Origin: Auanema rhodensis | Lineage: Eukaryota > Animalia > Nematoda | Direction of reading: 5' to 3' | NCBI GenBank assembly: GCA_964057225.1 | Contig: OZ059894.1 | Location: 16,802,001-16,866,000, forward strand | DNA length: 64,000 nucleotides | Shown: in pieces, positions 1-64,000 of the stretch | Layout: every line of letters begins with the position of its first letter | Position numbering within the stretch: the stretch's first letter is position 1 | Notes under the pieces: generated by a model | Databases searched by the model: none | Seen by the model: the letters and a program-made list of their open reading frames with translations, nothing else | Told to the model about the DNA's origin: nothing | Translations under genes and position numbers: made by a program

Positions 1-649
1 ATAAGTTATTGATTGAATGTGAACGACACAAAACAGTATGATAGTATACTAATTTCAATTAAATTATTACATTTCTACCACGTTTTAATAATTTAATTTC
101 GATTTTAAACCATAAACAGTTATATTTAATAATATATTCTATCTTATATATAGTAAGAACATGATATTTTAGTTGTAAATTTCATACACTCTTGATGATC
201 TTCTTTTTTTTTGTAATAATAACAATAAACGAAGTTGCGACTAATTTTTCTTTTTGATCTTTTTAAAAAGAAGATTCGTTTGATGATGTTTTTTTTATGT
301 TCAAACCAATTTTTTTTGCAAAAACTTGACTTGGCATTTTCAGGTGAACTATACCAGCCTTGAGGGCATTACAAAGCATGATAGGTCAACCGGATTACGA
401 TCACACTTATACATGACTTTGTGAAATGAAATGTGAAAAGAGAGGTTGTAAACTCACATAGAAGCATGTCGCTTCTTCAAATAGAAACCTATTACAACAA
501 GTATTTTCAAGGAAAAGATCGTTTATAGAAGACGAGAAAAAAGACAAGAATTCGTAGAAGATGTCATAAGTTTTTCATAGAACTCAATAACACGCATGAT
601 TCATCGCTTCTGTTCGCCCTTTGTCCAAGATATAAACATAATAACAAAC

Positions 650-1431
650 CTCTGTAGGAATTGTTTTGCATTCATTAGCTGATTTCTCGCTTGTCTTTGA
701 TGCTGGACGCACACAAAATTGTCTTGGAAAATCACATGTGAAAGGTTCACACTTTGAAGTGCCAACGGCAGTGAAATCTCCCGAAATGAAGTCTTCACCT
801 GAAATATCACACTTTGATCATATGTATATATGATATTGGTTCAATATTTCTCATAGCATTCATATGAAATTAGCTTAAACTATCTGGCAAATCCGAAAAC
901 TAGGGGAGAAAGTGGAAATCCGGGAAAATCAAGAAATCGCGCAGTTAATACCATCGAAGTCCAAACTTTCTCTTTTCTAGGACATTATCTTCAAAAATGA
1001 ATTTAGATATAAATATTATGCTGTGGGAAACTATGAATAACCAAGAGAAATCGAAATTAAAGCTAAAATAACAAGAGTCCTTAAGGATCTCTCTCACTAA
1101 GTCGACCATCCGAACAATCAAAGATTTCCAGTTTTATGAAACAATTGTTAAGAATTTCAAAATTAATCTACTTTCTTGGTATATATTCTGGAATACATAT
1201 GAACCCTATCTTATTCAGCTACTAGGCAATGTGCAAAAACGTAGTAAAAACGTTAAAATATATTAATTTTAAAGAATTAAAACAAGAATAAAGTATGAAA
1301 TCGATACACCTACATTCTTCTGTCTCGAACAGTTTATCCATGAATGGATCTAATTCATCTGGAAGTTCAGCTGCTACATAGTGAGAGAATAAATAAATCC
1401 AAAGTACAGTTAGTGAATACTTAAGCATCAT
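650..1431 (-). CDS. Secreted Cys-rich nematode protein, 5' two exons only; gene probably continues past the window start
   Basis: Exon 1431-1314 (signal peptide MMLKYSLTVLWIYLFSHYVAA...LFETEE, donor t|GTAGGT) joins in phase to exon 798-650 (TTTCAG acceptor): CEDFISGDFTAVGTSKCEPFTCDFPRQFCVRPASKTSEKSANECKTIPTE, donor GTTTGT. No confident downstream exon in the window. Confidence 0.65.
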
Positions 1432-1604
1432 AAAATATATACCAGATTAGGTATTCTCAGAATACTATTATTAACACATGTACTGCTCACAGTCTGACGA
1501 TGCTGGCTAAACTAATTACGATGCGTCGTGATTTCAATTCCTTTGCCCCTGCCTTCTTCTAAAGCGAGTTTTATCCCCACAACCAGTTTGTACGAAAATG
1601 CCCA

Positions 1605-1619
1605 TTCAAACTTCGCGCC
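1605..1619 (-). promoter_or_regulatory. Candidate E2F/CDE + CHR (DREAM-type) element in a GC-richer divergent promoter
   Basis: Minus strand reads GGCGC-GAAG-TTTGAA (plus strand TTCAAACTTCGCGCC): CDE/E2F core, 4-nt spacer, CHR. Lies between divergently transcribed genes. Confidence 0.4.
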
Positions 1620-1976
1620 ACGACACGTTTGCAGTTCGATTACGGTAGAGCTCTCACGTCTCCGGCGCCTGCGTACTCTCTATGGTGGTCTTGACAGCAC
1701 TCCAAAGCCTTCGGTGCATTCACCACTAGCCATTGATATACGATTTGGAGTAGTTATTTTTCGTTTATTTGTCTTACTTGACTATCTTCTTAACTTAAAG
1801 TTATAAATGCTTTATTTAAAACATTATTTTAATTATTTTATTTAATATTCTTCTCCCTTTCCTTCCTTGAAATAAGTGCAGTGTTGGAATCTTTTCATAC
1901 AACCATTGCTTCATTATCTGTCTTCTTAAAAATTTCTAAGGCATTCATTAAATAATTTTTAATTCTAGAAGTTATA

Positions 1977-2228
<252 letters not shown>

Positions 2229-2484
2229 ATTACATAAAACGGTTATTGTAAGAAATCTTCTCATCGTTATTCCTTACTTCGGGCCTAAATTAAATTATTG
2301 AAATTTTAGTTCTGTGTTAATTGTTTTAATTATTCAAATGCTGGAGAGCTGTGATTGTCCAAAAACTACGGAACTGATCCGTTAATAAAACGTTTTAACT
2401 CGAAAAAAAGATGTTCTTTGACGTTGGCTTAATGCCTTTTCGGATTTTTGAATAAACTTGGGGTGAATTATAAACTTTGTAAAG

Positions 2485-3152
2485 ATGCCTAGGTATGTTG
2501 TGCTGATATCTGGTAAGAGAAAGTCGGGGAAGGACTTTTGCTCGAAGATACTATCTGATGCCCTTGGTTGTAGTTATAAATGTGCTGTCATTGGGGTATC
2601 TCACAGTTTGAAAGAAGAGTATGCCATGAAACATGGTTTGTTCTCCTAAAGAAATGCTTTGTTATGAAAGTTACAGGACTGAAATACGAAGAGTTGTTAA
2701 CTGATAGTTTATACAAAGAAGAACACAGAGCTAAGATGATTATTTGGGGTGAAGCCAAGAGAAATTCTGATCCTGGCTATTTTTGCAGGTATAGCAGTAC
2801 TATTCCTAACTGTTGTAAATTCAAAGAAAAAACACACAGGGCTGCACTTAGTTCCGCAAAAAACGCTGTTATTGCTGTTATATCGGACTGTCGAAGAAAA
2901 TCTGACATGGAAGTTTTTAAATCATTGTTTTCTGATAGAAATGTTACTACAGTTCGAATAGAAGCTAGGGAAGAGACACGTATGAAGCGTGGCTATAAAT
3001 TTGTTGATGGTGTGGATAATACTGAATCAGAATGTGGATTGGACGATTATAAATTTGACTATATTATTAAGAATGATGAATGTGTTGAGGATGTTTCAGC
3101 AGTTCTCCAAGAGCTAGCGACCACAATAATAGGAAAACTTAATGAAAATTAA
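2485..3152 (+). CDS. PMVK: Phosphomevalonate kinase, animal type (3 exons)
   Basis: P-loop ISGKRKSGKDF from ATG 2485; YKEEHRAKMIIWGEAKRNSDPGYFCR, ISDCRRKSD and GVDNTESECGLDD match animal PMVK. Introns ~2636-2676 and 2789-2839. Confidence 0.95.
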
Positions 3153-3335
3153 GTACTGATAAGCATATTAGTATATAATGAATTTAGTAAAATATTTAAA
3201 AATTCTATGTATATTTAATAATATATCACGCGATTTCGTTATCTCTTATGATACCTGGTTGACATACTTTTCTGATATAATAAATAGTTATTTTCGATAA
3301 GGATTTTGCCATTTGTTTCTTCTGAGTTTTCAAAT

Positions 3336-5698
3336 ATGGCTGAGCTTGACGCTATTTTCAAGTACGTTTTAATTATTCTTTAACATAAAAGAATAAACTT
3401 GTAGGGATATTGATAATGCATATCCTCAATATCGAGATGTTTTGGCTGAGGCTGTAGCCATTGAAAGTGTATCTTCTGACCCAGCTCGCCGTCCTGATAC
3501 CGTTCGTATGTGTCATTGGATGAAGTGAGAAAACTTCTTCATTTATTTTAATTTTTTTACCTGTTTTGGTTTTCAAGTTTAGTTTTTTAATTGTTATAGA
3601 GAGCGTCTTGAGAAACTCGGTGTTGAAGTTGCTCTTCAAGATATTGGCAACCAAGTACTTGAAGGAACATCGGTAAAATAGATTTCAAGCAGTATTTTTG
3701 CTACGATTTGCTTGTAGGTTCCCCTACCTCCTGTAATTTTCGGAACTCTTGGAAAAGATAAAAGCAAAAAAACTCTTTTAGTATATGGTCATATCGGTTA
3801 GTTTTATCACTTGTGTGTTTTAAAAGCTACTAGTAGCATCCTTAAGAATTCATATTTTGAATTTATATATATATCAGAAATTTTCATAGTTTGATAAGAA
3901 TACCTATGCTCAGCTAAAACTTACTTTGTTATCTTTCTTATGCACACTGTTTATAGTTGTATTTCAGATGTACAGCCTGCTCAGAAGGAGGACGGGTGGA
4001 AGACTGAGCCTTTTGTTCTCACAGAAAGAGGTTTGAATGAATTTTACTAAGTTTTTATAATATAATATGAAAATTAACCGATTTTTTATTTATTTAAATA
4101 AGATATATTATCAATGCTTTAGCCTCTCCAACAATTGACTCAAAAATTTGAATGCAAGTTATAGTTAGAGAAACCAACACATAACTTTAGATGGTAAACT
4201 TTACGGAAGAGGATCTTCTGATGACAAAGGACCTGTATTGTGCTGGCTTCATGCCATTGCCATGATGCAAAAACATAATATCGACATCCCTGTTAATATT
4301 AAGTTTTGCTTTGAAGCTATGGAAGAAAGTGGTTCCGAAGGGCTTGAAGTATCTCTTTATTCATTTATACATTACACCTAGATTTGTTAAGGATCTTCTC
4401 ATCAGAGTTAAGGATACATTTTTGGCTGATGTTGACTTTTGTTGTATATCTGATAGTTACTGGCTTGGTAACACAAAGCCTTGTTTGACCTATGGTTTAA
4501 GGCTAGTTTGAAGTCCAGTCCGGTATGCTTACAGTTATATTTTAGAGGAATTTGTTCTTTTGGTGTTGAAATCACCGGTATCAATCAAGATCTTCACTCA
4601 GGTGTTTATGGTGGAGTAATGTAAGTAATGAAGCATAATTCAATTGAAACTGACCGAATTCTAATGAATTTAGTCATGAACCAATGTCTGATCTAGTTTG
4701 GATTCTCTCCCAACTTGTTACACACGATAACAGGATCCAAATCCCAGGTAGGTCACCTATTCGTTGGTCTTCTGACTATTTTATTTGTATTAGGAATTTA
4801 TAACGATGTTGCACCTATGACCACAAGTGAAACTTCTTTATACAGAGACATTGATTTCAGTGTCGAAGAATTCAAAAACAGTGTTGGAGCTAAGAAGCTT
4901 CCAGTCGAAGATAAAGAAACAGTCCTTATTAGAAGATGGCGAGAGCCTTGGTATAAATAAAAGGCTACAAATACTAAGAATTTAAATTAATTTCAGTCTA
5001 TCTATTCACGGAGTAGAAGGTGCCTTCTCCGGAAAAGGGGAAAAAACTGTAATTCCATCTAAAGTAATTGGAAAGTTCTCAATCAGAATTGTGCCCAACA
5101 TGAAACCAGAACAAGTAACCAAGTTGACAATTGATTACTTAAATAAGGTTTGGGCTACACGTGGATCTCCCAATACTTTCAAGTAATTTTAAAAAATATT
5201 AAATCTACTTTAAAATTTTGTTCAGGCCTGTCGGTCATCAAGGATTCTTACCATGGGTTGCTTCAACTACTGACCCTAACTATGTTGCGGGAGCACGCGC
5301 AATGCAAACAGGTAAATTACGGATATCACTTAATTAATATAATTTGTTTTTATATTTATCTGCTTTCATGTATTTTGATTTTTAGTTCATGGCGTTGATC
5401 CTGATTTGATCCGAGAGGGTTGCAGCATACCTATAACCTTAACTTTCCAGGTTAGTAAGTTAAATAATCAAGAATTATATAAAAATAATATAGTCTTCAA
5501 CCAAATAAAATGTAAAATTGTAATGTAATGCTATTTGACTTTGCAATTTAGGAACTCACCGGCAAAAATGTACTTCTATTGCCATTGGGTGCTTCTGATG
5601 ACATGGCTCACTCTCAAAATGAAAAGAATAATATAATTAACTACGTTCAGGGAGTAAAAACGCTTTTGGCATATATTCTCGAATTGGGAAAGGTTTAG
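3336..5698 (+). CDS. CNDP2: Cytosolic non-specific dipeptidase (peptidase M20A, CNDP2/pes-9 type), multi-exon
   Basis: Spliced motifs [66 protein letters not shown]; stop TAG 5696-5698. Confidence 0.95.
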
Positions 5699-5931
5699 AA
5701 TGTTGTTGATCGTACAAGATCATAGCGATGTGATATTGCTCGATAGTTGTATTTGTGTATTCTTATCTATTAAACAGTATATGATAACATTTGTTTTTTG
5801 AAGAACAAGAATAATGCCGAGAGTAACATTGTTATTGTGAATTTGATCTACAAGGCTTATCATTATGAAGAATATTTACTGATTCTCATCCATATAAAAA
5901 GTTGAAAAAATTGAAATTATTAGCTGTCATC

Positions 5932-6786
5932 ATGGTTCGACCAATTTTGATATGCTCTGTTCTCTTTCTCATGCTTTGCATATATGCAAGCGATGCTCAA
6001 AAAGTATTGAAGTTCTACAAAGGCTTGAAGAAAAAAATATTAAAGGTATGTTTAGAAGCGCCTTCACAGGCCAACATTTCTATTATAGGAGCACAATAAG
6101 CTTCGATCGAAATTTGCTAAAGGAAAGTTTACTGATGGCCAAGGTAACAAATTCCCTAAGGCTAAGGATATGATCAGACTTGTATGAAAACATAGCATAT
6201 AATATTTTATTTTATTAAATATTCAATCAGGTTTGGAATAAGAAAATGGCCAAAACAGCTGAAAAGGCTGCAAAGGCCTGCAAGATGGGTCCTCCAATCA
6301 ACAATAACTTGGGAGAAAGCCAGTTCACCGCCTTCTCTAACAGTACTATCGCCGATCCCGAAAATTTGGTATACAACTGAGCAAAGCTGATTGCAGTTCC
6401 ATTATGCTTATTTAGGCTTTGGATGCTGTTAAGGCATGGCTTAAGGAATTCGATCAGGGATGGAACCCTAATCTTTTAACCAAATCTGAAATTGGACATG
6501 CTATCCAAGTCTGAGCCTAAAATGAAGTCAAAAACTTAATATGCCATTTAGGCTGTATGGGGAAGAACTCGTAAAATCGGATGTGCTATTGTATCCTGTG
6601 ATGGTGGAAAAGGAGTTATGGTTGTCTGCGAATATGCACCAAAGTAAGTTGTCATCTGAGATCTGGCATATAATTGGCCATTATAGGGGTAATATGGCAA
6701 ACAAAAAGGCTTACAAACCTGGAAAAACCTGCCAAGCTTGTCCGAAACGCTTCAAATGCAACAAGAAGAAAGGACTATGCGGATAA
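5932..6786 (+). CDS. CAP/SCP/TAPS (venom-allergen-like) secreted protein 1; single domain, very Lys-rich, 6 exons
   Basis: Signal peptide MVRPILICSVLFLMLCIYASDA; EHNKLRSKFAKG, VWNKKMA, LGES, IGHAIQ|AVWGRTRKIGCA, VVCEYAPKGN, C-terminal CQACPKRFKCNKKKGLCG*. TATA-like TATAAAA at ~5893. Confidence 0.93.
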
Positions 6787-8011
6787 ATGATTTCTTTTAT
6801 GCGTATATGTGTATCTATACTTGTGTCTGTATTTACGGAAATATCGAACTCAATAAACTTTACATTCGCAATTAATGTGTATAATTCATAAAGAAAAACA
6901 GAAGCACCTTTTCTTATCAGTCTTTTTTTCTCAAAACGGAAGAACAATTTTGTATGACGTAATGTTACAGAGATTATAATTATTATTTACATATAAAAAC
7001 ATTATCATAATGATCGAAACCATATGAATTATAATAGTTTAATAACATTTCATATGAAGTAAGCGTTGATTTCATAAAATTTGTGCTTTTTTAATCTCAT
7101 AATAATATTATCTTTGAATCAGATTAATAACTGAAAATATTTGTTATATCAAGTTTTAAGTTGGGAAAGATTATGTATAAACTGATATGATTATTTTTTA
7201 TTAAGATTACTAGTTAGTTGTAGATCAAATCAAAAAACAGATTATTTTTGTTTATTAATTGTTTTTCTTAAATTATTAGAAAACAGCATTTATTTATGAA
7301 GATAACAAAATTTTTCAGATACAACAAATGATGCAAACTTCCATAAACTAATATTGATATATAATTATATGATAACACTGAAATGAACATTGAATATATG
7401 AATTAACAGTATTTTTTATGTTCACGTTTTCTTGAGAAAAATCATAAAAAAAAACCTCATTTATAAATTTGAAAAAAAACAATCGGTTGGTCATAATATT
7501 GCATCAGATCTTTTTAAGAATTCAACATTTTTCTGTATGGCGCCAATAGGTTTACTCAGTTTCAACTTGTTTAGCTGGAATTTATGATCTTGTTTTTATT
7601 ACAAAAAATAAGAAACTTTTTAAAATACGATGGATAGTAGAGATTGATATATAAAAATTTTCTAAGAGTACTATATATTAGTATTATGTTATGAAATGTT
7701 TATATTTACTACTATTTGATCATTGACTTCGTAAATGGGTGCAAATCTAAAAAAAACATTAAGTTGATAAAGCAGGACAATGTCTATAGCCTACAGTACA
7801 TAATTATAACGTTAGCTATTGAAATTCTAGTCTATGTGTGAGCTGATAATTTGACGTCGTTATGTTTTTTTTCCTAATCTAATATTGTATACAAATAGAT
7901 GCCTTCCTATTCATATGTTTGTTTAATGTAATATTCTTATCATACTAAGCTTATTTACCTACTTAGGTTTTTTTAAAGTGTCGGTTCTCATTTCCAAGCT
8001 CATTCGGTGCT

Positions 8012-8170
8012 ATGATGAGTCCGCGGCTGCTGCTGGCTATTTCGATAATAGGTATGATTTAGCTTTTGAATTATACGTTTTTTTCTTGAATTTCGAGAAA
8101 AAAAACCTTTTTTTCAGTCCTTCTTTTCCTATTACTGTTAATTATATATTTTTATATATAATAAATTGTG

Positions 8171-8201
<31 letters not shown>

Positions 8202-11200
8202 TATATATATATATATTATTTAATTAAATTAATATATAATATTAAATTTTATGTATTATTTTTGTTTAAAATTAAAACTCTTAATATTTAGCTGTCATCA
8301 GCGCTGATATAACCGGATCTGGTTCTGCACAGGATTTCTTAAATTGTAAGTCCTCCTAGTATAACTTTCTGTATTTCTTAAAATTCATGTTATAGATTTG
8401 CAATCTGCAAATAATGTGCAAGGTTATGCTTTACCAGATGGCGCTCTCATTCAGCCACAATTGTTACATAAGCTTCCCCCTGGATTCTCCGTCAGCTCTC
8501 GCCCTGTCGTAACTAAGATTCCGGGTGTCATGATGAGTATGACTAGCAACGCCGGTTATGGTCCTATAAATAACAACCAGATATCTAATGTAATATCTGG
8601 AATGCAATTGGACAATGGAGAAGTACCTTGCGAAAAAACTTTGTTCGCACTCAGAGAAGTAACAGGACTTGGAATGGCACAACTTGCTGCTGCCACAAAC
8701 CAGATTTTGGGTCAGCTTGCACTAGCTATCGGAAGTATAACTGGTCACACCAACAGTTTACCTCCTAGCACTACTGGGGATATCTCAGATTATGACCTGT
8801 CATTTTACTTAATGACTGGTACTTTACCAGGAAAACTCTATTCACCTGAATACACGTTGAATAATATCCTGATAACTTCTGATTCATCTCCTTTCTGGAA
8901 CCCCGTTGATGGATGGAACACCGAGCCTACTGATGAAACTCCTGATCATATTGATCTGGAAAACACATTCAGCTATTTCAATATTCCAAACTTCATACCT
9001 CACCAAATCGGATATCCTACATTGACACCAGTAGACTTAGGATACGAACCAACTAATCCCTCAACCAACCCTGGTAGTCCAGTGGTTTTCAAAATTACCA
9101 TTCCAGATTATCTAGCACCATTCTTCCCAAATGGCCAGATTCCTCCTCAGTTCCCTGTTTTCATGCAGACTCTGATTATAACCGTTCAGAAACATCACAT
9201 ATCACCAGAAACTATGCAGATTCCACCCGCTCTTATGATGTTTTTCCCGGGCAGAAATGTTCCTTTCGAAGTTATACAATTTGTATATCAAACGTTGGTC
9301 GAGCACACCTTGTATATTCGCTATATTCCTCTTGAGCTGGCTCAATATTTCCCTAACGGTCAATTCCCACAAACGTTCATCGATTTCATTTTGAAATTGA
9401 GCACTGGTGTCTCTATCCCACCTGAGGATGTTGTCCCAACCTTGGTTATTTTCTTCCCAAGCGGAACAGTCCCAGAGCCAGTGGTGAACTTTGTCATAAA
9501 CTTTATTTTCACTCACTCTTTACCGGAAACTGACGAGGAACAGGAAAACCTTCCAACAGATTCGTATCCAGAAACAATGTCTCCAGAAGAGATCTCAGTT
9601 CCTGAAGAATTGGCACCTTACTTCCCAGAAGAAGAAATTCCCGAAGAATTTATCGACTTCCTCAAGGATTTGGCACCCTATCTTGAACAACAAGGAAGCA
9701 TGCCAATAACATTCCAAATTCCTGAAAAATTAATGATTTTCTTCCCAACTGGTGAAATACCATTACCAATTTTAAATTTCATACAAAACTTCATCATTAC
9801 ATGGCATAAGCCAACAGACACACCACAGCCCATTGATGACTCCCCACTTCTGAAACCAACAGATGAAGAACCAGATGAGGAAACTGATGACGATCTCAGC
9901 GTAGAAAACGATGAAGAATTCCCAACTGATTCATACCCAGAAGGCACAAGTCCTGAAGAGATCACCGTACCTGAAGAGCTCGCCCCATACTTCCCACAAG
10001 GACAGATTCCACAGCTTTTCATCGACCTCTTGAAGGATCTTACCTTCACTCTTGATTCACCTGACACCAACAGATATACCGTCACTTTGCCGATTGAGTT
10101 CACATTCCTCTTCCCAGATGGCCAAATCCCAGAACCAGTTCAGAAGTTTATCGTGAACTTCATTCTCACTTGGCATCACCCAACCCACAAGCCAACAAGT
10201 CCCATGGATCCAACTGGAGAAGAGCCAGAGTATGGAGAACCAACATACGAAGACCCAACAGGAGAAGAGCCAGTGTATGGAGAACCAACAAACGAATACC
10301 CAACTGGAGAAGAGCCAGTGTATGGAGAACCAACAAACGAATACCCAACTGGAGAAGAACCTGTATATGGAGAACCAGACGAGGAAACTGATGACGATCT
10401 CAGCGTAGAAAACGATGAAGAATTCCCAACTGATTCATACCCAGAAGGCACAAGCCCTGAAGAGATCACCGTACCTGAAGAGCTCGCTCCATACTTCCCA
10501 CAAGGTGAGGTTCCAGAAGAATTTGTCGACATGTTAAAGGAACTTACTTTCACCCTTGATTCACCTGGCACCAACAGATTCACCATCCCACTGCCTATGG
10601 AGTTCACATTCCTCTTCCCTAATGGTCAAATCCCAGAACCAGTTCAGAAGTTTATCATGAACTTCATTCTCACTTGGCATCACCCAACACACAAGCCAAC
10701 AGGCCCCGTTGGTGATCACCCAACCCACAAGCCAGTAGGCCCCGTTGCTGATCACCCATTAGAATTCATTCCTGATGAGTATTCACCTGAGGATATCTCA
10801 GAATATGAAGCCACATACGAGGACCCAACAGGTGAAGAGCCAGTGTATGGAGAACCAACAAACGAATACCCAACAGGACAACCACTAGAGGATATAGAAC
10901 CAAAATACGATTTCCCAACAGGAGAAGAGCCAGTGTATGGAGAACCAACAAACGAATACCCAACTGGAGAAGAACCTGTGTATGGAGAACCAGACGAGGA
11001 AACTGATGACGATCTCAGCGTAGAAAACGATGAAGAATTCCCAACAGATTCATACCCAGAAGGCACAAGTCCTGAAGAGATCACCGTACCTGAAGAGCTC
11101 GCCCCATACTTCCCACAAGGACAGATTCCACAGCTTTTCATCGACCTCTTGAAGGATCTTACCTTCACTCTTGATTCACCTGACACCAACAGATATACCG

Positions 11201-14200
11201 TCACTTTGCCGATTGAGTTCACATTCCTCTTCCCAGATGGCCAAATCCCAGAACCAGTTCAGAACTTTATCGTGAACTTCATTCTCACTTGGCATCACCC
11301 AACACACAAGCCAACAAGTCCCATGGACCCAACTGGAGAAGAGCCAGAGTATGGAGAACCCACATACGAAGACCCAACAGGAGAAGAGCCAGTGTATGGA
11401 GAACCCACATATGAAGACCCAACAGGAGAAGAGCCAGTGTATGGAGAACCAACAAACGAATACCCAACTGGAGAAGAACCTGTATATGGAGAACCAGACG
11501 AGGAAACTGATGACGATCTCAGCGTAGAAAACGATGAAGAATTCCCAACTGATTCATACCCAGAAGGCACAAGTCCTGAAGAAATCACCGTACCTGAAGA
11601 GCTCGCCCCATACTTCCCACAAGGACAGATTCCACAGCTTTTCATCGACCTCTTGAAGGATCTTACCTTCACTCTTGATTCACCTGACACCAACAGATAT
11701 ACCGTCACTTTGCCGATTGAGTTCACATTCCTCTTCCCTGATGGTCAAATCCCAGAACCAGTTCAGAAGTTTATCGTGAACTTCATTCTCACTTGGCATC
11801 ACCCAACCCACAAGCCAACAGGACCCGTTGCTGATCACCCATTAGAATTCATTCCTGATGAGTATTCACCTGAGGATATCTCAGAATATGAAGCCACATA
11901 CGAGGACCCAACAGGAGAAGAGCCAGTGTATGGAGAACCAACAAACGAATACCCAACTGGAGAAGAGCCAGTGTATGGAGAACCAACAAACGAATACCCA
12001 ACTGGAGAAGAACCTGTATATGGAGAACCAGACGAGGAAACTGATGACGATCTCAGCGTAGAAAACGATGAAGAATTCCCAACTGATTCATACCCAGAAG
12101 GCACAAGTCCTGAAGAGATCACCGTACCTGAAGAGCTCGCCCCATACTTCCCACAAGGACAAATTCCACAGCTTTTCATCGACCTCTTGAAGGATCTTAC
12201 CTTCACTCTTGATTCACCTGACACCAACAGATATACCGTCACTTTGCCGATTGAGTTCACATTCCTCTTCCCAGATGGCCAAATCCCAGAACCAGTTCAA
12301 AACTTTATCGTGAACTTCATTCTCACTTGGCATCACCCAACACACAAGCCAACAAGTCCCATGGAGCCAACTGGAGAACAGCCAGAGTATGGAGAACCCA
12401 CATACGAAGACCCAACAGGAGAAGAGCCAGTGTATGGAGAACCAACAAACGAATACCCAACTGGAGAAGAACCTGTGTATGGAGAACCAGACGAGGAAAC
12501 TGATGACGATCTCAGCGTAGAAAACGATGAAGAATTCCCAACTGATTCATACCCAGAAGGCACAAGTCCTGAAGAGATCACCGTACCTGAAGAGCTCGCC
12601 CCATACTTCCCACAAGGACAAATTCCACAGCTTTTCATCGACCTCTTGAAGGATCTTACCTTCACTCTTGATTCACCTGACACCAACAGATATACCGTCA
12701 CTTTGCCGATTGAGTTCACATTCCTCTTCCCAGATGGCCAAATCCCAGAACCAGTTCAAAACTTTATCGTGAACTTCATTCTCACTTGGCATCACCCAAC
12801 ACACAAGCCAACAAGTCCCATGGAGCCAACTGGAGAACAGCCAGAGTATGGAGAACCCACATACGAAGACCCAACAGGAGAAGAGCCAGTGTATGGAGAA
12901 CCAACAAACGAATACCCAACTGGAGAAGAACCTGTATATGGAGAACCAGACGAGGAAACTGATGACGATCTCAGCGTAGAAAACGATGAAGAATTCCCAA
13001 CTGATTCATACCCAGAAGGCACAAGCCCTGAAGAAATCACCGTACCTGAAGAACTTGGAGAATCGTTCCCAGAAGGTGAGGTTCCAGAAGAATTTGTCGA
13101 CATGTTAAAGGAACTTACTTTCACCCTTGATTCACCTGGCACCAACAGATTCACCATCCCACTGCCTATGGAGTTCACATTCCTCTTCCCTAATGGTCAA
13201 ATCCCAGAACCAGTTCAGAAGTTTATCATGAACTTCATTCTCACTTGGCATCACCCAACACACAAGCCAACAGGCCCCGTTGGTGATCACCCAACCCACA
13301 AGCCAGTAGGCCCCGTTGCTGATCACCCATTAGAATTCATTCCTGATGAGTATTCACCTGAGGATATCTCAGAATATGAAGCCACATACGAGGACCCAAC
13401 AGGAGAAGAGCCAGTGTATGGAGAACCAACAAACGAATACCCAACAGGAGAAGAGCCAGTGTATGGAGAACCAACAAACGAATACCCAACTGGAGAAGAG
13501 CCAGTATATGGAGAACCAGAAGAGGAAACTGATGACGATCTCAGCGTAGAAAACGATGAAGAATTCCCAACTGATTCATACCCAGAAGGCACAAGCCCTG
13601 AAGAAATCACCGTACCTGAAGAACTTGGAGAATCGTTCCCAGAAGGTGAGGTTCCAGAAGAATTCGTCGACATGTTAAAGGAACTTACTTTCACCCTTGA
13701 TTCACCTGGCACTAACAGATTCACCATCCCATTGCCTATGGAGTTCACATTCCTCTTCCCTAACGGTCAAATCCCAGAACCAGTTCAGAAGTTTATTATG
13801 AACTTCATTCTCACTTGGCATCACCCAACCCATAAGCCAACAAGTCCCATGGACCCAACTGGAGAACAGCCAGAGTATGGAGAACCAACATACGAAGACC
13901 CAACAGGAGAAGAGCCAGTGTATGGAGAACCAACAAACGAATACCCAACTGGAGAAGAGCCAGTGTATGGAGAACCAACAAACGAATACCCAACTGGAGA
14001 AGAACCTGTATATGGAGAACCAGAAGAGGAAACTGATGACGATCTCAGTGTAGAAAACGATGAAGAATTCCCAACTGATTCATACCCAGAAGGCACAAGC
14101 CCTGAAGAAATCACCGTACCTGAAGAACTTGGAGAATCGTTCCCAGAAGGTGAGGTTCCAGAAGAGTTCGTCGACATGTTAAAGGAACTTACTTTCACCC

Positions 14201-17200
14201 TTGATTCACCTGGCACCAACAGATTCACCATCCCATTGCCTATGGAGTTCACATTCCTCTTCCCTAATGGTCAAATCCCAGAACCAGTTCAGAAGTTTAT
14301 CATGAACTTCATTCTCACTTGGCATCACCCAACCCACAAGCCAACAAGTCCCGTGGACCCAACTGGAGAACAGCCAGAGTATGGAGAACCCACATACGAA
14401 GACCCAACAGGAGAAGAGCCAGTGTATGGAGAACCAACAAACGAATACCCAACTGGAGAAGAACCTGTATATGGAGAACCAGACGAGGAAACTGATGACG
14501 ATCTCAGTGTAGAAAACGATGAAGAATTCCCAACTGATTCATACCCAGAAGGCACAAGCCCTGAAGAAATCACCGTACCTGAAGAACTTGGAGAATCGTT
14601 CCCAGAAGGTGAGGTTCCAGAAGAGTTCGTCGACATGTTAAAGGAACTTACTTTCACCCTTGATTCACCTGGCACCAACAGATTCACCATCCCATTGCCT
14701 ATGGAGTTCACATTCCTCTTCCCTAATGGTCAAATCCCAGAACCAGTTCAGAAGTTTATCATGAACTTCATTCTCACTTGGCATCACCCAACCCACAAGC
14801 CAACAAGTCCCGTGGACCCAACTGGAGAACAGCCAGAGTATGGAGAACCCACATACGAAGACCCAACAGGACAAGAACTAGAGGATATAGAACCAAAATT
14901 CGATTTCCCAACTGGAGAAGAACCTGTATATGGAGAACCAGACGAGGAAACTGATGACGATCTCAGTGTAGAAAACGATGAAGAATTCCCAACTGATTCA
15001 TACCCAGAAGGCACAAGCCCTGAAGAGATCACCGTACCTGAAGAACTTGGAGAATCGTTCCCAGAAGGTGAGGTTCCAGAAGAATTCGTCGACATGTTAA
15101 AGGAACTTACTTTCACCCTTGATTCACCTGACACCAACAGATTCACCATCCCATTGCCTATGGAGTTCACATTCCTCTTCCCTAATGGTCAAATCCCAGA
15201 ACCAGTTCAGAAGTTTATCATGAACTTCATTCTCACTTGGCATCACCCAACCCACAAGCCAACAAGTCCCGTGGACCCAACTGGAGAACAGCCAGAGTAT
15301 GGAGAACCAAACGAGGAGACTGATGACGATCTAAGCGTAGAAAACGATGATGAGGAAGAATTACCAAAAGATTCTTATCCTCTCAGTGTTACTCCAGACG
15401 AGATTACTGTTCCCGAAGAACTTGGAGAATCGTTCCCAGAAGGTGAGGTTCCAGAAGAATTCGTCGACATGTTAAAGGAACTTACTTTCACCCTTGATTC
15501 ACCTGACACCAACAGATTCACCATCCCATTGCCTATGGAGTTCACATTCCTCTTCCCTGGTGGTCAAATCCCAGAACCAGTTCAGAAGTTTATCATGAAC
15601 TTCATTCTCACTTGGCATCACCCAGAACAATCGTCTCATCCATCCAAGGAACCTGAGCAAAACAGTCCATTCTCCCCTAACATGTACCCCGAAGATATGA
15701 GTCCTGAAGAAATTACTGTTCCTGAAGAACTCACTCCTTACTTCCCACAAGGAGAAGTTCCAGATCAATTCATCATCATGTTGCAGAAGCTCACATTCAC
15801 TCTTGATTCGCCCACAACAGATCGTTTGAAGTTCCCATTCCCAATGGAATTCACAGTTCTCTTCCCCGGAGGAAAAATTCCGTTGCCAGTTCAACAGTTC
15901 ATCACAAACTTTGTTCTTACTTGGCATAAACCACATGAACCTTCTCATCCAGTTGATGAACCCGAAGAGGAATCGGATGACGATCTCAGTGTTATAAACC
16001 CTGATGAGGAAAATCCATTCCCTACTGACTCTTACCCTATCGGAATGACTCCTGATGAGATCACAGTACCTGAAGAGCTCGCCCCATACTTCCCACAAGG
16101 ACAAGTCCCAATTCAATTTATCATCATGTTGCAGAAGCTCACATTTACTCTTGATTCACCTACAACGGATCGGTTAAACTTCCCATTCCCAATAGAATTC
16201 AAGGTTCTCTTCCCCGCAGGAAAAATTCCAAAGCCAATTCAACAGTTCATCATCAACTTTGTTCTCACTTGGCACAAACCTACAACGACATCTCCAGTTT
16301 CTGATAAGCCTGGAACTTTATATCCATCGACTATGACTCCTGATCAAATAACAGTGCCAATAATGTTTGGACAGTTCTTCCCAGGTGGTCAGATTCCAGT
16401 ACAGTTCATCATAAGCGTGAAGAAATTAGCTCAAACGATTGATAGCCCATATACTGATCGTTTCAGCTACCCATTCCCATTCGAATTCACATCAATGTTC
16501 CCAGCTGGAAATATGCCTACTGAAATCAAACAGTTCCTTAAGATTTTCATTATGACTTGGCATAAGCCAGATAATCAGTTCCCAACTGATTCTTATCCCA
16601 CTAACATGTCACCAGATCAAATCACAGTCCCATCTGATCTTGCCAAGTACTTCCCAGAAGGCAAAATTCCACAGCAATTCATTGTCTACTTGCAACAACT
16701 GGCACCAACCCTTGATCAGCCATTCACCGATCGTTACAACATCCCATTCCCATTCCAATTCTCAGGATTGTTCCCTGGTGGTAAGGTACCAGACCAGGTT
16801 AAGAGCTTTATCTTAACTTTCATCATCACATGGCACAAGCCATTGCCATTAGTTCCATCTACCAACGATGAACCTACCACTACTTCTGAGGATTTATCTG
16901 ACATTAAGGTACCTGAAGAACTCGGACAGTACTTCATTGGTGGATCTATTCCAATTCAATTCATCATATTCTTGAAAACATTGACTAAGGAGATTTCCCC
17001 CGGACATATTCCACCTATTTCTATTCCTGTCGAAGTCGTTCAATTGTTCCCTAATAACAATATTCCTCCACAAGTAATCGAATTTATTCAAAACTTCTTG
17101 ATGACCTGGTTGAATCCAACCAACCCTACTACCAATGTTGTGTCAATCTCCGTACCTCCTGAGTTGGGAATATACTTCCCCGGAGGTACTGTGCCCATGG

Positions 17201-20200
17201 AATTTTTGGTTTTCCTTCAAGATATCGCACCATCAGGCGAACATCCAATTACTATTAACCCTGATGGCTCCTTCACTATGCCACAAGAAATCTACAAATT
17301 CTGGCCTAGTGGACTTGTTCCACAACCTGTTTTGGTCTTCTTGCAAACTGTTATACAGCAATGGCAAACCCAGTCTCAAAACGACCCTCAATCACCAGAT
17401 GCTATAAACATCCCTCCCGAGATAAGTCTTTATTTCCCAGGACGACAGATTCCTCAATCATTCTTAATTTTCCTTCAAAACTTAGCACCAGGTGGAAGCA
17501 ATCCAGCTACAATGAACCCTGACGGTTCCTTCACACTGCCTCAGGAGGTATTCCAATTCTTCCCTGGAGGCCAAGTTCCACAACCTGTAATGGACTTCAT
17601 CATGTCAATTCTGAAAAAATACGTCACCATGCAATCTGGTCCAGCACAGACAATCAGCATTCCAGGCAATCTTGGGTTATACTTCCCTGGAGGAGTAGTA
17701 CCACCAACATTCATGACATTCATACAGACTATTGCCCAGAAAAAACTTTTGAAGACAAATCCTGATGGAAGCATTATTCCTCCACCGGGAATCGAACAAT
17801 TCTTCCCTTCAGGAATAGTTCCACCACCAGTTCTTGCTGTTTTTGAGCAACTTCTTTCAAATCAGCCACCAAAGAAAACCGATACTCCTGGCACTATGAC
17901 CATTGAGTTCCCTCTTAGTTTAGGACAATTTTTCCCAGGTGGAGTGATTCCTGAAGATTTCAAGATCTTCATCTTATCACTTGGACCAAGTGGATCTAAT
18001 GAGCTCAAACCATCACCTGACGGATCATACGCAATCCCACAAGGAATTCTCACCTTCTTCCCAACTGGTGATATTCCAGCTCCAGTTATGCAATTTATTC
18101 AAACTTGTATATCCACCTTCAAGAACCCATCAAACACAAAAAACATGATCACTATTCAAATTCCCGCTTCTCTTGTTGCATATTTCCCAGGAAACGTTGT
18201 ACCACAAGCTTTCGTCACATATCTTCAGAACTTATCCCCACAAGGATCAAATCCATTGATTATTAGACCAGACGGATCTTGGTCATTACCTCCTGGGCTT
18301 AATGTTCTCTTCCCCGGATACATGGTACCACAACCTGTTATGGATTTCATCTCAAATCTTGTGATGCAATGGCAAACAGGAAAACCAACACCAGATTCAG
18401 ATATCATGAACTTTAAGGAATTCACCATTCCAGCGACTATTAACCACTATTTCCCTGAAGGAAAAGTTCCCCACAGCTTCATGATGTTCTTGCAAGGATT
18501 AGCACCAAACGGAAGCAACCCTGTAGAAATTCATCCAGATGGAACTATGACTATTCCGTCCCAGATTACATCATTCTTCCCAGGCGGAATATGTCCTCCT
18601 GAGGTTATAGAAGTTGTACAAAACTTTGTTCATTCATGGTATAAGAAACCAATACAGTCTTTTAACCCTGGACAGTTGCCGTTTTTTCCGTTAGGCGGAA
18701 CTGAGAGTCCGCCGAACCAAGTATCTCCTCCAGCTGACGGTACCGAAATCCCCACCATTAACACTCCAGAAGAACAACCAACTGATGATTCTGAAACTCT
18801 AGTGGAAGAGCCCGAAATACCTATTGACGGTTCCGAAACTCCAGTCGACGAAACAGAAGTACCAACTGATGATTCTGAGACTCTAATTGAAGAACCCGAA
18901 ATACCTATTGACGGTTCCGAAACTCCAGTCGACGAAACAGAAGTACCAACTGATGATTCTGAGACTCTAATTGAAGAACCCGAAATACCTATTGACGGTT
19001 CCGAAACTCCAGTCGAAGGATCAGAAGAACCAATTGATGATTCTGAGACTCTAGTAGAAGAGCCTGAAATACCTATTGATGGCACTGAGACTCCAGTCGA
19101 AGGATCTGAAGAAGATACTGAAGATTCTGAATATCCTGATGAAGAATACGAAGAACCTACTGAAGCTTCAGAAACTCCAATAGATGAATCCGAAGAACCA
19201 ACTGAAGATTCTGAAAACCCTGACGAGGAATACGAAGAACCAACTGATGATACCGAAACTCCAGAAGAAGAATCGGAAGAGTCAACTGGTAATGTAGAAA
19301 CGCCAGGATTTGTAGCAGCAGATACAAACAGTCACACTGGTCCACAAATGCCAGGAAACGATGATGATTATAATTATTATGAAGAGAACACCGGAACTGA
19401 GCCTTCAGACGAATCGCCTGGCGATGATGATGAAGAATCAGAGGAAAACACTGGAACATCGCCTGATGACGATGATGAAGAGTACGAAGAAAACACTGGA
19501 ACATCGCCTGATGACGATGATGAAGAGTACGAAGAAAACACCGGAGGATCGCCTGGCGATGATGATGAAGAATCAGAAGAAAACACTGGAACATCGCCTG
19601 ATGACGATGATGAAGAGTACGAAGAAAACACTGGAACATCGCCTGATGACGACGATGAAGAGTACGAAGAAAACACCGGAGGATCGCCTGATGACAATGA
19701 TGAGGAATCGGAAAATAACACCGGAACATCGCCTAATGACGATGTTGAAGAATCTGAACAGAATACTGGAACATCACCTAATAGTGATGATGGAGAGTAC
19801 GAATATCCTGAAGGAGATCCTAGCTACCCATATGAGGATACCTATGAGGAATATGATCCAGAATATGATGAAGAGAACACCGGTGGCGGAAAACCAGGAG
19901 GAAACCCAGGTGGACAAGGTGGAAGCCCTGGTGGAAATGGAGGAAACCTAGGTGGAAATCCTAATGGAAACCCAGGTGGACAAGGTGGAAGCCCTGGTGG
20001 AAATGGAGGAGACCTAGGCGGAAAACCTAATGGAAACCAAGGTGGACCAATTAAAGGAAATCCTGCTGGAACTGGTAACGGACTAACACCGGGTAACGGT
20101 GGAAATGGAGGTGGACTTGGAACCGGAACAGCAGGAGGCAATCCGTCTGGCATGGGTACTGGCACAGCAGGCAATCCGTCCGGCATGGGTACTGGCACAG

Positions 20201-21537
20201 CAGGAGGCAATCCGTCCGGCATGGGTACTGGCACAGCAGGCAATCCGTCCGGCATGGGTACTGGCACAGGAGGAGGCAATCCCTCCGGCATGGGTACTGG
20301 CACAGGTGGAGGAAGCCCATCCGGCTTTGGTACTGGCACAGGAGGAGGAAGCCCATCCGGATTTGGTACTGGCACAGGAGGAGGAAGCCCATCCGGCTTT
20401 GGTACTGCTACCGGAGGCGGCTCTGGATCAGGCTTTGGTACTGCTACCGGAGGCGGCTCTGGATCAGGCTTTGGTACTGCTACCGGAGGCGGCTCTGGAT
20501 CAGGCTTTACTACATCGACAGGTGGAGGTAGTGGAAGCAATATCGGTTTTGGAACAGGAGGAAACGGTGGAATCAGCTTTGGTACTGATTCCGGAGGAGG
20601 CAGTGGATCCAGTTTTGTTACTGACACCGGATCTGCAACAGGATCTAGTTGGGTCAGTAACACTGGCTCAAGTAGTGCCAATGAATGGAAAAAGAATGCT
20701 CGGCTAAATCCTGCTCAAATCCAACAAGTCATATCGGTACGTCAAAATTGAAAACTGGATTATAAACCAATCTTTAATTTAGGCTCACAATAAACCAAGA
20801 TCCCAAATTGCCAAGGGCTTATTCTTGGATGGAACAAACTCAACAATGCCATCTGCCGCTAACATGTTCCGAGTGGTAAACATTACATAGATTAAATCAG
20901 TATTTGATTGATATGAATTCTAGAATTGGGATGAGACACTTGCAAAGAGTGCTCAGCGTGCGTCCAACACTTGCTCACCTAAATCCATTAACTTCACCAC
21001 TGTTGGTGAAAATACTTATTATGTAAAATTGGACAGATTGATTAAGAATCCACAATTTCATGTATGTCTTAAAAATAGTTCTGGATAACTATATGAACTT
21101 TTAGGCTGTGAAAGCTGTTGAATCATGGTTCGATGAGTTAGCCAATAATCCATGGAACGAACAAAGTAGCATGGCTGGTATGCAAGAAGGTTTCCAAGTG
21201 AGTTTACTGATTTATGCAGAAATATTTTACTTAAAATCACCTTTCTAACTATATTTCTAATATAATGCTTAAGGTTGCTTGGGGCCGTACTCGTAAAGTT
21301 GGTTGCGGAGTTACAAACTGTGAAAGTGGTGTAGCGGTTTTGGTCACTTGTCACTATTTGCCAAAGTAAGATTTTTTTGAATTTTAATTATAGTTTTTTA
21401 ATATTATTTGATATTTTTTTAATAAAAATGCTTTCAGACCAAAAGACTTCGGACCAATCACTTATATACCTGGACAAATGTGCTCGCAATGTACAGGAAA
21501 TACTGTTTGTAATCCGAACACAGGACTATGCATATAA
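8012..21537 (+). CDS. Giant secreted repeat protein (~4,316 aa) with a C-terminal CAP/SCP domain, 8 exons
   Basis: Exons 8012-8051 and 8292-8345 (signal peptide MMSPRLLLAISIIAVISA), 8396-20736 (12,341 bp, open), then CAP exons 20783-20875, 20924-21061, 21105-21197, 21274-21365, 21438-21537: AHNKPRSQIAKG, NWDETLA, VGEN, VAWGRTRKVGCG, VTCHY, CSQCTGNTVCNPNTGLCI*. All junctions are GT-AG and in phase. Confidence 0.9.
8173..8215. repeat. (TAA)n(TA)n microsatellite in intron 1 of the giant CAP gene
   Basis: taataataataa...atatatatat read directly. Confidence 0.9.
9088..18651 (+). repeat. Coding array of 26 copies of a ~70-80 aa domain with twin P-x2-[LF]-x2-[YFL]FP-x-G-x-[IV]P motifs
   Basis: Counted in the translation. 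The 12 central copies (~9860-15620) are near-identical in DNA, with periods 459/504/534/570/615 bp; flanking copies are diverged. Confidence 0.9.
18778..19880 (+). repeat. Acidic coding repeats (PTDDSETLIEEPEIPIDGSETPVDETEV; ENTGTSPDDDDEEYE)
   Basis: 84-bp and 45-bp tandem units visible in DNA and protein. Confidence 0.9.
19882..20670 (+). repeat. Gly-rich coding repeats (GGNPGGQGGSPGG; GGNPSGMGTGT; GGGSPSGFGTGT; GGGSGSGFGTAT)
   Basis: 33-36 bp tandem units directly upstream of the CAP domain. Confidence 0.9.
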
Positions 21538-21887
21538 AAACTCACAATTTCTTCTCTATGTCTGTATATAATGTTTTGACAATACAAATTTATATAACAT
21601 TTTGTTTTTTATTTGAACAAAAGAAGGTCAAATTAAAAATGAAACATTTATATTATAAAACAGAACAACAAACATACAAAGATACATATACTTTTATAGT
21701 TATATGTATATTTGCTCACAATTTAAAAAATCAAATTTTTTATGAGTTTTGACGTCAAAAGCATATTTTTGTTTTTGTTGATATGAACTTTCCAAATAGT
21801 TGAAAAACTGATAACCTTGTTGATCTTTGAAATAATAAACTAGAAAAATGTATTTAAACTCTTCTGGAACCAGATGTAATTCATAAC

Positions 21888-23903
21888 ATGAAACTTGCTA
21901 CTATCTTTATTACATGGCTCGTAATAGGTAAGCTTATATCTCTTATTATATTTTCGATTACTATTACCTTTATTTCAGTTGATGTAGATGCGATTGCAAT
22001 TAATCGTAGGCGAAAACAGTCATTGAGACGGGAATGTAAGTACAATTTAGTTTATTTCCATTTAAACTTCTTTCAGTTCTGCTCTCTCAAAACAGTGGAA
22101 ATGCCTTCGGTGTGCTGCTGGAAAATGTCTCTAGACAATATGATGGATCCAAGTCCATTTTAACAGATTCCACTTGGTATGATGGTCGATCGATTGATTC
22201 CCGAGCTGCTCAGAAGAAAGGAGGAAATAAGCCCCAACAGAAACCAGCTCACAAGCCCGCACCCAAGCCAGCTCACAAGCCCGCACCCAAGCCAGCTCAG
22301 AAGCCAGCACATAAGCCAGCACAAAAGCCAGCACACAAACCAGCGAAAAAACCAGTAAAAAAGCCAGTGAAGAAACCAGCAAAAAAGCCAGTGAAGAAGC
22401 CAGGATCCAAGCCACAACCTTCAAAAAAACCTGGTAATAAACCGGCAAAAAAACCTGGTCAGAGACCGGGAAAGAGACATCGCAAGAGGCGTTGTCAAAG
22501 GCACAGAAGACCTGGCAAGAGACCTGGCAGAAGACGTTGTAGAAAGCGCCGAAAAAGGCCAGGCAAAAAACCCAAACCAAATAAGAAGAAGAAGCCAGGT
22601 AAGAAACCAAAACCTCACCAAAAAAAAAAGAAAAAGACCAAGCCTGGTTCTAAACCAAAACCAGAATCCAAACCCGAGTCTAAGCCCGATTCAGGTTCAA
22701 ATTCAAAGCCGGAGTCAAAGCCGGAGTCGACGCCTGATTCGAAGCCGGAGTCGAAGCCGGAGTCGAAGCCTGAGTCAAAGCCTGATTCTAAGCCTGAGTC
22801 GAAGCCGGAGTCAAAGCCTGATTCTAAGCCTGATTCTAAGCCTGAGTCTAAGCCAGAATCGAAGCCTGAGTCGAAGCCGGAGTCGAAGCCGGAGTCGAAG
22901 CCGGAGTCCAAACCAGAGTCGAAACCAGAGTCAAAGCCAGAGTCGAAACCTGATTCAAAGCCTGAGTCAAAGCCTGAGTCAAAGCCTGAGTCGAAGCCTG
23001 AGTCGAAGCCTGAGTCAAAGCCTGAGTCGAAGCCTGAGTCGAAGCCTGAGTCAAAGCCGGAAACAAACCCTGATTCTAATCCTGAAACTTCAGCAAAACC
23101 AAAACCTGGGGCTGTTAAGTTCAATCCGAAAGCAATTCAGGAGATTCTTGATGTAAACTGATTTTTTACACTTTTAGAAATTCTTCAATAAATGAAAATA
23201 TTCAGGAGCATAACGATTTACGTTCTCGTCTTGCTAAAGGAAGCTTTAAGGATGGCAACGGAGTTTCAAAGCCTGAAGGGAGTGATATGCTGAAATTGGT
23301 TCTTATCTTTTCGAGATATAACATACAAAATCAATTTAAGGAATGGGATCCCAAATTGGCCAATTCAGCTCAAGAAGTTACTGATACATGTGAATTCAAA
23401 CACTCTGGAAAACCAGATCTTGGTGAAAATTTACATACATATACATCGTCTAAAGGCATAACAGATCCTCAAGCAGGAGTAAGTTAAATTTACTGTTTAA
23501 CAACGTATTGATGTTATATTTAGGGTAAAAAGGCCGTTGCTAGTTGGAACAGCGAGTTTGATAAGTATGGCTGGTCAAGCATGAAGCTAGAAGATAAGAT
23601 TGGACATGCTACTCAAGTAAATCTCTAAATAGATTAACTCAAAATAACATTGAAATATTCTAATACAGGATGTATGGAGTACTACGAAACGTGTTGGATG
23701 CGCCATTACCATATGCGAAGAGGGAAAACGCGGTTTAGTTGCATGTCATTATCAACCGATGTTAGAAAAGTAATGAAAACCAATTAAATTGCAATTCTTT
23801 TAGGGGTAACTACAAAAATAGAGATGTTTATGAAGCTGGAGCAGTGTGTTCGGATTGTCCAAGTGGCACAACATGCGAACGCTCAACAGGATTATGCGTT
23901 TAA
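21888..23903 (+). CDS. CAP/SCP/TAPS secreted protein 3 with Lys/Arg/Pro-rich and KP(E/D)S-repeat N-terminal region, 8 exons
   Basis: Exons 21888-21927, 21979-22035, 22077-23152, then CAP exons: [40 protein letters not shown]|[39 protein letters not shown]. Confidence 0.92.
22229..23088 (+). repeat. 12-bp coding tandem repeats: [16 protein letters not shown], an Arg/Lys block, then ~30 KP(E/D)S
   Basis: AAGCC(T/G)GAGTC(G/A) units; translation of ORF 22112-23161. Confidence 0.92.
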
Positions 23904-24274
23904 TTGCTCCAACTCGTAAAAAAATTATATTGATACGGTCAGTATTCAAAGGCATTGATTTATCAAATTATATTCTACGATTGTTTTTGTTTAGATTTGT
24001 TGAGAACGTTTTAAATACAACCGGTAAACAATCAGAAAATGTCTATAATAAGACATTCCACGTGTAATCTGACATTAGCATATAGAAGTTGAAAAAAAAT
24101 GCAAATATTTCATTTTTTTATTTATTTATTTATTTATTTTTATCCAAATGCTTGGTTTGTTTTAGTATTAATATTACAAATATTATAATCTCTATTGTTA
24201 GTATTTGGTTTTTTTATACAATTCACTCTTATTATTATTATTATTATTTTTAGTTTTGAACTCTAATTTCTGGA

Positions 24275-26981
24275 TTATGACAGCTTTTTTTCGCATCGTC
24301 TGCCAGTGAAGCCGTTAGGGCACATACATTTTACTTCTCCTCTCCCAGTTTTTAAACATGTTGAATTGTTTTTACAAAAACCAACACATATATCTAGAAT
24401 AAATGGATTAATCTTGTAATTGAATGAGTTCAATTATACCTGAACATGTGTATCCATTACCAACATATCCAGGCTTGCATTTACATGAATATCTGAAACA
24501 AAATTCTTTTTTGAAACTTTTTTCTATTCAAAATCCTACCTCGGTTTGTTTCCCTCATCTGGTAAATCCATACAAGCGGCTAACCAATGGCAACTATGTT
24601 TTCCAGATTTACATTGATTTGTTGATTGACATTGTATAAGAGAATTAGAGCCTGTAAAAGTATTATAAAATATTTTATTTAAAGAGAGAAAATTATAGTT
24701 TGAACCTGTTTGATAAGTTGTCGTTCCTGTTGGACATGATTTACATAAACGACTATCGTATTCATCTTCATAAGTGCCATAATCGCAAGCATTGCATTGA
24801 AAGGTTGTTATATTTAAAAATGTACCCGGATAACAAGTTCCTAAATTTGATTGCATTGATTTGTTTTCTATGAATTGAGGATAATTCTTAATTTTCATGT
24901 ATATTTCCATAATAATATTGATTCAATATGTCACTGTTCTTTTTTTTTCAGTATTCAACTTTGATTTAAAGAAGTGAAGGGATTAGTCTTACTGATCGTA
25001 CAGTCATCCAAAGATATACTTTCCTCCTTTAAAGTGGTGAGACCTGGAGGACACAGCATACAGACGCTATCTGTAGACGATTTGAACGACCCAATCGGAC
25101 AGCTGACACATTTCTGTCCGTCTGGAGAGCGTTGAGATCCTGTTGGACAATTTTCTGAAAGAAAAGCAGCTTGTCCTCGTTTTTCTGAAGATGAAGAAGA
25201 ACATATTCCATTTCTATTCTTTAAGATTGAAATTGGCATACGTTTTCATTTAAATGGCACAAATGGAATGACGTCATTTTTCTTCCAAATTAATTATCAA
25301 TTGATTAGAAATGATGTTCTATTATTATAACTTATTCTCATTTTAAATTTTCTTATCATAAAGACAAAGAACAGCTTTACTTGTTCTTTTCCAGTGACTA
25401 TCTATTACATGTAACAAGTTTTTGTTTTACTGAAAAAAAAGATGCTTCATGTAACAAACCTAAACAATGATCAATTGATGTAGAATTTAAGTATAATGGA
25501 ACTGTTCCAGGTGGACATGATAAACAGCTAAACATAAATATTAATTTAATACAATAAGAAAAGAAAGCTCACCGATTACTTCCACTTTCTGGCTGATATC
25601 CACGAAAACTACATGGCTCACAGAATTTGGACGCCGAATCATAGAAGAAGCCAGGAGGGCAGATAGCTTAAAACACTTGTTGAACATTGGTTTTAAGTTT
25701 CTATGATGTATATACCATAACAATCAGAATGCTTGATCGCTCCCATAATTGATGTGGTTGTCTTAATCGAATTAAAGCTACAAATCAAATATACGAAATA
25801 AAATTACCAATGGACATTGATGACAAAATACTTGACCAGGCTCAGGTTGATATTCTCCGCGGCCACATATTTGGCATTGTGCTTCATGGAAAAAGTAGCC
25901 TGGTTTGCATTTGCCTATGATACCATTACTATGAAGTATTTTTGATCAAACGAGTGCAAACAATATAAATTATATTCTTTCAAGTTATTGTGATATGTGT
26001 ATCTTGATTGAAACATGAACATGAGATTAGTTTTTGCCTGTAAATATACATAAAATGTAAAATTTATTTATATTGTGTATATGATTAGATATATTGATAA
26101 GAAAGGACAAGTGAATGCTATGAATATTGTTATTACATATAGATATTTGATGGTTATGATGATGTTCATGATGATGATGATGATAATAATGATGATGATT
26201 TTGATAGTGTTTTCTTAAGGTTTTCAAAGTGCAACAAGACGATCAACATCAATAGGTTCACGTTCCACCATTGGTTCATCACGCAATTTAAAATCCTTAC
26301 GGCATTTATCTCCGTCAATAAGTGTAGCTCCCTTATAACAGAAGAATGCTTCGTCAAATGATAATATTGAAGTTGGTTTACCCAAAACCTAAATGATTTC
26401 GTTTTTGGTAATTGTATCATGATCATCTTCTACCTTTAATGCGTTGGTGTATTGGAAAATTCCTCCTTTTAATCCAATTTGGGTGACAACACTAACTGTG
26501 GAAGTGGCATCAACCTTTGCATTCTTGATTGGATCTCTGATATAAAGATAATACTTTAAACATTCTTGAAATAAAGCTACCTTTCAGCAATGAAAGTAAC
26601 ATTGATTCTATACTGAGATGACCCCATAGATTCTCCAGTTACTTGAGCTTTTCCGCAATCATTAGAACTTCTGAAAGTGAAAACATAACAAAAAAATAAT
26701 CTAGAAGAATCTATACCGTTCGCCACCACATATCAGCCAATGCTTGTTAATGAACTTCAATGAAGCTAAGACACTACTTCTCATTACTGAGCTCCATCTT
26801 AAGAAAATAATCAAATTGTGTTAGAAATGTTAACTCACTTTTCAATTTTTTCAATTTCTGCTGTATTAGCATTATCATAATTAATCTGAAGTCTAGCTAC
26901 TCGAACTGCTGGCGAGACAAACTCATCTTGTGTAAATGTAATTTGAACAAGAAATAAAATAGAAAAAATATATTTCAACAT
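24275..26981 (-). CDS. Secreted protein with several GCC2/GCC3 (ephrin-receptor-like Cys) repeats and two C-terminal EGF-like domains
   Basis: TTTCAG then ATG 26981, signal peptide MLKYIFSILFLVQITFT; repeats such as CVSCPIGSFKSSTDSVCMLCPPGLTT and CNACDYGTYEDEYDSRLCKSCPTGTTT; EGF NQCKSGKHSCHWLAACMD...CKPGYVGNG and CMCPNGFTGRRCEKKLS*. Confidence 0.85.
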
Positions 26982-28973
26982 TCTGAAATGAATACATTCT
27001 TGAGTAAATCTAATTAAAGTGAGAAGAAAGTACGAATATTACTATTGAAAATCAAGCTATAAGATTAAGCTTATGCTTAAGAAAGCGATTTGCAATCGCT
27101 TTCAACAAGAGAAGAAGAAGCAATAGCTTTTCTGGGAGGTTTTTGTAGTTCCAGTTCAACTGGTTCGATTGGGCTGTCATCAAGCTGCGAAGCCTCTTAG
27201 TCATGAATAGGAACTCGAATACAGAAGAATACAATGAAATTTAGTTTTTCAAGAATTTTAATAAAAAGATAACAACGTTATGAAAAAATTGAATAAAATC
27301 AAAGACATATGTTAGATAATAAGGAAAAGTAATGAAGTATTGTACTATATATTAGAAATATACGAACCGTTTAAACGATGTGACTGGTATTCAGATAGTA
27401 TACTGTCGCTTAATCCGATTCGAATGTTCCCTTATTTAAAAAATTTGAAAACGTAAAATGAGCTATAAACTAGAAAATAATTAAAAAGTCTGAAATAGAC
27501 TATTGAAGATAATGAGGAAAGTTTTGCTGAAGTTTTGAGATAATAATAGAAATGCTTAAGAAAATCTTTAAATGGAAAGTAGGCGTTAGTTTTTCTAAGT
27601 TGTTCCACCGTCTCATTTCGTGTATAGTTCCAGGAAAGGAGAAAAGAGAGTTAGCAGAATCAAAAGAAGATTTAGGATGATCTGTTACGATCAACAATAG
27701 AATGTGTTCTTACGTAAATAACAGTCACATATCGTTGGTGACATGAAAATGAAATGCAAAAGAAAAGAGATATTCATTGAACGACACACTTTACGATACT
27801 GAAACATATTCTATATATCCAGAATTATGAAAGTTGGCTTCCCCGGGGTTAAATGAAACTTTAAAAAATCATGTGATCAGTATCTGATTGACTACATGTT
27901 ATATGAACATTTGCTTAATTTGAAAACCACAATTACATCAGATTCTCATAATCTAAATCTCTAAACTTAGATAGATTTCCGAACACAATCTGAAGATTAC
28001 TGATCGAGTTTTTCTAAGAAATCTAACTTCTTTAATTCTAAAAACAACGAATGTAGTATTCTTTCAGTATTTTTGATAGTCTTGTTGTAGTAAAATAAAT
28101 ATATTTACATATATTGCTTGTTTAAATTATAATTTGCCATTTATTTAATAAGAAATCCTTGTTTCTTAATATTTATGCAAAAAATATTAACTCATAATAC
28201 TAAATATTTAAATATATTTAAAATTACAAAGATGAAATGAATGATTGTGTTCTAAATTATATTTTTATTTTTTATAATTTCTTATCTATTGCATTTGCTA
28301 TATTAAGCTTGAATTCTTCTTACATCTATTATTTTCGCATGCTTGCAGATGAAAAATTTTTAATTTTTGTTTTGAAAAAAAAATTTAATTTTCAGCAAAG
28401 TAGAACAATGCCGTCTTAACCCATTTATTTTGACTTGTAAAAGTTTTTATATAAAAGAAAAATTAAAATGAATAAATTGAATTCAGATAATAGTAAGAAG
28501 CAGTTTATGAATTTTTTGAAAATATAAGATAATTAGAAAAACCTTATACCTTTTATTGAGGCTTTTATTGATCATATTTGCTTTATGTAAAGTGAGATTA
28601 AGCTTCCAAGCTAAGAAAATAATAACAACTTGTAAATCTTGATAATAGAAATAACTGTTGAATGTTCGACTCATGTTTGAATGGATGAAAAAAAGATGAA
28701 TATTCTATTATAAATTGAAATTTGTAAATAATTGTTATCTAAAAAACATTTATTTATCCTTTTTAAGAACATATATAATATAAAAAATAAACTTTTGCTG
28801 TGGTTATGTTCAGACATTTATTACAAAAGAGATTTTAAAAAATGCATAGAAGCATAAAATTTTGAATTTGACAATGACCCGCAATGAAAATTATGAATAG
28901 TAGGCTGAAGAGGAAGAACTATTAATGTAATTTTTGTACATTTTCATCAAAACCAGAATAAGAAAATTCATGC

Positions 28974-29816
28974 TCAAGCGACATAATTAATAAGTTCTGC
29001 CTCATCTAGATTTGTAAATAATGTGGTTTGACTAGATAAAAGCTGACTGTTTCCTAGATTGATAACTGCGATCTCTTCTACTTGATTACTTTTTCTATAA
29101 TAATAAGTTGGTGTTGTTTTTTTGAGAAAATAACTTTTTACCTTGTGTCTTTAATATTAATTCTCTTATCCATTCCAGTTCTATGGATAGTAGTCTTAGA
29201 AATTGCGTATAATCCAAAGAATGCATGAAGAAATGTAACTAAAATCGGAAACAAAATGAAAACTATTCTTATAAAGTATTCAGACCTGTGGCTAATGTCA
29301 AACTAATTCCAAGCTTTGCATGTGGGAAAAAGTTTCCAACAACTAGAAGACAGGAACACATAATTCTCTTAAATTTTTAATTTTTAATATCAATTAATTG
29401 AATAACACATACAAAAAACACCATTAATAATGTGAGAAGCATAAACCGTAGTAAACTAGGTCGACAATTCATTGCCACTCCCTATAAGGTAAATGTAGAA
29501 TTATTATAATATTATATTCTCATATTCACCTTATTAAGATAAATTAAGGCTGAGAGAGATCCACAACTGGATGAAAGGATCAGTAAACTTGGAAGCCATA
29601 ATAACAAAGAAACATGTGGTTGCACCAAACCTATACCAGCCAATAAAATGCAAAGTAAAATCTGAAATGTTTTGAAATAAAACAAATTTGAAAAGAATTA
29701 TCAATAAAATTATAAATTCATAAAAAAGTTGAAAATGAACTCACAAAAATCAATTCGGTATAGAATATAGAATTTAGAGGCGGTTTGGTGTTTTTCTTAA
29801 CTTCCGGATTAATCAT
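28974..29816 (-). CDS. Small hypothetical membrane protein with ~4 TM segments (~190 aa, 6 exons)
   Basis: In-phase GT-AG splicing gives MINPEVKK...FYTELIF|ILLCILLAGIGLVQPHVSLLLWLPSLLILSSSCGSLSALIYLNK|GVAMNCRPSLLRFMLLTLLMVFF|RIMCSCLLVVGNFF...|VTFLHAFFGLYAIS...|...ELINYVA*. An upstream exon is possible. Confidence 0.7.
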
Positions 29817-31406
29817 GGCGACATCTAGAATTATATATTAATATTCAAGGAAATATTAAAATAAAATCGAGTAGAACACGAAAATTGTTTGGCTGACAAA
29901 ATATAAGCGACACAAGAGCAAAGGACAGATGGTCAATTGAAGTGAAAGAGCATCACAGAAACTGATAGATAATCTTGGCTTAGCATACCCAACTTGCCAT
30001 TCTTGTATTTGTGAGTGAATGGTTTCTAGACGAGATAAACAAAGCAAGGTACAAAGTGAAAATAAATTTGATGGAATAAACAACAAGTATACTTAGAAGA
30101 GTATATAGATTTGTATACATACAGACTAGATAACATGAAATATTCAGTTAGGATGCCTAAATTGAAACAACTTCAAAAATAGTAATACTGGCACAGAGCA
30201 GAGGGAGTCGAAAACGATTGGAGGAAGGCTTGAAAGCAATGAAAAAAAAATTTAGAGATCCAATTACATAGATATTCATATTTTCCCAGACTTTATATTT
30301 CAACTGATATTCATAATAGAAAAAAACGAAGAAAGACACTAATTTAAAAGAATTTGTTCTTTTCGTATGTGCAGTTATAATGTTATTTTGAGAAAAAGAA
30401 ACGTATAATGATTGTCTTGTAAATACTCTTGGTTCATGAGAACTGAAAATATAACAGCATAGCATCAGAAGAAGACGAAGAAGAAAACAGGATGAAAATG
30501 TACACGAAAAGACAAATTGACTTCAAAACATGTGTGTTTCGTTAGATTTTCTGAAGTCCGTAGACGTTCGCCCGTCAGCTGGCTCAATAACTTTGTTGTA
30601 GCTTTTGCAAGAACTGAGAAAAAGAATCAAATCTTGAACTGAAAGTAAGATCTGTGAGAAAACGTTGGTGTTCATAACATCAGGCATGTGTAAATAGAGC
30701 TTTTATATTGAGCATAATGTTGTTTTTTTAAGCGCGAGTAAATTCTATGAAGTTTAAATTGGGCATTTATGTTAAATTAATATATTGAAGTAAAAGCTAT
30801 TTGAATTTGAAAGTTTTGAAATGAATGTCTAGCTTGAACATAAGCAAAAAAGATTAACATCAATTGAATATATCAAATTTGCTACTCTCTATGATGGTTT
30901 GATGAGCCGAGTGGAACTAGTACACACTCACGAAACGAACGACCATGAGCCGTTTCATCGTCAACAGATTGCCTTTTTCTGCTTCTCTATGTTCTATGTT
31001 GTTATTGAGCTCTCTAGCTTAAACAACGCACAAGCAGTTCCATGTGCTCTTGCTTGGAAAAGCTTCTCAGATGCGGCATATAGCCCAATCTTCATATTTT
31101 TGTTATTTTTTATATATGACTAGAGGTATTCGTGCAATATTCATATGATTTTTCTGATAATATTTATGTTAATTACATATTATATTAGTTGAAATTTATA
31201 TTTTCCCAACTTATTTGATTCATGTGAAATATGAAATAACTATATGTTATGAAGGGAAGACAGATATGAAAAAAATACAGAAAATAAGGATGTTGGAAAG
31301 AAAGCAAATATAGAAATGCGTGAATGAAATAAAAGAAAAAACAAAGGAAATGCTGGAAATAAAAGAGAATGAGGATGAAAAGAAAAAGCAACCGTCGATG
31401 AGGCTA

Positions 31407-31474
31407 TAACGTGAAAACGACACCGAGATTTCTCACGTGAACATTTCACGTAAAACACGTATTATTGACGTCAA
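31407..31474. promoter_or_regulatory. Cluster of five ACGT-core motifs, including TCACGTGA (E-box/CLEAR) and TGACGTCA (CRE)
   Basis: taACGTga, tcACGTga (31433-31440), tcACGTaa, acACGTta, tgACGTca (31467-31474) within 70 bp of AT-rich intergenic DNA. Confidence 0.4.
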
Positions 31475-31989
31475 ATTCAAATAGAGTTGGAATCATTGTT
31501 GTATAAAAAACTAGATAAATATATGTACATAGAGAAAAATGAATATATAGGAGGTATAAGTGAGAGAGGGTGAGAAAAGGGGTGGAAATAGACTAATTCA
31601 GTGCAGCTGTTAGACCAAATATAAGCCTTTATTTGGTAATCAATATCTCATTATGTATTCGACATAACCTACAAAGCTGTGTTAAATACATTATCCTAAA
31701 TAAGGATTTTCTACAAGTTTCATAATGCATTTAGAGGATGTTAGATAAACGATAAATGCTCAAATGATGGATGATGAATGATATAAAAGATTGATTGAGA
31801 ATGAAGAAGATTCGTATCGCGAAGAGTCGCAGAGAATAATATTTGAGATTAAGTTATGAGAGAAAACTAAAAAAGTAAATTGTTTTTTTTTCAAACTGGA
31901 AATGAGGTTATAATTGCCTTTTTCTCCTTATAAATACTATTATTTTTAAATTTTTAAAGAAAAACAAAAAAGGAAAAAGGTTTTCTCGA

Positions 31990-33672
31990 ATAGAACCATC
32001 ACGAAAGCTTTTTTTTATATGGTTATAAAGAGGTGTGACCTCTATGGAAAAAAAAAGAAAACCGGCCAGGTTTCAGAGAGAAATACATAAAAAGTATACT
32101 TTAGAAAATTTTGATTTATGAAAGAAAATGACAAAAATTGGTTAAAAAAAGATATGAAATTTTACAGAGCATGCGGTAAAAGTTCGCAAGATTATACCAA
32201 CTTTTCAATTACGAAACCAGAAATAGAATATAATGAAATTGAACGAATAAAAACTGTGGATAAATGGAAGAACATGTTGAATTATGAATTCTCATTGAAG
32301 AACTATTGAAAGGAAAATTAATAGCCGACTGAATTATGTATGTTCGGAACTGTGCGTGAGAGAGAAAACAGGAGAGATATGCATATGAGGCAAGAAGATT
32401 GTCATATATAATAAGACCTGAATTAATGGATATAAAATTCAAAAATCTTTTTCAACAATAATAACAACAATAACAACAACAACAACAACAACAAGATCTT
32501 CATATCCATGAATAAACAACATTATCTGATATTTTATCCTTTTTTTTTCTTAAACAAACCTAAAAAGGTATCAAATATGTCGATATTGTCGAGTAGATGG
32601 AATCGATAATCGACAACCTTAATTGTTGTTCGAAGAAAGAGAAGAAAATGACAGTCTGAGAATGAAGAGTAACGAGGACGTAAATGAGACAGTTTGAAAT
32701 TAGAAAGATGAATGAGAGAAAAGAGAATTTTCTCCAATATAATGAAAAAGACAGAAGTGAGAAACATGAAAATTAAGGCAATGGATCACTCATTTGCAGC
32801 ATGGCATGATGTAAAGGATTGGTAACGTTCATTATATAGTTTTCTTATTTTAAATTAAAGTTATAATTGTTAATGCTCGTTAATATACTATATACTAGTA
32901 CAATAGTATTCAAGGTTACCTTCGATATTTGTTCGAAAATAATAAATAAGATTCGTAAGAATAGAAATAGAGAGTAGAAGGCTGAATATTTAATAGAGCA
33001 TGATTTTTCCAATCTACATATATACACATTCATACAAAGTATATTAATCATTTAACTACTGCATGAGAAAGAGGAGTGAGAGAAGGAGCAATAGAGGGGT
33101 GAAAACATACATATATCGAGTAATTAAATTTGAACATCAAAATATTACAAAAGACGCCCTTTAATCCAATTTAAAATGTTTTATTATATATTTTATTAAA
33201 TAATTTTAAAAACAGAATAAAAAAAATAATAAGACAAGATGATTCAAATAATAATACATAACCTTATTTTAACTCAACTATATAATTTATGGTGAATGTA
33301 AAAGAGACAGTTCAATAAAGGTAGTCAAATAGGGCTATTGATTCAACGAAGCTTCTCAATACCGGCGTCAAAGCGTAGATCGAACAAATAGAAAACGAGA
33401 ATTGTAAGAGAGAGGATAGTAGACTTCTTCACGCAATCTTTGCATATATTGACCCGTTCCTTTCCTTATTGTTCTGATGCTAAGAAATTACACAAGATGC
33501 ATACAATTCTTATTTTGAATGTTCCCAAAAATATTCTATTCTGTATCCTAAAATCAGTGCCAACGGCTCATTTCTTCATCACGAATTTGAAGGTTGTAGT
33601 TTACCTGGTAGCTCGTTCAAGTGCAATCATAATCCTGATGAGTTACCTTAATTCCGAGTGTTAAAGAAGAAA
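31990..33672 (+). pseudogene. Decayed inverted paralog of the Zn-knuckle gene at 35967-41628
   Basis: 33595-33672 reads CSLPGSSFKCNHNPDELP*FRVLKKK vs CGLPGDSFKCNRYPDELSKFQILKKN in the gene (62/78 nt identical by hand count, in-frame TAA). 32040-32440 has weaker, frameshifted similarity to exon 1 (KKDMKFYRACGK vs KKSIQFYVYAGR; ERYAYEARRLSYIIRPE vs KRYDYRRVMALLSMPE). Confidence 0.65.
32453..32493. repeat. (AAC/AAT)n microsatellite
   Basis: caacaataataacaacaataacaacaacaacaacaacaac read directly. Confidence 0.85.
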
Positions 33673-34164
33673 AACACAAAAAACAATATTTTATTTTGAA
33701 ACAACATAAAGAAGATAAGAACTGTGAGAATTTATGACTTTTCTGCGTAAAAAATTCTCAAATAATAATACTATTTGAATCTATATTACTAAGAATTCCC
33801 CCCCCATCCAAGTTTTGTAGCCCAACATAGAAAATTATCACCAAATACCATGCCATCACTAACTTATATTATAAAATACAGAAATTCCTAAGTTTTAAGT
33901 AATGAATTTACATTTCATAATAAATCTTTTGAATGAAACTTATTGAATCAAGGATATACTAATAAATACTTACATTTTCTTAATATATTATACTCAATCA
34001 TGTGACAACTATTTAATAGATTCAAATAATAAATTACATTTGTTTACTTATTGGTTACAAATGAACTAACAAATTTATAACTATACGTGAAACATGTTTG
34101 TTATGAATCAGAATCTCTCACATTTAAGATGAGCAATTTAGATGGTGTCGTATTTGACTAAGTG

Positions 34165-34288
34165 ACTGATAAGACAAACAACTGAACTGCAACCTGAAAA
34201 TATTAACAATTTGGATGTTTTTTCTAAACAAGATTACCGTTTTGATAAAAGACTCCAAAGATAACACCTGATAAAAGATTGTATAAAA
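34165..34288 (+). promoter_or_regulatory. GATA-site cluster plus TATA box upstream of the peptide precursor gene
   Basis: ACTGATAAG 34165-34173, TGATAA 34243, AGATAA 34259, TGATAA 34269, TATAAAA 34282; ATG at 34340. Confidence 0.6.
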
Positions 34289-34339
34289 CATGAGAAATTC
34301 GAGTTTAAATCATATTTTTTTAATCAGCGCATCAACACT

Positions 34340-34948
34340 ATGAAAAGAATAGTCGTTAAATCCATTTTGATTGTCCTATTATACGCAACATGCTCAAGTT
34401 GTGAAAAGGGTTAGTTTTATACTTTTTTCTAATATAGTTTGCTTCATCGGATCGCCTTTAAAAAATATTTTATAGATTCAACCAATGAAACGGAACCAAT
34501 CACTTCATTAAATGCAACATTAATCAGCCCCACTCCATCCAATACAACTTCTGATGACAATATTACAGCTAGTACAAATCCGACTTCAGAGTTAGCTAAA
34601 GAAATGGATGCTGATATTTCCAAAATAATGAGCAAAATGGAAGAAATGGTGGATATACTTGATGATTGGAAGAGTATTGAGCTTATGGCCCAATCTATTT
34701 TTGAAATAGATCCAACTCTGGCTGAACCAGATGAAGACAACGATATTCAAAACGAAGAATCTTCTGACTCTGATACACCTCATATACGTGAAAAAAGAGG
34801 GGGAAAATTTTTGAAAAAGGTAAAGAAAATATTCAAGAAGGCATTATCCTGCTACATTTCGAGAAAAAAGAGATCTATAGATCTCAAACCACGCAAAAGT
34901 CCTGTTTTCATAGACACATCTTTTCATAAAAAACCTCTTTCAAATTGA
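34340..34948 (+). CDS. Secreted prepropeptide: signal peptide, acidic pro-region, REKR-GGKFLKKVKKIFKKALSCYIS-RKKR, basic tail (candidate antimicrobial peptide precursor)
   Basis: Exon 34340-34409 (MKRIVVKSILIVLLYATCSSCEK, donor GTTAGT) splices in phase to 34476-34948; two R-x-K-R furin sites flank a 21-aa peptide with 7 Lys and no acidic residue. Confidence 0.8.
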
Positions 34949-35966
34949 AATGGAATATTAAAATTGTTGTATATAAAATTTTAATCAATAAATATTATAT
35001 ATGTAAATATGTTATCGCTAGATTCAAAAAATCCAACGAAGCAATGAAACCAAATCAAATAATAAATACGTCTTTGACAAAGATATTAATTTACGATGTT
35101 TTTTTATTGGATCTGTTTTCATTTTCACATTATTATGCATTACACCGGTTGTACCTTAAATCATGTACTTTTAAGAAGAGATGAAACTAAGTTTGAACCT
35201 GAATCTATCCCTTGTTTTGTGGTTACGGTTACGATTGTTTTCATAAATAATCCTATGAAATGGTTTTAAATTATTTTATCAGTTGTTGTTTCCAGCCAAT
35301 TTTAGTTCGATTGATTTTGTTTGGTTCTGAGCTACTTCCAGCAGCGCACTTCTTAACTAATCAAAAGTTGGATGTGATTGTATAGTGTATGATATGAGTT
35401 CAAAATAAAATTGTACAATTTACTCATAGGATTATTCGAATCATATTTTTGCACTCCAACATACTAATTGTTCTGATTTTAAGTAAAAAATATAAGAAAT
35501 GTGATCTGGTAAAATTTCATAAACTGAAAAGGAAATACCTGAGAGAAATTCTCATTACGTTTCTCATTTAACTATAATTTAAAGAAGTTTTAATAAAGCT
35601 ATTGTCATAATCTAGGTTGTATACAGTTCCGTCCATCTTATAGTTTTTACTGTTAGAGCGGTTCTTGTCAAAACTGCTTCAACAAGTTTGCTGATTGTCG
35701 TTGGATATTAACGTTATTAAGGTCTATGTGTGAATCAGAAGATCTATAACACATAGTTATCACAAATAAATTTCCAAATACTAATGTTTCATTATTTATT
35801 TTCTATAATTATATTTGTATTTCGAATGATAAAATTATGTGCAATTATGAGAAGGTATAAAATAATGATATAGTTCCTAACATTATAAAACAAATGCAAC
35901 AAAAAAGGCAATGATTGTAACAATAATCAGACAAGAAACAGATCTTTCAAGAGCAAAAAAATGGAA

Positions 35967-38900
35967 TTATGCTTGAGCATTTTTGGAAGGTAATAGCCGG
36001 TATATACATATAACTGAATTGTGTCCCAAAAATTTACAATATTTACAAGGTTGCCTACTGTATTCACATTCTATTGGATTACCATAAACATCGAAATGTT
36101 CTGGTTTAAAGCAAATCGTACATAGTGAGTTTTTCTTTAATATTTGGAATTTAGATAATTCATCAGGATAACGATTGCATTTAAACGAGTCACCAGGTAA
36201 GCCACAAAATATACACTTCAGGTTTTGATCTCCGGGATGAAATGCATGCAGATTTTTGTAAGTTCCTAAAGTACAAATGTTAGAGTAGACATAGAAAATA
36301 TTAAATTTACCGGATTGATTCGCTGGATATATGCTCGAAGATTGTACGGCCGCTGGAGAATTTTGCGTATTGTCTGCTGAATAAGAGGAATAAATAGCAT
36401 TACTCATAATTATAGCTTACGGAAATTTTGACGAAAAGGCATCATCATTCGATTCGAGTTTGTAGAGGACAGATTTGAATTCCTTGAGGGAAAATTAGAA
36501 TTCATAGAGGGCAAATTTGAGTTCATCGGTGGAAGGTTGGGGCTCATAGATGCATGATTGGAGTTCATATGCGGGGGGTGGGGGTTCATAGATGCATGAT
36601 TGGGGTTCATAGATGCATGATTGGGGTTCATAGATGCATGATTGGGGTTCATAGATGCATGATTGGGGTTCATAGATACATGATTGGAGCTCATAGATAC
36701 ACGATTGGAAGGTGCATGATTGGGGTTCATAGATGGAAAATGGGAATTCACGGAGGTGTTATTCGAATTAGCTAAAGAGACATTGGGATTCCTATAGTTA
36801 TGATTTCCCATCATATATGAAGCCCCGCCATTGGTGTAACTGGTAGGAACGTATTGTGAGGAATTGGCCTGATTAATGTTCGGAGCAAACCTTTGATCTA
36901 AATAAGATGGGATAATAGTTTTAATATGTTAAACTCTTCTTACTGTAATTTAAATAAGGATTAAATCCGTTTTGAACAGAATGCATAGATGTTGTGGGTT
37001 GTGCAGGAACATCTGAAACATACATGCCTTATTAATTAATAAATTTCTGTCACGAACTATAATTGAATCCATAGTTAGACTGTGAAATATCCGCTCTATT
37101 ATGTTGTACATACATTGGTTGAGATGTGTGAACTTGCCCTATAATTCAAATGATTATTGAGATATGATTTTTACGAAAAAAATTACTTTGATTCATCTGT
37201 TGATAAAACGTTGTAGAATTATTGACCGGCATTCGTCCTTGCTGGTAATTCATATTTGCCGGTGGCATCGGCGGACAAGGAACATACACGGGATTGGTAG
37301 GCACATAAGATGCTACAACAGGGGAATGACATTCCCGTTTAACACTTTGTTGATTAAACAGTGGTTGTTCACGTGCAGGCTCCACAGTAATGTTAACTTC
37401 TGTTTTAACAGTAACTTGATGGTTCTCCTGATCTTGACTCGTGTTTTCTAGTTTCACTTGAATATTATTTACAGCTCTAGCAACTTGTAATGGATTTTCT
37501 AAGACATCCCTCAACATCAGATGAGGCAGAGTTGGGGTTTTCGTTTGTTTTCCTGAAAATAAATTTTTTTTTTCATTTTTAAAAACTTTTTATTTACTTA
37601 CTCTTTTTAGCACCAGTGAGTAGAAGCTGCCCTTTTTCTGTATTTCGGTTCGAGGACGACTGGGGAAAAGAGTTTTGAGAACGGTTATTATCTGAAAAAT
37701 GTGATATTTAAATCGAATTGATATCATTTTCTTTTACACTTCTGTATAAATATAAGATTGACTTTAATCCATAATTCAAGTTAAATTAGTTTTTGTATTT
37801 CAAAAAAGATCTTTACGACCTCTGTTTATGTTTGGTGTTGAAGTTGAAAAGCCAATTTGCACTGTATAAAATAAATGCTGGCTAACCAAATTCACTCCAG
37901 AGAATTAACAATTTGATAACTTAAAAACATATATCAACAAAAATCTTACTCTGTACAGACTGATCTTGGTCATCATTTTCAGACTTTATATATTGATTCT
38001 GAATTATATTCGCAGGTGGTACAGATTGACTCTGAATAATATTCGCAGGTGGTACAGATTGATTTTGAGGAATATTTCCAGCTTTATTTAATAAAGCTTG
38101 CAACATAGTATTTCGTTCAACGCCTAAAATTATAAATTGAAACTCTGTATGAGGTACACACAAACATACCCAGCCTTGTCGATTGATTCTCAGCAGCAGG
38201 AGGACGCAGCATCTCGTTAGATTCTGGAGCTAATGTTTCTGGTATGAGAACGGGCATTTCATTGAATTCTTCGATACTTGCAACAACTGAAGCAAATTTC
38301 ATAAATTAAACTTATGTATATTGCTAACCTGTTTGTTTATTGCTGGAAGCTTCAACAGGCTTTTGCAATTGATTAGTAGAGTTGCTCTCGATATTTGACT
38401 GAACATCACAATTAACTTCTTGACCTGAAATAAACCATACTTTCTTATACTTCATTTTTTTTGTTTTACCTTCTATTTGATGTCTTAGCGAAAGAAGTGT
38501 ACTATTCTCTGTGCTTGACAAATTAATACTTTCCCTTTGACTTTCGGTATTTCTCATTTGAGTATCATGTGGAACTTGAGCATTACGATGGATATGTTGC
38601 TCTAGAACCTTTGGAATATTACATAGAGCTCCTGTGTTCAAACGATTCGTTGCTTGTTGCGGTACATGAGAATTACTCAAAGTAGACAGTTGTTGAATAG
38701 AGCCCAAAACGTTTGGAACCTGATTTCGAACAGAAGAAGCATTTGTATTTTCTGGCCGATCGATCAGAGGTATAGAAGGGAAAATAGCCGAGTTATGACC
38801 ATGCTCTTGATTTTGAGGTCTACGACGCGGATCAGTCAATTTTTCACCGCTTCTTGGCTTTTTCTGAGGTTTCGTTCCTCCTTTCTCTAAAGATATGACG

Positions 38901-41628
38901 CGTTCAGGTAATACGACAGTACCAGTCGTCTCAGGAGGTGGACAAGTGCTTCGGATGCTAATTTCATTAATACTGGGTGGGGCCTCAATATTGTTGAAAA
39001 TCACTCCGAGGATGTCATTGGAATCTTTCTGGATTTCAGAAGGCTTTTTTGGTCCGGCATGTGTTGGAGGTACTGATAAAGTAGGTTTTTCTTTCTGTTT
39101 CTCTGCATCGAAAGCAGGTAGCGCATTTGACGATGGATGTTCCGACGGTACTCTAGCCTTTCTAGGTATTTTGAATGATAGCAAAGAAGATAACTTGTCT
39201 TCAGAACATGATAGAGCAGCCCTAGCAGCAACATTTTTTTTAGGTTGGCATTCTCTTTCCCTTTGAAAATCAGCTACCAGTGAATAACAAGGAGTGTAAC
39301 GGGGCTTTTGCTGAAAATAAAAAAATAACTCACAATATAACAAACAAAACATACACGATGATTTTCAGAAGTCCCCTTACTTTCATCTCTTCCATGTTGA
39401 CCAGCCCCTACAACCTCTCTAGATTGAATATCAATTTTTTCCTTCGATTGTGAGGATATTGAGAAGGCAGTCGGAGCCTTCAACGACCCTGTTTTTTCTC
39501 TTTGTTCAGCTTGTACTGATGTAGCAACAGAAGTTTTTGTTGGTGATCCAACAATATTATTCCGTATTGATAAACTCGTCTCCGGTTGTGAGGGTACAGC
39601 GGTTGAAATATGTGATTTGCCTGATGTATTAGCCTTATTCTTTTCTTGAGTTGGTAAGGAAGTGGAAGTGTAGGTTCTATCAGAAGATCCAGTATTATCT
39701 TTATGTTGTTTTAATGACAATTTCGAAGTAGATGGTCCTGTAGATGGAACAGATTTGTCCAGCAATTCTATTGGTACCCAGGTAGAAGTTGGAAGATTCT
39801 TCGAAACGATAGATTTTCTATTTTGTTGCGTTGTCGTCGAGACCGAAGCGGAGGAACCAATGTGAGGTAGAGCATTATCCTTTTGGTGAGCAGGTGCTGC
39901 CAATGAAGGTGCAAGTGTGGGCAATAAATCAGTGCGGTTTTTGTGTTGTGTTGGTGCTGATACAGAAGTGGAGGGCGCAAGGATAGGCACAGCTTTTTCC
40001 TTTTGTTGGACTTGTACTGATTCAGATAAACTTGTTAATGAACCAGTACTATCCATAGAATTTTTTAATCTGCATTTAGACGACTGATTCTGGTGTCCCA
40101 TGGACGTGGAAGCAGATGTGGCTTGCTTCTTATTGCTCTCTCGGTGTATTCGAGCCTTTACTTCTGGAGGTGATTCATCATCAGAATTATCATCCAAATC
40201 ATCCGTACAGAATAACGTAGAATTTGCGAACAGAGGAGTTTTGTTTGTAGACAAGGACACAGATCTTAGAGAATACTGAAAAAAAACAAGAAGTTAATCA
40301 TAAATAAAAATTCCAACCTTATGTGATTTTTCTAATCGTTGTTTCTTCTCTTGACCACCACGACTAGCACTCCTTGTGTGCAGAGAAGGAGAATCTTCTG
40401 GAGATTGTGATCGACTATCAGATTCAAAATTCAGCGTAGAATTGAATTTCCTCTTTCTTTTCCGTACTATTACTGCCTCGTCTTCATCAGATTCGCTTTC
40501 CACTCTTGGAACATCTACTTCGCACGCCGGCGCTTCCACAGCATCATTTCCAATTGATACATCCTCCAAACCACTTTCTTGAGAAGTGCTAGCAACGCAA
40601 CAAGATTCAGCTTCTGATGATCTGTTGCTGTTTACGTATGGGTTCTTGAACATATTGAAGTGCTCATCGATATCTTCCTGTGGCTCCAGTGGTAATGGCA
40701 AATCGTCATTGCGGTATAGCTGATACTTTAATCGTTCTTTGATTTTGGTTATAAGTAGTATTCTAGCATTGATATTGTCACAATTAGGACAGACACATCG
40801 ATATTGTGGTACTCTCTTTTTAACTTGATGATACGACTTAATGCGGATATTATAATCCAGAACTGCGGCTTCATGTTCTTCTTCCCTACTTTTGAAGCTT
40901 CTATGTTGTTTGAAAGCTTTCATGAAAAGAGCCGGTATTTTATCACAGTGATCCGTGCCATCCACTGGAAAGTCCTTCATGCAGCGCTTGAAAATTTTAG
41001 ACATATATGCTTCTTTTCGTTGAAACTCAGGATGCAGAAGATAACCAACTGCAATATTAATGCTTTCATATTCGTCCTTTTCTTCTAGACCCTAACAACA
41101 AAAAAATTAAACTCATATAAAGTTTAGAAAGCATACCTCTCTAGAGCAAGATTCAAAACTCATTTCCATTTCTTCACCAAAATCATGTTCAGGGAACTCT
41201 TCCTCGGGCATGGACAGTAGGGCCATGACTCTCCGATAATCATATCTTTTGAGTGACGACTCCAAATCCGTGATGTTGAACTTGTATATTTCGTACAATT
41301 CATCAGTAATCTTTCGAAGATGAAGAAGGTCTGCGTATACTGTCTTAAGCAGTTGTACTCTGCTGGGGACATCAGTTTCGGTTATGGCGCCCTTCAAAAG
41401 ACTAAGCTTCTCCTTGAAAAAATTGAACATTTTGTTTATTTCACGTCCAGCATAAACATAGAATTGTATGCTTTTTTTAGCGATTTCGAAATCGTTTGAA
41501 TCACCATCTTCAAGGCGATCTAACTGTTTATACAAAAATGGGCGTAATATCTTCCTAGTTCTCTTGAGCTTCTCCAATTTACGGTAAAAACTTAAAAACT
41601 CTTCTCGGTTATTTTGTGGAGAACTCAT
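35967..41628 (-). CDS. Large multi-exon protein: helical N-terminus, long S/T/P/Q/N-rich disordered middle, C-terminal triple Cys/His cluster resembling BEL/Pao Gag Zn knuckles
   Basis: TTTCAG|ATG at 41628; exon 41628-41137 joins 41091 in phase; consecutive minus-strand ORFs are separated by short GT-AG introns (not all middle junctions verified); last exon CIFC..GDSFKC / CTICFKPEH..C / CKYCKFLGHNSVIC. Confidence 0.75.
36544..36731 (-). repeat. 21-bp coding tandem repeat (MNPNHAS)n
   Basis: GATTGGGGTTCATAGATGCAT units on the plus strand; about 4 perfect and several degenerate copies. Confidence 0.9.
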
Positions 41629-44600
41629 CTGAAACAAATATGAAATAAAAAGAAGTATATGGCCACAAACAAATAAATAATCGATAATGTTCAATTTACT
41701 ATGAAAAAGTATTGAATAAGCCTCGCATAGAGCCTTATGTTAAGTAAATTAAAAACAAAATATTATAAATATTTTCAATAGACATTCCTGAATCTACCGC
41801 ATCATTCACACTTTGCTATACATCAATACTATGAAAATGAATAACTTCTTCATAAAATAACATTATAGTAAAGCAAAGAAGGAATGCAAATAAATTCAAA
41901 CAAATTAACTTGTGAGCATGATTGATTTATAGGCATTATAGAAACTTTCACAGAAGAAAAATGAATGATATTATCAAACAATCACAAGGTAAATATAATA
42001 AAACAAAAAGTATTATTAATAAAGTAAGAAATAAATTAATAAAGTTATTAATAAAGTAAAAAAGTAATATTGTTGATAAAAATTAAGCAGAAATAAACAA
42101 CAGTAAAATTACAAGCTTGTTGGAGGATCACGATTATAAGCATTGTTGGGTATTTTAGCAAAATTGGTAACGTAATATATGAGAAAAAATATTATAAGCA
42201 AGACAAACAGACCAAAAATGTAAAAAGATCATAACGACTTTTAAGAATTCGAATAATGATAATAGGGTGAATTTCCGAGGAAGATAACAGCTGATGTCAA
42301 AACATACATATTACAGCAACTAGGTTGCAAAGTTTAATACAATAATCAACATATGGAACGCTGGAAGCGGGAAAATAACCCGGTAAGCTATAGTTCACAC
42401 ACTCTACAACCTCATAATTTAGAACCAGAAGATTCAACTCTATGGCTTCGAATCGTTGACGGTTAGCATTTTCAAAAGAAAAAAGTACCTAAAATGACGC
42501 CTAATAGATTGACATCTTTTGATATTAAAACTTTTAATTGTTTATAAATTATTTGCAAAATAAAAACATTTTAACCGTAAATCCAACGAAAATAAGCAAT
42601 GCACTTTGATAGTGATGAACTAAATAGAGAAAAACATGAATAAAAAAAACAATCTTTATGTATTTTTTTTAATGTAAATATAAAACAGATGCACCGTTTG
42701 ACCGTTTGGAGCAGAACTTGAAGCAGATGGAATATTTGCTATAATAATTATGTAACATCAAGGAAGTAAATAAAGCTCAATGGGATTAGAGCACAGCTCA
42801 AACTCGAAAGAACACCATCACGTGGTGCAGAAGTGAATTAATGGGCAAATCCCCCTAATCTCGCAGTTCATAAAAAACAGATAGTTTGTATATTTATGCA
42901 TAAGATGCATTTTAGTATAAAATTATAAATTATATAATATATAATATGTAATGATGAAAAAGAAACTTTATATTAAAGACTGCTGCTTATTATCCACTAT
43001 GCAACCTCAGCATGAACAGGCTTTGCTTTCTTCTTCATGGAAAGCTAAGTCTGAAGCAAAGTCCAAAAAAAATCGATGGGCTCTGCCATATGTTATCCAG
43101 ACTGAGTAAAACGAAATAATTATACGCAATGCGTAATATGGAGAAAAAGGCAGTCGTAAAAGCAGTAGTATACTCATAGAAACAATAAATAAATTCTACG
43201 AATAGTTTGATTTTTTTACTGACGCATACTTTCTTTCTTTTTTTTTCAAATATGTATGTTTAGAATTTAAAAAAAAAGTACTAATGTTTAAATTAAAAGA
43301 TTACAACAACAAATACTACAACAAACTTTAAAATCGATTAAAAGAAGCATGAATATTTTGAAAATATGAAAGGAGAAAAGTAGAAAATATAGGGAGTAGC
43401 TAGGCATTATGGAAAAGATCGATTCCAGAATATTCGGAAAGGTCACGTGACCCAGTGATGAATAAATGGCTGGTGACATAATTTGTATAATACAATGCAT
43501 GTTTCGATAATTTCGAAACAAGAAAGAAAAACTTCAAATTTCAGTAAATTGAAAATCACAATAGAAAATAAGCTGAATTGCCATTACAATATTTTTACTA
43601 AACTTTCAAAAAAAAAAAAGCTTTGCATGAGGAAAGTATTGATTTATCTCTTTTTTTTTTCTCTTTTTCTTATTTCACAAAAGATTGTTTTAAATTGAAA
43701 CGTAATAGAATATAATTTTGAGAATTATAATTGTATCAAGAAATATGTAATTTTTAAAACCAAAGAATTAGGAAATAATATAATTTAGATATTGCAAGAA
43801 TATATTCAGCGAACATGGGTTAAATGAAGAATATTAATATCATTAAGAACAGATAGATATAATTATATTAAAAGAAAGTGAAAGAAAAGAAAAGGCCGTT
43901 ATTCTATGGGAATTAATATTTTTCTAAATATTATCAATTTTATGTCGACTATTTAGGTATAATATGTCATTGTTCATACGAAATAAATGACATTGTGAAG
44001 AAAAGTTTCAAGTCAATCTAGTGTTGTTTTTGACATTTTTTACAGATAATTTTTTTAAACTTTGTTATCTTTTGCGCTATCTATCCATTGAATACTGTTA
44101 ATGAATATATACGTTTTTCATTTTGATTGTGCTTTATATAATTATGAACTAAAATAGCGTTTAATGAATTTATTAGATAAGGCTATAGATCAAGTTTTAA
44201 ATAAGTATTAAATGATGTTAGAATTATAAATAAATCTTTAAAAAATTTTAAATGTTCACAAATCTTTTAGAGATCTTTATTTAGTGAACAATCCATAAAG
44301 GTGAACATCTAAAATGAAAACTTGGCTTTCCCATCGGGACAAGATATGCTCCTCCCATATCATTCTAAGACCATTCTCAAAACACAAATGTTGACTCGTT
44401 TTTAACCAAAAATGGGCATTAGGTTTGAATAAAAAATATTCATACATATATATATAGAAAAAATAGATTAAGGAGCAGCTATGGTAACAAATGTTTCTTT
44501 GAAGCTAAATTTAAGTTTAACGTTGTTATAACGGGAATTGGCTTTTTGATCAGGTTTTTCATGAAAAGAACAATTGAAATGTTTTTTTTTAATTTGCAGT

Positions 44601-45871
44601 GTTCGAATGCTAGACAAAGAAAAATGATGATGGTGTTTTTCTTTGAGAACTTAATCTTATTCATTCATCGTGAATGAAACGTTTGCAAAGGCCTCATGTA
44701 GTTTTACAGCTCTATATGTAATAATTTGTTTCATGCAATGAAACTCTTCTAATCAGATTCTTCTTCATTTATCTATCCGAAGGATTATGTTTTGAGTTTT
44801 CAAGATATGAAAGATAAATGAAAATATGTTTTGTGTTTCGAAGTAAAATTCATTAGAAAGAGAGAAGGACGGTCAGAAAAAATAAAAACAATTTGGGGAA
44901 AAAAGTATGAATGGATCCTTAACAAACATATGTATGAAAAGGAATATCAGCAGAGATGATAGAAAGGTTACCCGCCTAAATGTCACAATGTCTTTTTTTT
45001 GGTTTGTAATTACTCATAAGAGTCTTCATCACCTGTTCATGTCAGATTCTGAATCTCTAATAAAACATCTGTCTCAAACCGAACAAGTATCATTGCTCTG
45101 CCATCAGTTTTTGATTACAAACGTAATCAATTTCGAATAATCAATTTGATATAGTGATATGGAAATTTGAAGATCATGCTTCTGATAAATATGTCAAATG
45201 TATACATCCCACAATCCACAAACCAATAAAAATAAAGACAAGATGAGACGTAAACCTAAATGATTTTCGATTCTTGAAGATGGATATCTACGTAAAGAGT
45301 AAAAAAACAATGAAAATCTTTTGTTTTGTTTTACACCAGACCTGTAACATCTTTTCTCAAAAAATATTCTCATATCTCAATTCAGTTGCATTGCAAATAA
45401 TTAAGACGAAGGGTTCTGAAAATAAAATATTTAATAGAGCATTGTTTCTTCATCTTGTAAATGACCAAATATGGGAAGATTACATCAATCTTTTGAGCTT
45501 TCATGTTTTCAAACTATTCTCAATCAAATTAGATATCGATATTATTGTTGAAGTTTGACAACTTGAATATATTCCATGGAATAGAAAACTTAGAAACATT
45601 CTATGTTAATTTGAACAGAGTTATAGTTTCTGTACCATGTAGGCATAAAAATGAATAAATAACTATAGTGCATACTACGGTATGAAACAAAAAAATACAG
45701 TTTCTGTTGGCTTTTTTATAATATTTGTTGAGAGCAAATATTGAGGGAAATTAAACAAGATCTACAATATAAATTCCTGGATACTTACATCGTGCTCAAT
45801 CATTTTCACTGCTTCCTAATAGTTTAGGCTCGGTTCTATTTTTCCTTCGTACTCATTACTAATGTTTTCAG

Positions 45872-47491
45872 ATGTATAGGTCGCTGTTTCTATTATGCTT
45901 AATCTATATTATAAGAATACATGCCATGTATCCAGTAAATCAAGGCTATAACGAAACTGAAGCTAAGTTTCTAATTAGGCTTTCCGCCGGAACTTATGGG
46001 GAACTGCAAGATATTCACTCGTGTTTGCAGTAATCACCTTCATTAGAATCATATTTTGATGTATATTTATCTTTTAGTACTGGAAATAATAATAATGAAG
46101 TCAGAACCCTTTTAAAAATTAATAAAGAAAGTTGTGACGTTTTAAACAACCCATGTGAAGGGTACATTGGTAAGTATTTATGTTTATTTATTTTTTTTTG
46201 GGTCAACTATTTTAGTTAGTTAAAATACAATAATGAATAATATTTTCAGCTGTCGTTGATTCAGATAAAGTGTTATATGTCGTATTTCGAGGAACAAAGA
46301 CTAACGTAATCTTTTTTTTAAATAACTCGTCTTCATATATCATTTCAGACGCAACTTTTATTAGAAGGATGGGCTACCACTAAGCCAGGGGATAACTTCT
46401 TCGGTATGGGACATGTGAGTTAGCGAAAACTTTTTTTTTACTTTGATTATTTGCTATCAGAAGATTGAAGTTTTTTCAAACGAGTTTCTCTGTTGTATTG
46501 CAAATAAAGACTAGTTCACGTATATACTGACATACATACATATGTTGGCAAACGTTACATTCAAATTCATCTTACATATAGAATCAAACAAATCAGTTGA
46601 TCTTTTGAATCTTAGCTATAACAACATGACATTATATTAAGTGTTCTTCAGATCAGTTCATACTTTATGAGAGGTCACCTACTTCTGTGGCCCGAGTTAA
46701 ATAACATCTTAACAAGTGCCAAGTATACGGTACGTTTTTTCATCTTCGATAAAATTCAAATTAAGTTCATAGGATTACGTAGCTGTGTTTACTGGTCATT
46801 CTTTAGGAGGTGCTTTAGCGGCATTAGCGGCGGCTAGAACTGTTGTAGAAGGTATTGAACCACAAAATTGTAAAAAGTACAATACACAATTGTCTTAGGA
46901 ATTCGCCCTGCCAATCGAATGAGGGTAGTGACTTTTGGAGAACCTAGAGTAGGCGACCGTCAATTTGGTATGGCCTTTGATAATATGATACCAAATAGGT
47001 TATATGACCTTATAAGCATTATATTAAAATTAAAATTGTAGTTTCCGAGTTGTTTATCGTCAAGATATTGTGCCACATATGCCAGGTTGTGCGAAGGATC
47101 GATCTAATCACAGCCTAACAGCTGATGATAGTTTGCCATGTGATCCAGACGATTTATATTCACCTTATCATCACGGACTAGAAATATGGTATTAATATTA
47201 TTCATTAATATATTTAAAAATTATGTGTTAATTGGCAGGTATCCTGAATCCATGACGATTAATTCTTCTTATATTGAATGTAGAGGACAGCCAATTAGTG
47301 AAGATTTTGCGTGTTCTAATCAATTCAAATATAAAGCCAAATATTATTCATCATACATAGATGATCATCGAACATATTTCGGTGTAAAAGTAAGTTTTGC
47401 TATCCTATTGAGTTCAAAATTAATTAAAATATTCTAGGTACCATCATATGGAAAAACAGGTTGTAACGATATGTACCCACAAGGATATTAA
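45872..47491 (+). CDS. Secreted class 3 (fungal-type) lipase
   Basis: TTTTCAG|ATG, signal peptide; VVFRGT, FTGHSLGGALA (GxSxG), TFGEPRVGD, FRVVYRQDIVPHMP, YHHGLEIWY, DDHRTYF; stop 47489-47491. Confidence 0.93.
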
Positions 47492-47587
47492 AACGTTGAG
47501 GATAGCACATGGAATGATCTCAAAATGAATATGTTCTTTATCAAAAATATTTTAAATAAATGCTTTTTTTAATTAAATTTAATTCCA

Positions 47588-48299
47588 TCATTTAATGAAG
47601 CTCATTTTTTGAATCCTCTGCAGGAAGCAAAATTTTGACATTGTTTTCATCAGCACTTCTCCGGTTTTTCTTTAACTTTTTCAGCTGCTTCTTTAATTCT
47701 TTTATTTCTCGTCTTGTATCACTAAGCCTTTTTCTGTTGAATGATTCATTGCTAAAATAAAGAAATTTCTTCAGTTTTTGTAAAACTGTTAGAAATGGCT
47801 TAGACTCACTTGGGAATATAATTTTCCGATGAGGTTACAAGACCTTTGCGTTTAGTTATAGGTTTTTTGGTAGGTTCAAGTTTATCTTTCTCATTTCGCT
47901 CTTTCCATCTATCCAAAATGATGTCTAACTCATCTTTTGTGGCTAAGAGAAGACATGTTTTACCACTATTTGTTATCGGTAAATCCTAATTAAATAAACA
48001 AAAATTGTGATGATACAGAGGTTATTTTTTTTAAACATTTGTTTAAGAAATTGGGTTATTATTGAAATATAACTACTTACTTGACCATTTTGATATAAAG
48101 GCAACACAATCCAATCATCTAGATCTGATTTTTGAGGACGAGAAGATGATAAATAGAGAATCGAAATATTCTTAATGAGTTTAGTGAAATCAATATCACC
48201 TTCAGGAACTTTTAGTGGCTATAATATATATTCAATAATAAAATTATAAAAAGAATAAAAAATTCAAAAATTCAATAACTTACACACCTCGTACACCAT
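47588..48299 (-). CDS. Hypothetical basic protein (~160 aa, 4 exons) with a C-terminal coiled-coil-like segment
   Basis: In-phase splicing: MVYE|PLKVPEGDIDFTKLIKN...LYQNGQ|DLPITNSGKTCLLLATKDELDIILDRW...|NESFNRKRLSDTRREIKELKKQLKK...FIK*. No family recognised. Confidence 0.55.
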
Positions 48300-49058
48300 C
48301 ACTGATTTAAATTTGAATTAAAAGCCGGAAAACAGTTGCCTAGCACTTTGCATGCGTATCAGTTAATTAGAATATTGGAATTTTCTGCTAATTTCCTGAT
48401 ATCCGAAACGAAAGTTTTTTATTTCAACAGAATAAACAAAAAAAACAAATTAAAAAAATGAAAATGATTAGAAATAAAACTGTTGTATTTCAAAAAACTA
48501 AAACTTTATTCTAAAATCTTGATAATGTAGTAGTACTTTTGCGTTCAAGATAATCGATAAGAGAAAATGATAACTGTTCAGAATAAATAGTCAAAATTCC
48601 AAAACATTTGAAGATTAATGTATATATCTTTTTCTTTAATAATAACATATGAATATGTTTATAATATAAATATAATGCAATGAAGCATTATGATTTGTGA
48701 CCAGAAATAATGAAACCAAAAGCTATGTCACTCATAATTTCATTGAGATATGTATGTATGCTAATCTATCGGAAGCAATGTCATTAATATCTGATTCTTA
48801 CGATATGAAAGGATATGTTTTTATTTTAAATCTTTCAACAATCGTGAATAATGGATTTCTTTCAGGTCTGCTTATCTTATTTTGTGTACATGAGGTACTT
48901 TGTAAATATTTTTCTGAAATCAGATAGAATTATCATAATATATGTATATGTATAAATAGATGAATAGATAGATAATTTATTGCGTAGTAATGAAAAAAGC
49001 ATATAACATTATTAGAATTCTCTTTGGTTTTGTTTCAGATGATCTTCAATTGAAAAAG

Positions 49059-52000
49059 TTACATTCTTAATGAATGGATTGGCAAATGTTTCTTCCGGCG
49101 TACGCGCTTGTGTGGTTGTTCTTCTTGTTGTTGTATGAGAGTTTCTGGGGTTTGTTCTTCTTTATCGACGCTTTCAGCATCATATGGTGTGCCATAAATC
49201 AGCATAAATCTGAAACAAAAGATTTTGCAAAGATGATATGTAGGTTTACATACTTTCCGTCGATTTCAAGTTTGCAAACCAAGTCGCCGGCAAAATGTAC
49301 TGTTTGAGCAAAATCTCCTAGTGATACAACACTTTCAAAGGGATGGTCAAACATTTCTTCACTTTTAGACTGAATTAGATAGAGATATTTGTAAACATGG
49401 TAAACAAGGATAAATACCTGTATCATATTAGCAATTTTTCCAATATTGCACATATTGAATACAGGATCCTTTTTAACGTCTTGAACAACATCTTCAACTA
49501 AGTTATTTAACATCAAGTTACAACAAACATAACCTGAATGAAGTTAATATTAGAGATTATAATTGTTTTAATTTATTTACCGGAAGGATTGTGAAAACAT
49601 GTTGGAAGAGGTACTTCTAGTTTTGGAGGATAATAGAACTTTGATGCTTTACCATCACTATATGGTGTCTTTTTTCCTCTATCAATCTGAATTATTTGAT
49701 TTAATTCAATTAGTTAATACTTGAAAACAAACACGTGAACCAGATCCACCAACCAAAGGTTTTGTTCCATTTGAATCAGGACCATCATTCTCTTCGGAAT
49801 CATCCTCATTGGAAAACTAAACTCAATTTAAATTTTAGCTAAAAAAACAAATTATTCTTTTTTCACCTCTTCTTCGATTTCAACATCATTTTCTTCTAAT
49901 TCCTTCTTAGCATTTTCCGCCGATTCATCTTGTTCTTCCTCAGATCCGTTTTGAGTTTTTTTACTTTGAAGTTTTTTTCGATCAACTGTTGCATCTTTTA
50001 CATTTCCTTTTTTAACGTTCTGAGCGGATGTGCTGACTTTTTTTTTTGATTTTGCGTCGCTTGTTTTTTCTTCTTTCGGTTTTGATTTAGTTTTGGGCTT
50101 TTCCTTTTTTGTTTTTTGATTGGGCTCCTTTTCTTTTCTTTTTTCTTGCTTTTCTTCTTTCTTTGACAGCTTATCCGATTTCCTATCATGCTTCTTCTTT
50201 TTGCTCTTCTTTGATGAGTAAGAACTTATATCATTTTCATCCTCATTTTCGAATTCTTCTTCTTCGTTGTCGGCAATGATATCCTCAATATCTTCTTCTT
50301 CTTCTTCATTTTCATTTGAAAAAGTTTTCTCCTCATCTGAGTCAAAGTACTCATCAGCATCCTTTACTTTTCCCTTTTTGCTTAATTTGTGTTTCTTTTC
50401 TTTCTTCTTCTGAAACACATTATAAGAAAAATATGAATTAGTGACATACCGTCTTTTCCTTTTCTTTTTTCTTTTTTTTATCTTTTACTTCTTCCTTATT
50501 GCTTCCTTTTTTGCTATTTTTATCATTCTTCTTTTTCTCTTTCGTTTTCTTCTTAAGCTTGTCTTTTTTATTTTGTTTTGATTTTTTCTGTATTAATTCA
50601 AATAAAAATAAATAAATCAGAGTTTATTTACCTTGTTCTTTCCATGTTCATCTTCATCGTCTTCATCATCTTTCTCTTCGTCATCCTCATCCTCATGTTT
50701 ACCTTTTGTTTTTTTCTTTTTTTTCTTTCCCTTTTCTTCGCTATCTTTATCTTCATCAGAATTCTTCTCATCCTCATCGCTTTCTGTCTTTTTATGCTTT
50801 TTCTTGCCATCTTCGTCTTCATCTTCGTCATCGTCTTTTTCTTCGTCTTCGTCTTCATTCTCATCTTCATCTTCATCTTCATCATCGTCTTCATCTTCAT
50901 TTGATTCGTCGTCGTCCTCATCAGAGTCGTCATCATCTTCATTACTGTCGTCATCTTCTTCTGGTCGCTCCGAATATGTATTCGGACTTGGAATTACAGG
51001 ATAAGTGTCAGTGGGTACAGGAGGAGCAGGAGCATAAACTGCTTGATTGGGTTGAGGTGGTGGAGGTGGCGGCGGAGGTGGAGGTGGTGGAGGAACAGTG
51101 GGAGTCACAGGAGGAGCCGAATTATAATTTCCCGTATTTGTCAAACGGTACTTATCATTCACAGCGTTTCTCTGATCATTCTGTTCATCATATCTCTCAT
51201 TGTATTTCTGCTTCTTTTTTCTATTTTTTGGATTAGCTTGATCTCGAGCTATTTTACCTCTTTCAAGTTCTAACACCGTTTCAGCTGTTCCGCTATGCTC
51301 TGTTACTGTCTCTTCCACAAATCTCTGAAAGAAAAAACAATACTGGTTAAATAAGCTATAATTGATCTTACCGTATCAGTTTTACCAGCAAAATCAATTA
51401 TTCTTGGTGTGTCAGTACCAAACTGCGTTATTCGATCAAGTATCATTTTGGCTTTTGAGTTTGTCGGATCTGTTGCCGACGTATTGTTCGTTGATGGAGT
51501 AAACTGATGGAAACGATTTGATGGAGTAGCTGTGGTTCCTTTTGTTGTTGTAGTAGTTGTAGCAGTAGTTTGTCTTGTAGTAGTCGCGGTAGTTGCATGT
51601 CTAGTAGTTGTTCGCATCGTTGTTCGAACTGTTGGTTCAATTCCCGAAACACTAGCCCTCTGAGCAAAAGAAGATACAGGTATATTGGAATTAGGTAATG
51701 CTGACGGCCACATCATAGTCTTTAAAGGCGCTGGTGGAACTTGTGGGTTTCTAGGAGGAGTTGGAGCTGAAGAACGAGTGGAAGCACTAGGTTGAGTGCT
51801 GGTTATTGGTTTTAGAGAAGGTAATACGGTTTTAGTCGTAGGATGAACTACCTGTACACAAGAAACATGTTGTTACATATATAAATTGAAAGAAAAAAAC
51901 CTGTGGAGGTCGTTGTAATTCACGATTTACTGGTTTCTTTTCATTGCTAACATCCTTTAATTGTTATGAACTAATTTAGCTCAAACTAATGTTTAAACGT

Positions 52001-52628
52001 ACCCCTATAGTAGCTAAAGCTGGGAATGTTTCAAACTCATCTCCTATAATTGCTCTTTCGAAAGAATCTATAGGATCCAGATGATATTGCTAAAAAGGTA
52101 AATTGGTATTAAGGATCATCTTTCAAACTTTAACCGACCAATGTTTTAGAACCTCGAGTAATAGGTCGTTTACGCTTGAGTTCACTATCAACTACACGCT
52201 TCAATTAAAATTTTTTATATATTTTTAATACTTTTTAGAAAATACCGATCGTGTACTTCGTGTAGTAGCTTCGGTTTCTTCACTTGTCGGCTCAAGAGTG
52301 TAATGTATTTTTGCTTCAGATGTCTGCTTACGACGTAGATCAAACCCATTCAGCAGATATTGCATCTGAAACATGAACAGTTTGTCGAGTTCGAATTGAT
52401 GAAAAGACATGGAGTAAAGACCATGGGTTGTACGTTGACTCCTCTGATTTGGAATTTTTCATCCTTCACCCGCAGACAGGAGCCATGCACTTTTCCTACA
52501 AGAAAATTATAAAAAGAATATCAGAAGGTTGTGAGAGAAAAACGGAAAACTAAATGTTTACCTGGTTCACAGACACATTCTATCCCCACTAAGGACGTGG
52601 ATAGTATTAAAAGTGTATAGAGAAGCAT
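49059..52628 (-). CDS. Ground-like (GRL, hedgehog-related) secreted protein with long Thr/Pro-rich, acidic and Lys/Glu-rich regions
   Basis: Signal peptide MLLYTLLILSTSLVGIEC; C-terminal PLPTCFHNPSGYVCCNLMLNNL...CNIGKIANMIQSKSEEMFDHPFESVVSLGDFAQTVHFAGDLVCKLEIDGKFMLIYGTP fits the ground-like domain pattern. Confidence 0.85.
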
Positions 52629-53428
52629 TCAAACAAGTGTATTTTTGAGAAAATTTTTCTTTAATATGTTTCGATATATAGAATAACAATAAATTTATTG
52701 AAAATAGTTACTTACCTAGAAGATTTATTCAAGGGAAGTCAAATAAAGAAAATATAACAAAGAATAACGTCCGAGTAGCGAAGTAAAGCTCTTTCGAATG
52801 AAGTGAAAGAGATATAATTGATGATAAATCTTGTCAATTCTGACCTATCCACTTTCAAACTGGTTACTCTATGAAGTATCTCACTTCATTAGCGAGATTA
52901 ATCATAGTTTTGAATTTCGAACGAGCGACACGGATGATGTGTTGATAGGATATGGATCACGATGATCATGTTGTGGTGATCATATCAATGCCTATAGAAG
53001 AGTTCTTGTTTTCTTGTTCCTGCCTCTCCGAGTCATCTTGTGAATGGCCTTAATCGAAGACAATCATCCATCCGTGATTACTAAACCTGTGTATACACAG
53101 TACTTTCACTGTCTATCTGTAAGATTAAGCCAAGCCTTAGATAACTGGTAAAGGTGTTTTCACATATCTCATTAGTCTTATTCGATCTTGTAGTGCCGGA
53201 TTAAAAAATTGGTGAAAGCGCTAAATCCTAGATATTTGCAATCGTTATCTTCAATTGGAGTTGGACAGTATTAAACAGTTTTTTCGTATTTTCTATTAAA
53301 CAGGATTTTTCACGGATGTTGTAATATTTTTGAGCATTTTGTAATTTTCCTGAGTTTATTCAATGATAATGAAATTTTTATTACAATTCTAGGCGAGAAA
53401 TATTTTCATACAGGCACATTATGAAAAA

Positions 53429-55568
53429 TTAAATTTCTTTTTGTGAAAGTGGTGTGTAATCATTGATTTCTACACGATCAATCTTGGTTACAATCTGAAA
53501 TATTATAATTTTAATTCAAAAGATAAATTTTCAAAACATACTCTAGTAATGAAATCATAGTCTCCTGGAGTCTCGAAGTAATCACCATCAGCATAGAGCT
53601 CAGTGTCACGAACTTGGTTCCAGATTTTCAATCTGAGGATGAAGCCTGCAAACGGATTGTATTATATGATTTTCTATCATAATTTTATACCAGTGATTAT
53701 TCCAGAGACGATAGCTCCAACCAAGACAAGTCCAAGACCGATGAGCTGATGAAGAGCTTGAGTATTGACATCAAATCCGTTCTCGTTGGTGCTGCTCTTA
53801 AGTCCGGGGTAGATGGTGTTCAAGCTGGAAAAAATAAAAGATTTTAAGATCTCAAAACAAACAGAAATACCTAGATCCGTAAGCAGATGGATCATAGTAT
53901 AAAACAAAGACAACGGAGAAAAGACCAGCAAGGACTCCTGGCATACCGTGAAGGTTATGAACTCCGCAAGTATCATGGAATCCCATCTTGTTAAGAGCAG
54001 GCTTAAATAGAAATTGAATGACTCTTTTTGTTCATATTTAAGATCTTACAGTCAAGTATCTGTATCCCAAAACAGAGATAGCTCCGGCGATTACTCCGAC
54101 AATCATGGCGTGAAGTGGGGTGAGAACAACATTGGCAGTGGTTCCAATGGCAACTCCTCCAGCAAGGGTTGAGTTAGCGATGTGGACCATGTCGAATTTC
54201 TTCTGTAGTCACGGTTGGTTAAGAACAAAATAGATGAATTGATTTCTTACGTGATGCTCAGTAGCTTGAGAGACAATGAAGGTAGTAATGGTGCAAGCTA
54301 CCAAAGAAAGGAAGGTATTAGCAACGGCTCTTTGGCGAGCATCGGCAGGCTCAGCAACAGCAGCATTGAAGGATGGCCAGAAGACCCAGAGGAAGATAGC
54401 TCCTGAGGATTTAATTATTTTCTGATTTTAGGTTAGATATTACCGATCATAGCAAAGATATCAGTGTGATAGATGGAACCTTCATTTTCGCTTTCTTGTT
54501 GAGACTTCTTGGCGAAAGTTCTTGAGCAGGCAAGTCCGAAGTAGGCTCCGAAAGCGTGAACAATGATAGATCCTCCGACATCATTAACCTGTATTGCGTT
54601 ATATTGAAAGAGAAGAGACCAAGATAGTTCTTACATGGAAACTGTGAACAACGTGATGTTCGATGAAAAGGGCAACAGGGGTTTCGATAAGAGACATGAG
54701 AAGGTATTGAACTGGGGAAAGTTTTCCCAACATGGCTCCCATTGAGATCAAGACAACAGCAGCAGCAAAATCGGCGGTGAGGAGCCTTCAAATAGCATGA
54801 TTCAAATTAGAAAATAAAATTTAGTATATCGTACTGCTCGAGACCAATAGTGAACTTTCCGTGGTGTTGGAAATCGTGGCTCATGAATCCACGAACAAGC
54901 ATACCCCACTCAATAGTGAAGCAAGCAAGAAGAAGATTGATAGAGACCGCAGAGAATCCATATCTCTGAAGCATATACTCATATTGTTTTATTCTTATTT
55001 TTAGGTTTATTCATATTTTATTTATTGCGTTCTTAACTCACCTTAAGGAAAGTCATAAGGAATCCGAAACCAATGAAGATCATAACGTGAACATCTTGGA
55101 AAACTATAACAAAAGGTAAATTAACTATGTCTCTATACTATATATAAATATAAATATATATTTCTATTTTTTTATTTAAGATTTCATTTCATGAAGGCTA
55201 TGTTGTTGTTGATAAGTTGAAATTATTCTTAGAATATTAAGTTCCACGTAAAAGTTTGATTACGTGAACTTGTGTATACTACTATACCATTTCTAATTTA
55301 TTGCTGTCGAATGAGTGGTTGCATGTGTTTTAGAATTTTTTTAAGATACGGAATTGTTGCTCACGTGGATATTGACTTGTAGTCTTTGGTTGGTCTTCTG
55401 GTCCGTTTGGCATAGTATTCTCATCATATTTGGCAAAAAGGCCGAATAAGACCATAAAAATGGCCTGAAGCAGACAGTAACTGATAAATTAATTTATGAT
55501 TTTTTGTAACTAACCTGGAAGAGAACCACTAAGATGGTAAACTGATTTTTCTGGAAGGCTGATGCCAT
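53429..55568 (-). CDS. rhr-1: Rhesus-family ammonia/ammonium transporter
   Basis: [86 protein letters not shown]; C-terminus [15 protein letters not shown]...PLSQKEI* closely follows C. elegans RHR-1 as I recall it. Confidence 0.96.
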
Positions 55569-58544
55569 CCTGATGTCCCTGAAATACTAGAAAATGAAAA
55601 ACTTATTGGCAATAAAACATCTTTAATGGTAAAAGGAATGCAGTTGAGTATGGAGAAAAATTGAAATATTGACAGTTCCAAAGCACCAACTCTCATGTAG
55701 CACTTTATACTTATGATAGTATCTCCTCAAAAGGTTGAAAAGAAAAACCAGGCAACCGGTTCGGTCACTATGTACTAAATGTACGAATTGGAGGATCGCC
55801 AAACACTACCACGCAAAACCAAAAGAAGCAATGAAAAGATTGTTGTAATAGAATTGTCATCTGAATTCTTTTTTTATAAAAATGGTAACATAGTAGACCA
55901 TACTAAAGGAGTGATAGATTGAGAAAAGAAGAAGAGAAGACGAAAACTGAAGGCTGGCACGCACGTTTTGTGCCGTCAGTTTATGCAGGTCATTGCGGGC
56001 TGTCATGTATTAAGATTGAAATGATAGAGTAAAAAAATTGAAGAAAATGTAGTGTGAGAAGAGAGTGAGAAAGAAAGTCAAAGAAGAGAGTAATCAGGAG
56101 AAAGAAGAAAATTTTTGAAAACCAAGAACACTAAATGTTCAGCTTCATCTTTGTTTTTTTTTTCTTCTCTTTCTGAATTTTTCTTATCAGTAACTTTCAA
56201 ACAATAAAAAATATGAATTATCGCACGCGAAAAATATTCTCTACATCTTTACTGTATTTGTTACATTTCTATCAGAATTAGGAACAGCCTTGAAAGATTT
56301 GAAGACAAATTTTAATTGTCAAAACAACAGGGAGTATACCGTGAAAAAGTTTGTAAACGTCAAACTGAATCTCCGAATTTTAGTTTTGATGAGTTTAATT
56401 GGATAGTATCTTGACGGTAGCTCATAAAAAAGTAATTTGAACTAATATAAAACTGATGATGGCAAAGAAGAAATGATTTTGGAAGGCAGTTAGACCGTAT
56501 CAGAAACTTGAGCTGCAATAGAGGTCTTATCAGGCCTCAGCCGTTAGAACTCTCGGATTAATAACTGATTGTTTGCTTTGTCGGCTTTTAAACTACAGTG
56601 ATTAGCCAACTGATTATTTTCTGCTGAGTTATTCAACTTTTTAATTTATTTAGTTTCAATTGAAACTAATTGAATATATTGAACCAGACGAATATGTATA
56701 TGGGGGCAGTTCAAACAGAGGCATTGAAATACAACTTAAGTATATAAATTCAAAATAACTTTTTTTTATTCCAGAAAAAAAACTATATAGTTTAGGTTCA
56801 GATAAGAGGAAATGTGAAGATTACAAAGAAATTTGATGTTAATTGATAGCTTAATATGGCTATCAGAACAATTGTTCAAAAGTTCAAATAGCGTATAAAA
56901 CGAATTGTTGTTGCAAAGATATGAAACAAACACTTAAAAAGAATAGAAATCATGAATGAAATCGGTTTAAATCAGTAGCTTAACAATTTAAATTTACATA
57001 CTATACAACAATCTGATCTATCACTTATGGAAAAAGGAAAACTTTGAATGTTTCATAGATACGATAAACCAGTATGTTTCAAATAGATATGATTTGAAGG
57101 ACAATAAAATATTTTGTCATTCTAATCTTTTCAAGATTGAAAATGAACTGTCTTTTTACTTCAAAAGAAAAAAAATGTCAATCTCTTCTCTCATCACAAT
57201 CTTGTTCTCTCATCTCATTCTAAGAAACATCTCTTGAAGTACTGCAACAAAATCTCTTCTTGAAAACTGCTGATTTATGATGATGACAGCCACATCAATA
57301 TCAAAAAAACTGTTTAAGTTGGGTAATTAAATGTTGAAGAATTATATGAATATGTGTGAAAATGATTAAAAAATTTGCAGGAAAAAAAAACAGAAGTGTT
57401 TCAAGAATAGCATCACGGAATTTTGTTGAACTTATTTACTTTTATCTTCACTTTTTTCTTTTTTTCAAAGATTCTCCAAACACAGTAACATCTGTTGCAT
57501 TTGAAGATCAGAAGTTTTTGTATGAGATGATGAGAATAAAAGATCTCCATTGTCTTTATTTCCATTATCTAAAACATTTTCTTCTGATTGTATACAGAGA
57601 AAAGAAAAATTCAGATTAAAGAAAATGACCAAGAAACTAATCCAGAAATTAAGAGAAGGTCCCTTTTAATATTAATTTGAGATATTATATAAATATATAA
57701 TATATATATTTATATATTTATATATAATAAGAGTTAAAAATTATAAAACGGCTAAAAGTTTAACATCTCTACTGTTATACGGTGTAATATTAACATTTTT
57801 TTATAAAACAGTGGTTGGCGTTCGAATTATTTCCATAAATCTTTTGATTGAAGCAGAAAAAAAAGATAGACTAGGTTGATACTCTTCTTATCCTCTCATA
57901 CTCTCTCTCTCTCCCATTCCCAATTTCCGATTTCTCTGAATTGCAAATGAATCCTTATATTATCTCTCATCATTCTTTTGTTGTCAAAATTTAAAACATT
58001 GCAACGTAGATCATGATCAAACGATGAAAAGTATAATTAGCCAAAAATCACTTAATGTATCAATTCAAGACAGAAAAAAGTTAAATTTGATGCGGCATGA
58101 TGGTTGAAGACATGGTGCGAGTATGATAACAAGAACAAAGATTTTCTTTACAAGAAATAGTTTTAGAAATTCTATGGCATATTTGCCTTACGATTGCCTA
58201 TAGACCAGAGGTGTCAACAATACATAAAGATTTTCCTATTGTTGCTCACTTTTTACGATATTGTATTCAATGTAGAGGCAGGTAAATATTGTCGAAAAGA
58301 CATCTTCTTGAGAAGAAGAAGTTGAAAAGCTGAGATCATGCAAGGGCCACTAACGTTTAAAAAAAATTTTTTTTTTAAATATGTACAACTGATACGCATA
58401 CAATTGGCAACACCCACATCACAGAAGTTTTGAAAATACATTTCTTTGTGTTCAACCTCCTCCTACATCATCATGTCCACTCTTGTGGAAAATATAACCA
58501 AAGAGTTCGATATGACTTTTTTTTAAAAATTATTCAACCCTTAC

Positions 58545-58778
58545 GGTGTTGGTGTATATTTTTGAATACTTTTCTGCATTTCAAAGTTTTCAGTTCCATC
58601 TCTGATGAAAAAACCATTTTTGTCTGTAATTTAGCAGATGGGAGTTTGTTTGTTTGAACTTTAAACGCTTACTTGTAAGTGGATTCTGTTTTTGACGTAG
58701 TTCGGATTGCTCATCTTTTGCATTTAAATGAATTTCAATCCGATGATCACGTGTACTGAAGGAAGATGTGTCAGCCAT
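58545..58778 (-). CDS. Two putative upstream coding exons (58778-58673, 58623-58545) giving a long rhr-1 isoform
   Basis: TTTCAG 15 nt before the ATG, GTAAGC and GTAAGG donors, 49-nt intron; 185 nt plus the 10 nt after the 55579 acceptor equals 65 codons in frame with ATG 55568. Confidence 0.55.
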
Positions 58779-60439
58779 TTATTAGAATTATTCCTGAAAT
58801 TGTATATTCAAAATTAAAATAACAAACGAAATTAATCAAATTTTCATATAAATAGTAAAAGTGAAACAATTAAGAGACTAAAAGATATGTTTTAAGATTG
58901 TACTACAATGTCAATTTACATTCCAAATAATTTCGATTCCGAATATTATTTTTTGTTGATATCCTTAATTCTCAAGAAATACAGTAATCTGTGTGAGAAT
59001 ATAGTGTTAATATTTTCAATTCAAAAAAATTAATGTATGGAATACATTCATTTTAATATTCATTTATAGTTTAAATAAAATATTAACGGGAAAAAACAAT
59101 AAAAGAAAGTTCAACTACATAAAGATTAATGTTCTGAAGTAATGAGGAGGAGACACAATGATCAGTTTGATCAGAGTAAAATGATTAAAAAAACATTTTA
59201 TGAAGATGATATAGTGAATTAAAAGCAAATGAACATTTATTTACTTTCTAAACATTTTCAGTAATTGCAGCATTTTAAAATTTGAAAATGTTCAGACGAA
59301 GATCTTTAAATATACTTGCATATTATCCGGAAAACCAATGAGAAATCAAGGTTAAATATTGGTACTCAAGACCAATTTGTATATTACTGGTGAGTAATAT
59401 AGTGTTGTGGAACCAAACAGGGCCAAAAGTATATTTCTTGCAAAATTTTTGACTTTTTTTTGGGAAGATTAAAACGTAAAAACCTACTCTAAGTATAATC
59501 TAAGACTGAATGCTTACCAGAACCTGGGAAACATACAATTGGGCTTAAAATGTTTTTAAAATAAAAAAAAAGCATTCTAAGAGATAAAGCCGGTAAAGTG
59601 AAACGTTTTTGCCATTCTTGGCAGTTTCTGAAACTCCAAGTTAAGTTGTTATTCAAAATCTGTCAAGCAGTTCATGCTTGAACCAGCAATTATATGTCTC
59701 AACAATTTGCACAAGGAATAATGGAAGCTAACACGAAAAAAATATTAAAAAAATCCAAAATTAAGGGCAAAGGACGAGAAAGAAAGAGAAATGAATTTCA
59801 ATACAGCAATTTTCACGCCATCATTCTATCTTAATTGTCGTATCTTTTTTTCCCTTTTTGTAACTACCTATGATGGTCACGTTCCATTCTCGTTGGTCTA
59901 TTTTGATCTTTTGGCATCTTTTTTTCTACAATGAATGGTCTACTTTTACTTCTATTGTGTGAATTTGGAAAATTCGTATATGATGTTCTTCATCAATATA
60001 TATTGAGTATATTAAAACTCTATCTTTATATACTTATTTCGTTAGTTTTCATGCTGCAGTTGTTCTCAAGTACATGCCATTATTGCCTGTTCTGAGTCGG
60101 AAATCGTTTTCTTATGCTGTTTCAAAGATTATATGAAAGTAATGAACAAAAATTACAGGAAGCTTTTTATAACAAAGAACATTTTAATTTATAATTATAT
60201 TTACATCTTTGTTTTCGATAACTATTGGCATATGCATTAAGAAATATTTGAAACATTAGATTTTATGCTTCTATAACAATCAAAGCATTCCAATTATGGC
60301 AGAAGCGAAAAACAGTATTAATAATAATAATAATATATATATATAGTAGTTATATACATATATGAATCATTAGTTTTCCTTGATATTTTCTTTATATGGC
60401 TATGTACATGCTGACTTTATAGCTTGGCTGTTTCAAAGA

Positions 60440-62630
60440 TTACCAATCGCCTCCTCCAAAATCATCTCCACCGCCAAAATCGCCACCGTAATCTCCACCA
60501 TCATAATCACCACCGCCACCGAAATAGTCATTGCCTCCGTCATATCCTTGACCATAATCTCCGGAATCATATCCTCCTCCGTAAGCATCATAGCCTAAAC
60601 AAAATAATTTATTTTCTAGTTTATGTTTATCTCATTCAAACAACATTTTTTCGCACAAAAAAACGTCATAGATAGGTAACACATATACACCCACACACAT
60701 ACGATTCTTCGTATTAACAAAGATCGAATAGTAAAGAACATGCAATCACAATCACATCATTTTAAAAACTTTACCATTAGCATCGCCAACTGGCTCGCCT
60801 TCGTAATCTTCATACCCTTCGTAATCTTCTAAAGTTTAGGAGTCAAATAAGTTTTCTTACGACAAAAAAATATTTTTTTTAACAGAAGAAAAAGATGGAG
60901 CTTACCCGTAGCTCGATCGTTCACATTATTATCGTCATACGCATTGTAACGTTCATTTGAACTATCCTGAAAAACAAATAGAGTTAACATGTCGTCAAGC
61001 AAAAAATAATTCGAAGAACAATCACACTTGGAATTCTCGATTCAAAAATGAATGAAATGTAGCTTTGACATAAAATTCGCAACGGGATCAACTTTTTTAT
61101 TTTAATAAAACATCACTTACTAAGGCTTGGTGATTATTATCAGTAGACTCTTGATGTTCTACTGCAGGTGGTGTTGTATGAGTTGTATCCTGGTTAGTAC
61201 CTTGATGTTCATCAGCTGTTGTATGAGTTGTATCTTGATTAGTACTATCTTGATTATTATGCTGACTGCCATTATTAGAATTATCTGGTCCATTATTATA
61301 ATAATAATTATTTGTGGTATTGTTGGTGTCATTATCCTGTAATATTCTATTGAATTAATCCTTTTTACTGTATGATACCGAATAGTAACCTCCGCCGCCA
61401 TATCCACCTCCATATCCACCTCCATATCCACCGCCGAATCCTCCTCCGCCTAATATACTGCTGTGACCTCCCCACATGGATCCCATTCCGTATCCCAGAA
61501 GTGAACCGGCCAATAAACCTGTACCAAATCCGGGACCACTGCTGCCGCCACCACCACCAAAACCAGACAATCCACCGCCGCCACCGCCTATAATAGAGAA
61601 ATAAGATGCTTAATTTTTATTCCTAGACTACCGCCGCGGTCGCCAACGATAACAGTTGTATGTGGAGTTGGTCCTTGATATCCACCCTGATATCCACCTT
61701 GATATCCTCCCTGGTACCCTCCATTGTATCCACCATTGTAGCTAGCACCACCTCCACTTCCTTGATATCCACCATATCCATTAGGATAATTTTGTGGCTG
61801 GGGAGGAGGACGTGGATAGGACGGCTGAGGCTGAGGTGGACCACCACCAGCCGGTCCGCTTGGGTATGGCGGAGGCCCTTGCCCGGGCCCAGGAGCAGGG
61901 ATAGGATTTGGAGTTGATTGTCCATCATCTTTAGCTGGAGGAACTAAAATATCCAAAATTTCAAATAATATGTGATTCTTTACCGAAATTATCCGAGGGT
62001 GCACTTGGTTGTTGAGGTGGGGGATTCGGTTGTGGTAAAGTTTTTGTTATTTCCGAAAACCAAGATCGAAAAAAAAAACTCATCAAATAAAAGAAAATGG
62101 TATGAAACTTACTCAATATCGGAATCTGATGAAAATAAGATCCAATAAACAGTTTCTGCTCTTGGATCAGTACCTATGCCAACCAAATGATGAACAGAGG
62201 AACCATGTGGTAAACTAGGTCGTTTAACTAGAAAATAACTACATTATCACAGAATGGCTGATAAAAAAATAAATAATTTGTATTTAATGTATATTACCTG
62301 GCATCCTATCGGTCATTAGTCCAACACAAATGTAAGGTACAACATCCTTTAGTAAAACTGATCCCTTGGGTTTACTACTACCCTAAGAATAAAAACTCAT
62401 TAGGAATATTATAATCAAACTAATTTTATTCTCATGAGAGAATTCAAAGAAATAGAAAATAAATTTTAAAAAAAATATATATATAATAAAATTCTTACCT
62501 TTTCATCATACCAACAGAAGCGACTGTCAGAAAAAAGAACACCATGATATTTTTTCCATTTACTTGTTAGTCCAAGAAATCCACTCGTATATTTTAAAAT
62601 TTCTCCTTCTTTCAATTTTCGAATATCCAT
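60440..62630 (-). CDS. Evectin/PLEKHB-like PH-domain protein with PPPY motif, Gly-zipper hydrophobic segment and Gly/Asp/Tyr-rich tail
   Basis: Spliced N-terminus MDIRKLKEGEILKYTSGFLGLTSKWKKYHGVLFSDSRFCWYDEK...SDIESWFSEI (PH fold pattern), GPPPYP, TTVIVGDR, GFGTGLLAGSLLGYGMGSMWG, end GDFGGGDDFGGGDW*. Confidence 0.85.
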
Positions 62631-62960
62631 TGCTGAAAAGAATTCATAATAATAATAATGAAATTTTGATAAAGAACTATTCTGAATTGGATGATATAAA
62701 CTAACATATTCTACGATACAATCATTATTGTGAAACTACTAACATTCAATAACTTCATGATATATCGCATCGAAAATATAATTTTATATTGCAAAACAAA
62801 AAAATTTGCATTTGATTTCGATTCAAAACTAGAAAAACGATGGGATTTTTCATGGTACATAAAGCAATAAATATGAACTATAACATTTGATAAAAAAATT
62901 TAAAAACACAAAACTTGAAAACAAAGTTCAATACTGAAAGCCAACCCATTTAGAACAGAA

Positions 62961-63036
62961 GTGAAGCTGAGGTATTTCATTATCAAAAATTAAATAGTTT
63001 CCGTTTTATCATATAGAATAATAACCTCAGCTTCAC
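62961..63036. repeat. 13-bp perfect inverted repeat with a 50-bp AT-rich spacer
   Basis: GTGAAGCTGAGGT (62961-62973) and ACCTCAGCTTCAC (63024-63036). Confidence 0.8.
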
Positions 63037-64000
63037 GTCATAGAATTTATAAATAACGTAAAACAGCACGTTGAATAGTGAGTAAGTGTACAAAAATAGA
63101 ACAAAATTGCACAAGTTTCAATATAATTATACATAGAACGTTATTCTAGATGAAGAAATCGATGTGACTCATGGGGCATGTAGAGAATTTGTGAGAGAGA
63201 AGAAGAGAAGAGAACAATAACACGTGATGTCAAAGCAATTGACACGTGATCAGTGAATGGATATACATATGTGTTCACTAGGCATAGGATTCTCCTATCC
63301 TCGATATACCCACCGGCTATATTAACTGCAGGTCCACAACCACAAAGCATTGCCTTATTTGATTAACTTTGTAACAAGTTAAGTTACGGAGGAAGCAGAA
63401 AGTAAAGCAGTTGCAACAGACGAAGTAGGTAAGCTTACTACAATTGGAGTCTAGATTTGTGGGTTGCCCAGCAACTCCAACACTTGCACATGTTTTGCTC
63501 TTTGCTTTTTTTGTTATTAGAGGAATAGTTAGAGTAGTTTAAAATCTATTGTATTATACTTGATCTTTATTCACTTTAACGGTAGATGTTTGTTACCATT
63601 GTTAAACAGTTAGTATTGACAGAGAGAACTTTTCGCGTTACAAGTGATGGACTCGATTGTTCGATAACTTAGATCATATTGAATGAAAAAAAGCTATTCT
63701 TCATTCTTTTTATAACTTTTCAAGCTTGAATAGCATGAAATATACAGGGAAATGTGGTAAAAAAACATAATTATATAATCATATAGTTAATTCTAGTTAG
63801 ATTATATCAAAATATTAAAATATAATAGCACGTGTTATAGTCGTCAGGGAAGAAGAAATCGATGAAACACATTGTGTAGGGGAAGGATGGTGTTGGTCTA
63901 GTAGTGAGGAGGGCTTGACAACAGAGAAAGAGAGCAAAAACATATAAACAGGGAAAACGGCACATTGGTTTCCATCTGGCTTCTTGCACCCAAGACTTTG

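Follow-up and report, generated by a model that had tools for sequence, protein, structure and literature searches.

Three genes lie on one strand at positions 5932–23903 of the analysed window, a 64,000-nucleotide stretch of contig OZ059894.1 from the nematode Auanema rhodense, and each carries a C-terminal CAP domain. The gene models were rebuilt from the sequence, with GT..AG at every intron:

5932–6786, forward strand: gene 1, 209 aa, six exons of 114, 93, 138, 93, 92 and 100 nt (5932–6045, 6089–6181, 6231–6368, 6416–6508, 6552–6643, 6687–6786)
8012–21537, forward strand: gene 2, 4,316 aa, eight exons (8012–8051, 8292–8345, 8396–20736, 20783–20875, 20924–21061, 21105–21197, 21274–21365, 21438–21537)
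21888–23903, forward strand: gene 3, 562 aa, eight exons of 40, 57, 1076, 93, 138, 93, 92 and 100 nt (21888–21927, 21979–22035, 22077–23152, 23206–23298, 23341–23478, 23524–23616, 23669–23760, 23804–23903)

The CAP exons measure 93, 138, 93, 92 and 100 nt in all three genes, with identical phases, and their products align without a gap over 170 residues at 33–39% identity. Genes 2 and 3 also have in common a 40-nt exon 1 terminating in ..ATAG/GT and a short exon 2 (54 nt in gene 2, 57 nt in gene 3) terminating in T/GTAAG, followed by an exon 3 of 12,341 nt in gene 2 and 1,076 nt in gene 3. The N-termini of the three products are hydrophobic and predicted to be signal-like. The first-pass annotation had described the genes as tandem CAP genes on a common skeleton with five shared intron positions, and the equal exon sizes and phases and the gap-free alignment bear this out; its account of exons 1 and 2 and of two third exons of very different size and opposite charge (net −671 in gene 2 against +64 in gene 3) proved exact. 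The 5′ exons of gene 2 and all introns of genes 1 and 3 are modelled from sequence only.

All three genes belong to the CAP superfamily (PF00188, curated cut-off 21.1 bits). In a six-frame search of the genome, genes 1 and 3 score 22.1 and 22.3 bits across exons, and one exon of gene 1 (6552–6641) reaches 23.8 bits on its own. Single exons of gene 2 score 17.1, 20.5 and 17.8 bits, each under the cut-off and above it only when summed; its membership is also indicated by 33–37% ungapped identity with genes 1 and 3. In a block alignment, the motifs HN..R, GE(N/S), W..T...GC...C and C.Y.P are present in each gene, as are 8 Cys in the CAP exons. Genes 1 and 3 have GH.TQ, where gene 2 has ..EGFQ, and GN after the split codon, where gene 2 has PK. 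Searching the PDB with a profile built from the fourth CAP exon returned 19 CAP structures, led by Brugia VAL-1 (1e-9) and Na-ASP-1 (6e-9); the gene 2 exon at 20924–21061, searched alone against the PDB, gave no match. The His/Glu/Glu/His tetrad of the CAP cavity binds metal and is not needed for CAP membership. At the positions that we take to correspond to those of the PR-1 P14a and CRISP structures, assigned by alignment and not by superposition, the tetrad is complete in gene 3 (4/4), lacks the first His in gene 1 (3/4) and lacks both His in gene 2 (2/4).

These features place the locus among the nematode SCP/TAPS proteins (VAL, ASP, SCL), which likewise combine a signal peptide with a CAP domain bearing conserved Cys and the motifs HNxxR, GEN, GHxTQ and CxYxP(x)GN, and in which tandem gene clusters are usual. 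To our knowledge, described members have about 200–450 aa and one or two CAP domains. The present genes differ from them in the repetitive insert between signal peptide and CAP domain, 4,100 residues in gene 2 and 360 in gene 3, and gene 2 also in the apparent loss of both tetrad His. Other CAP paralogs in the genome (C1:15.065 Mb, C8:14.13 Mb) have only 3–4 of the 5 intron positions in common with genes 1–3 and show indels relative to them in most blocks, and no giant low-complexity exon was found beside other CAP loci within the 3–29 kb examined around each. The genome contains 94 nematode cuticle-collagen N-domains but neither an arthropod cuticle domain nor a pectate lyase, which speaks against an insect (chironomid) or a cyst nematode as its source. 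A tree of seven CAP paralogs, with bootstraps of 48–59, neither supports nor rejects monophyly of genes 1–3 (AU p = 0.16), so that the case for a common local origin is built on the adjacency of the three genes and on the intron positions and indels that they share.

Gene 2 consists of the following parts:

8012–8345, forward strand: exons 1 (8012–8051, 40 nt) and 2 (8292–8345, 54 nt), predicted signal peptide, MMSPRLLLAISII / AVISADITG.., with canonical splice sites in the sequence-derived model
8398–9078, forward strand: unique N-terminal part of exon 3, 227 aa, pI 4.3, with no match in Pfam or in an Atlas feature search
9079–18657, forward strand: array of 26 modules of about 82 aa each, here called twin FPxG, supported by sequence repeats, genome search, an AF2 model and dN/dS
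18658–19887, forward strand: acidic tail, 410 aa, 39.5% Asp/Glu with zero Lys/Arg, built of 42/84-nt and 45/135-nt repeats
19888–20736, forward strand: Gly-rich stretch, 283 aa, 41% Gly, with GTGT(A/G)GG(N/S)PSG(M/F) units, terminating in the first CAP helix NPAQIQQVIS
20783–21537, forward strand: CAP exons of 93, 138, 93, 92 and 100 nt, both tetrad His substituted in the alignment, introns confirmed by RNA contigs

The product of exon 3 (4,113 aa) has a pI of 4.05 and contains 15.6% Ser+Thr, 14.1% Pro, 3 Cys and 145 Tyr, 80 of which stand in acidic contexts free of basic residues. The linkers between modules range from 0 to 128 aa; they are acidic and rich in Tyr, Pro and Glu in the centre of the array and 5–10 aa long at its 3′ end. 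Pfam found no VWD or CTCK/cystine-knot domain in gene 2, in which no anchor signal was evident either.

RNA contigs from four public libraries, coded X1–X4 and carrying no stage or sex labels, splice the five CAP introns of gene 2 to the base (20736/20783, 20875/20924, 21061/21105, 21197/21274 and 21365/21438), and the 3′ end of the mRNA lies near 21580–21591. Word depth on gene 2 is 4,600–6,900 in X1–X3 and 85 in X4, although contig word depth reflects expression only poorly. In some libraries the gene 2 mRNA could amount to about 1–3% of sequenced bases, a rough estimate from word depth that assumes the library sizes of PMC6469403. Codon bias was set aside as a proxy for expression, the differences being weak.

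The twin FPxG module appears to be confined to this gene. A search of the genome returned 26 matches, every one inside the gene 2 array, and a profile of 17 modules found no relative among 1.84 billion protein representatives, a set from which the product of gene 2 itself is evidently absent and sister Auanema species possibly are too. Nothing scored in a word-indexed search with residues 2430–3430 of exon 3 against 5.8 billion clusters, which covered proteins of 2,262–7,198 aa only, and single modules have no match in Pfam. A DUF7919 assignment for the whole of exon 3 (37.6 bits) was rejected, as the score is a sum across near-identical repeats and no single stretch passes. Modelled with AF2 from an input of paralogous repeats of the one gene, the module is predicted to form four helices and a small hairpin (pLDDT 87.5, pTM 0.77). 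In a three-module model every fold is retained while the linkers fall below pLDDT 50 and the overall pTM is 0.36, which indicates that the modules, as modelled, behave as independent beads. The module model had no clear match in Foldseek against the PDB (best E-value 1.4), in VIA-align wide (best Z 4.5) or in a shape search of the ESM Atlas (TM ≤0.43), and no usable match came from an Atlas feature search, run with six modules and with the 227 N-terminal residues. A missing fold match does not prove that the twin FPxG domain is a new fold.

The array combines young and old copies. Its central units are 97–100% identical at the DNA level and arranged in 459-nt super-repeats, showing recent amplification. 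This pattern, and the absence of the domain from every other gene and organism searched, would suit a recent and largely neutral repeat expansion in a highly expressed CAP gene, the array itself being without function. We regard such an origin as extremely improbable: the flanking modules, down to 27–47% protein identity, still keep the motif and the fold, the reading frame of exon 3 is open over 12.3 kb, and dN/dS between modules is 0.14–0.29, old copies with dS >1 included. The twin FPxG domain is under purifying selection.

The same values bear on the proposal, made in the first-pass annotation, that exon 3 is a freely evolving cassette. The region between signal peptide and CAP domain is indeed where the genes differ, and this part of the proposal stands; the exon is neither swappable nor free. 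It begins in phase 1 and finishes in phase 0 and therefore cannot be swapped as a unit, and since dN/dS between modules is so low the repeats of gene 2 are constrained. Exon 3 also codes for the first CAP helix in gene 2, with a counterpart in gene 3, while the counterpart helix of gene 1 lies in exon 1. Because the phases are unequal and this helix is encoded there, the payloads seem to have grown in place through tandem amplification, which is simpler than a cassette swap.

An array of small helical units in a precursor with a very abundant transcript recalls the nematode polyprotein allergens (ABA-1/NPA), in which tandem small helical units are likewise encoded in an abundant secreted precursor. 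By analogy, gene 2 could encode a polyprotein that is cleaved to about 26 helical units, each working on its own (as a ligand carrier, for example), the CAP domain being left over as a by-product. The predicted single-unit folds are confident and the modelled linkers flexible, as this would require. The units of NPA are separated by furin-type sites, whereas the 4,113 aa of exon 3 lack R-x-K/R-R sites altogether and have just 6 dibasic pairs, and linkers so variable in length are unlike regular cleavage spacers. No known lipid-binding unit matched the module in sequence or fold, and gene 2 shows no sequence similarity to NPA. Processing of this kind is very unlikely.

Genes 1 and 3 are basic. 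Gene 1 has no insert and is Lys-rich (34 Lys among the 208 residues counted), and its CAP exons have a pI of 9.8 and a net charge of +19. Exon 3 of gene 3 has a pI of 10.3, and the gene contains the following parts downstream of its signal-like N-terminus:

22259–22645, forward strand: polycationic block, 129 aa, 46.5% Lys/Arg, net +60, with (A/P)(H/Q/K)KP repeats, 12/24-nt repeats and four furin-like R-x-K/R-R sites
22646–23152, forward strand: zwitterionic KP(E/D)S array of 31 sequence repeats, net charge 0, followed by the first CAP helix
23206–23903, forward strand: CAP exons, with the His/Glu/Glu/His tetrad complete in the alignment

The charge contrast between the genes, computed here as pI by region as the first-pass annotation had proposed, is thus real. 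The promoters contain putative GATA-factor sites, recognized as sequence motifs:

5857–5862, reverse strand: TGATAA, 75 nt before the ATG of gene 1, with a second gene 1 site at −150
7937–7942, reverse strand: GATA-factor site 75 nt before the ATG of gene 2, within the word CTTATCAT common to gene 1, with more sites at −168 and −247
21809–21814, forward strand: GATA-factor site CTGATAAC, 79 nt before the ATG of gene 3

Six TGATAA sites were observed against 0.95 expected in 3 × 250 nt of promoter, with one at −75, −75 and −79 in the respective genes, the sites being short and the sequence AT-rich. They suggest the intestine or the epidermis as the putative tissue of gene 2.

Opposite charges, signal-like N-termini and a GATA site 75–79 nt upstream of the ATG in all three genes would be expected if the polyanion of gene 2 were secreted from the same cells as the basic proteins encoded by genes 3 and 1, and if their charges drew them together into a gel, plug or adhesive of coacervate type, organized by CAP domains. 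The RNA data leave some room for this, as the word share of 15900–23903 is 0.72–0.73 in X1–X3 (0.64 in X4) and, by our arithmetic, exceeds the ~0.66 that the exons of gene 2 alone could give, so that fragments of gene 3 may be present in these gene 2-high libraries. Yet the 5′ end of gene 3 (21888–22228, comprising exons 1–2, introns 1–2 and the first 150 nt of exon 3) is without a contig in any of X1–X4, all of which hold gene 2 at depths from 85 to ~6,900. Neutral charge would need about 10 molecules of gene 3 product per molecule of gene 2 product, because −671 must be offset by +64; moreover, the KPES half of gene 3 carries no net charge, and the basic block, with its furin-like sites, might be cleaved away. 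Beyond the GATA site, no promoter words are common to the three genes above chance. The complex coacervate of sandcastle-worm cement resembles this locus in that secreted proteins of strongly opposite net charge are encoded together. In that cement the charge is carried by phosphoserine and by small proteins rich in Lys and His that come from one gland, and we know of no such phosphoserine modification or gland for the Auanema locus, where, unlike in the cement, matched co-expression was not seen in the RNA contigs of the four libraries. The co-secreted polyanion/polycation assembly proposed in the first-pass annotation is therefore unsupported, though not refuted, and we consider it unlikely.

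The reading that we prefer, with a probability of roughly 0.55, is that genes 1–3 are old tandem CAP paralogs and that gene 2 encodes a secreted polyanionic matrix protein made in bulk. One nematode SCP/TAPS gene would have duplicated in tandem long ago to give the three genes, each product beginning with a signal peptide and closing with a single CAP domain, whose tail is Cys-rich and reads ..GLC, with a variable stretch in between. Repeated tandem amplification would then have enlarged this stretch in place, within the exon that also codes for the first CAP helix. The 4,316-residue product of gene 2 would resemble beads on a string, with 26 four-helix twin FPxG domains joined by flexible acidic linkers rich in Tyr, Pro and Thr and followed towards the C-terminus by the tail of 40% Asp/Glu, the stretch of 41% Gly and a CAP domain that lacks the two metal-binding His. 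Translated from an mRNA produced in bulk, it could form a structural matrix such as a hydrated gel, a coat or a luminal layer, with cohesion coming from the folded beads and the Gly-rich part and with water and cations bound by the acidic linkers. The CAP end may serve as a binding or anchoring module rather than as an enzyme, and genes 1 and 3 would probably encode separately dosed secreted paralogs and not stoichiometric partners of gene 2.

That a CAP domain can form one end of a surface or matrix protein has a precedent in yeast Pry3 and mammalian PI16, each with one CAP domain on a long extracellular stalk that is acidic or rich in Ser, Thr and Pro. Pry3 and PI16 have this stalk C-terminal to the CAP domain, with a GPI anchor at its end, whereas in gene 2 the stretch precedes the CAP domain, contains 26 folded domains and shows no anchor signal. 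Giant secreted repetitive matrix proteins are also represented by the gel-forming mucins, the C. elegans plug mucin PLG-1 and the Balbiani-ring silk of Chironomus, with which gene 2 has in common one huge repetitive exon, recently homogenized central repeats, Pro-rich charged sub-repeats and very high expression, in their case in secretory tissue. Unlike the gel-forming mucins, gene 2 lacks VWD, cystine-knot and PTS domains, has a Ser+Thr content of only ~15%, and uses a predicted folded helical domain as its unit.

CAP proteins are among the most abundant nematode secreted products and their functions are largely unknown; at this locus one CAP skeleton is joined to N-terminal parts that differ greatly among the three genes. 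The twin FPxG domain, present as 26 copies within a single exon, has a fold predicted with confidence, evolves under purifying selection and is without a relative among 1.84 billion proteins, which makes it a clean case for the study of domain birth and amplification. A more far-reaching idea, which we hold to be quite unlikely, is that gene 2 represents the first member of a novel class of extracellular material: a giant polyanion of an Auanema-born domain that one sex or stage would produce in bulk (for instance as a male plug, seminal material or a dauer-linked coat), condensed or set by the neighbouring basic CAP paralogs and cross-linked through CAP domains at the ends. If the gene 2-high libraries represent one sex or dauer-fated larvae, gene 2 would provide a convenient marker for that morph of this three-sexed model, and a candidate for one of its effectors.

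The three same-strand tandem CAP genes at window positions 5932-23903 (g1, g2 and g3) were rebuilt by hand from the window sequence:

5932-6786 (+), g1: exons of 114, 93, 138, 93, 92 and 100 nt, encoding 209 aa
8012-21537 (+), g2: exons of 40, 54, 12,341, 93, 138, 93, 92 and 100 nt, encoding 4,316 aa
21888-23903 (+), g3: exons of 40, 57, 1,076, 93, 138, 93, 92 and 100 nt, encoding 562 aa

GT..AG bounds every intron, and intron lengths lie between 41 and 76 nt with a single exception of 240 nt. The final five exons are identical in size and phase across the three genes, and a gap-free alignment of their products spans 170 residues (identity 33%, 39% and 36%). The common CAP intron positions and the sizes of exons 1, 2 and 3 reported in the first-pass annotation were thus correct to the base. 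Its description of exon 3 as a freely evolving cassette is not supported as it stands. This exon starts in phase 1, ends in phase 0 and includes the first CAP helix, and therefore cannot move as a unit; in-place growth of the spacer that separates the signal peptide from the CAP domain accounts better for the payloads. The 5′ layout is common to g2 and g3 (a 40-nt exon 1, a 54- or 57-nt exon 2, and both introns in phase 1), and these two shared introns argue for a single ancestor that already had this layout. An 11-nt core, CACACAAGCCA, is also common to the HKP repeats of the g2 linkers (HPTHKPTGPV, 36-nt unit; 10679-10758 and 13250-13329) and of the g3 basic region (24-nt unit; 22229-22344). 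Either descent from a shared spacer or a coincidence of codon usage could explain it, and we give it little weight.

The three genes belong to a known family, the nematode SCP/TAPS proteins. Each CAP exon was searched individually. Read across exons, the PF00188 profile scored 22.1 bits for g1 and 22.3 bits for g3, both above the cut-off, and on single g2 exons it scored 17-20.5 bits. When the fourth CAP exon of six paralogs was made into a profile and searched against the PDB, 19 CAP structures matched, with Brugia VAL-1 and hookworm ASP-1 at the top. Genome-wide searches covered 180,911,798 bases, and the A. rhodense germline assembly spans 180.9 Mb in seven chromosomes (10.64898/2026.08.27.747507). 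The searches returned 94 nematode cuticle-collagen N-domains and neither an arthropod cuticle domain nor a pectate lyase. The window corresponds to C1:16,802,001-16,866,000. Few other CAP loci were detected, the nearest paralogs, which belong to the same CAP subfamily, being:

C1:15,063,153-15,066,326 (C1:15.065 Mb): one gene, with a ..GLC tail and no large insert
C8:14,128,019-14,131,291 (C8:14.13 Mb): a tandem pair, with a ..GLC tail and no large insert

Three of the five CAP intron positions of g1-g3 recur at C1:15.065 Mb and four of the five at C8:14.13 Mb; most of these positions are therefore family-wide and old. Adjacency, alignment to one another without indels and an intron directly before (E/A)HN set g1-g3 apart, the paralogs at both loci having indels relative to g1-g3 in most blocks. 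A maximum-likelihood tree of concatenated block-wise alignments does not resolve the CAP domains: it neither backs monophyly of g1-g3 nor permits its rejection (AU p = 0.16). Its branches are 0.6-1.3 substitutions per site long, which indicates that the duplications are ancient. At the putative positions of the His/Glu/Glu/His cavity tetrad, the alignment gives a complete set in g3, a set without the first His in g1 and a set without either His in g2.

The g2 product opens with a signal-like N-terminus encoded by exons 1 and 2. Exon 3 then encodes, in order, 227 aa of unique sequence; 26 "twin FPxG" modules of about 82 aa; a 410-aa tail with 39.5% Asp/Glu and no Lys/Arg; and 283 aa with 41% Gly, built of GTGTGGG(S/N)PSG(F/M) units and ending in the first CAP helix. 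Each module is a pair of half-units that share the motif (I/V)x(V/I)Pxx(L/F)xxxFPxGxxPxxFxxF. Central modules are separated by linkers of 48-128 aa containing PTGEEPVYGEPTNEY-type repeats, and the last seven modules by linkers of 5-10 aa. Exon 3 as a whole has a pI of 4.05 and a net charge of -671, and 80 of its 145 Tyr residues lie in acidic, base-free contexts that, judged from sequence, would be typical of sulfation or cross-linking sites. Exon 3 has no furin-like site, and the lack of cleavage sites in g2 counts against this gene encoding a polyprotein precursor, a reading that we consider quite improbable.

An AlphaFold2 model of the module, with paralogous repeats as the alignment, predicts four helices and a small hairpin (pLDDT 87.5, pTM 0.77). 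Every fold is retained in a three-module model, with linkers of pLDDT below 50 and a pTM of 0.36; the modeling points to the modules being independent beads. Pfam assigned no family to single modules, the module profile retrieved none of 1.84 billion representative proteins, and the modeled fold had no clear match (best E of 1.4 with Foldseek, best Z of 4.5 with VIA, and TM of at most 0.43 in the Atlas). All 26 genome-wide matches to the module lie inside g2 exon 3. Inter-module dN/dS is 0.14-0.29, including pairs with dS above 1, and copies within each of two central sub-types are 97-100% identical, which together indicate an old constrained domain with recent growth in copy number. The dN/dS values also count against the array being a neutral expansion, a reading that we consider very improbable.

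The other two genes differ from g2 in payload and charge. In g3, exon 3 encodes a 129-aa block with 46.5% Lys/Arg, a net charge of +60, two Cys and four furin-like sites, and 3′ of it lie 31 KP(E/D)S units with a net charge of 0. In g1, which lacks an insert, exon 1 encodes both a signal peptide and the first CAP helix, and the CAP exons have a pI of 9.8 and a net charge of +19. Other features of the window are as follows:

2580-3152 (+): exon of an animal-type phosphomevalonate kinase (PF04275, E = 1.8e-19)
34439-34948 (+): ORF with an acidic propiece, then REKR, then a basic amphipathic stretch
36410-36814 (-): low-complexity ORF with MNPNHAS heptad repeats
38324-41694 (-): four successive open frames of 193-342 aa, Ser/Thr/Pro-rich and with no Pfam match, probably exons of one large disordered protein
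50617-51318 (-): low-complexity ORF with a 15-Pro run and then a long Asp/Glu tract, with no Pfam match

The promoters of g1-g3 contain the following sites:

5857-5862: TGATAA GATA-factor site, 75 nt before the g1 ATG
7937-7942: TGATAA GATA-factor site, 75 nt before the g2 ATG
21809-21814: TGATAA GATA-factor site, 79 nt before the g3 ATG
5782, 7765 and 7844: further TGATAA sites

The six TGATAA sites in 750 nt compare with 0.95 expected, and the GATA site word CTTATCAT is identical in g1 and g2. Each of g1-g3 also has a TATA-like box near -40 to -47, and there is no TGATAA within 400 nt of the C1:15.065 Mb paralog. Proximal GATA sites in C. elegans mark intestinal and some epidermal genes. The sites may favor one tissue for g1-g3, a lead rather than a finding.

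Four runs of one 2019 study (public libraries X1-X4) contain 64-73% of the words sampled from 15900-23903. Contigs were placed on 20640-22228 only, a stretch picked to avoid long tandem repeats. There they contain the g2 splices exactly (20736/20783, 20875/20924, 21061/21105, 21197/21274 and 21365/21438). This exact skipping of introns establishes that the runs are RNA and that one mRNA contains the CAP exons together with the giant exon, its 3′ end lying near 21580-21591. Word depth over unique g2 exons is about 4,600-6,900 in X1-X3 and 85 in X4, contig depth being a poor measure of expression. If these are the libraries of PMC6469403, which have a 2 x 100 nt format, the 13-kb g2 mRNA would account for roughly 1-3% of all bases, a figure subject to the same weakness of contig depth. 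[quoted passage not shown] No contig from X1-X4 falls in 21594-22228, an interval that includes the first two exons of g3 and 150 nt at the start of its third. The word share is 0.72-0.73 in X1-X3 and 0.64 in X4, and by arithmetic g2 exons supply at most about 0.66. This leaves about 500 words in X1-X3 that must come from elsewhere, and the rest of g3 (22229-23903) is the sole uncovered candidate; by this arithmetic, the g2-high libraries may contain g3 RNA in small amounts.

The first-pass annotation had proposed that the products form a polyanion/polycation assembly. The opposite charges of g2 and of g3 and g1 fit such a charge-matched coacervate, and a TGATAA site 75-79 nt before each ATG may favor a shared tissue; however, matched co-expression of g2 and g3 is not seen in the RNA, and the stoichiometry is unfavorable, with about ten g3 products needed per g2. 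We consider this assembly unlikely. Our preferred reading, to which we assign a probability of roughly 0.55, is that g1-g3 are old tandem CAP paralogs of which g2 would encode a hydrated polyanionic matrix protein that is secreted in bulk, its CAP end serving to bind or anchor rather than to catalyze. Within the SCP/TAPS family, what is new is the architecture of g2, in which folded orphan domains form a giant N-terminal array, with acidic and Gly-rich tracts, before a CAP domain that appears to lack the tetrad histidines, together with its expression level and the three-way contrast inside one cluster.

What the first reader, a model, noticed from the sequence alone, without database searches (positions are those of the whole stretch)
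8012..21537. Giant ~4,316-aa secreted CAP protein whose N-terminal ~4,100 aa come from one 12.3-kb exon
Seen: the 4,117-aa ORF is exon 3 of a spliced gene, with a two-exon signal peptide upstream and a five-exon CAP domain downstream, all in phase. Known: nematode SCP/TAPS proteins are typically ~200 aa (one domain) or ~400 aa (two domains). Here the layout is signal peptide, 26 repeated domains, acidic tract, Gly-rich tract, CAP, in a region where other exons are mostly under 1 kb. Inference: an extracellular scaffold, matrix or adhesive protein, possibly undescribed.
Basis: partly seen in the sequence, partly recalled or inferred. Interest (0 to 1): 0.9.

Follow-up and report, generated by a model that had tools for sequence, protein, structure and literature searches.

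The report
Giant secreted CAP protein, orphan repeats
A nematode-type gene really does encode a 4,316-residue secreted protein in which one 12.3-kb exon adds 26 copies of a previously unseen small helical domain, plus acidic and glycine-rich tracts, in front of an ordinary CAP (SCP/TAPS) domain; what it does is untested.

Summary
The 4,117-codon ORF (8398-20751) is exon 3 of an 8-exon, all GT-AG, in-phase gene (8012-21537) giving 4,316 aa. The model is backed by two flanking CAP paralogues with the same exon sizes and phases. The first CAP helix is split by a conserved intron, and its N-terminal half lies at the end of the giant exon.

The product has a signal peptide, a 228-aa unique region, exactly 26 "twin FPxG" domains of about 80 aa, a 423-aa acidic tract, a 45%-Gly tract, and a CAP domain lacking both tetrad histidines. 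The mature protein is about 474 kDa, net charge -668. It has no transmembrane segment and no furin sites.

The twin domain is under purifying selection (dN/dS 0.05-0.34) and folds confidently (pLDDT 87). It has no Pfam match, no PDB fold match, and no hit among 1.84 billion protein representatives. That library lacks this species and its genus.

Best reading: a secreted, polyanionic, beads-on-a-string matrix or surface-coat protein ending in a CAP binding module. The gene model is well supported, but there are no RNA data and the function is inferred. It is a new variant of a known kind. This scan noted the same stretch before (s1-407115, s1-407149).

The parts
8012..8051 (+). Exon 1: start codon and the first 13 codons of the signal peptide, ending in phase 1
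   Evidence: This is the only strongly hydrophobic 19-aa window in the protein. Paralogue C has the same 40-nt phase-1 first exon.
8292..8345 (+). Exon 2: end of the signal peptide, with a likely cleavage after the ISA motif, and the start of the mature protein; ends in phase 1
   Evidence: Paralogue C has a 57-nt phase-1 exon 2.
8396..20736 (+). Exon 3: 12,341 nt, 4,113 full codons, the whole 'payload'
8398..9081 (+). Unique N-terminal region (aa 33-260) with no recognisable family
   Evidence: No Pfam hit. No homologue of 125-400 aa.
9082..18657 (+). Array of 26 twin-FPxG domains (aa 261-3452). Units 4-15 are separated by acidic, Tyr-rich linkers of 44-123 aa built from 15-aa repeats. Units 20-26 abut with 0-5 aa between them.
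   Evidence: dN/dS. Fold. Homology of the two halves.
18658..19926 (+). Acidic tract (aa 3453-3875, net charge -161) with 14/28-aa and 15/45-aa repeats
19927..20601 (+). Glycine-rich tract (45% Gly over aa 3876-4115) with 11-12-aa repeats of the GGNPSGMGTGT and GGGSGSGFGT types
20602..20736 (+). End of exon 3, encoding the N-terminal half of the first CAP helix
   Evidence: It aligns with the matching segment of paralogues A and C immediately before the conserved phase-0 intron and the [A/E]HN motif.
20783..20875 (+). Exon 4 (93 nt): CAP domain, HNxxR motif
   Evidence: The exon size is the same in A and C.
20924..21061 (+). Exon 5 (138 nt): CAP domain
   Evidence: PF00188 profile positions 18-48, 17.1 bits.
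21105..21197 (+). Exon 6 (93 nt): CAP domain
21274..21365 (+). Exon 7 (92 nt): CAP domain, GC...C...C.Y.P block
   Evidence: PF00188 profile positions 91-117, 20.5 bits.
21438..21537 (+). Exon 8 (100 nt): Cys-rich C-terminal tail with 4 Cys, then the stop codon
5932..6786 (+). Paralogue A: plain 209-aa basic CAP protein (6 exons, net +27), shown for context
21888..23903 (+). Paralogue C: 565-aa CAP protein (8 exons) whose payload exon encodes a polybasic K/P/R block (net +68 in 158 aa) and SKPE repeats, shown for context

Best explanation
This is one intact gene for a secreted protein of about 474 kDa and extreme negative charge (net -668).

Shown:
- The N-terminal signal peptide is the only hydrophobic segment, so the product leaves the cell as a soluble protein. 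It has no transmembrane segment, no hydrophobic C-terminal tail of the kind a GPI anchor needs, and no furin sites.
- The body is a string of 26 independently folding modules of about 80 aa. Each module has four helices and a hairpin and arose from an internal duplication of a 35-40-aa 'hP..L..[YF]FP.G.hP..F..F' half.
- In the younger, N-terminal two-thirds the modules are spaced by disordered acidic Thr/Pro/Tyr linkers. In the last seven units they are packed head to tail.
- The array grew by tandem duplication. The young units are 85-99% identical in DNA. The old ones are saturated at synonymous sites yet still keep the motif.
- An acidic tract and a flexible Gly-rich tract then tether a C-terminal CAP domain of the non-CRISP type (no tetrad histidines).

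Inferred:
- The protein acts as a hydrated polyanionic matrix or surface-coat component. It would serve as a spacer, brush or gel in an apical extracellular matrix or a secretion.
- The CAP domain docks it to a lipid, sterol or protein partner. The many Tyr residues in acidic context are candidate sites for sulfation or cross-linking.
For: - Gene model: all seven junctions are GT-AG and in phase.
- Paralogue support: A has CAP exons of 93/138/93/92/100 nt, the same as the giant. C shares the 40-nt phase-1 exon 1, the phase-1 exon 2 and a payload exon ending in phase 0 before [A/E]HN.
- CAP identity: identities to A and C are 32% and 35%, with 8 aligned Cys. Pfam CAP pieces are co-linear.
- Secretion: the signal-peptide window is the only hydrophobic peak, and there are no furin sites.
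- Charge and composition.
- Domain reality: 26 HMM hits of 67-113 bits and dN/dS of 0.05-0.34.
- Domain fold: AF2 pLDDT 87, pTM 0.76. The two halves are homologous, hhalign probability 97%, E 2e-11.
- Beads on a string: the three-unit model has folded units (pLDDT 70-87), linkers below 50 and pTM 0.36.
- Tyrosines: 84 of 150 Tyr lie in acidic, base-free contexts.
- Literature: tetrad histidines are dispensable for sterol binding in VALs (PMC6193718). C. elegans SCL-12/13 bind cholesterol (PMC10808130). TPST-1 sulfates cuticle collagen, and mucin-like proteins populate the surface coat (PMC11304992).
Against: - No transcript, protein or expression data were available, so splicing and the single-exon status rest on sequence logic and paralogy.
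- The function is inferred from composition only. The module has no disulfides, which is unusual for an extracellular domain.
- No homologue with a known role exists to lean on.
- The copy number of the near-identical units could be mis-assembled.
- The spliced CAP domain could not be scored or folded as a whole, so only exon pieces were tested.
Confidence: 0.55

Rival explanations
1. Polyelectrolyte partner model. The three tandem CAP genes make one material. The polyanionic giant (net -668) condenses with the polybasic products of neighbours C (block of +68) and A (+27) into a coacervate-like glue, plug or coat, and the shared CAP domain acts as the common docking unit.
For: Opposite charges in adjacent paralogues that share one gene skeleton. 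All three have signal-peptide-like N-termini. The Gly-rich and repeat tracts are of the phase-separating kind reported for nematode cuticle proteins (PMC9629831). Adhesives made from oppositely charged proteins are known in marine worms (my own knowledge).
Against: There is no evidence of co-expression or interaction. Charge complementarity among three genes may be coincidence. The stoichiometry would be very unequal.
Confidence: 0.15
2. The array is partly an assembly artefact. The gene is real, but the number of near-identical units (4-15) is inflated or collapsed, so the true protein differs in length.
For: Units at 9.8-15.3 kb are 85-99% identical over 300 nt, with spacings of 459-615 nt.
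Against: No two long copies are fully identical. Spacings differ by whole 45-nt sub-repeats and the frame never breaks. Units 16-26 and 1-3 are unique sequence.
Confidence: 0.12
3. Two separate products. Transcripts of the giant exon end at the in-frame stop at 20751 (intron retained), and the CAP exons are not part of the main product or are a decaying remnant.
For: A stop codon lies 15 nt into the proposed intron. No RNA evidence was available.
Against: The CAP exons have no start codon with a signal peptide of their own. The first CAP helix is split across the junction exactly as in paralogues A and C. The donor and acceptor are canonical, the intron is 46 nt and AT-rich like its neighbours. 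The CAP exons are intact, with all 8 Cys kept.
Confidence: 0.06
4. A lipid-carrier polyprotein in the manner of nematode polyprotein allergens (NPA/ABA-1). A long tandem array of small helical units would be cut into single ligand-binding units.
For: Tandem small helical units, each made by internal duplication, behind a signal peptide. The parallel with NPAs is from my own knowledge.
Against: There is no R-x-K/R-R site anywhere and only seven dibasic pairs. No NPA family appeared in Pfam. No NPA structure appeared among the 50 entries listed by the PDB-wide fold search, where the best Z was 4.6.
Confidence: 0.04

Closest known systems
Nematode SCP/TAPS (CAP superfamily, venom-allergen-like / SCL proteins; Pfam PF00188)
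   Same: Signal peptide; a CAP domain with the HNxxR motif; a conserved Cys pattern plus a Cys-rich C-terminal tail; tandem gene cluster; absence of the tetrad histidines, as in most helminth VALs (PMC6193718).
   Different: Described helminth members have one, two or at most four CAP domains. This one carries about 4,100 extra residues in front of a single CAP domain, including an orphan domain repeated 26 times.
Yeast Pry1/Pry3-type CAP proteins with long low-complexity regions (my own knowledge)
   Same: A CAP domain fused to a long, secreted, probably glycosylated, non-globular region. The CAP domain acts as a sterol or lipid binder.
   Different: The yeast extensions are Ser/Thr-rich and short (hundreds of residues). 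They contain no folded repeat module, and Pry3 is GPI-anchored. Here there is no anchor signal.
Nematode mucin-like and tandem-repeat apical-matrix proteins (PLG-1, DPY-6, epicuticlins)
   Same: Large secreted proteins whose repeats are encoded in one big exon; Thr/Pro-rich linkers; a proposed matrix or surface role (PMC11304992; PMC10802564).
   Different: The repeats here are folded helical modules rather than PTS repeats, the charge is extreme, and the C-terminal domain is CAP.
Nematode polyprotein allergens (ABA-1 family)
   Same: A secreted tandem array of small helical units, each derived from an internal duplication (my own knowledge).
   Different: No processing sites, no sequence match and no fold match.

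Membership tests
CAP / SCP-TAPS superfamily (PF00188) | Match to the CAP profile | tested here: met
   The domain could be scored only exon by exon. Exon 5 gave 17.1 bits on profile positions 18-48 and exon 7 gave 20.5 bits on positions 91-117. The two pieces are co-linear and their rough sum of 37.6 bits exceeds the 21.1-bit cut-off. Paralogue A's exon alone reaches 23.8 bits. The giant's CAP part is 32% identical to A and 35% to C over 188-189 aligned residues.
CAP / SCP-TAPS superfamily (PF00188) | Secretion signal | tested here: met
   The N-terminal 19-aa window is the only hydrophobic peak (Kyte-Doolittle 1.9) and is followed by a small-residue cleavage motif. No dedicated signal-peptide predictor was available.
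CAP / SCP-TAPS superfamily (PF00188) | Conserved disulfide cysteines | tested here: met
   Eight Cys in the last 201 residues align with eight Cys in paralogues A and C.
CAP / SCP-TAPS superfamily (PF00188) | Alpha-beta-alpha sandwich fold | not tested
CRISP-like CAP subgroup | His-Glu-Glu-His tetrad of the central cavity | tested here: not met
   In the three-way alignment the giant keeps both Glu positions but lacks both His. C has all four and A lacks the first His. Positions were assigned from my own knowledge of the motifs. Per PMC6193718 this marks the non-CRISP-like type, not exclusion from the superfamily.
Mucins | Long Ser/Thr/Pro-rich O-glycosylated tracts | tested here: inconclusive
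   The array region is 15% Pro and 10% Thr, but Glu (13%) dominates the linkers and most residues lie in folded modules. Glycosylation cannot be tested with these tools.
Nematode polyprotein allergens | Tandem units separated by furin-type cleavage sites | tested here: not met
   There are zero R-x-K/R-R sites and no sequence or fold match.
Pfam DUF7919 | A domain-level match | tested here: not met
   The whole-exon score of 37.6 bits comes only from summed weak pieces, with no stretch passing on its own. None of the 18 single units matched any family, even at E<=10.

The most novel reading that the evidence does not exclude
The twin-FPxG module is a new extracellular protein fold family restricted to a narrow nematode lineage. 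The three adjacent CAP genes, one hugely acidic and two basic, together encode a self-assembling polyelectrolyte material such as an adhesive, a plug or a surface coat, in which the shared CAP domain is the docking unit.
Probability: 0.12. Interest if true: 0.75.

Novelty: new variant of a known kind. Interest (0 to 1): 0.5.

Why it matters
CAP/SCP-TAPS proteins are among the most abundant secreted proteins of nematodes, yet their roles are poorly understood.

A member that tethers a single CAP domain to a half-megadalton polyanionic rod suggests the domain can serve as a docking or anchoring module for extracellular material, not only as a free small binder.

The 80-aa twin-FPxG module is a compact, confidently predicted fold with no detectable relative. 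It is a clean target for structure determination, and the array shows how a new domain can be amplified into a giant protein by tandem duplication.

If the neighbouring basic paralogues turn out to be partners, the locus would be a genetically compact model for charge-driven matrix assembly.

Tried and rejected
- Homologues of similar length, scored on the divergent repeats (aa 2400-3450 of the ORF): none.
- Domain profile A1 against 1.84 billion representatives: 0 hits at E<=0.001.
- N-terminal 228 aa: none.
- Pfam on the whole exon, on 18 single units, on the N-terminal region and on the acidic plus Gly tracts: only a summed, spurious DUF7919 score.
- Foldseek against the PDB: no match at E<=0.001, best E 0.96. 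Exhaustive VIA-align against 48,161 chains: best Z 4.6, which is the noise level for small helical models.
A 508-aa block found no relative.
- PDB sequence search with CAP exon 5: nothing at E<=10.
- A first three-unit alignment made of overlapping windows (A2) aligned out of register and was dropped.
- Species identity: the phosphomevalonate kinase exon upstream has C. elegans as its best hit at only 48%. The protein libraries therefore contain eukaryotes (nr, UniRef, EukProt) but not this species or a close relative. All 'no homologue' results must be read with that limit.
- Notes of other agents name Auanema rhodensis. I did not verify this.
- Polyprotein, membrane-anchored and pseudogene readings were considered and rejected.
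Full report
**Observation**

The window holds an open reading frame of 4,117 codons at 8398-20751 on the + strand. The frame is open from 8365. The exons are 8012-8051, 8292-8345, 8396-20736, 20783-20875, 20924-21061, 21105-21197, 21274-21365 and 21438-21537. They join in phase through seven GT-AG introns of 43-240 nt and give a 12,951-nt coding sequence of 4,316 aa. Exon 3 is 12,341 nt.

The introns have 12-28% G+C. Exon 3 has a median of 45% in 60-nt windows. Its only two dips to about 25% lie inside repeat units that align to the domain profile, so no hidden intron is evident.

**Independent support for the gene model**

No RNA data could be reached, so I used the neighbours. Two further CAP genes flank the giant on the same strand.

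- Gene A (5932-6786) has 6 exons and encodes a plain 209-aa protein.
- Gene C (21888-23903) has 8 exons and encodes 565 aa.

Gene A has CAP exons of 93, 138, 93, 92 and 100 nt, exactly the sizes and phases of the giant's exons 4-8. Gene C matches except for a 101-nt exon 7. Gene C also shares the giant's 40-nt phase-1 first exon, a short phase-1 second exon (57 against 54 nt), and a large 'payload' exon that ends in phase 0 immediately before the [A/E]HN motif.

In all three genes the residues just before that intron align with each other and form the first half of the first CAP helix. The last ~15 codons of the 12.3-kb exon therefore already belong to the CAP domain. This argues strongly against a transcript that stops at 20751. 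A local CAP profile finds no fourth copy in the window.

**The CAP domain**

Only single exons could be handed to the tools by reference.

- Pfam PF00188 matches exon 5 on profile positions 18-48 (17.1 bits) and exon 7 on positions 91-117 (20.5 bits). The two matches are co-linear.
- The equivalent exons of A and C match the same profile positions, and A's exon passes the curated cut-off on its own.
- The three CAP parts are 32-39% identical, with eight aligned cysteines.
- By my reading of the motifs, the giant keeps both glutamates of the cavity tetrad but lacks both histidines. C has all four residues and A lacks the first histidine.

According to PMC6193718 most helminth VALs lack these histidines ('non-CRISP-like'), and sterol export does not need them.

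**The payload**

After the signal peptide comes a 228-aa region with no relatives. Then come 26 copies of a module of about 80 aa. An HMM built from 18 diverse units scores 26 domains at 67-113 bits and nothing elsewhere in the window.

Each module is a pair of homologous halves of 35-40 aa with the pattern hP..L..[YF]FP.G.hP..F..F. Profile-profile comparison of the halves gives probability 97% and E 2e-11.

Units 4-15 are young:

- They are 85-99% identical in DNA, in two subtypes.
- They form higher-order repeats of 459-615 nt.
- They are separated by linkers of 44-123 aa made of acidic 15-aa repeats.

Units 16-26 are old, with synonymous sites saturated (dS about 1.9), and units 20-26 abut with 0-5 residues between them.

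dN/dS is 0.05-0.34 in every comparison class, so the protein sequence of the module is under selection.

Next come a 423-aa acidic tract (net -161) and a tract with 45% Gly. The mature protein is about 474 kDa with net charge -668 and pI about 4. It has only three cysteines outside the CAP part. It has no second hydrophobic segment, no furin-type site and no RGD motif. Of 150 tyrosines, 84 sit among acidic residues with no base nearby.

**Structure**

AlphaFold2 on one unit, using the 18 units as its alignment, gives pLDDT 87 and pTM 0.76. The model has a short helix, a helix, a hairpin, a short helix and a long helix.

A three-unit model repeats the same elements in each unit (pLDDT 70-87). 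Its linkers fall below 50 and pTM is 0.36, which means beads on a string rather than a rigid rod.

Foldseek against the PDB gave no match at E<=0.001. An exhaustive alignment against 48,161 chains gave a best Z of 4.6, which the tool's own notes class as noise for small helical models.

**Relatives**

None were found.

- No protein of 0.55-1.75 times the length.
- No hit for the domain profile in 1.84 billion cluster representatives.
- No Pfam family for any unit, even at E<=10.
- No metagenome relative.

The whole-exon DUF7919 score has no stretch that passes alone and disappears on single units, so I regard it as spurious.

One important limit applies. The phosphomevalonate kinase exon upstream finds C. 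elegans as its best hit at 48%. The libraries therefore hold nr, UniRef and EukProt eukaryotes, but not this species or its close kin. Earlier agents' notes name Auanema rhodensis, which I did not verify. The domain is thus absent from annotated nematode proteomes in these libraries. Whether sister species have it is open.

**How it most likely works**

Shown: it is a single intact gene. The product is secreted, soluble, huge, modular and polyanionic. The modules are selected, independently folding units. The C-terminus is a non-CRISP-type CAP domain.

Inferred: the protein is a matrix or surface-coat component, a hydrated anionic brush or gel. Its CAP domain docks it to a lipid, sterol or protein. 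Its acidic Tyr-rich linkers may be sulfated or cross-linked. For comparison, C. elegans TPST-1 acts on cuticle collagen, and mucin-like proteins are thought to form the surface coat (PMC11304992). C. elegans SCL-12/13 bind cholesterol (PMC10808130).

A more daring variant is that the acidic giant and its two basic neighbours (C carries +68 in 158 aa, A carries +27) condense into one material. I give that about 0.12-0.15.

I give low weight to the polyprotein, two-transcript and mis-assembly readings, for the reasons listed under the rivals.

**Verdict**

This is a new variant of a known kind: a CAP-superfamily protein of unprecedented size that carries an orphan repeated domain.

I score interest at 0.5. 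The architecture and the domain are truly unusual and easy to test. However, lineage-specific repetitive secreted giants are common in nematodes, no function is shown, and the close relatives could not be searched.

Noticed in passing
window 21888-23903 (+): Paralogue C is a 565-aa CAP protein. Its 1,076-nt payload exon encodes a polybasic K/P/R block (net +68 in 158 aa, with [10 protein letters not shown]-type repeats and RRCRKRRKR clusters), followed by about 30 SKPE/SKPD repeats. It keeps the full His-Glu-Glu-His tetrad.
   Followed up: partly
window 5932-6786 (+): Paralogue A is a plain 209-aa CAP protein, very basic (net +27, 17% Lys), with the same CAP exon sizes as the giant. It lacks the first tetrad histidine.
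   Followed up: partly
window 2580-3152 (+): This is the last exon of a phosphomevalonate kinase gene (PF04275). Its best library hit is C. elegans at only 48% identity, which shows that this species and its near relatives are missing from the protein libraries.
   Followed up: partly
window 8052-8291: Intron 1 of the giant gene is 240 nt with 12% G+C, and is largely (AAT)n and (AT)n microsatellite.
   Followed up: no
window 24275-25239 (-): Minus-strand ORF pieces rich in spaced cysteines (EGF-like, and CxxCPxG-type repeats) suggest a secreted or membrane Cys-repeat protein gene just downstream of the CAP cluster.
   Followed up: no
window 10210-15308: The 45-nt (15-aa) acidic sub-repeat varies in copy number between linkers. 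This alone explains the different unit spacings (459, 504, 534, 570, 615 nt) and points to ongoing unequal exchange at two nested scales.
   Followed up: partly
window 50617-51318 (-) and 49852-50418 (-): These are long ORFs encoding poly-Pro followed by very acidic D/E and K-rich low-complexity sequence. They are unrelated to the CAP cluster.
   Followed up: no

What the first reader, a model, noticed from the sequence alone, without database searches (positions are those of the whole stretch)
9088..18651. Unrecognised ~70-80 aa 'twin FPxG' domain repeated 26 times
Seen: each unit has two similar halves, [IV]P-x2-L-x2-YFP-x-G-x-[IV]P-x2-F-x2-[FL]L and [LI]P-x2-[FL]-x2-[LF]FP-x-G-x-[IV]P-x-PV-x2-FI-x2-FI-x2-W. 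The hydrophobic pattern persists in highly diverged terminal copies, which argues for a folded, essentially Cys-free, pseudo-symmetric helical module rather than low-complexity sequence. I cannot match it to a named Pfam family. Inference: a new small domain, perhaps binding a hydrophobic ligand or self-assembling; 26 copies would give high avidity.
Basis: partly seen in the sequence, partly recalled or inferred. Interest (0 to 1): 0.85.

Follow-up and report, generated by a model that had tools for sequence, protein, structure and literature searches.

The report
Orphan four-helix repeat, giant CAP protein
A roundworm gene encodes a huge secreted protein in which a small, apparently well-folded four-helix module with no detectable relative is repeated 26 times on acidic strings, probably ending in a CAP domain; what the module does is still unknown.

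Summary
One 12.3-kb exon (8396-20736, +) carries exactly 26 copies of a 70-78 aa unit at 9091-18651. Each unit is two homologous halves: short helix, FPxGx[IV]P loop, long helix.

Evidence that it is a real protein domain:
- Held-out diverged copies score 28-70 bits; shuffles reach at most 12.
- Ka/Ks between copies is 0.10-0.45.
- Spliced RNA contigs cover the 5' end of the gene.
- AlphaFold2 gives a four-helix module (pLDDT 92, pTM 0.80).
- In a tandem pair each unit folds, but the linker is loose (pTM 0.48), so the array is beads on a string.

No relative was found in Pfam, PDB sequences, 1.84 billion protein representatives, word-index searches or metagenome contigs. Fold searches gave only noise-level matches. 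This species and its near kin are missing from those libraries, so "orphan" means absent outside its lineage.

The gene starts with a signal peptide. By inference it ends in a CAP (SCP/TAPS) domain, and it sits between two paralogous CAP genes.

There are no furin sites, so it is not an NPA-type polyprotein. Function (multivalent scaffold or hydrophobic-ligand binder) is inferred, not shown.

Another scan note (s1-429915) reports a similar giant-exon-plus-CAP layout elsewhere in this genome. The domain itself was not noted elsewhere.

The parts
8012..8048 (+). Exon 1 of the giant gene: start codon and most of a signal peptide (MMSPRLLLAISII...)
   Evidence: RNA contigs from three runs begin at 8009-8014 and splice 8048 to 8289 with GT..AG. 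Translation. The signal peptide is read from the sequence; no predictor was run.
8289..8345 (+). Exon 2: end of the signal peptide (..AVISA|DITG..) and start of the mature protein
   Evidence: Joints 8048/8289 and 8345/8396 appear in contigs of runs X1-X3; translation.
8396..20736 (+). Giant exon 3, 4113 full codons, net charge about -670
   Evidence: Open frame. RNA contigs cover 8396-9900 and break at the repeats. GC is 0.42-0.47 against about 0.30 in the flanks. Charge.
8396..9090 (+). N-terminal non-repeat region, about 231 aa, no family match
   Evidence: Pfam finds no family at E<=10.
9091..9816 (+). Units 1-3: old, diverged copies with short linkers
   Evidence: They are 25-53% identical to the other units.
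9958..15627 (+). Units 4-15: two recently amplified subtypes, separated by 49-129 aa acidic Pro/Glu/Tyr linkers built on a 15-aa PTGEEPVYGEPTNEY repeat
   Evidence: Tandem repeats of period 45 and 459 bp at 94-97% match; unit and linker lists; identity matrix.
15709..17121 (+). Units 16-20: intermediate divergence, linkers of 15-40 aa
17143..18651 (+). Units 21-26: old copies with an NPDGS insertion between the halves and linkers of 5-11 aa
   Evidence: The pair model shows a small beta bridge at the insertion.
18652..20736 (+). Low-complexity tail: acidic 42/84-bp repeats (18771-19288), acidic 45/135-bp repeats (19413-19803), then Gly-rich GxGxG/GFGT repeats from about 19888; its last residues form the start of the CAP domain
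   Evidence: Pfam finds no family.
20783..21537 (+). Inferred CAP-domain exons 20783-20875, 20924-21022, 21105-21197, 21274-21365 and 21438-21537 (stop at 21535-21537)
   Evidence: Read from the sequence: GT..AG introns of 46-82 nt, and a whole CDS of 12912 nt that divides by 3. Exon-wise Pfam CAP PF00188 hits: 21274-21363 at E 9e-4 and 20924-21013 at E 0.015. No RNA read was laid on these junctions.
5936..6869 (+). Neighbouring CAP-only gene, a separate and more abundant transcript of 6 exons
   Evidence: Spliced 709-nt contig with five GT..AG joints; translation; Pfam CAP at E 8.7e-5 for exon 6552-6641.
21889..23900 (+). Downstream paralogue with the same skeleton: signal-peptide exon, mini exon, basic KP-rich payload exon (open frame 22112-23161; net charge +64 over 22112-23152), then a CAP domain
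   Evidence: The phase-0 intron sits before [E/A]HN in all three genes.

Best explanation
The region encodes a real, lineage-restricted protein module of about 76 aa. The module arose by duplication of a roughly 35-aa half (short helix, FPxGx[IV]P loop, long hydrophobic helix) and folds on its own into a closed four-helix unit. Twenty-six such units sit like beads on strongly acidic, probably disordered Pro/Glu/Thr/Tyr linkers, inside a secreted protein of about 4300 aa. The order is: signal peptide, 231-aa head, 26 units, acidic and Gly-rich tail, C-terminal CAP domain.

Shown here: the repeat, its protein-level constraint, transcription and splicing of the 5' part, the predicted fold, the loose inter-unit linkage, and the absence of detectable relatives.

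Inferred: the join to the CAP domain, secretion, and function. My best guess at function is an extended, polyanionic extracellular scaffold. Its hydrophobic helical beads would give many weak, repeated binding or cross-linking sites, to a matrix partner or to each other, and its single CAP domain would add a lipid/sterol-binding or anchoring end. Recent amplification of 12 near-identical central units points to selection on length or valency rather than on diverse specificities.
For: - The repeat is real: 26 units, cross-validated at 28-70 bits against shuffles of at most 12.2 bits, with homologous halves.
- The copies are constrained as protein: Ka/Ks 0.10-0.45, with Ks often above 1 between old copies.
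- The gene is expressed and spliced: contigs with GT..AG joints 8048/8289 and 8345/8396 run into the array in three runs. They give an N-terminus that looks like a signal peptide.
- The fold is confident: pLDDT 92.2, pTM 0.80, helices at 6-11, 19-32, 46-51 and 59-71. The same topology appears in both units of a pair model built from a different alignment.
- The array is beads on a string: the pair linker has pLDDT below 50 and the pair pTM is 0.48. Linkers are 21% E, 18% P, 11% D, 11% T and 7% Y.
- A CAP end is likely: an in-frame 46-nt GT..AG intron, exon-wise PF00188 hits, and the same intron position as in both neighbouring CAP genes.
- No relatives were found.
- The conserved positions are Pro and Phe at helix caps and in the core, with no conserved polar or metal-binding set. 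That fits a structural or binding module, not an enzyme.
Against: - The function rests on architecture alone. No ligand, partner, tissue or phenotype is known.
- The AF2 models rest on shallow alignments of paralogues only (18 and 7 rows).
- The link between the giant exon and the CAP exons is not covered by RNA evidence, because the contigs break at about 9900.
- The copy number in the near-identical block may be an assembly estimate.
- A neighbouring housekeeping gene finds C. elegans at only 48% identity as its best hit, and no copy from this species or its congeners. The libraries therefore cannot show whether sister species share the domain.
Confidence: 0.6

Rival explanations
1. The units are small hydrophobic-ligand (fatty acid, sterol or retinoid) binding modules. 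On this reading the protein is a tethered lipid sponge: a functional analogue of the nematode polyprotein allergens (NPAs), left uncleaved and coupled to a lipid-binding CAP domain.
For: Units are about 40% F/I/L/V/M/W/Y, and both long helices are hydrophobic over more than half their face. In ABA-1A, four-helix bundles of about 66 aa each enclose a lipid cavity, and that unit is also an internal duplication within a nematode tandem array (PMC3079579). CAP domains of nematode VALs bind sterol and palmitate (abstracts of PMC5893428 and PMC5893361).
Confidence: 0.25
2. The unit is a very diverged member of a described helical family, such as an EF-hand pair, a TPR-like repeat, NPA or a Pfam DUF, and not a new family.
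For: Twin helix-loop-helix modules of about 70 aa are a common architecture. The whole protein gave a summed Pfam DUF7919 score of 37.6 bits. Small helical folds are hard to tell apart by structure search.
Confidence: 0.08
3. It is not a functional domain: either a minisatellite-like coding expansion with a fortuitous open frame, or an AlphaFold over-prediction on a proline-rich low-complexity sequence.
For: The central 12 copies are near-identical and recently amplified. The rest of the exon is plainly low complexity. No homologues exist to show conservation between species.
Against: The open frame runs 12.3 kb in a genome region of about 30% GC. Spliced RNA covers the 5' end. Old copies with saturated Ks keep the motif at Ka/Ks 0.1-0.45. 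Shuffles of the same composition do not score. All five AF2 models reach pLDDT 89-92.
Confidence: 0.04

Closest known systems
Nematode polyprotein allergens/antigens (NPA, e.g. Ascaris ABA-1; PMC3079579)
   Same: Both are nematode-restricted and secreted. Both are long tandem arrays of small all-helical units encoded with few or no introns. In both, each unit is an ancient internal duplication with hydrophobic helices.
   Different: The NPA unit is about 133 aa with seven helices and two cavities, and it is released at regular K/R-x-K/R-R sites. Here the unit is 76 aa with four helices, there are no such sites, and the linkers are acidic and up to 129 aa long. The protein also has a probable CAP domain at its end. 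No sequence or fold similarity was detected.
CAP / SCP-TAPS superfamily secreted proteins of nematodes (VAL, ASP, SCL; Pfam PF00188)
   Same: It has a signal peptide and a C-terminal CAP domain, with intron positions shared with two flanking CAP paralogues.
   Different: About 4100 aa of payload is inserted between the signal peptide and the CAP domain. I know of no described CAP protein with such an array (own knowledge; the literature search found none).
Giant mucin-like or low-complexity secreted repeat proteins encoded by single large exons
   Same: It is encoded by one huge exon with recently homogenised repeats, Pro/Thr/Glu-rich linkers, and acidic and Gly-rich tails.
   Different: Three quarters of the exon (units plus linkers) is the repeat array; the units themselves, about half of it, are confidently folded helical modules and not disordered repeats.
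Paired helix-loop-helix modules such as EF-hand pairs
   Same: It is about 70-76 aa: two homologous helix-loop-helix halves forming one four-helix unit.
   Different: The loop is FPxGx[IV]P with no acidic ligand residues. There was no Pfam, PDB-sequence or fold match.

Membership tests
CAP superfamily (PF00188), for the whole gene | Match to the CAP profile | tested here: met
   The exons were searched separately by reference. 21274-21363 matches profile positions 91-117 at E 9e-4 (20.5 bits; cut-off 21.1). 20924-21013 matches positions 18-38 at E 0.015. The paralogous exon 6552-6641 scores 23.8 bits. The joined model was not searched.
CAP superfamily (PF00188), for the whole gene | The CAP domain lies on the same transcript as the repeat array | tested here: inconclusive
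   An in-frame 46-nt GT..AG intron (20737-20782) sits at the same phase-0 position as in both neighbouring CAP genes. However, the RNA contigs stop at about 9900, and no reads were laid on this junction.
CAP superfamily (PF00188), for the whole gene | Secretory signal peptide | tested here: met
   The spliced 5' end from RNA contigs gives MMSPR, then a hydrophobic run, then ..ISA|D. This was read by eye; no predictor was available.
Nematode polyprotein allergen (NPA) | Sequence or profile similarity to NPA units | tested here: not met
   No Pfam family matches any of the 18 units at E<=10. The PDB profile search found no NPA chain.
Nematode polyprotein allergen (NPA) | Regularly spaced K/R-x-K/R-R cleavage sites between units | tested here: not met
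   There are no such motifs in the 4113 aa, and the linkers hold 1.9% K and no R.
Nematode polyprotein allergen (NPA) | Seven-helix unit of about 133 aa with two lipid cavities | tested here: not met
EF-hand pair | 12-residue acidic Ca2+-binding loops and a profile match | tested here: not met
   The loops are FPxGx[IV]P. There was no Pfam hit and no fold match.
Pfam DUF7919 (PF25535) | A domain-level match | tested here: not met
   The whole-protein score of 37.6 bits comes from summed weak matches with 0 passing stretches. Single units give nothing.
Solenoid helical repeats (TPR/HEAT-like) | Adjacent repeats pack into one continuous superhelix | tested here: not met
   The pair model has linker pLDDT below 50 and pTM 0.48, while each unit scores 80-92. 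Linkers reach 129 aa.

The most novel reading that the evidence does not exclude
The twin-FPxG unit is a truly new fold and family that arose within one rhabditid lineage by stepwise duplication: a 35-aa half, then the twin unit, then the 26-unit array. On this reading it is an independently evolved small-lipid/sterol-binding module. The protein would then be a tethered, uncleaved counterpart of the nematode polyprotein lipid carriers, coupled to a sterol-binding CAP domain.
Probability: 0.2. Interest if true: 0.7.

Novelty: new variant of a known kind. Interest (0 to 1): 0.5.

Why it matters
The unit is a candidate new protein family. It is confidently predicted to fold and has no detectable relative among 1.84 billion representative proteins, Pfam or the PDB.

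One exon holds old and young copies side by side. That makes it a compact natural record of how a domain is built from a half-unit and then amplified.

It also shows that CAP-family genes in this nematode act as secretion chassis for very different payloads. Here the payload carries a net charge of about -670; in the next gene the payload is basic, at +64.

If the units bind lipids or cross-link a matrix, they would add a new module type to nematode extracellular biology. If not, this remains a well-documented lineage-specific repeat protein.

Tried and rejected
**Searches that found nothing**
- Pfam on the whole exon gave only a summed, compositional DUF7919 score. Pfam on each unit gave nothing at E<=10.
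- A PDB sequence profile gave only E 0.52 noise.
- Foldseek against PDB gave E of 6.6 or worse.
- The ESM Atlas shape search gave TM of 0.56 or less over partial ranges. The Atlas feature search gave no usable hit.
- The word-index protein search found nothing in two length classes, 2262-7198 aa and 321-1022 aa.
- The exhaustive HMM search found 0 hits.
- Two metagenome scans found nothing.
- A six-frame scan of the rest of the window found no further copy.
- The scan's own notes show no look-alike by sequence.

**Readings rejected**
- One gene running from CAP1 into the giant exon: RNA shows two separate transcripts.
- An NPA-like polyprotein: there are no cleavage sites.
- A rigid solenoid.
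- The minus-strand ORFs of 128-156 aa that recur in each repeat: treated as by-products of the repeat's composition.

**First attempts that failed**
- The first pair alignment (A2) was staggered because the windows overlapped. It was replaced by A3.
Full report
**1. Observation**

The window is AT-rich (about 30% GC). It rises to 42-47% GC over one open frame, 8398-20751 on the + strand, of 4117 codons.

Starting from one unit, an HMM iterated on this protein converges on exactly 26 copies of 70-78 aa, from 9091-9312 to 18418-18651.

The alignment of 18 distinct units (A1) gives a consensus with xITVPxELxxYFPxGxVPxxF in the first half and PxExxxLFPxGxIPxPVxxFIxNFIxTW in the second. P5, F12, P18, F21, P53 and P58 are invariant.

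The two halves are homologous: hhalign probability 97.4%, E 9.5e-12.

The diverged end copies are real members. An HMM trained on units 3-19 alone scores held-out units 1, 2 and 20-26 at 28-70 bits. The 889 scored same-composition shuffles reach at most 12.2 bits.

Units hold 2 Cys in 1974 residues. They are rich in P (13.8%), F (10.7%), I (9.2%) and L (9.0%).

Units 4-15 are two subtypes that are 75-100% identical, arranged in 459-bp higher-order repeats. About 14 units are therefore truly distinct, and the number 26 depends on the assembly of that block.

**2. It is a constrained, expressed coding sequence**

Ka/Ks between units is 0.10-0.45. Synonymous divergence is often saturated between old copies.

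Four public runs of one study hold about half of the sampled words of 5800-9900, as spliced RNA would. Laid on the window, their contigs show seven GT..AG joints.

Five joints define a separate CAP-only gene (5936-6869). Two joints (8048/8289 and 8345/8396) define the 5' end of the giant gene. Those contigs start at 8009-8014 and run into the array until they break near 9900.

The spliced start reads MMSPR, then a hydrophobic run, then ISA|DITG, which is a typical signal peptide. This was read by eye.

**3. Gene context**

The giant exon ends at 20736. An in-frame 46-nt GT..AG intron follows, and the next exon opens with AHNKPRSQIAKG.

Exon-wise Pfam searches identify CAP (PF00188):
- 21274-21363 at E 9e-4;
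- 20924-21013 at E 0.015;
- 6552-6641 in the upstream gene at E 8.7e-5.

The phase-0 intron just before [E/A]HN is in the same place in all three CAP genes of the cluster.

The inferred CDS is 8012-8048, 8289-8345, 8396-20736, 20783-20875, 20924-21022, 21105-21197, 21274-21365 and 21438-21537. That is 12912 nt, or 4303 aa. The join to CAP is inference, because no RNA was laid there.

The downstream gene (from 21889) has the same skeleton but a basic KP-rich payload with net charge +64. The giant exon has net charge about -670. This agrees with another note of the scan on this stretch (s1-407149).

Exons were searched by reference. A joined translation was made only inside a script, to read the N-terminus.

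**4. Anatomy of the unit and the array**

AlphaFold2 on A1 gives pLDDT 92.2 and pTM 0.80. All five models score 89-92. The helices are at 6-11, 19-32, 46-51 and 59-71.

Each half is therefore a short helix, an FPxGx[IV]P loop and a long hydrophobic helix. The invariant prolines sit at helix starts and the invariant phenylalanines sit in or next to the loops. No conserved polar, acidic, His or Cys set exists. This argues against an enzyme or an obligatory metal site.

A natural tandem pair (17143-17634, alignment A3 of 7 non-overlapping pairs) reproduces the same topology in both units at pLDDT 80-92. Its linker is below 50 and its overall pTM is 0.48, so the units look like independent beads.

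Linkers range from 2 to 129 aa. They are 21% E, 18% P, 11% T, 11% D and 7% Y, built on a 15-aa PTGEEPVYGEPTNEY repeat. Of the 145 Tyr in the exon, 84 lie in an acidic context.

The tail carries two further acidic repeat families and a Gly-rich GFGT-type region.

**5. Search for relatives**

Nothing was found in:
- Pfam, on the whole exon or on single units;
- the PDB by sequence profile;
- Foldseek against PDB;
- the ESM Atlas by shape or by features;
- a word-index search of 5.8 billion proteins, in two length classes;
- an exhaustive profile search of 1.84 billion representatives, 0 hits;
- two metagenome scans.

Calibration is needed. A neighbouring phosphomevalonate kinase exon finds C. 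elegans at 48% identity as its best hit, and no copy from this species or from close kin. The libraries therefore do not contain this species or its near relatives. The result excludes the domain from sampled nematodes and everything else at HMM sensitivity. It does not exclude sister species.

Other agents' notes name the genome as almost certainly Auanema rhodense (s1-383982, s1-429748). I did not test that.

**6. Mechanism**

*Shown:* a secreted-looking, transcribed, giant protein whose main body is 26 independently folding four-helix modules on acidic strings.

*Inferred:* an extended polyanionic extracellular scaffold with many equivalent hydrophobic beads for multivalent binding or cross-linking, ending in one CAP domain.

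The main functional rival is a hydrophobic-ligand binder analogous to NPAs. In ABA-1A, four-helix bundles of about 66 aa each enclose a lipid, and that unit too is an internal duplication (PMC3079579). But there are no furin-type sites here and no detectable similarity.

**7. Comparison and novelty**

The gene as a whole is a member of the CAP superfamily, by its terminal domain and by paralogy. The repeat unit is a member of no described family that I could test.

I rate the finding as a new variant of a known kind: a secreted nematode CAP / tandem-repeat protein that carries a new domain family. It is a solid, moderately interesting finding. Lineage-specific secreted repeat proteins are common in nematodes, and no function is yet attached. 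A confidently folded orphan module with a legible duplication history is nonetheless worth a Pfam entry and a bench test.

Noticed in passing
window 5936-6869, 8012-21537, 21889-about 23900: Three tandem paralogous CAP genes share their intron positions. The first has no payload. The second has the acidic giant payload (net charge about -670). The third has a basic KP/KPES-rich payload (net charge +64). Genes 2 and 3 both start with a signal-peptide exon followed by a mini exon.
   Followed up: partly
window 5936-6869: In run X4 the CAP-only gene has contig depths in the thousands while the giant gene is almost absent. In X1-X3 the ratio is about 6 to 1. This suggests stage-, sex- or tissue-specific use of the paralogues. 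Contig depth is a poor measure, and the sample identities are coded.
   Followed up: no
window 9202-15170, minus strand: A periodic series of antisense ORFs of 104-156 aa, one per repeat, runs through the linker repeats. They look like by-products of the stop-poor GAA/CCA-rich repeat and not like genes.
   Followed up: no
window 10180-15260 (unit ends and linker starts): The central units end in His-rich strings (TWHHPTHKPT, and in some linkers HPTHKPVGPVADHP). These are absent from the old terminal units. They could be metal- or pH-sensitive sites specific to the amplified subtypes.
   Followed up: no
window 2485-3152 and 4238-5700: There is a phosphomevalonate kinase gene (best hit C. elegans, 48% identity, PF04275). 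Exons resembling an M20-type dipeptidase lie upstream on the + strand. These are ordinary housekeeping neighbours.
   Followed up: partly
window 8165-8248: An (ATA)n and AT-rich simple repeat lies inside the 240-nt first intron of the giant gene. The reads tool skipped it as a repeat.
   Followed up: no

Follow-up and report, generated by a model that had tools for sequence, protein, structure and literature searches.

A spliced two-exon gene and its surroundings

The plus strand of the 64-kb window (by which we mean the whole stretch of DNA that was analyzed) carries a two-exon gene at 34340-34948, encoding a product of 180 amino acids. Exon 1 (34340-34409) consists of MKRIVVKSILIVLLYATCSSCEK plus one base, or 23 codons and one base, and encodes a signal-peptide-like sequence. 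The intron (34410-34475) is 66 nt long, of phase 1 and 24% G+C; it opens with GTTAGT from 34410 and closes with TTTTATAG up to 34475, giving GT..AG borders. Exon 2 (34476-34948) keeps the same frame and ends in a TGA stop codon at 34946-34948. The coding sequence has a G+C content of 34%, compared with 24% for the intron and 27-29% for the flanks. An earlier reading of the letters, hereafter the first-pass annotation, had placed the gene at 34340-34948, and these coordinates proved exact; its feature list implied two exons and left the intron unmentioned.

To this locus (33300-36300) we mapped the contigs of four public sequencing runs, all from one 2019 study, each comprising ~20 Mb of contigs and catalogued merely as “RNA?”. 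A single contig in each run starts at 34315-34355, runs to 34408, skips 66 nt and resumes at 34475, continuing in three of the runs to 34954/34955. The joint, which lies within one contig per run at 34408/34475 (cut +1, GT..AG), is present in 4/4 runs and confirms the two-exon structure. The contigs of all four runs match the window at 100% identity with zero differences, and in run X4 an additional contig covers the exon-2 part. In all four runs, contigs are absent from the intron and from both flanks (1 kb upstream and 850 nt downstream). Because the GT..AG joint is precise, the flanks are silent and the 20-Mb assemblies are transcriptome-like, we take the gene as transcribed and spliced.

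The ATG at 34340 opens the frame and is the first ATG of the transcript; the 5′ untranslated part under the transcript contigs (34315-34339, +) contains no ATG upstream of it. A short element in this region, TTTTTTTAATCAG (34310-34327), resembles a nematode 3′ splice (trans-splice) acceptor; its end, at 34327, is 13 nt from the ATG. Of the contigs, one begins upstream of the end of this element, at 34315, and the others start at 34326, 34330 and 34355; no spliced-leader letters were seen in the contigs near 34327. The probable 3′ end of the transcript lies at 34925-34955 (+). Here CATAAA occurs inside the coding sequence at 34925, and the contigs of three runs stop at 34954/34955, 6-7 nt past the stop codon, contig ends being weak evidence for the end of an RNA. 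A canonical AATAAA at 34987 lies beyond contig coverage. The transcript may have a very short 3′ UTR, with its poly(A) signal inside the coding sequence.

The ratio of contig depth between this gene and the neighboring minus-strand gene (measured over 35801-36266) is ~1 in three runs and ~37-40 in X4, where the depth of the gene is ~1000 and that of its neighbor 27, although contig depth reflects expression poorly. Read with this caution, and with run identities that are coded, the X4 ratio hints at strong specificity for a condition, stage or sex. Run X4 also contains a 155-nt contig whose first 30 letters lie on the opposite strand of 34491-34520. This fold-back chimera, which comes from the run with the greatest depth over the gene, is most likely an artefact of assembly or library.

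Upstream of the gene, three same-strand TGATAA (GATA-factor) sites at 34167-34274 (+) form a putative promoter element. They begin at 34167 (ACTGATAAG), 34243 and 34269, at distances of 173, 97 and 71 nt from the ATG. At least three TGATAA/TTATCA sites per 150 bp occur in just two places in the 64-kb window, one being this cluster. The second, at 62857-63037, may be another GATA-driven promoter. TGATAA, the ELT-2 site, is enriched in the intestinal promoters of C. elegans, with ELT-2 occupying a fraction of its possible sites and GATA sites being present in non-intestinal promoters as well (PMC10411582). As a motif cluster, the three sites hint at expression in gut or epidermis.

The neighboring genes in the window are unrelated to the peptide-precursor gene. 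The minus-strand gene at 35801-36814 is expressed, with a splice junction at 36266/36267 (loose ends, 4/4 runs), and combines a Cys/His-rich, zinc-knuckle-like C-terminus (35967-36407) with an Asn/Pro-rich repeat of the MNPNHAS type (36410-36814); Pfam gave no match for either of these ORFs. Also on the minus strand, Cys-rich repeats of the Ephrin_rec_like type are present in two exon-sized ORFs at 24536-25239 (Pfam E = 5e-9 and 5e-8), which probably belong to a larger gene with multiple exons that encodes a protein of the membrane or a secreted one. An exon of phosphomevalonate kinase lies at 2580-3152 (+; Pfam E = 2e-19). Repetitive coding potential is found at 8398-23161 (+), where a 4117-codon open frame of long near-identical acidic/Pro-rich repeats precedes a Lys/Pro-rich, ESKP-repeat ORF at 22112-23161 (+). 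A run of minus-strand ORFs at 49852-51716 encodes low-complexity segments that are extremely acidic (D/E-rich), poly-Pro or Lys-rich, and the ORF at 49852-50415 had no match in Pfam. Rfam and tRNA scans of the window returned nothing.

Layout of the precursor and helix of the 21-mer

The exon 1 product begins with MKR, followed by a hydrophobic core, SILIVLL, and the small residues ATCSSC. The core has a Kyte-Doolittle mean of 3.4 over its 7 residues, and the -3/-1 rule holds after residues 16 and 18-21. Exon 2 opens with an S/T-rich spacer of 45 residues (34476-34612, +) that contains four N-x-S/T sequons (NET, NAT, NTT and NIT) where 1.7 are expected. An acidic pro-region of 58 residues (34613-34786, +) comes next, with 18 D+E to 3 K+R and a net charge of -15; the pI of the exon-2 part up to REKR is 4.05. 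REKR itself, a furin-type R-x-K-R site at 34787-34798 (+), immediately precedes the 21-mer GGKFLKKVKKIFKKALSCYIS (34799-34861, +), which has a charge of +7, a pI of 10.2, one Cys, two Gly and one Tyr, and which would have a monoisotopic mass of 2385.43 if released as such. A second furin-type site, RKKR (34862-34873, +), separates the 21-mer from a C-terminal 24-mer (34874-34945, +) with a net charge of +3, three Pro, no amphipathic pattern and a calculated mass of 2753.52 Da.

Charge along the precursor follows the succession -15, +7, +3, with R-x-K/R-R at both borders of the 21-mer. The background frequency of R-x-[KR]-R in the six-frame stop-free stretches of the window is 0.00094 per residue, and the two sites here flank the 21-mer exactly. 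The first-pass annotation had described a signal peptide, an S/T-rich and then acidic pro-region, REKR and RKKR sites around a 21-mer with seven Lys, and a second basic 24-mer; all of these are present in the product, and the position that it gave for the 21-mer is exact.

Furin-type convertases, whose counterparts in C. elegans are KPC-1, BLI-4, AEX-5 and EGL-3, normally cleave secretory proteins at R-x-K/R-R sites. The signal-peptide-like exon 1 and the two sites at the exact borders of the 21-mer give the product a layout of the proprotein-convertase type, from which cleavage may be expected, and we consider it fairly probable that the 21-mer is excised at both sites. Three internal KK pairs could be open to a PC2-type convertase, which counts against a role in host defense.

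The layout, in which basic sites bracket the peptides that come after a signal peptide, would also suit a signaling-peptide precursor, neuropeptide-like or of the gut-hormone kind, with the 21-mer, the 24-mer or both serving as receptor ligand; intestine-derived, convertase-processed signaling peptides do exist in C. elegans, for example NLP-40. We judge such a function to be distinctly unlikely here, as neither basic site has an amidation Gly ahead of it, the product is without a repeated peptide motif, and seven Lys in a perfect amphipathic pattern, though typical of peptides that act on membranes, are unusual for nematode neuropeptides. Neuropeptide families are, moreover, usually conserved across nematodes, whereas no relative of this gene was found in the searches described below.

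On a helical wheel of the 21-mer, F4, L5, V8, I11, F12, A15, L16 and Y19 fall within one 140-degree arc, and the seven Lys all lie on the opposite face; the hydrophobic residues picked out by the first-pass annotation share this arc. The hydrophobic moment is 0.57 for the 21-mer (Eisenberg scale, 100 degrees) and 0.89 for an 11-residue core. Shuffling the 21 residues gives 0.225 +/- 0.114, and 0.3% of the shuffled versions reach 0.57. For a wider background we took all stop-free stretches of at least 30 aa in the six frames of the window. Among the 43,938 18-mers of this 64-kb set, four distinct segments combine a moment of at least 0.70 with a charge of at least +6, and the ORFs that contain the other three are short, at 42-64 aa. 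In a genome of 29% G+C, Lys, Phe, Ile and Leu come cheaply, so Lys-rich amphipathic stretches arise more easily, and this too weighs against a host-defense role; the AT-rich genome nevertheless leaves the phasing of the residues and the placement of the sites unexplained.

By the criteria for linear cationic helical antimicrobial peptides (AMPs), namely fewer than 100 residues, a net cationic charge and amphipathicity (PMC6780910), the 21-mer is a candidate for the linear cationic α-helical class, which is operational and not a homology family and whose most important trait is the killing of microbes: it has 21 residues, a charge of +7, a moment of 0.57 and a predicted helix. The prediction comes from AlphaFold2, run on the single sequence without an alignment, which places helices at 36-77 (the acidic part) and 102-133 (across the basic part) with a mean pLDDT of 59. 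Helix 36-77 is long and amphipathic, with a pLDDT of ~70-80 and a moment of up to 0.5 over 18-residue windows.

If the protein stays uncleaved, the modeled acidic and basic helices could remain paired for good, a further point against host defense. The product would then be a secreted glycoprotein whose acidic and basic helices form a charge-complementary hairpin, or whose basic helix tethers it to the glycocalyx, cuticle, eggshell, sperm or another anionic surface. The two long predicted helices, the amphipathicity of the acidic one and the four sequons, which suggest a stable glycoprotein, all agree with this. R-x-K/R-R sites placed exactly at both ends of the basic segment argue against it, as do the low confidence of the model and the absence from Pfam and the PDB of any fold or family match for a stable domain, and we regard an uncleaved glycoprotein as unlikely, though worth bearing in mind.

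Relatives and look-alikes

Sequence searches were queried with the exon-2 product, and some with the 21-mer, against protein libraries that include neither this species nor its sister species. A word-indexed search of 5.8 billion proteins yielded 15 candidates, none scoring, and an exhaustive phmmer (HMMER) search of 1.84 billion representatives gave 0 matches at E <= 0.001. The PDB, searched by sequence, contained no match to the whole exon-2 product; with the 21-mer alone it returned two non-significant matches, the nearest chain being 2mwt, a snake cathelicidin-like peptide (E = 6.8). Neither the whole product nor the 21-mer had a usable match in the ESM Atlas. Of 596 pattern matches in JGI metagenome contigs none was confirmed, a full-text literature search for the peptide string gave no match, and tblastn detected no paralogues within the window.

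In Pfam-A, the sole match of the exon-2 product with E up to 1 was DUF5893 (E = 0.066; 13.7 bits against a cutoff of 25). This match lies below the Pfam threshold and was rejected as noise. As explanations of the protein, both DUF5893 and an analogy with granins or convertase inhibitors are unsupported.

For the phosphomevalonate kinase exon at 2580-3152, the highest-identity match in the 5.8-billion-protein collection is from C. elegans, at 48%. Since the best identity of this kinase is just 48%, we conclude that the species and its close kin are absent from that collection; the value also agrees with a nematode that is not a Caenorhabditis. On these searches the peptide-precursor gene appears to be lineage-restricted, an orphan gene, and orphan status would be compatible with a fast-evolving effector. 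That it is a real, expressed and spliced orphan gene encoding a secretory precursor is, in our assessment, highly probable.

The same lack of relatives in any searched library, the AT-rich genome, and the very short 3′ UTR with its non-canonical poly(A) signal might instead indicate an orphan transcript, recently born de novo or decaying fast, that has no selected function and owes its AMP-like look to AT-rich coding and chance. The transcript is abundant and cleanly spliced, however, and by our estimate, which uses a stop-codon frequency of ~0.08, an exon of 157 codons without a stop would arise at 29% G+C with a chance as low as ~2e-6 per start. The signal peptide, the sequons, the partition of charge, two exact furin sites and a moment in the top 0.3% are jointly very unlikely to arise by chance, and we consider a functionless transcript improbable.

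Local alignment showed 10/14 identities between the 21-mer and crotalicidin, with a score reached by 0/2000 shuffles, and 9/12 identities with pexiganan (GKFLKK-KK--K), with a score reached by 0.2% of 2000 shuffles; the pexiganan sequence was taken from PMC5783979, and that of crotalicidin was likewise verified in a paper. Pexiganan, a synthetic magainin analogue, was the likeness that the first-pass annotation had drawn. It holds at 9/12 identities, and the snake cathelicidins turn out to be a nearer look-alike still. Both are membrane-active peptides that have been tested. The likeness to them is a common pattern that goes beyond composition, heptad-like in the case of the snake cathelicidins, and a convergence without homology.

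Crotalicidin also bears on the target of the peptide. Peptides of a similar pattern, crotalicidin among them, act on eukaryotic membranes too (PMC10671781). The 21-mer could have eukaryotic cells as its target, with a cytolytic or adhesive action, either as a sex- or stage-specific reproductive factor or in defense against fungi, predators or competitors, and the high X4 depth beside a ratio of ~1 in the other runs would fit such specificity, as far as depth, a poor expression measure, can be read. The coded runs, however, allow no link to sex or stage, and the GATA cluster better suits gut or epidermis; we give this possibility only a slim chance.

Snake cathelicidins (crotalicidin and 2mwt) offer the best local look-alike, KF(L/F)KKVKK..KK.L with 10/14 identities, and their cationic helix likewise lies near the C-terminal end of a larger pro-protein from which proteolysis frees it, as we propose here. 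Pfam detected no cathelin domain in the exon-2 product, and its pro-region has zero Cys, compared with four conserved Cys in cathelicidins. The frog-skin precursors of magainins and dermaseptins consist of a signal peptide, an acidic propiece, a basic cleavage site and a Lys-rich amphipathic helix, and the precursor described here has the same layout. The conserved signal/propiece module of the frog precursors is absent (no Pfam match), hence no homology. The pro-region here is also five times longer and bears putative glycosylation, and its sites are tetrabasic and furin-type, not simple KR. With neither a match to a Pfam model nor relatives in the protein libraries, the gene falls outside the frog-skin active peptides.

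Spider-venom latarcins, cupiennins and lycosins are linear cationic helices released from precursors with a signal peptide, an acidic propeptide and a motif that ends in Arg with an upstream Glu. REKR fits this “processing quadruplet motif”. Precursors of spider linear cytolytic peptides sometimes hold several helical peptides, whereas here there is a single helical peptide with furin-type sites; the spider peptides are, furthermore, venom-gland products of arthropods and unrelated in sequence.

The closest nematode precedent is provided by Ascaris suum cecropins P1-P4, which are linear, amphipathic, α-helical cationic peptides with an acidic pro-region. Nematode cecropins are confined to Ascaridoidea (PMC10506718). 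Their precursors have the order signal peptide, mature peptide, C-terminal acidic pro-region, and for Ascaris cecropins as for α-defensins, a masking of the basic mature peptide by the acidic pro-region has been proposed (PMC6780910). In the gene described here the acidic pro-region is N-terminal to the peptide, unlike the C-terminal one of the Ascaris cecropins, and the precursor adds an S/T-rich spacer with sequons, a C-terminal 24-mer and one Cys in the peptide. It has no sequence similarity to the Ascaris cecropins, and we found in it neither the cecropin signature or Pfam match nor the cecropin precursor order. Between the Ascaris cecropin peptide and its acidic pro-region, a multibasic site was reportedly noted by Pillai et al. 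in 2005.

The remaining nematode groups are likewise made up of secreted, mostly cationic effectors, many of them from gut or epidermis. A motif with at least 6 Cys is the defining mark of the CS-αβ (ABF), nemapore and diapausin groups, and enrichment in Gly that of the glycine-rich group (PMC10506718). The exon-2 product has one Cys, in the 21-mer, and none elsewhere, which sets it apart from the ABF, nemapore and diapausin groups; with two Gly and one Tyr, the 21-mer also differs from the glycine-rich NLP/CNC peptides. We therefore agree with the first-pass annotation that the peptide is unlike ABF defensins, caenopores and Gly/Tyr-rich NLP/CNC peptides, and find that none of the five nematode AMP groups fits.

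A candidate host-defense peptide in a free-living nematode

The explanation that we favor, with confidence falling a little short of even, is a secreted prepropeptide that would deliver a linear cationic amphipathic α-helical host-defense peptide. In this the first-pass annotation, which read the gene as an AMP precursor, is borne out as to the sequence-level elements, all of which are present in a gene that is expressed and spliced; the cleavage and the activity that it also assumed are steps that we infer.

In our proposed mechanism, the signal peptide would carry the precursor into the ER, where the S/T-rich spacer may become N-glycosylated, and the acidic, partly helical pro-region (net -15) would mask the +7 helix during transport. 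A furin-type proprotein convertase would then cut after REKR and RKKR, and a carboxypeptidase would remove the C-terminal basic residues. Once free, the 21-mer would fold on anionic membranes, presenting its 140-degree hydrophobic face with the seven Lys opposite, and permeabilize them. The GATA-site cluster suggests that production would take place in the intestine (or the epidermis), where a bacterivore meets microbes.

Judged by its sequence, the peptide would be the first candidate for a linear helical AMP among nematodes that do not belong to Ascaridoidea. A bolder proposal, which we put forward as possible and with more doubt than belief, is that the gene is the founding member of a sixth nematode AMP group: a lineage-restricted, gut-expressed, furin-released Lys-rich helix in a free-living rhabditid, independent of the Ascarid cecropins and converged with frog magainin analogues and snake cathelicidins on KF(L/F)KK-KK.

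A phylum-wide survey of nematode AMPs, based on homology, searched for five known groups only, found linear helical peptides (cecropins) in Ascarids only, and held that undiscovered groups probably exist (PMC10506718). The gene described here offers an actual, expressed candidate for a group of this kind, from a free-living worm that can be cultured, and a 21-residue peptide is cheap to synthesize. Should the peptide prove inactive, it would warn against taking charge and amphipathicity as signs of AMP function when the genome is AT-rich. Should it prove active, nematodes too would use the magainin/cathelicidin type of solution, and part of the nematode immune repertoire would lie hidden in orphan genes.
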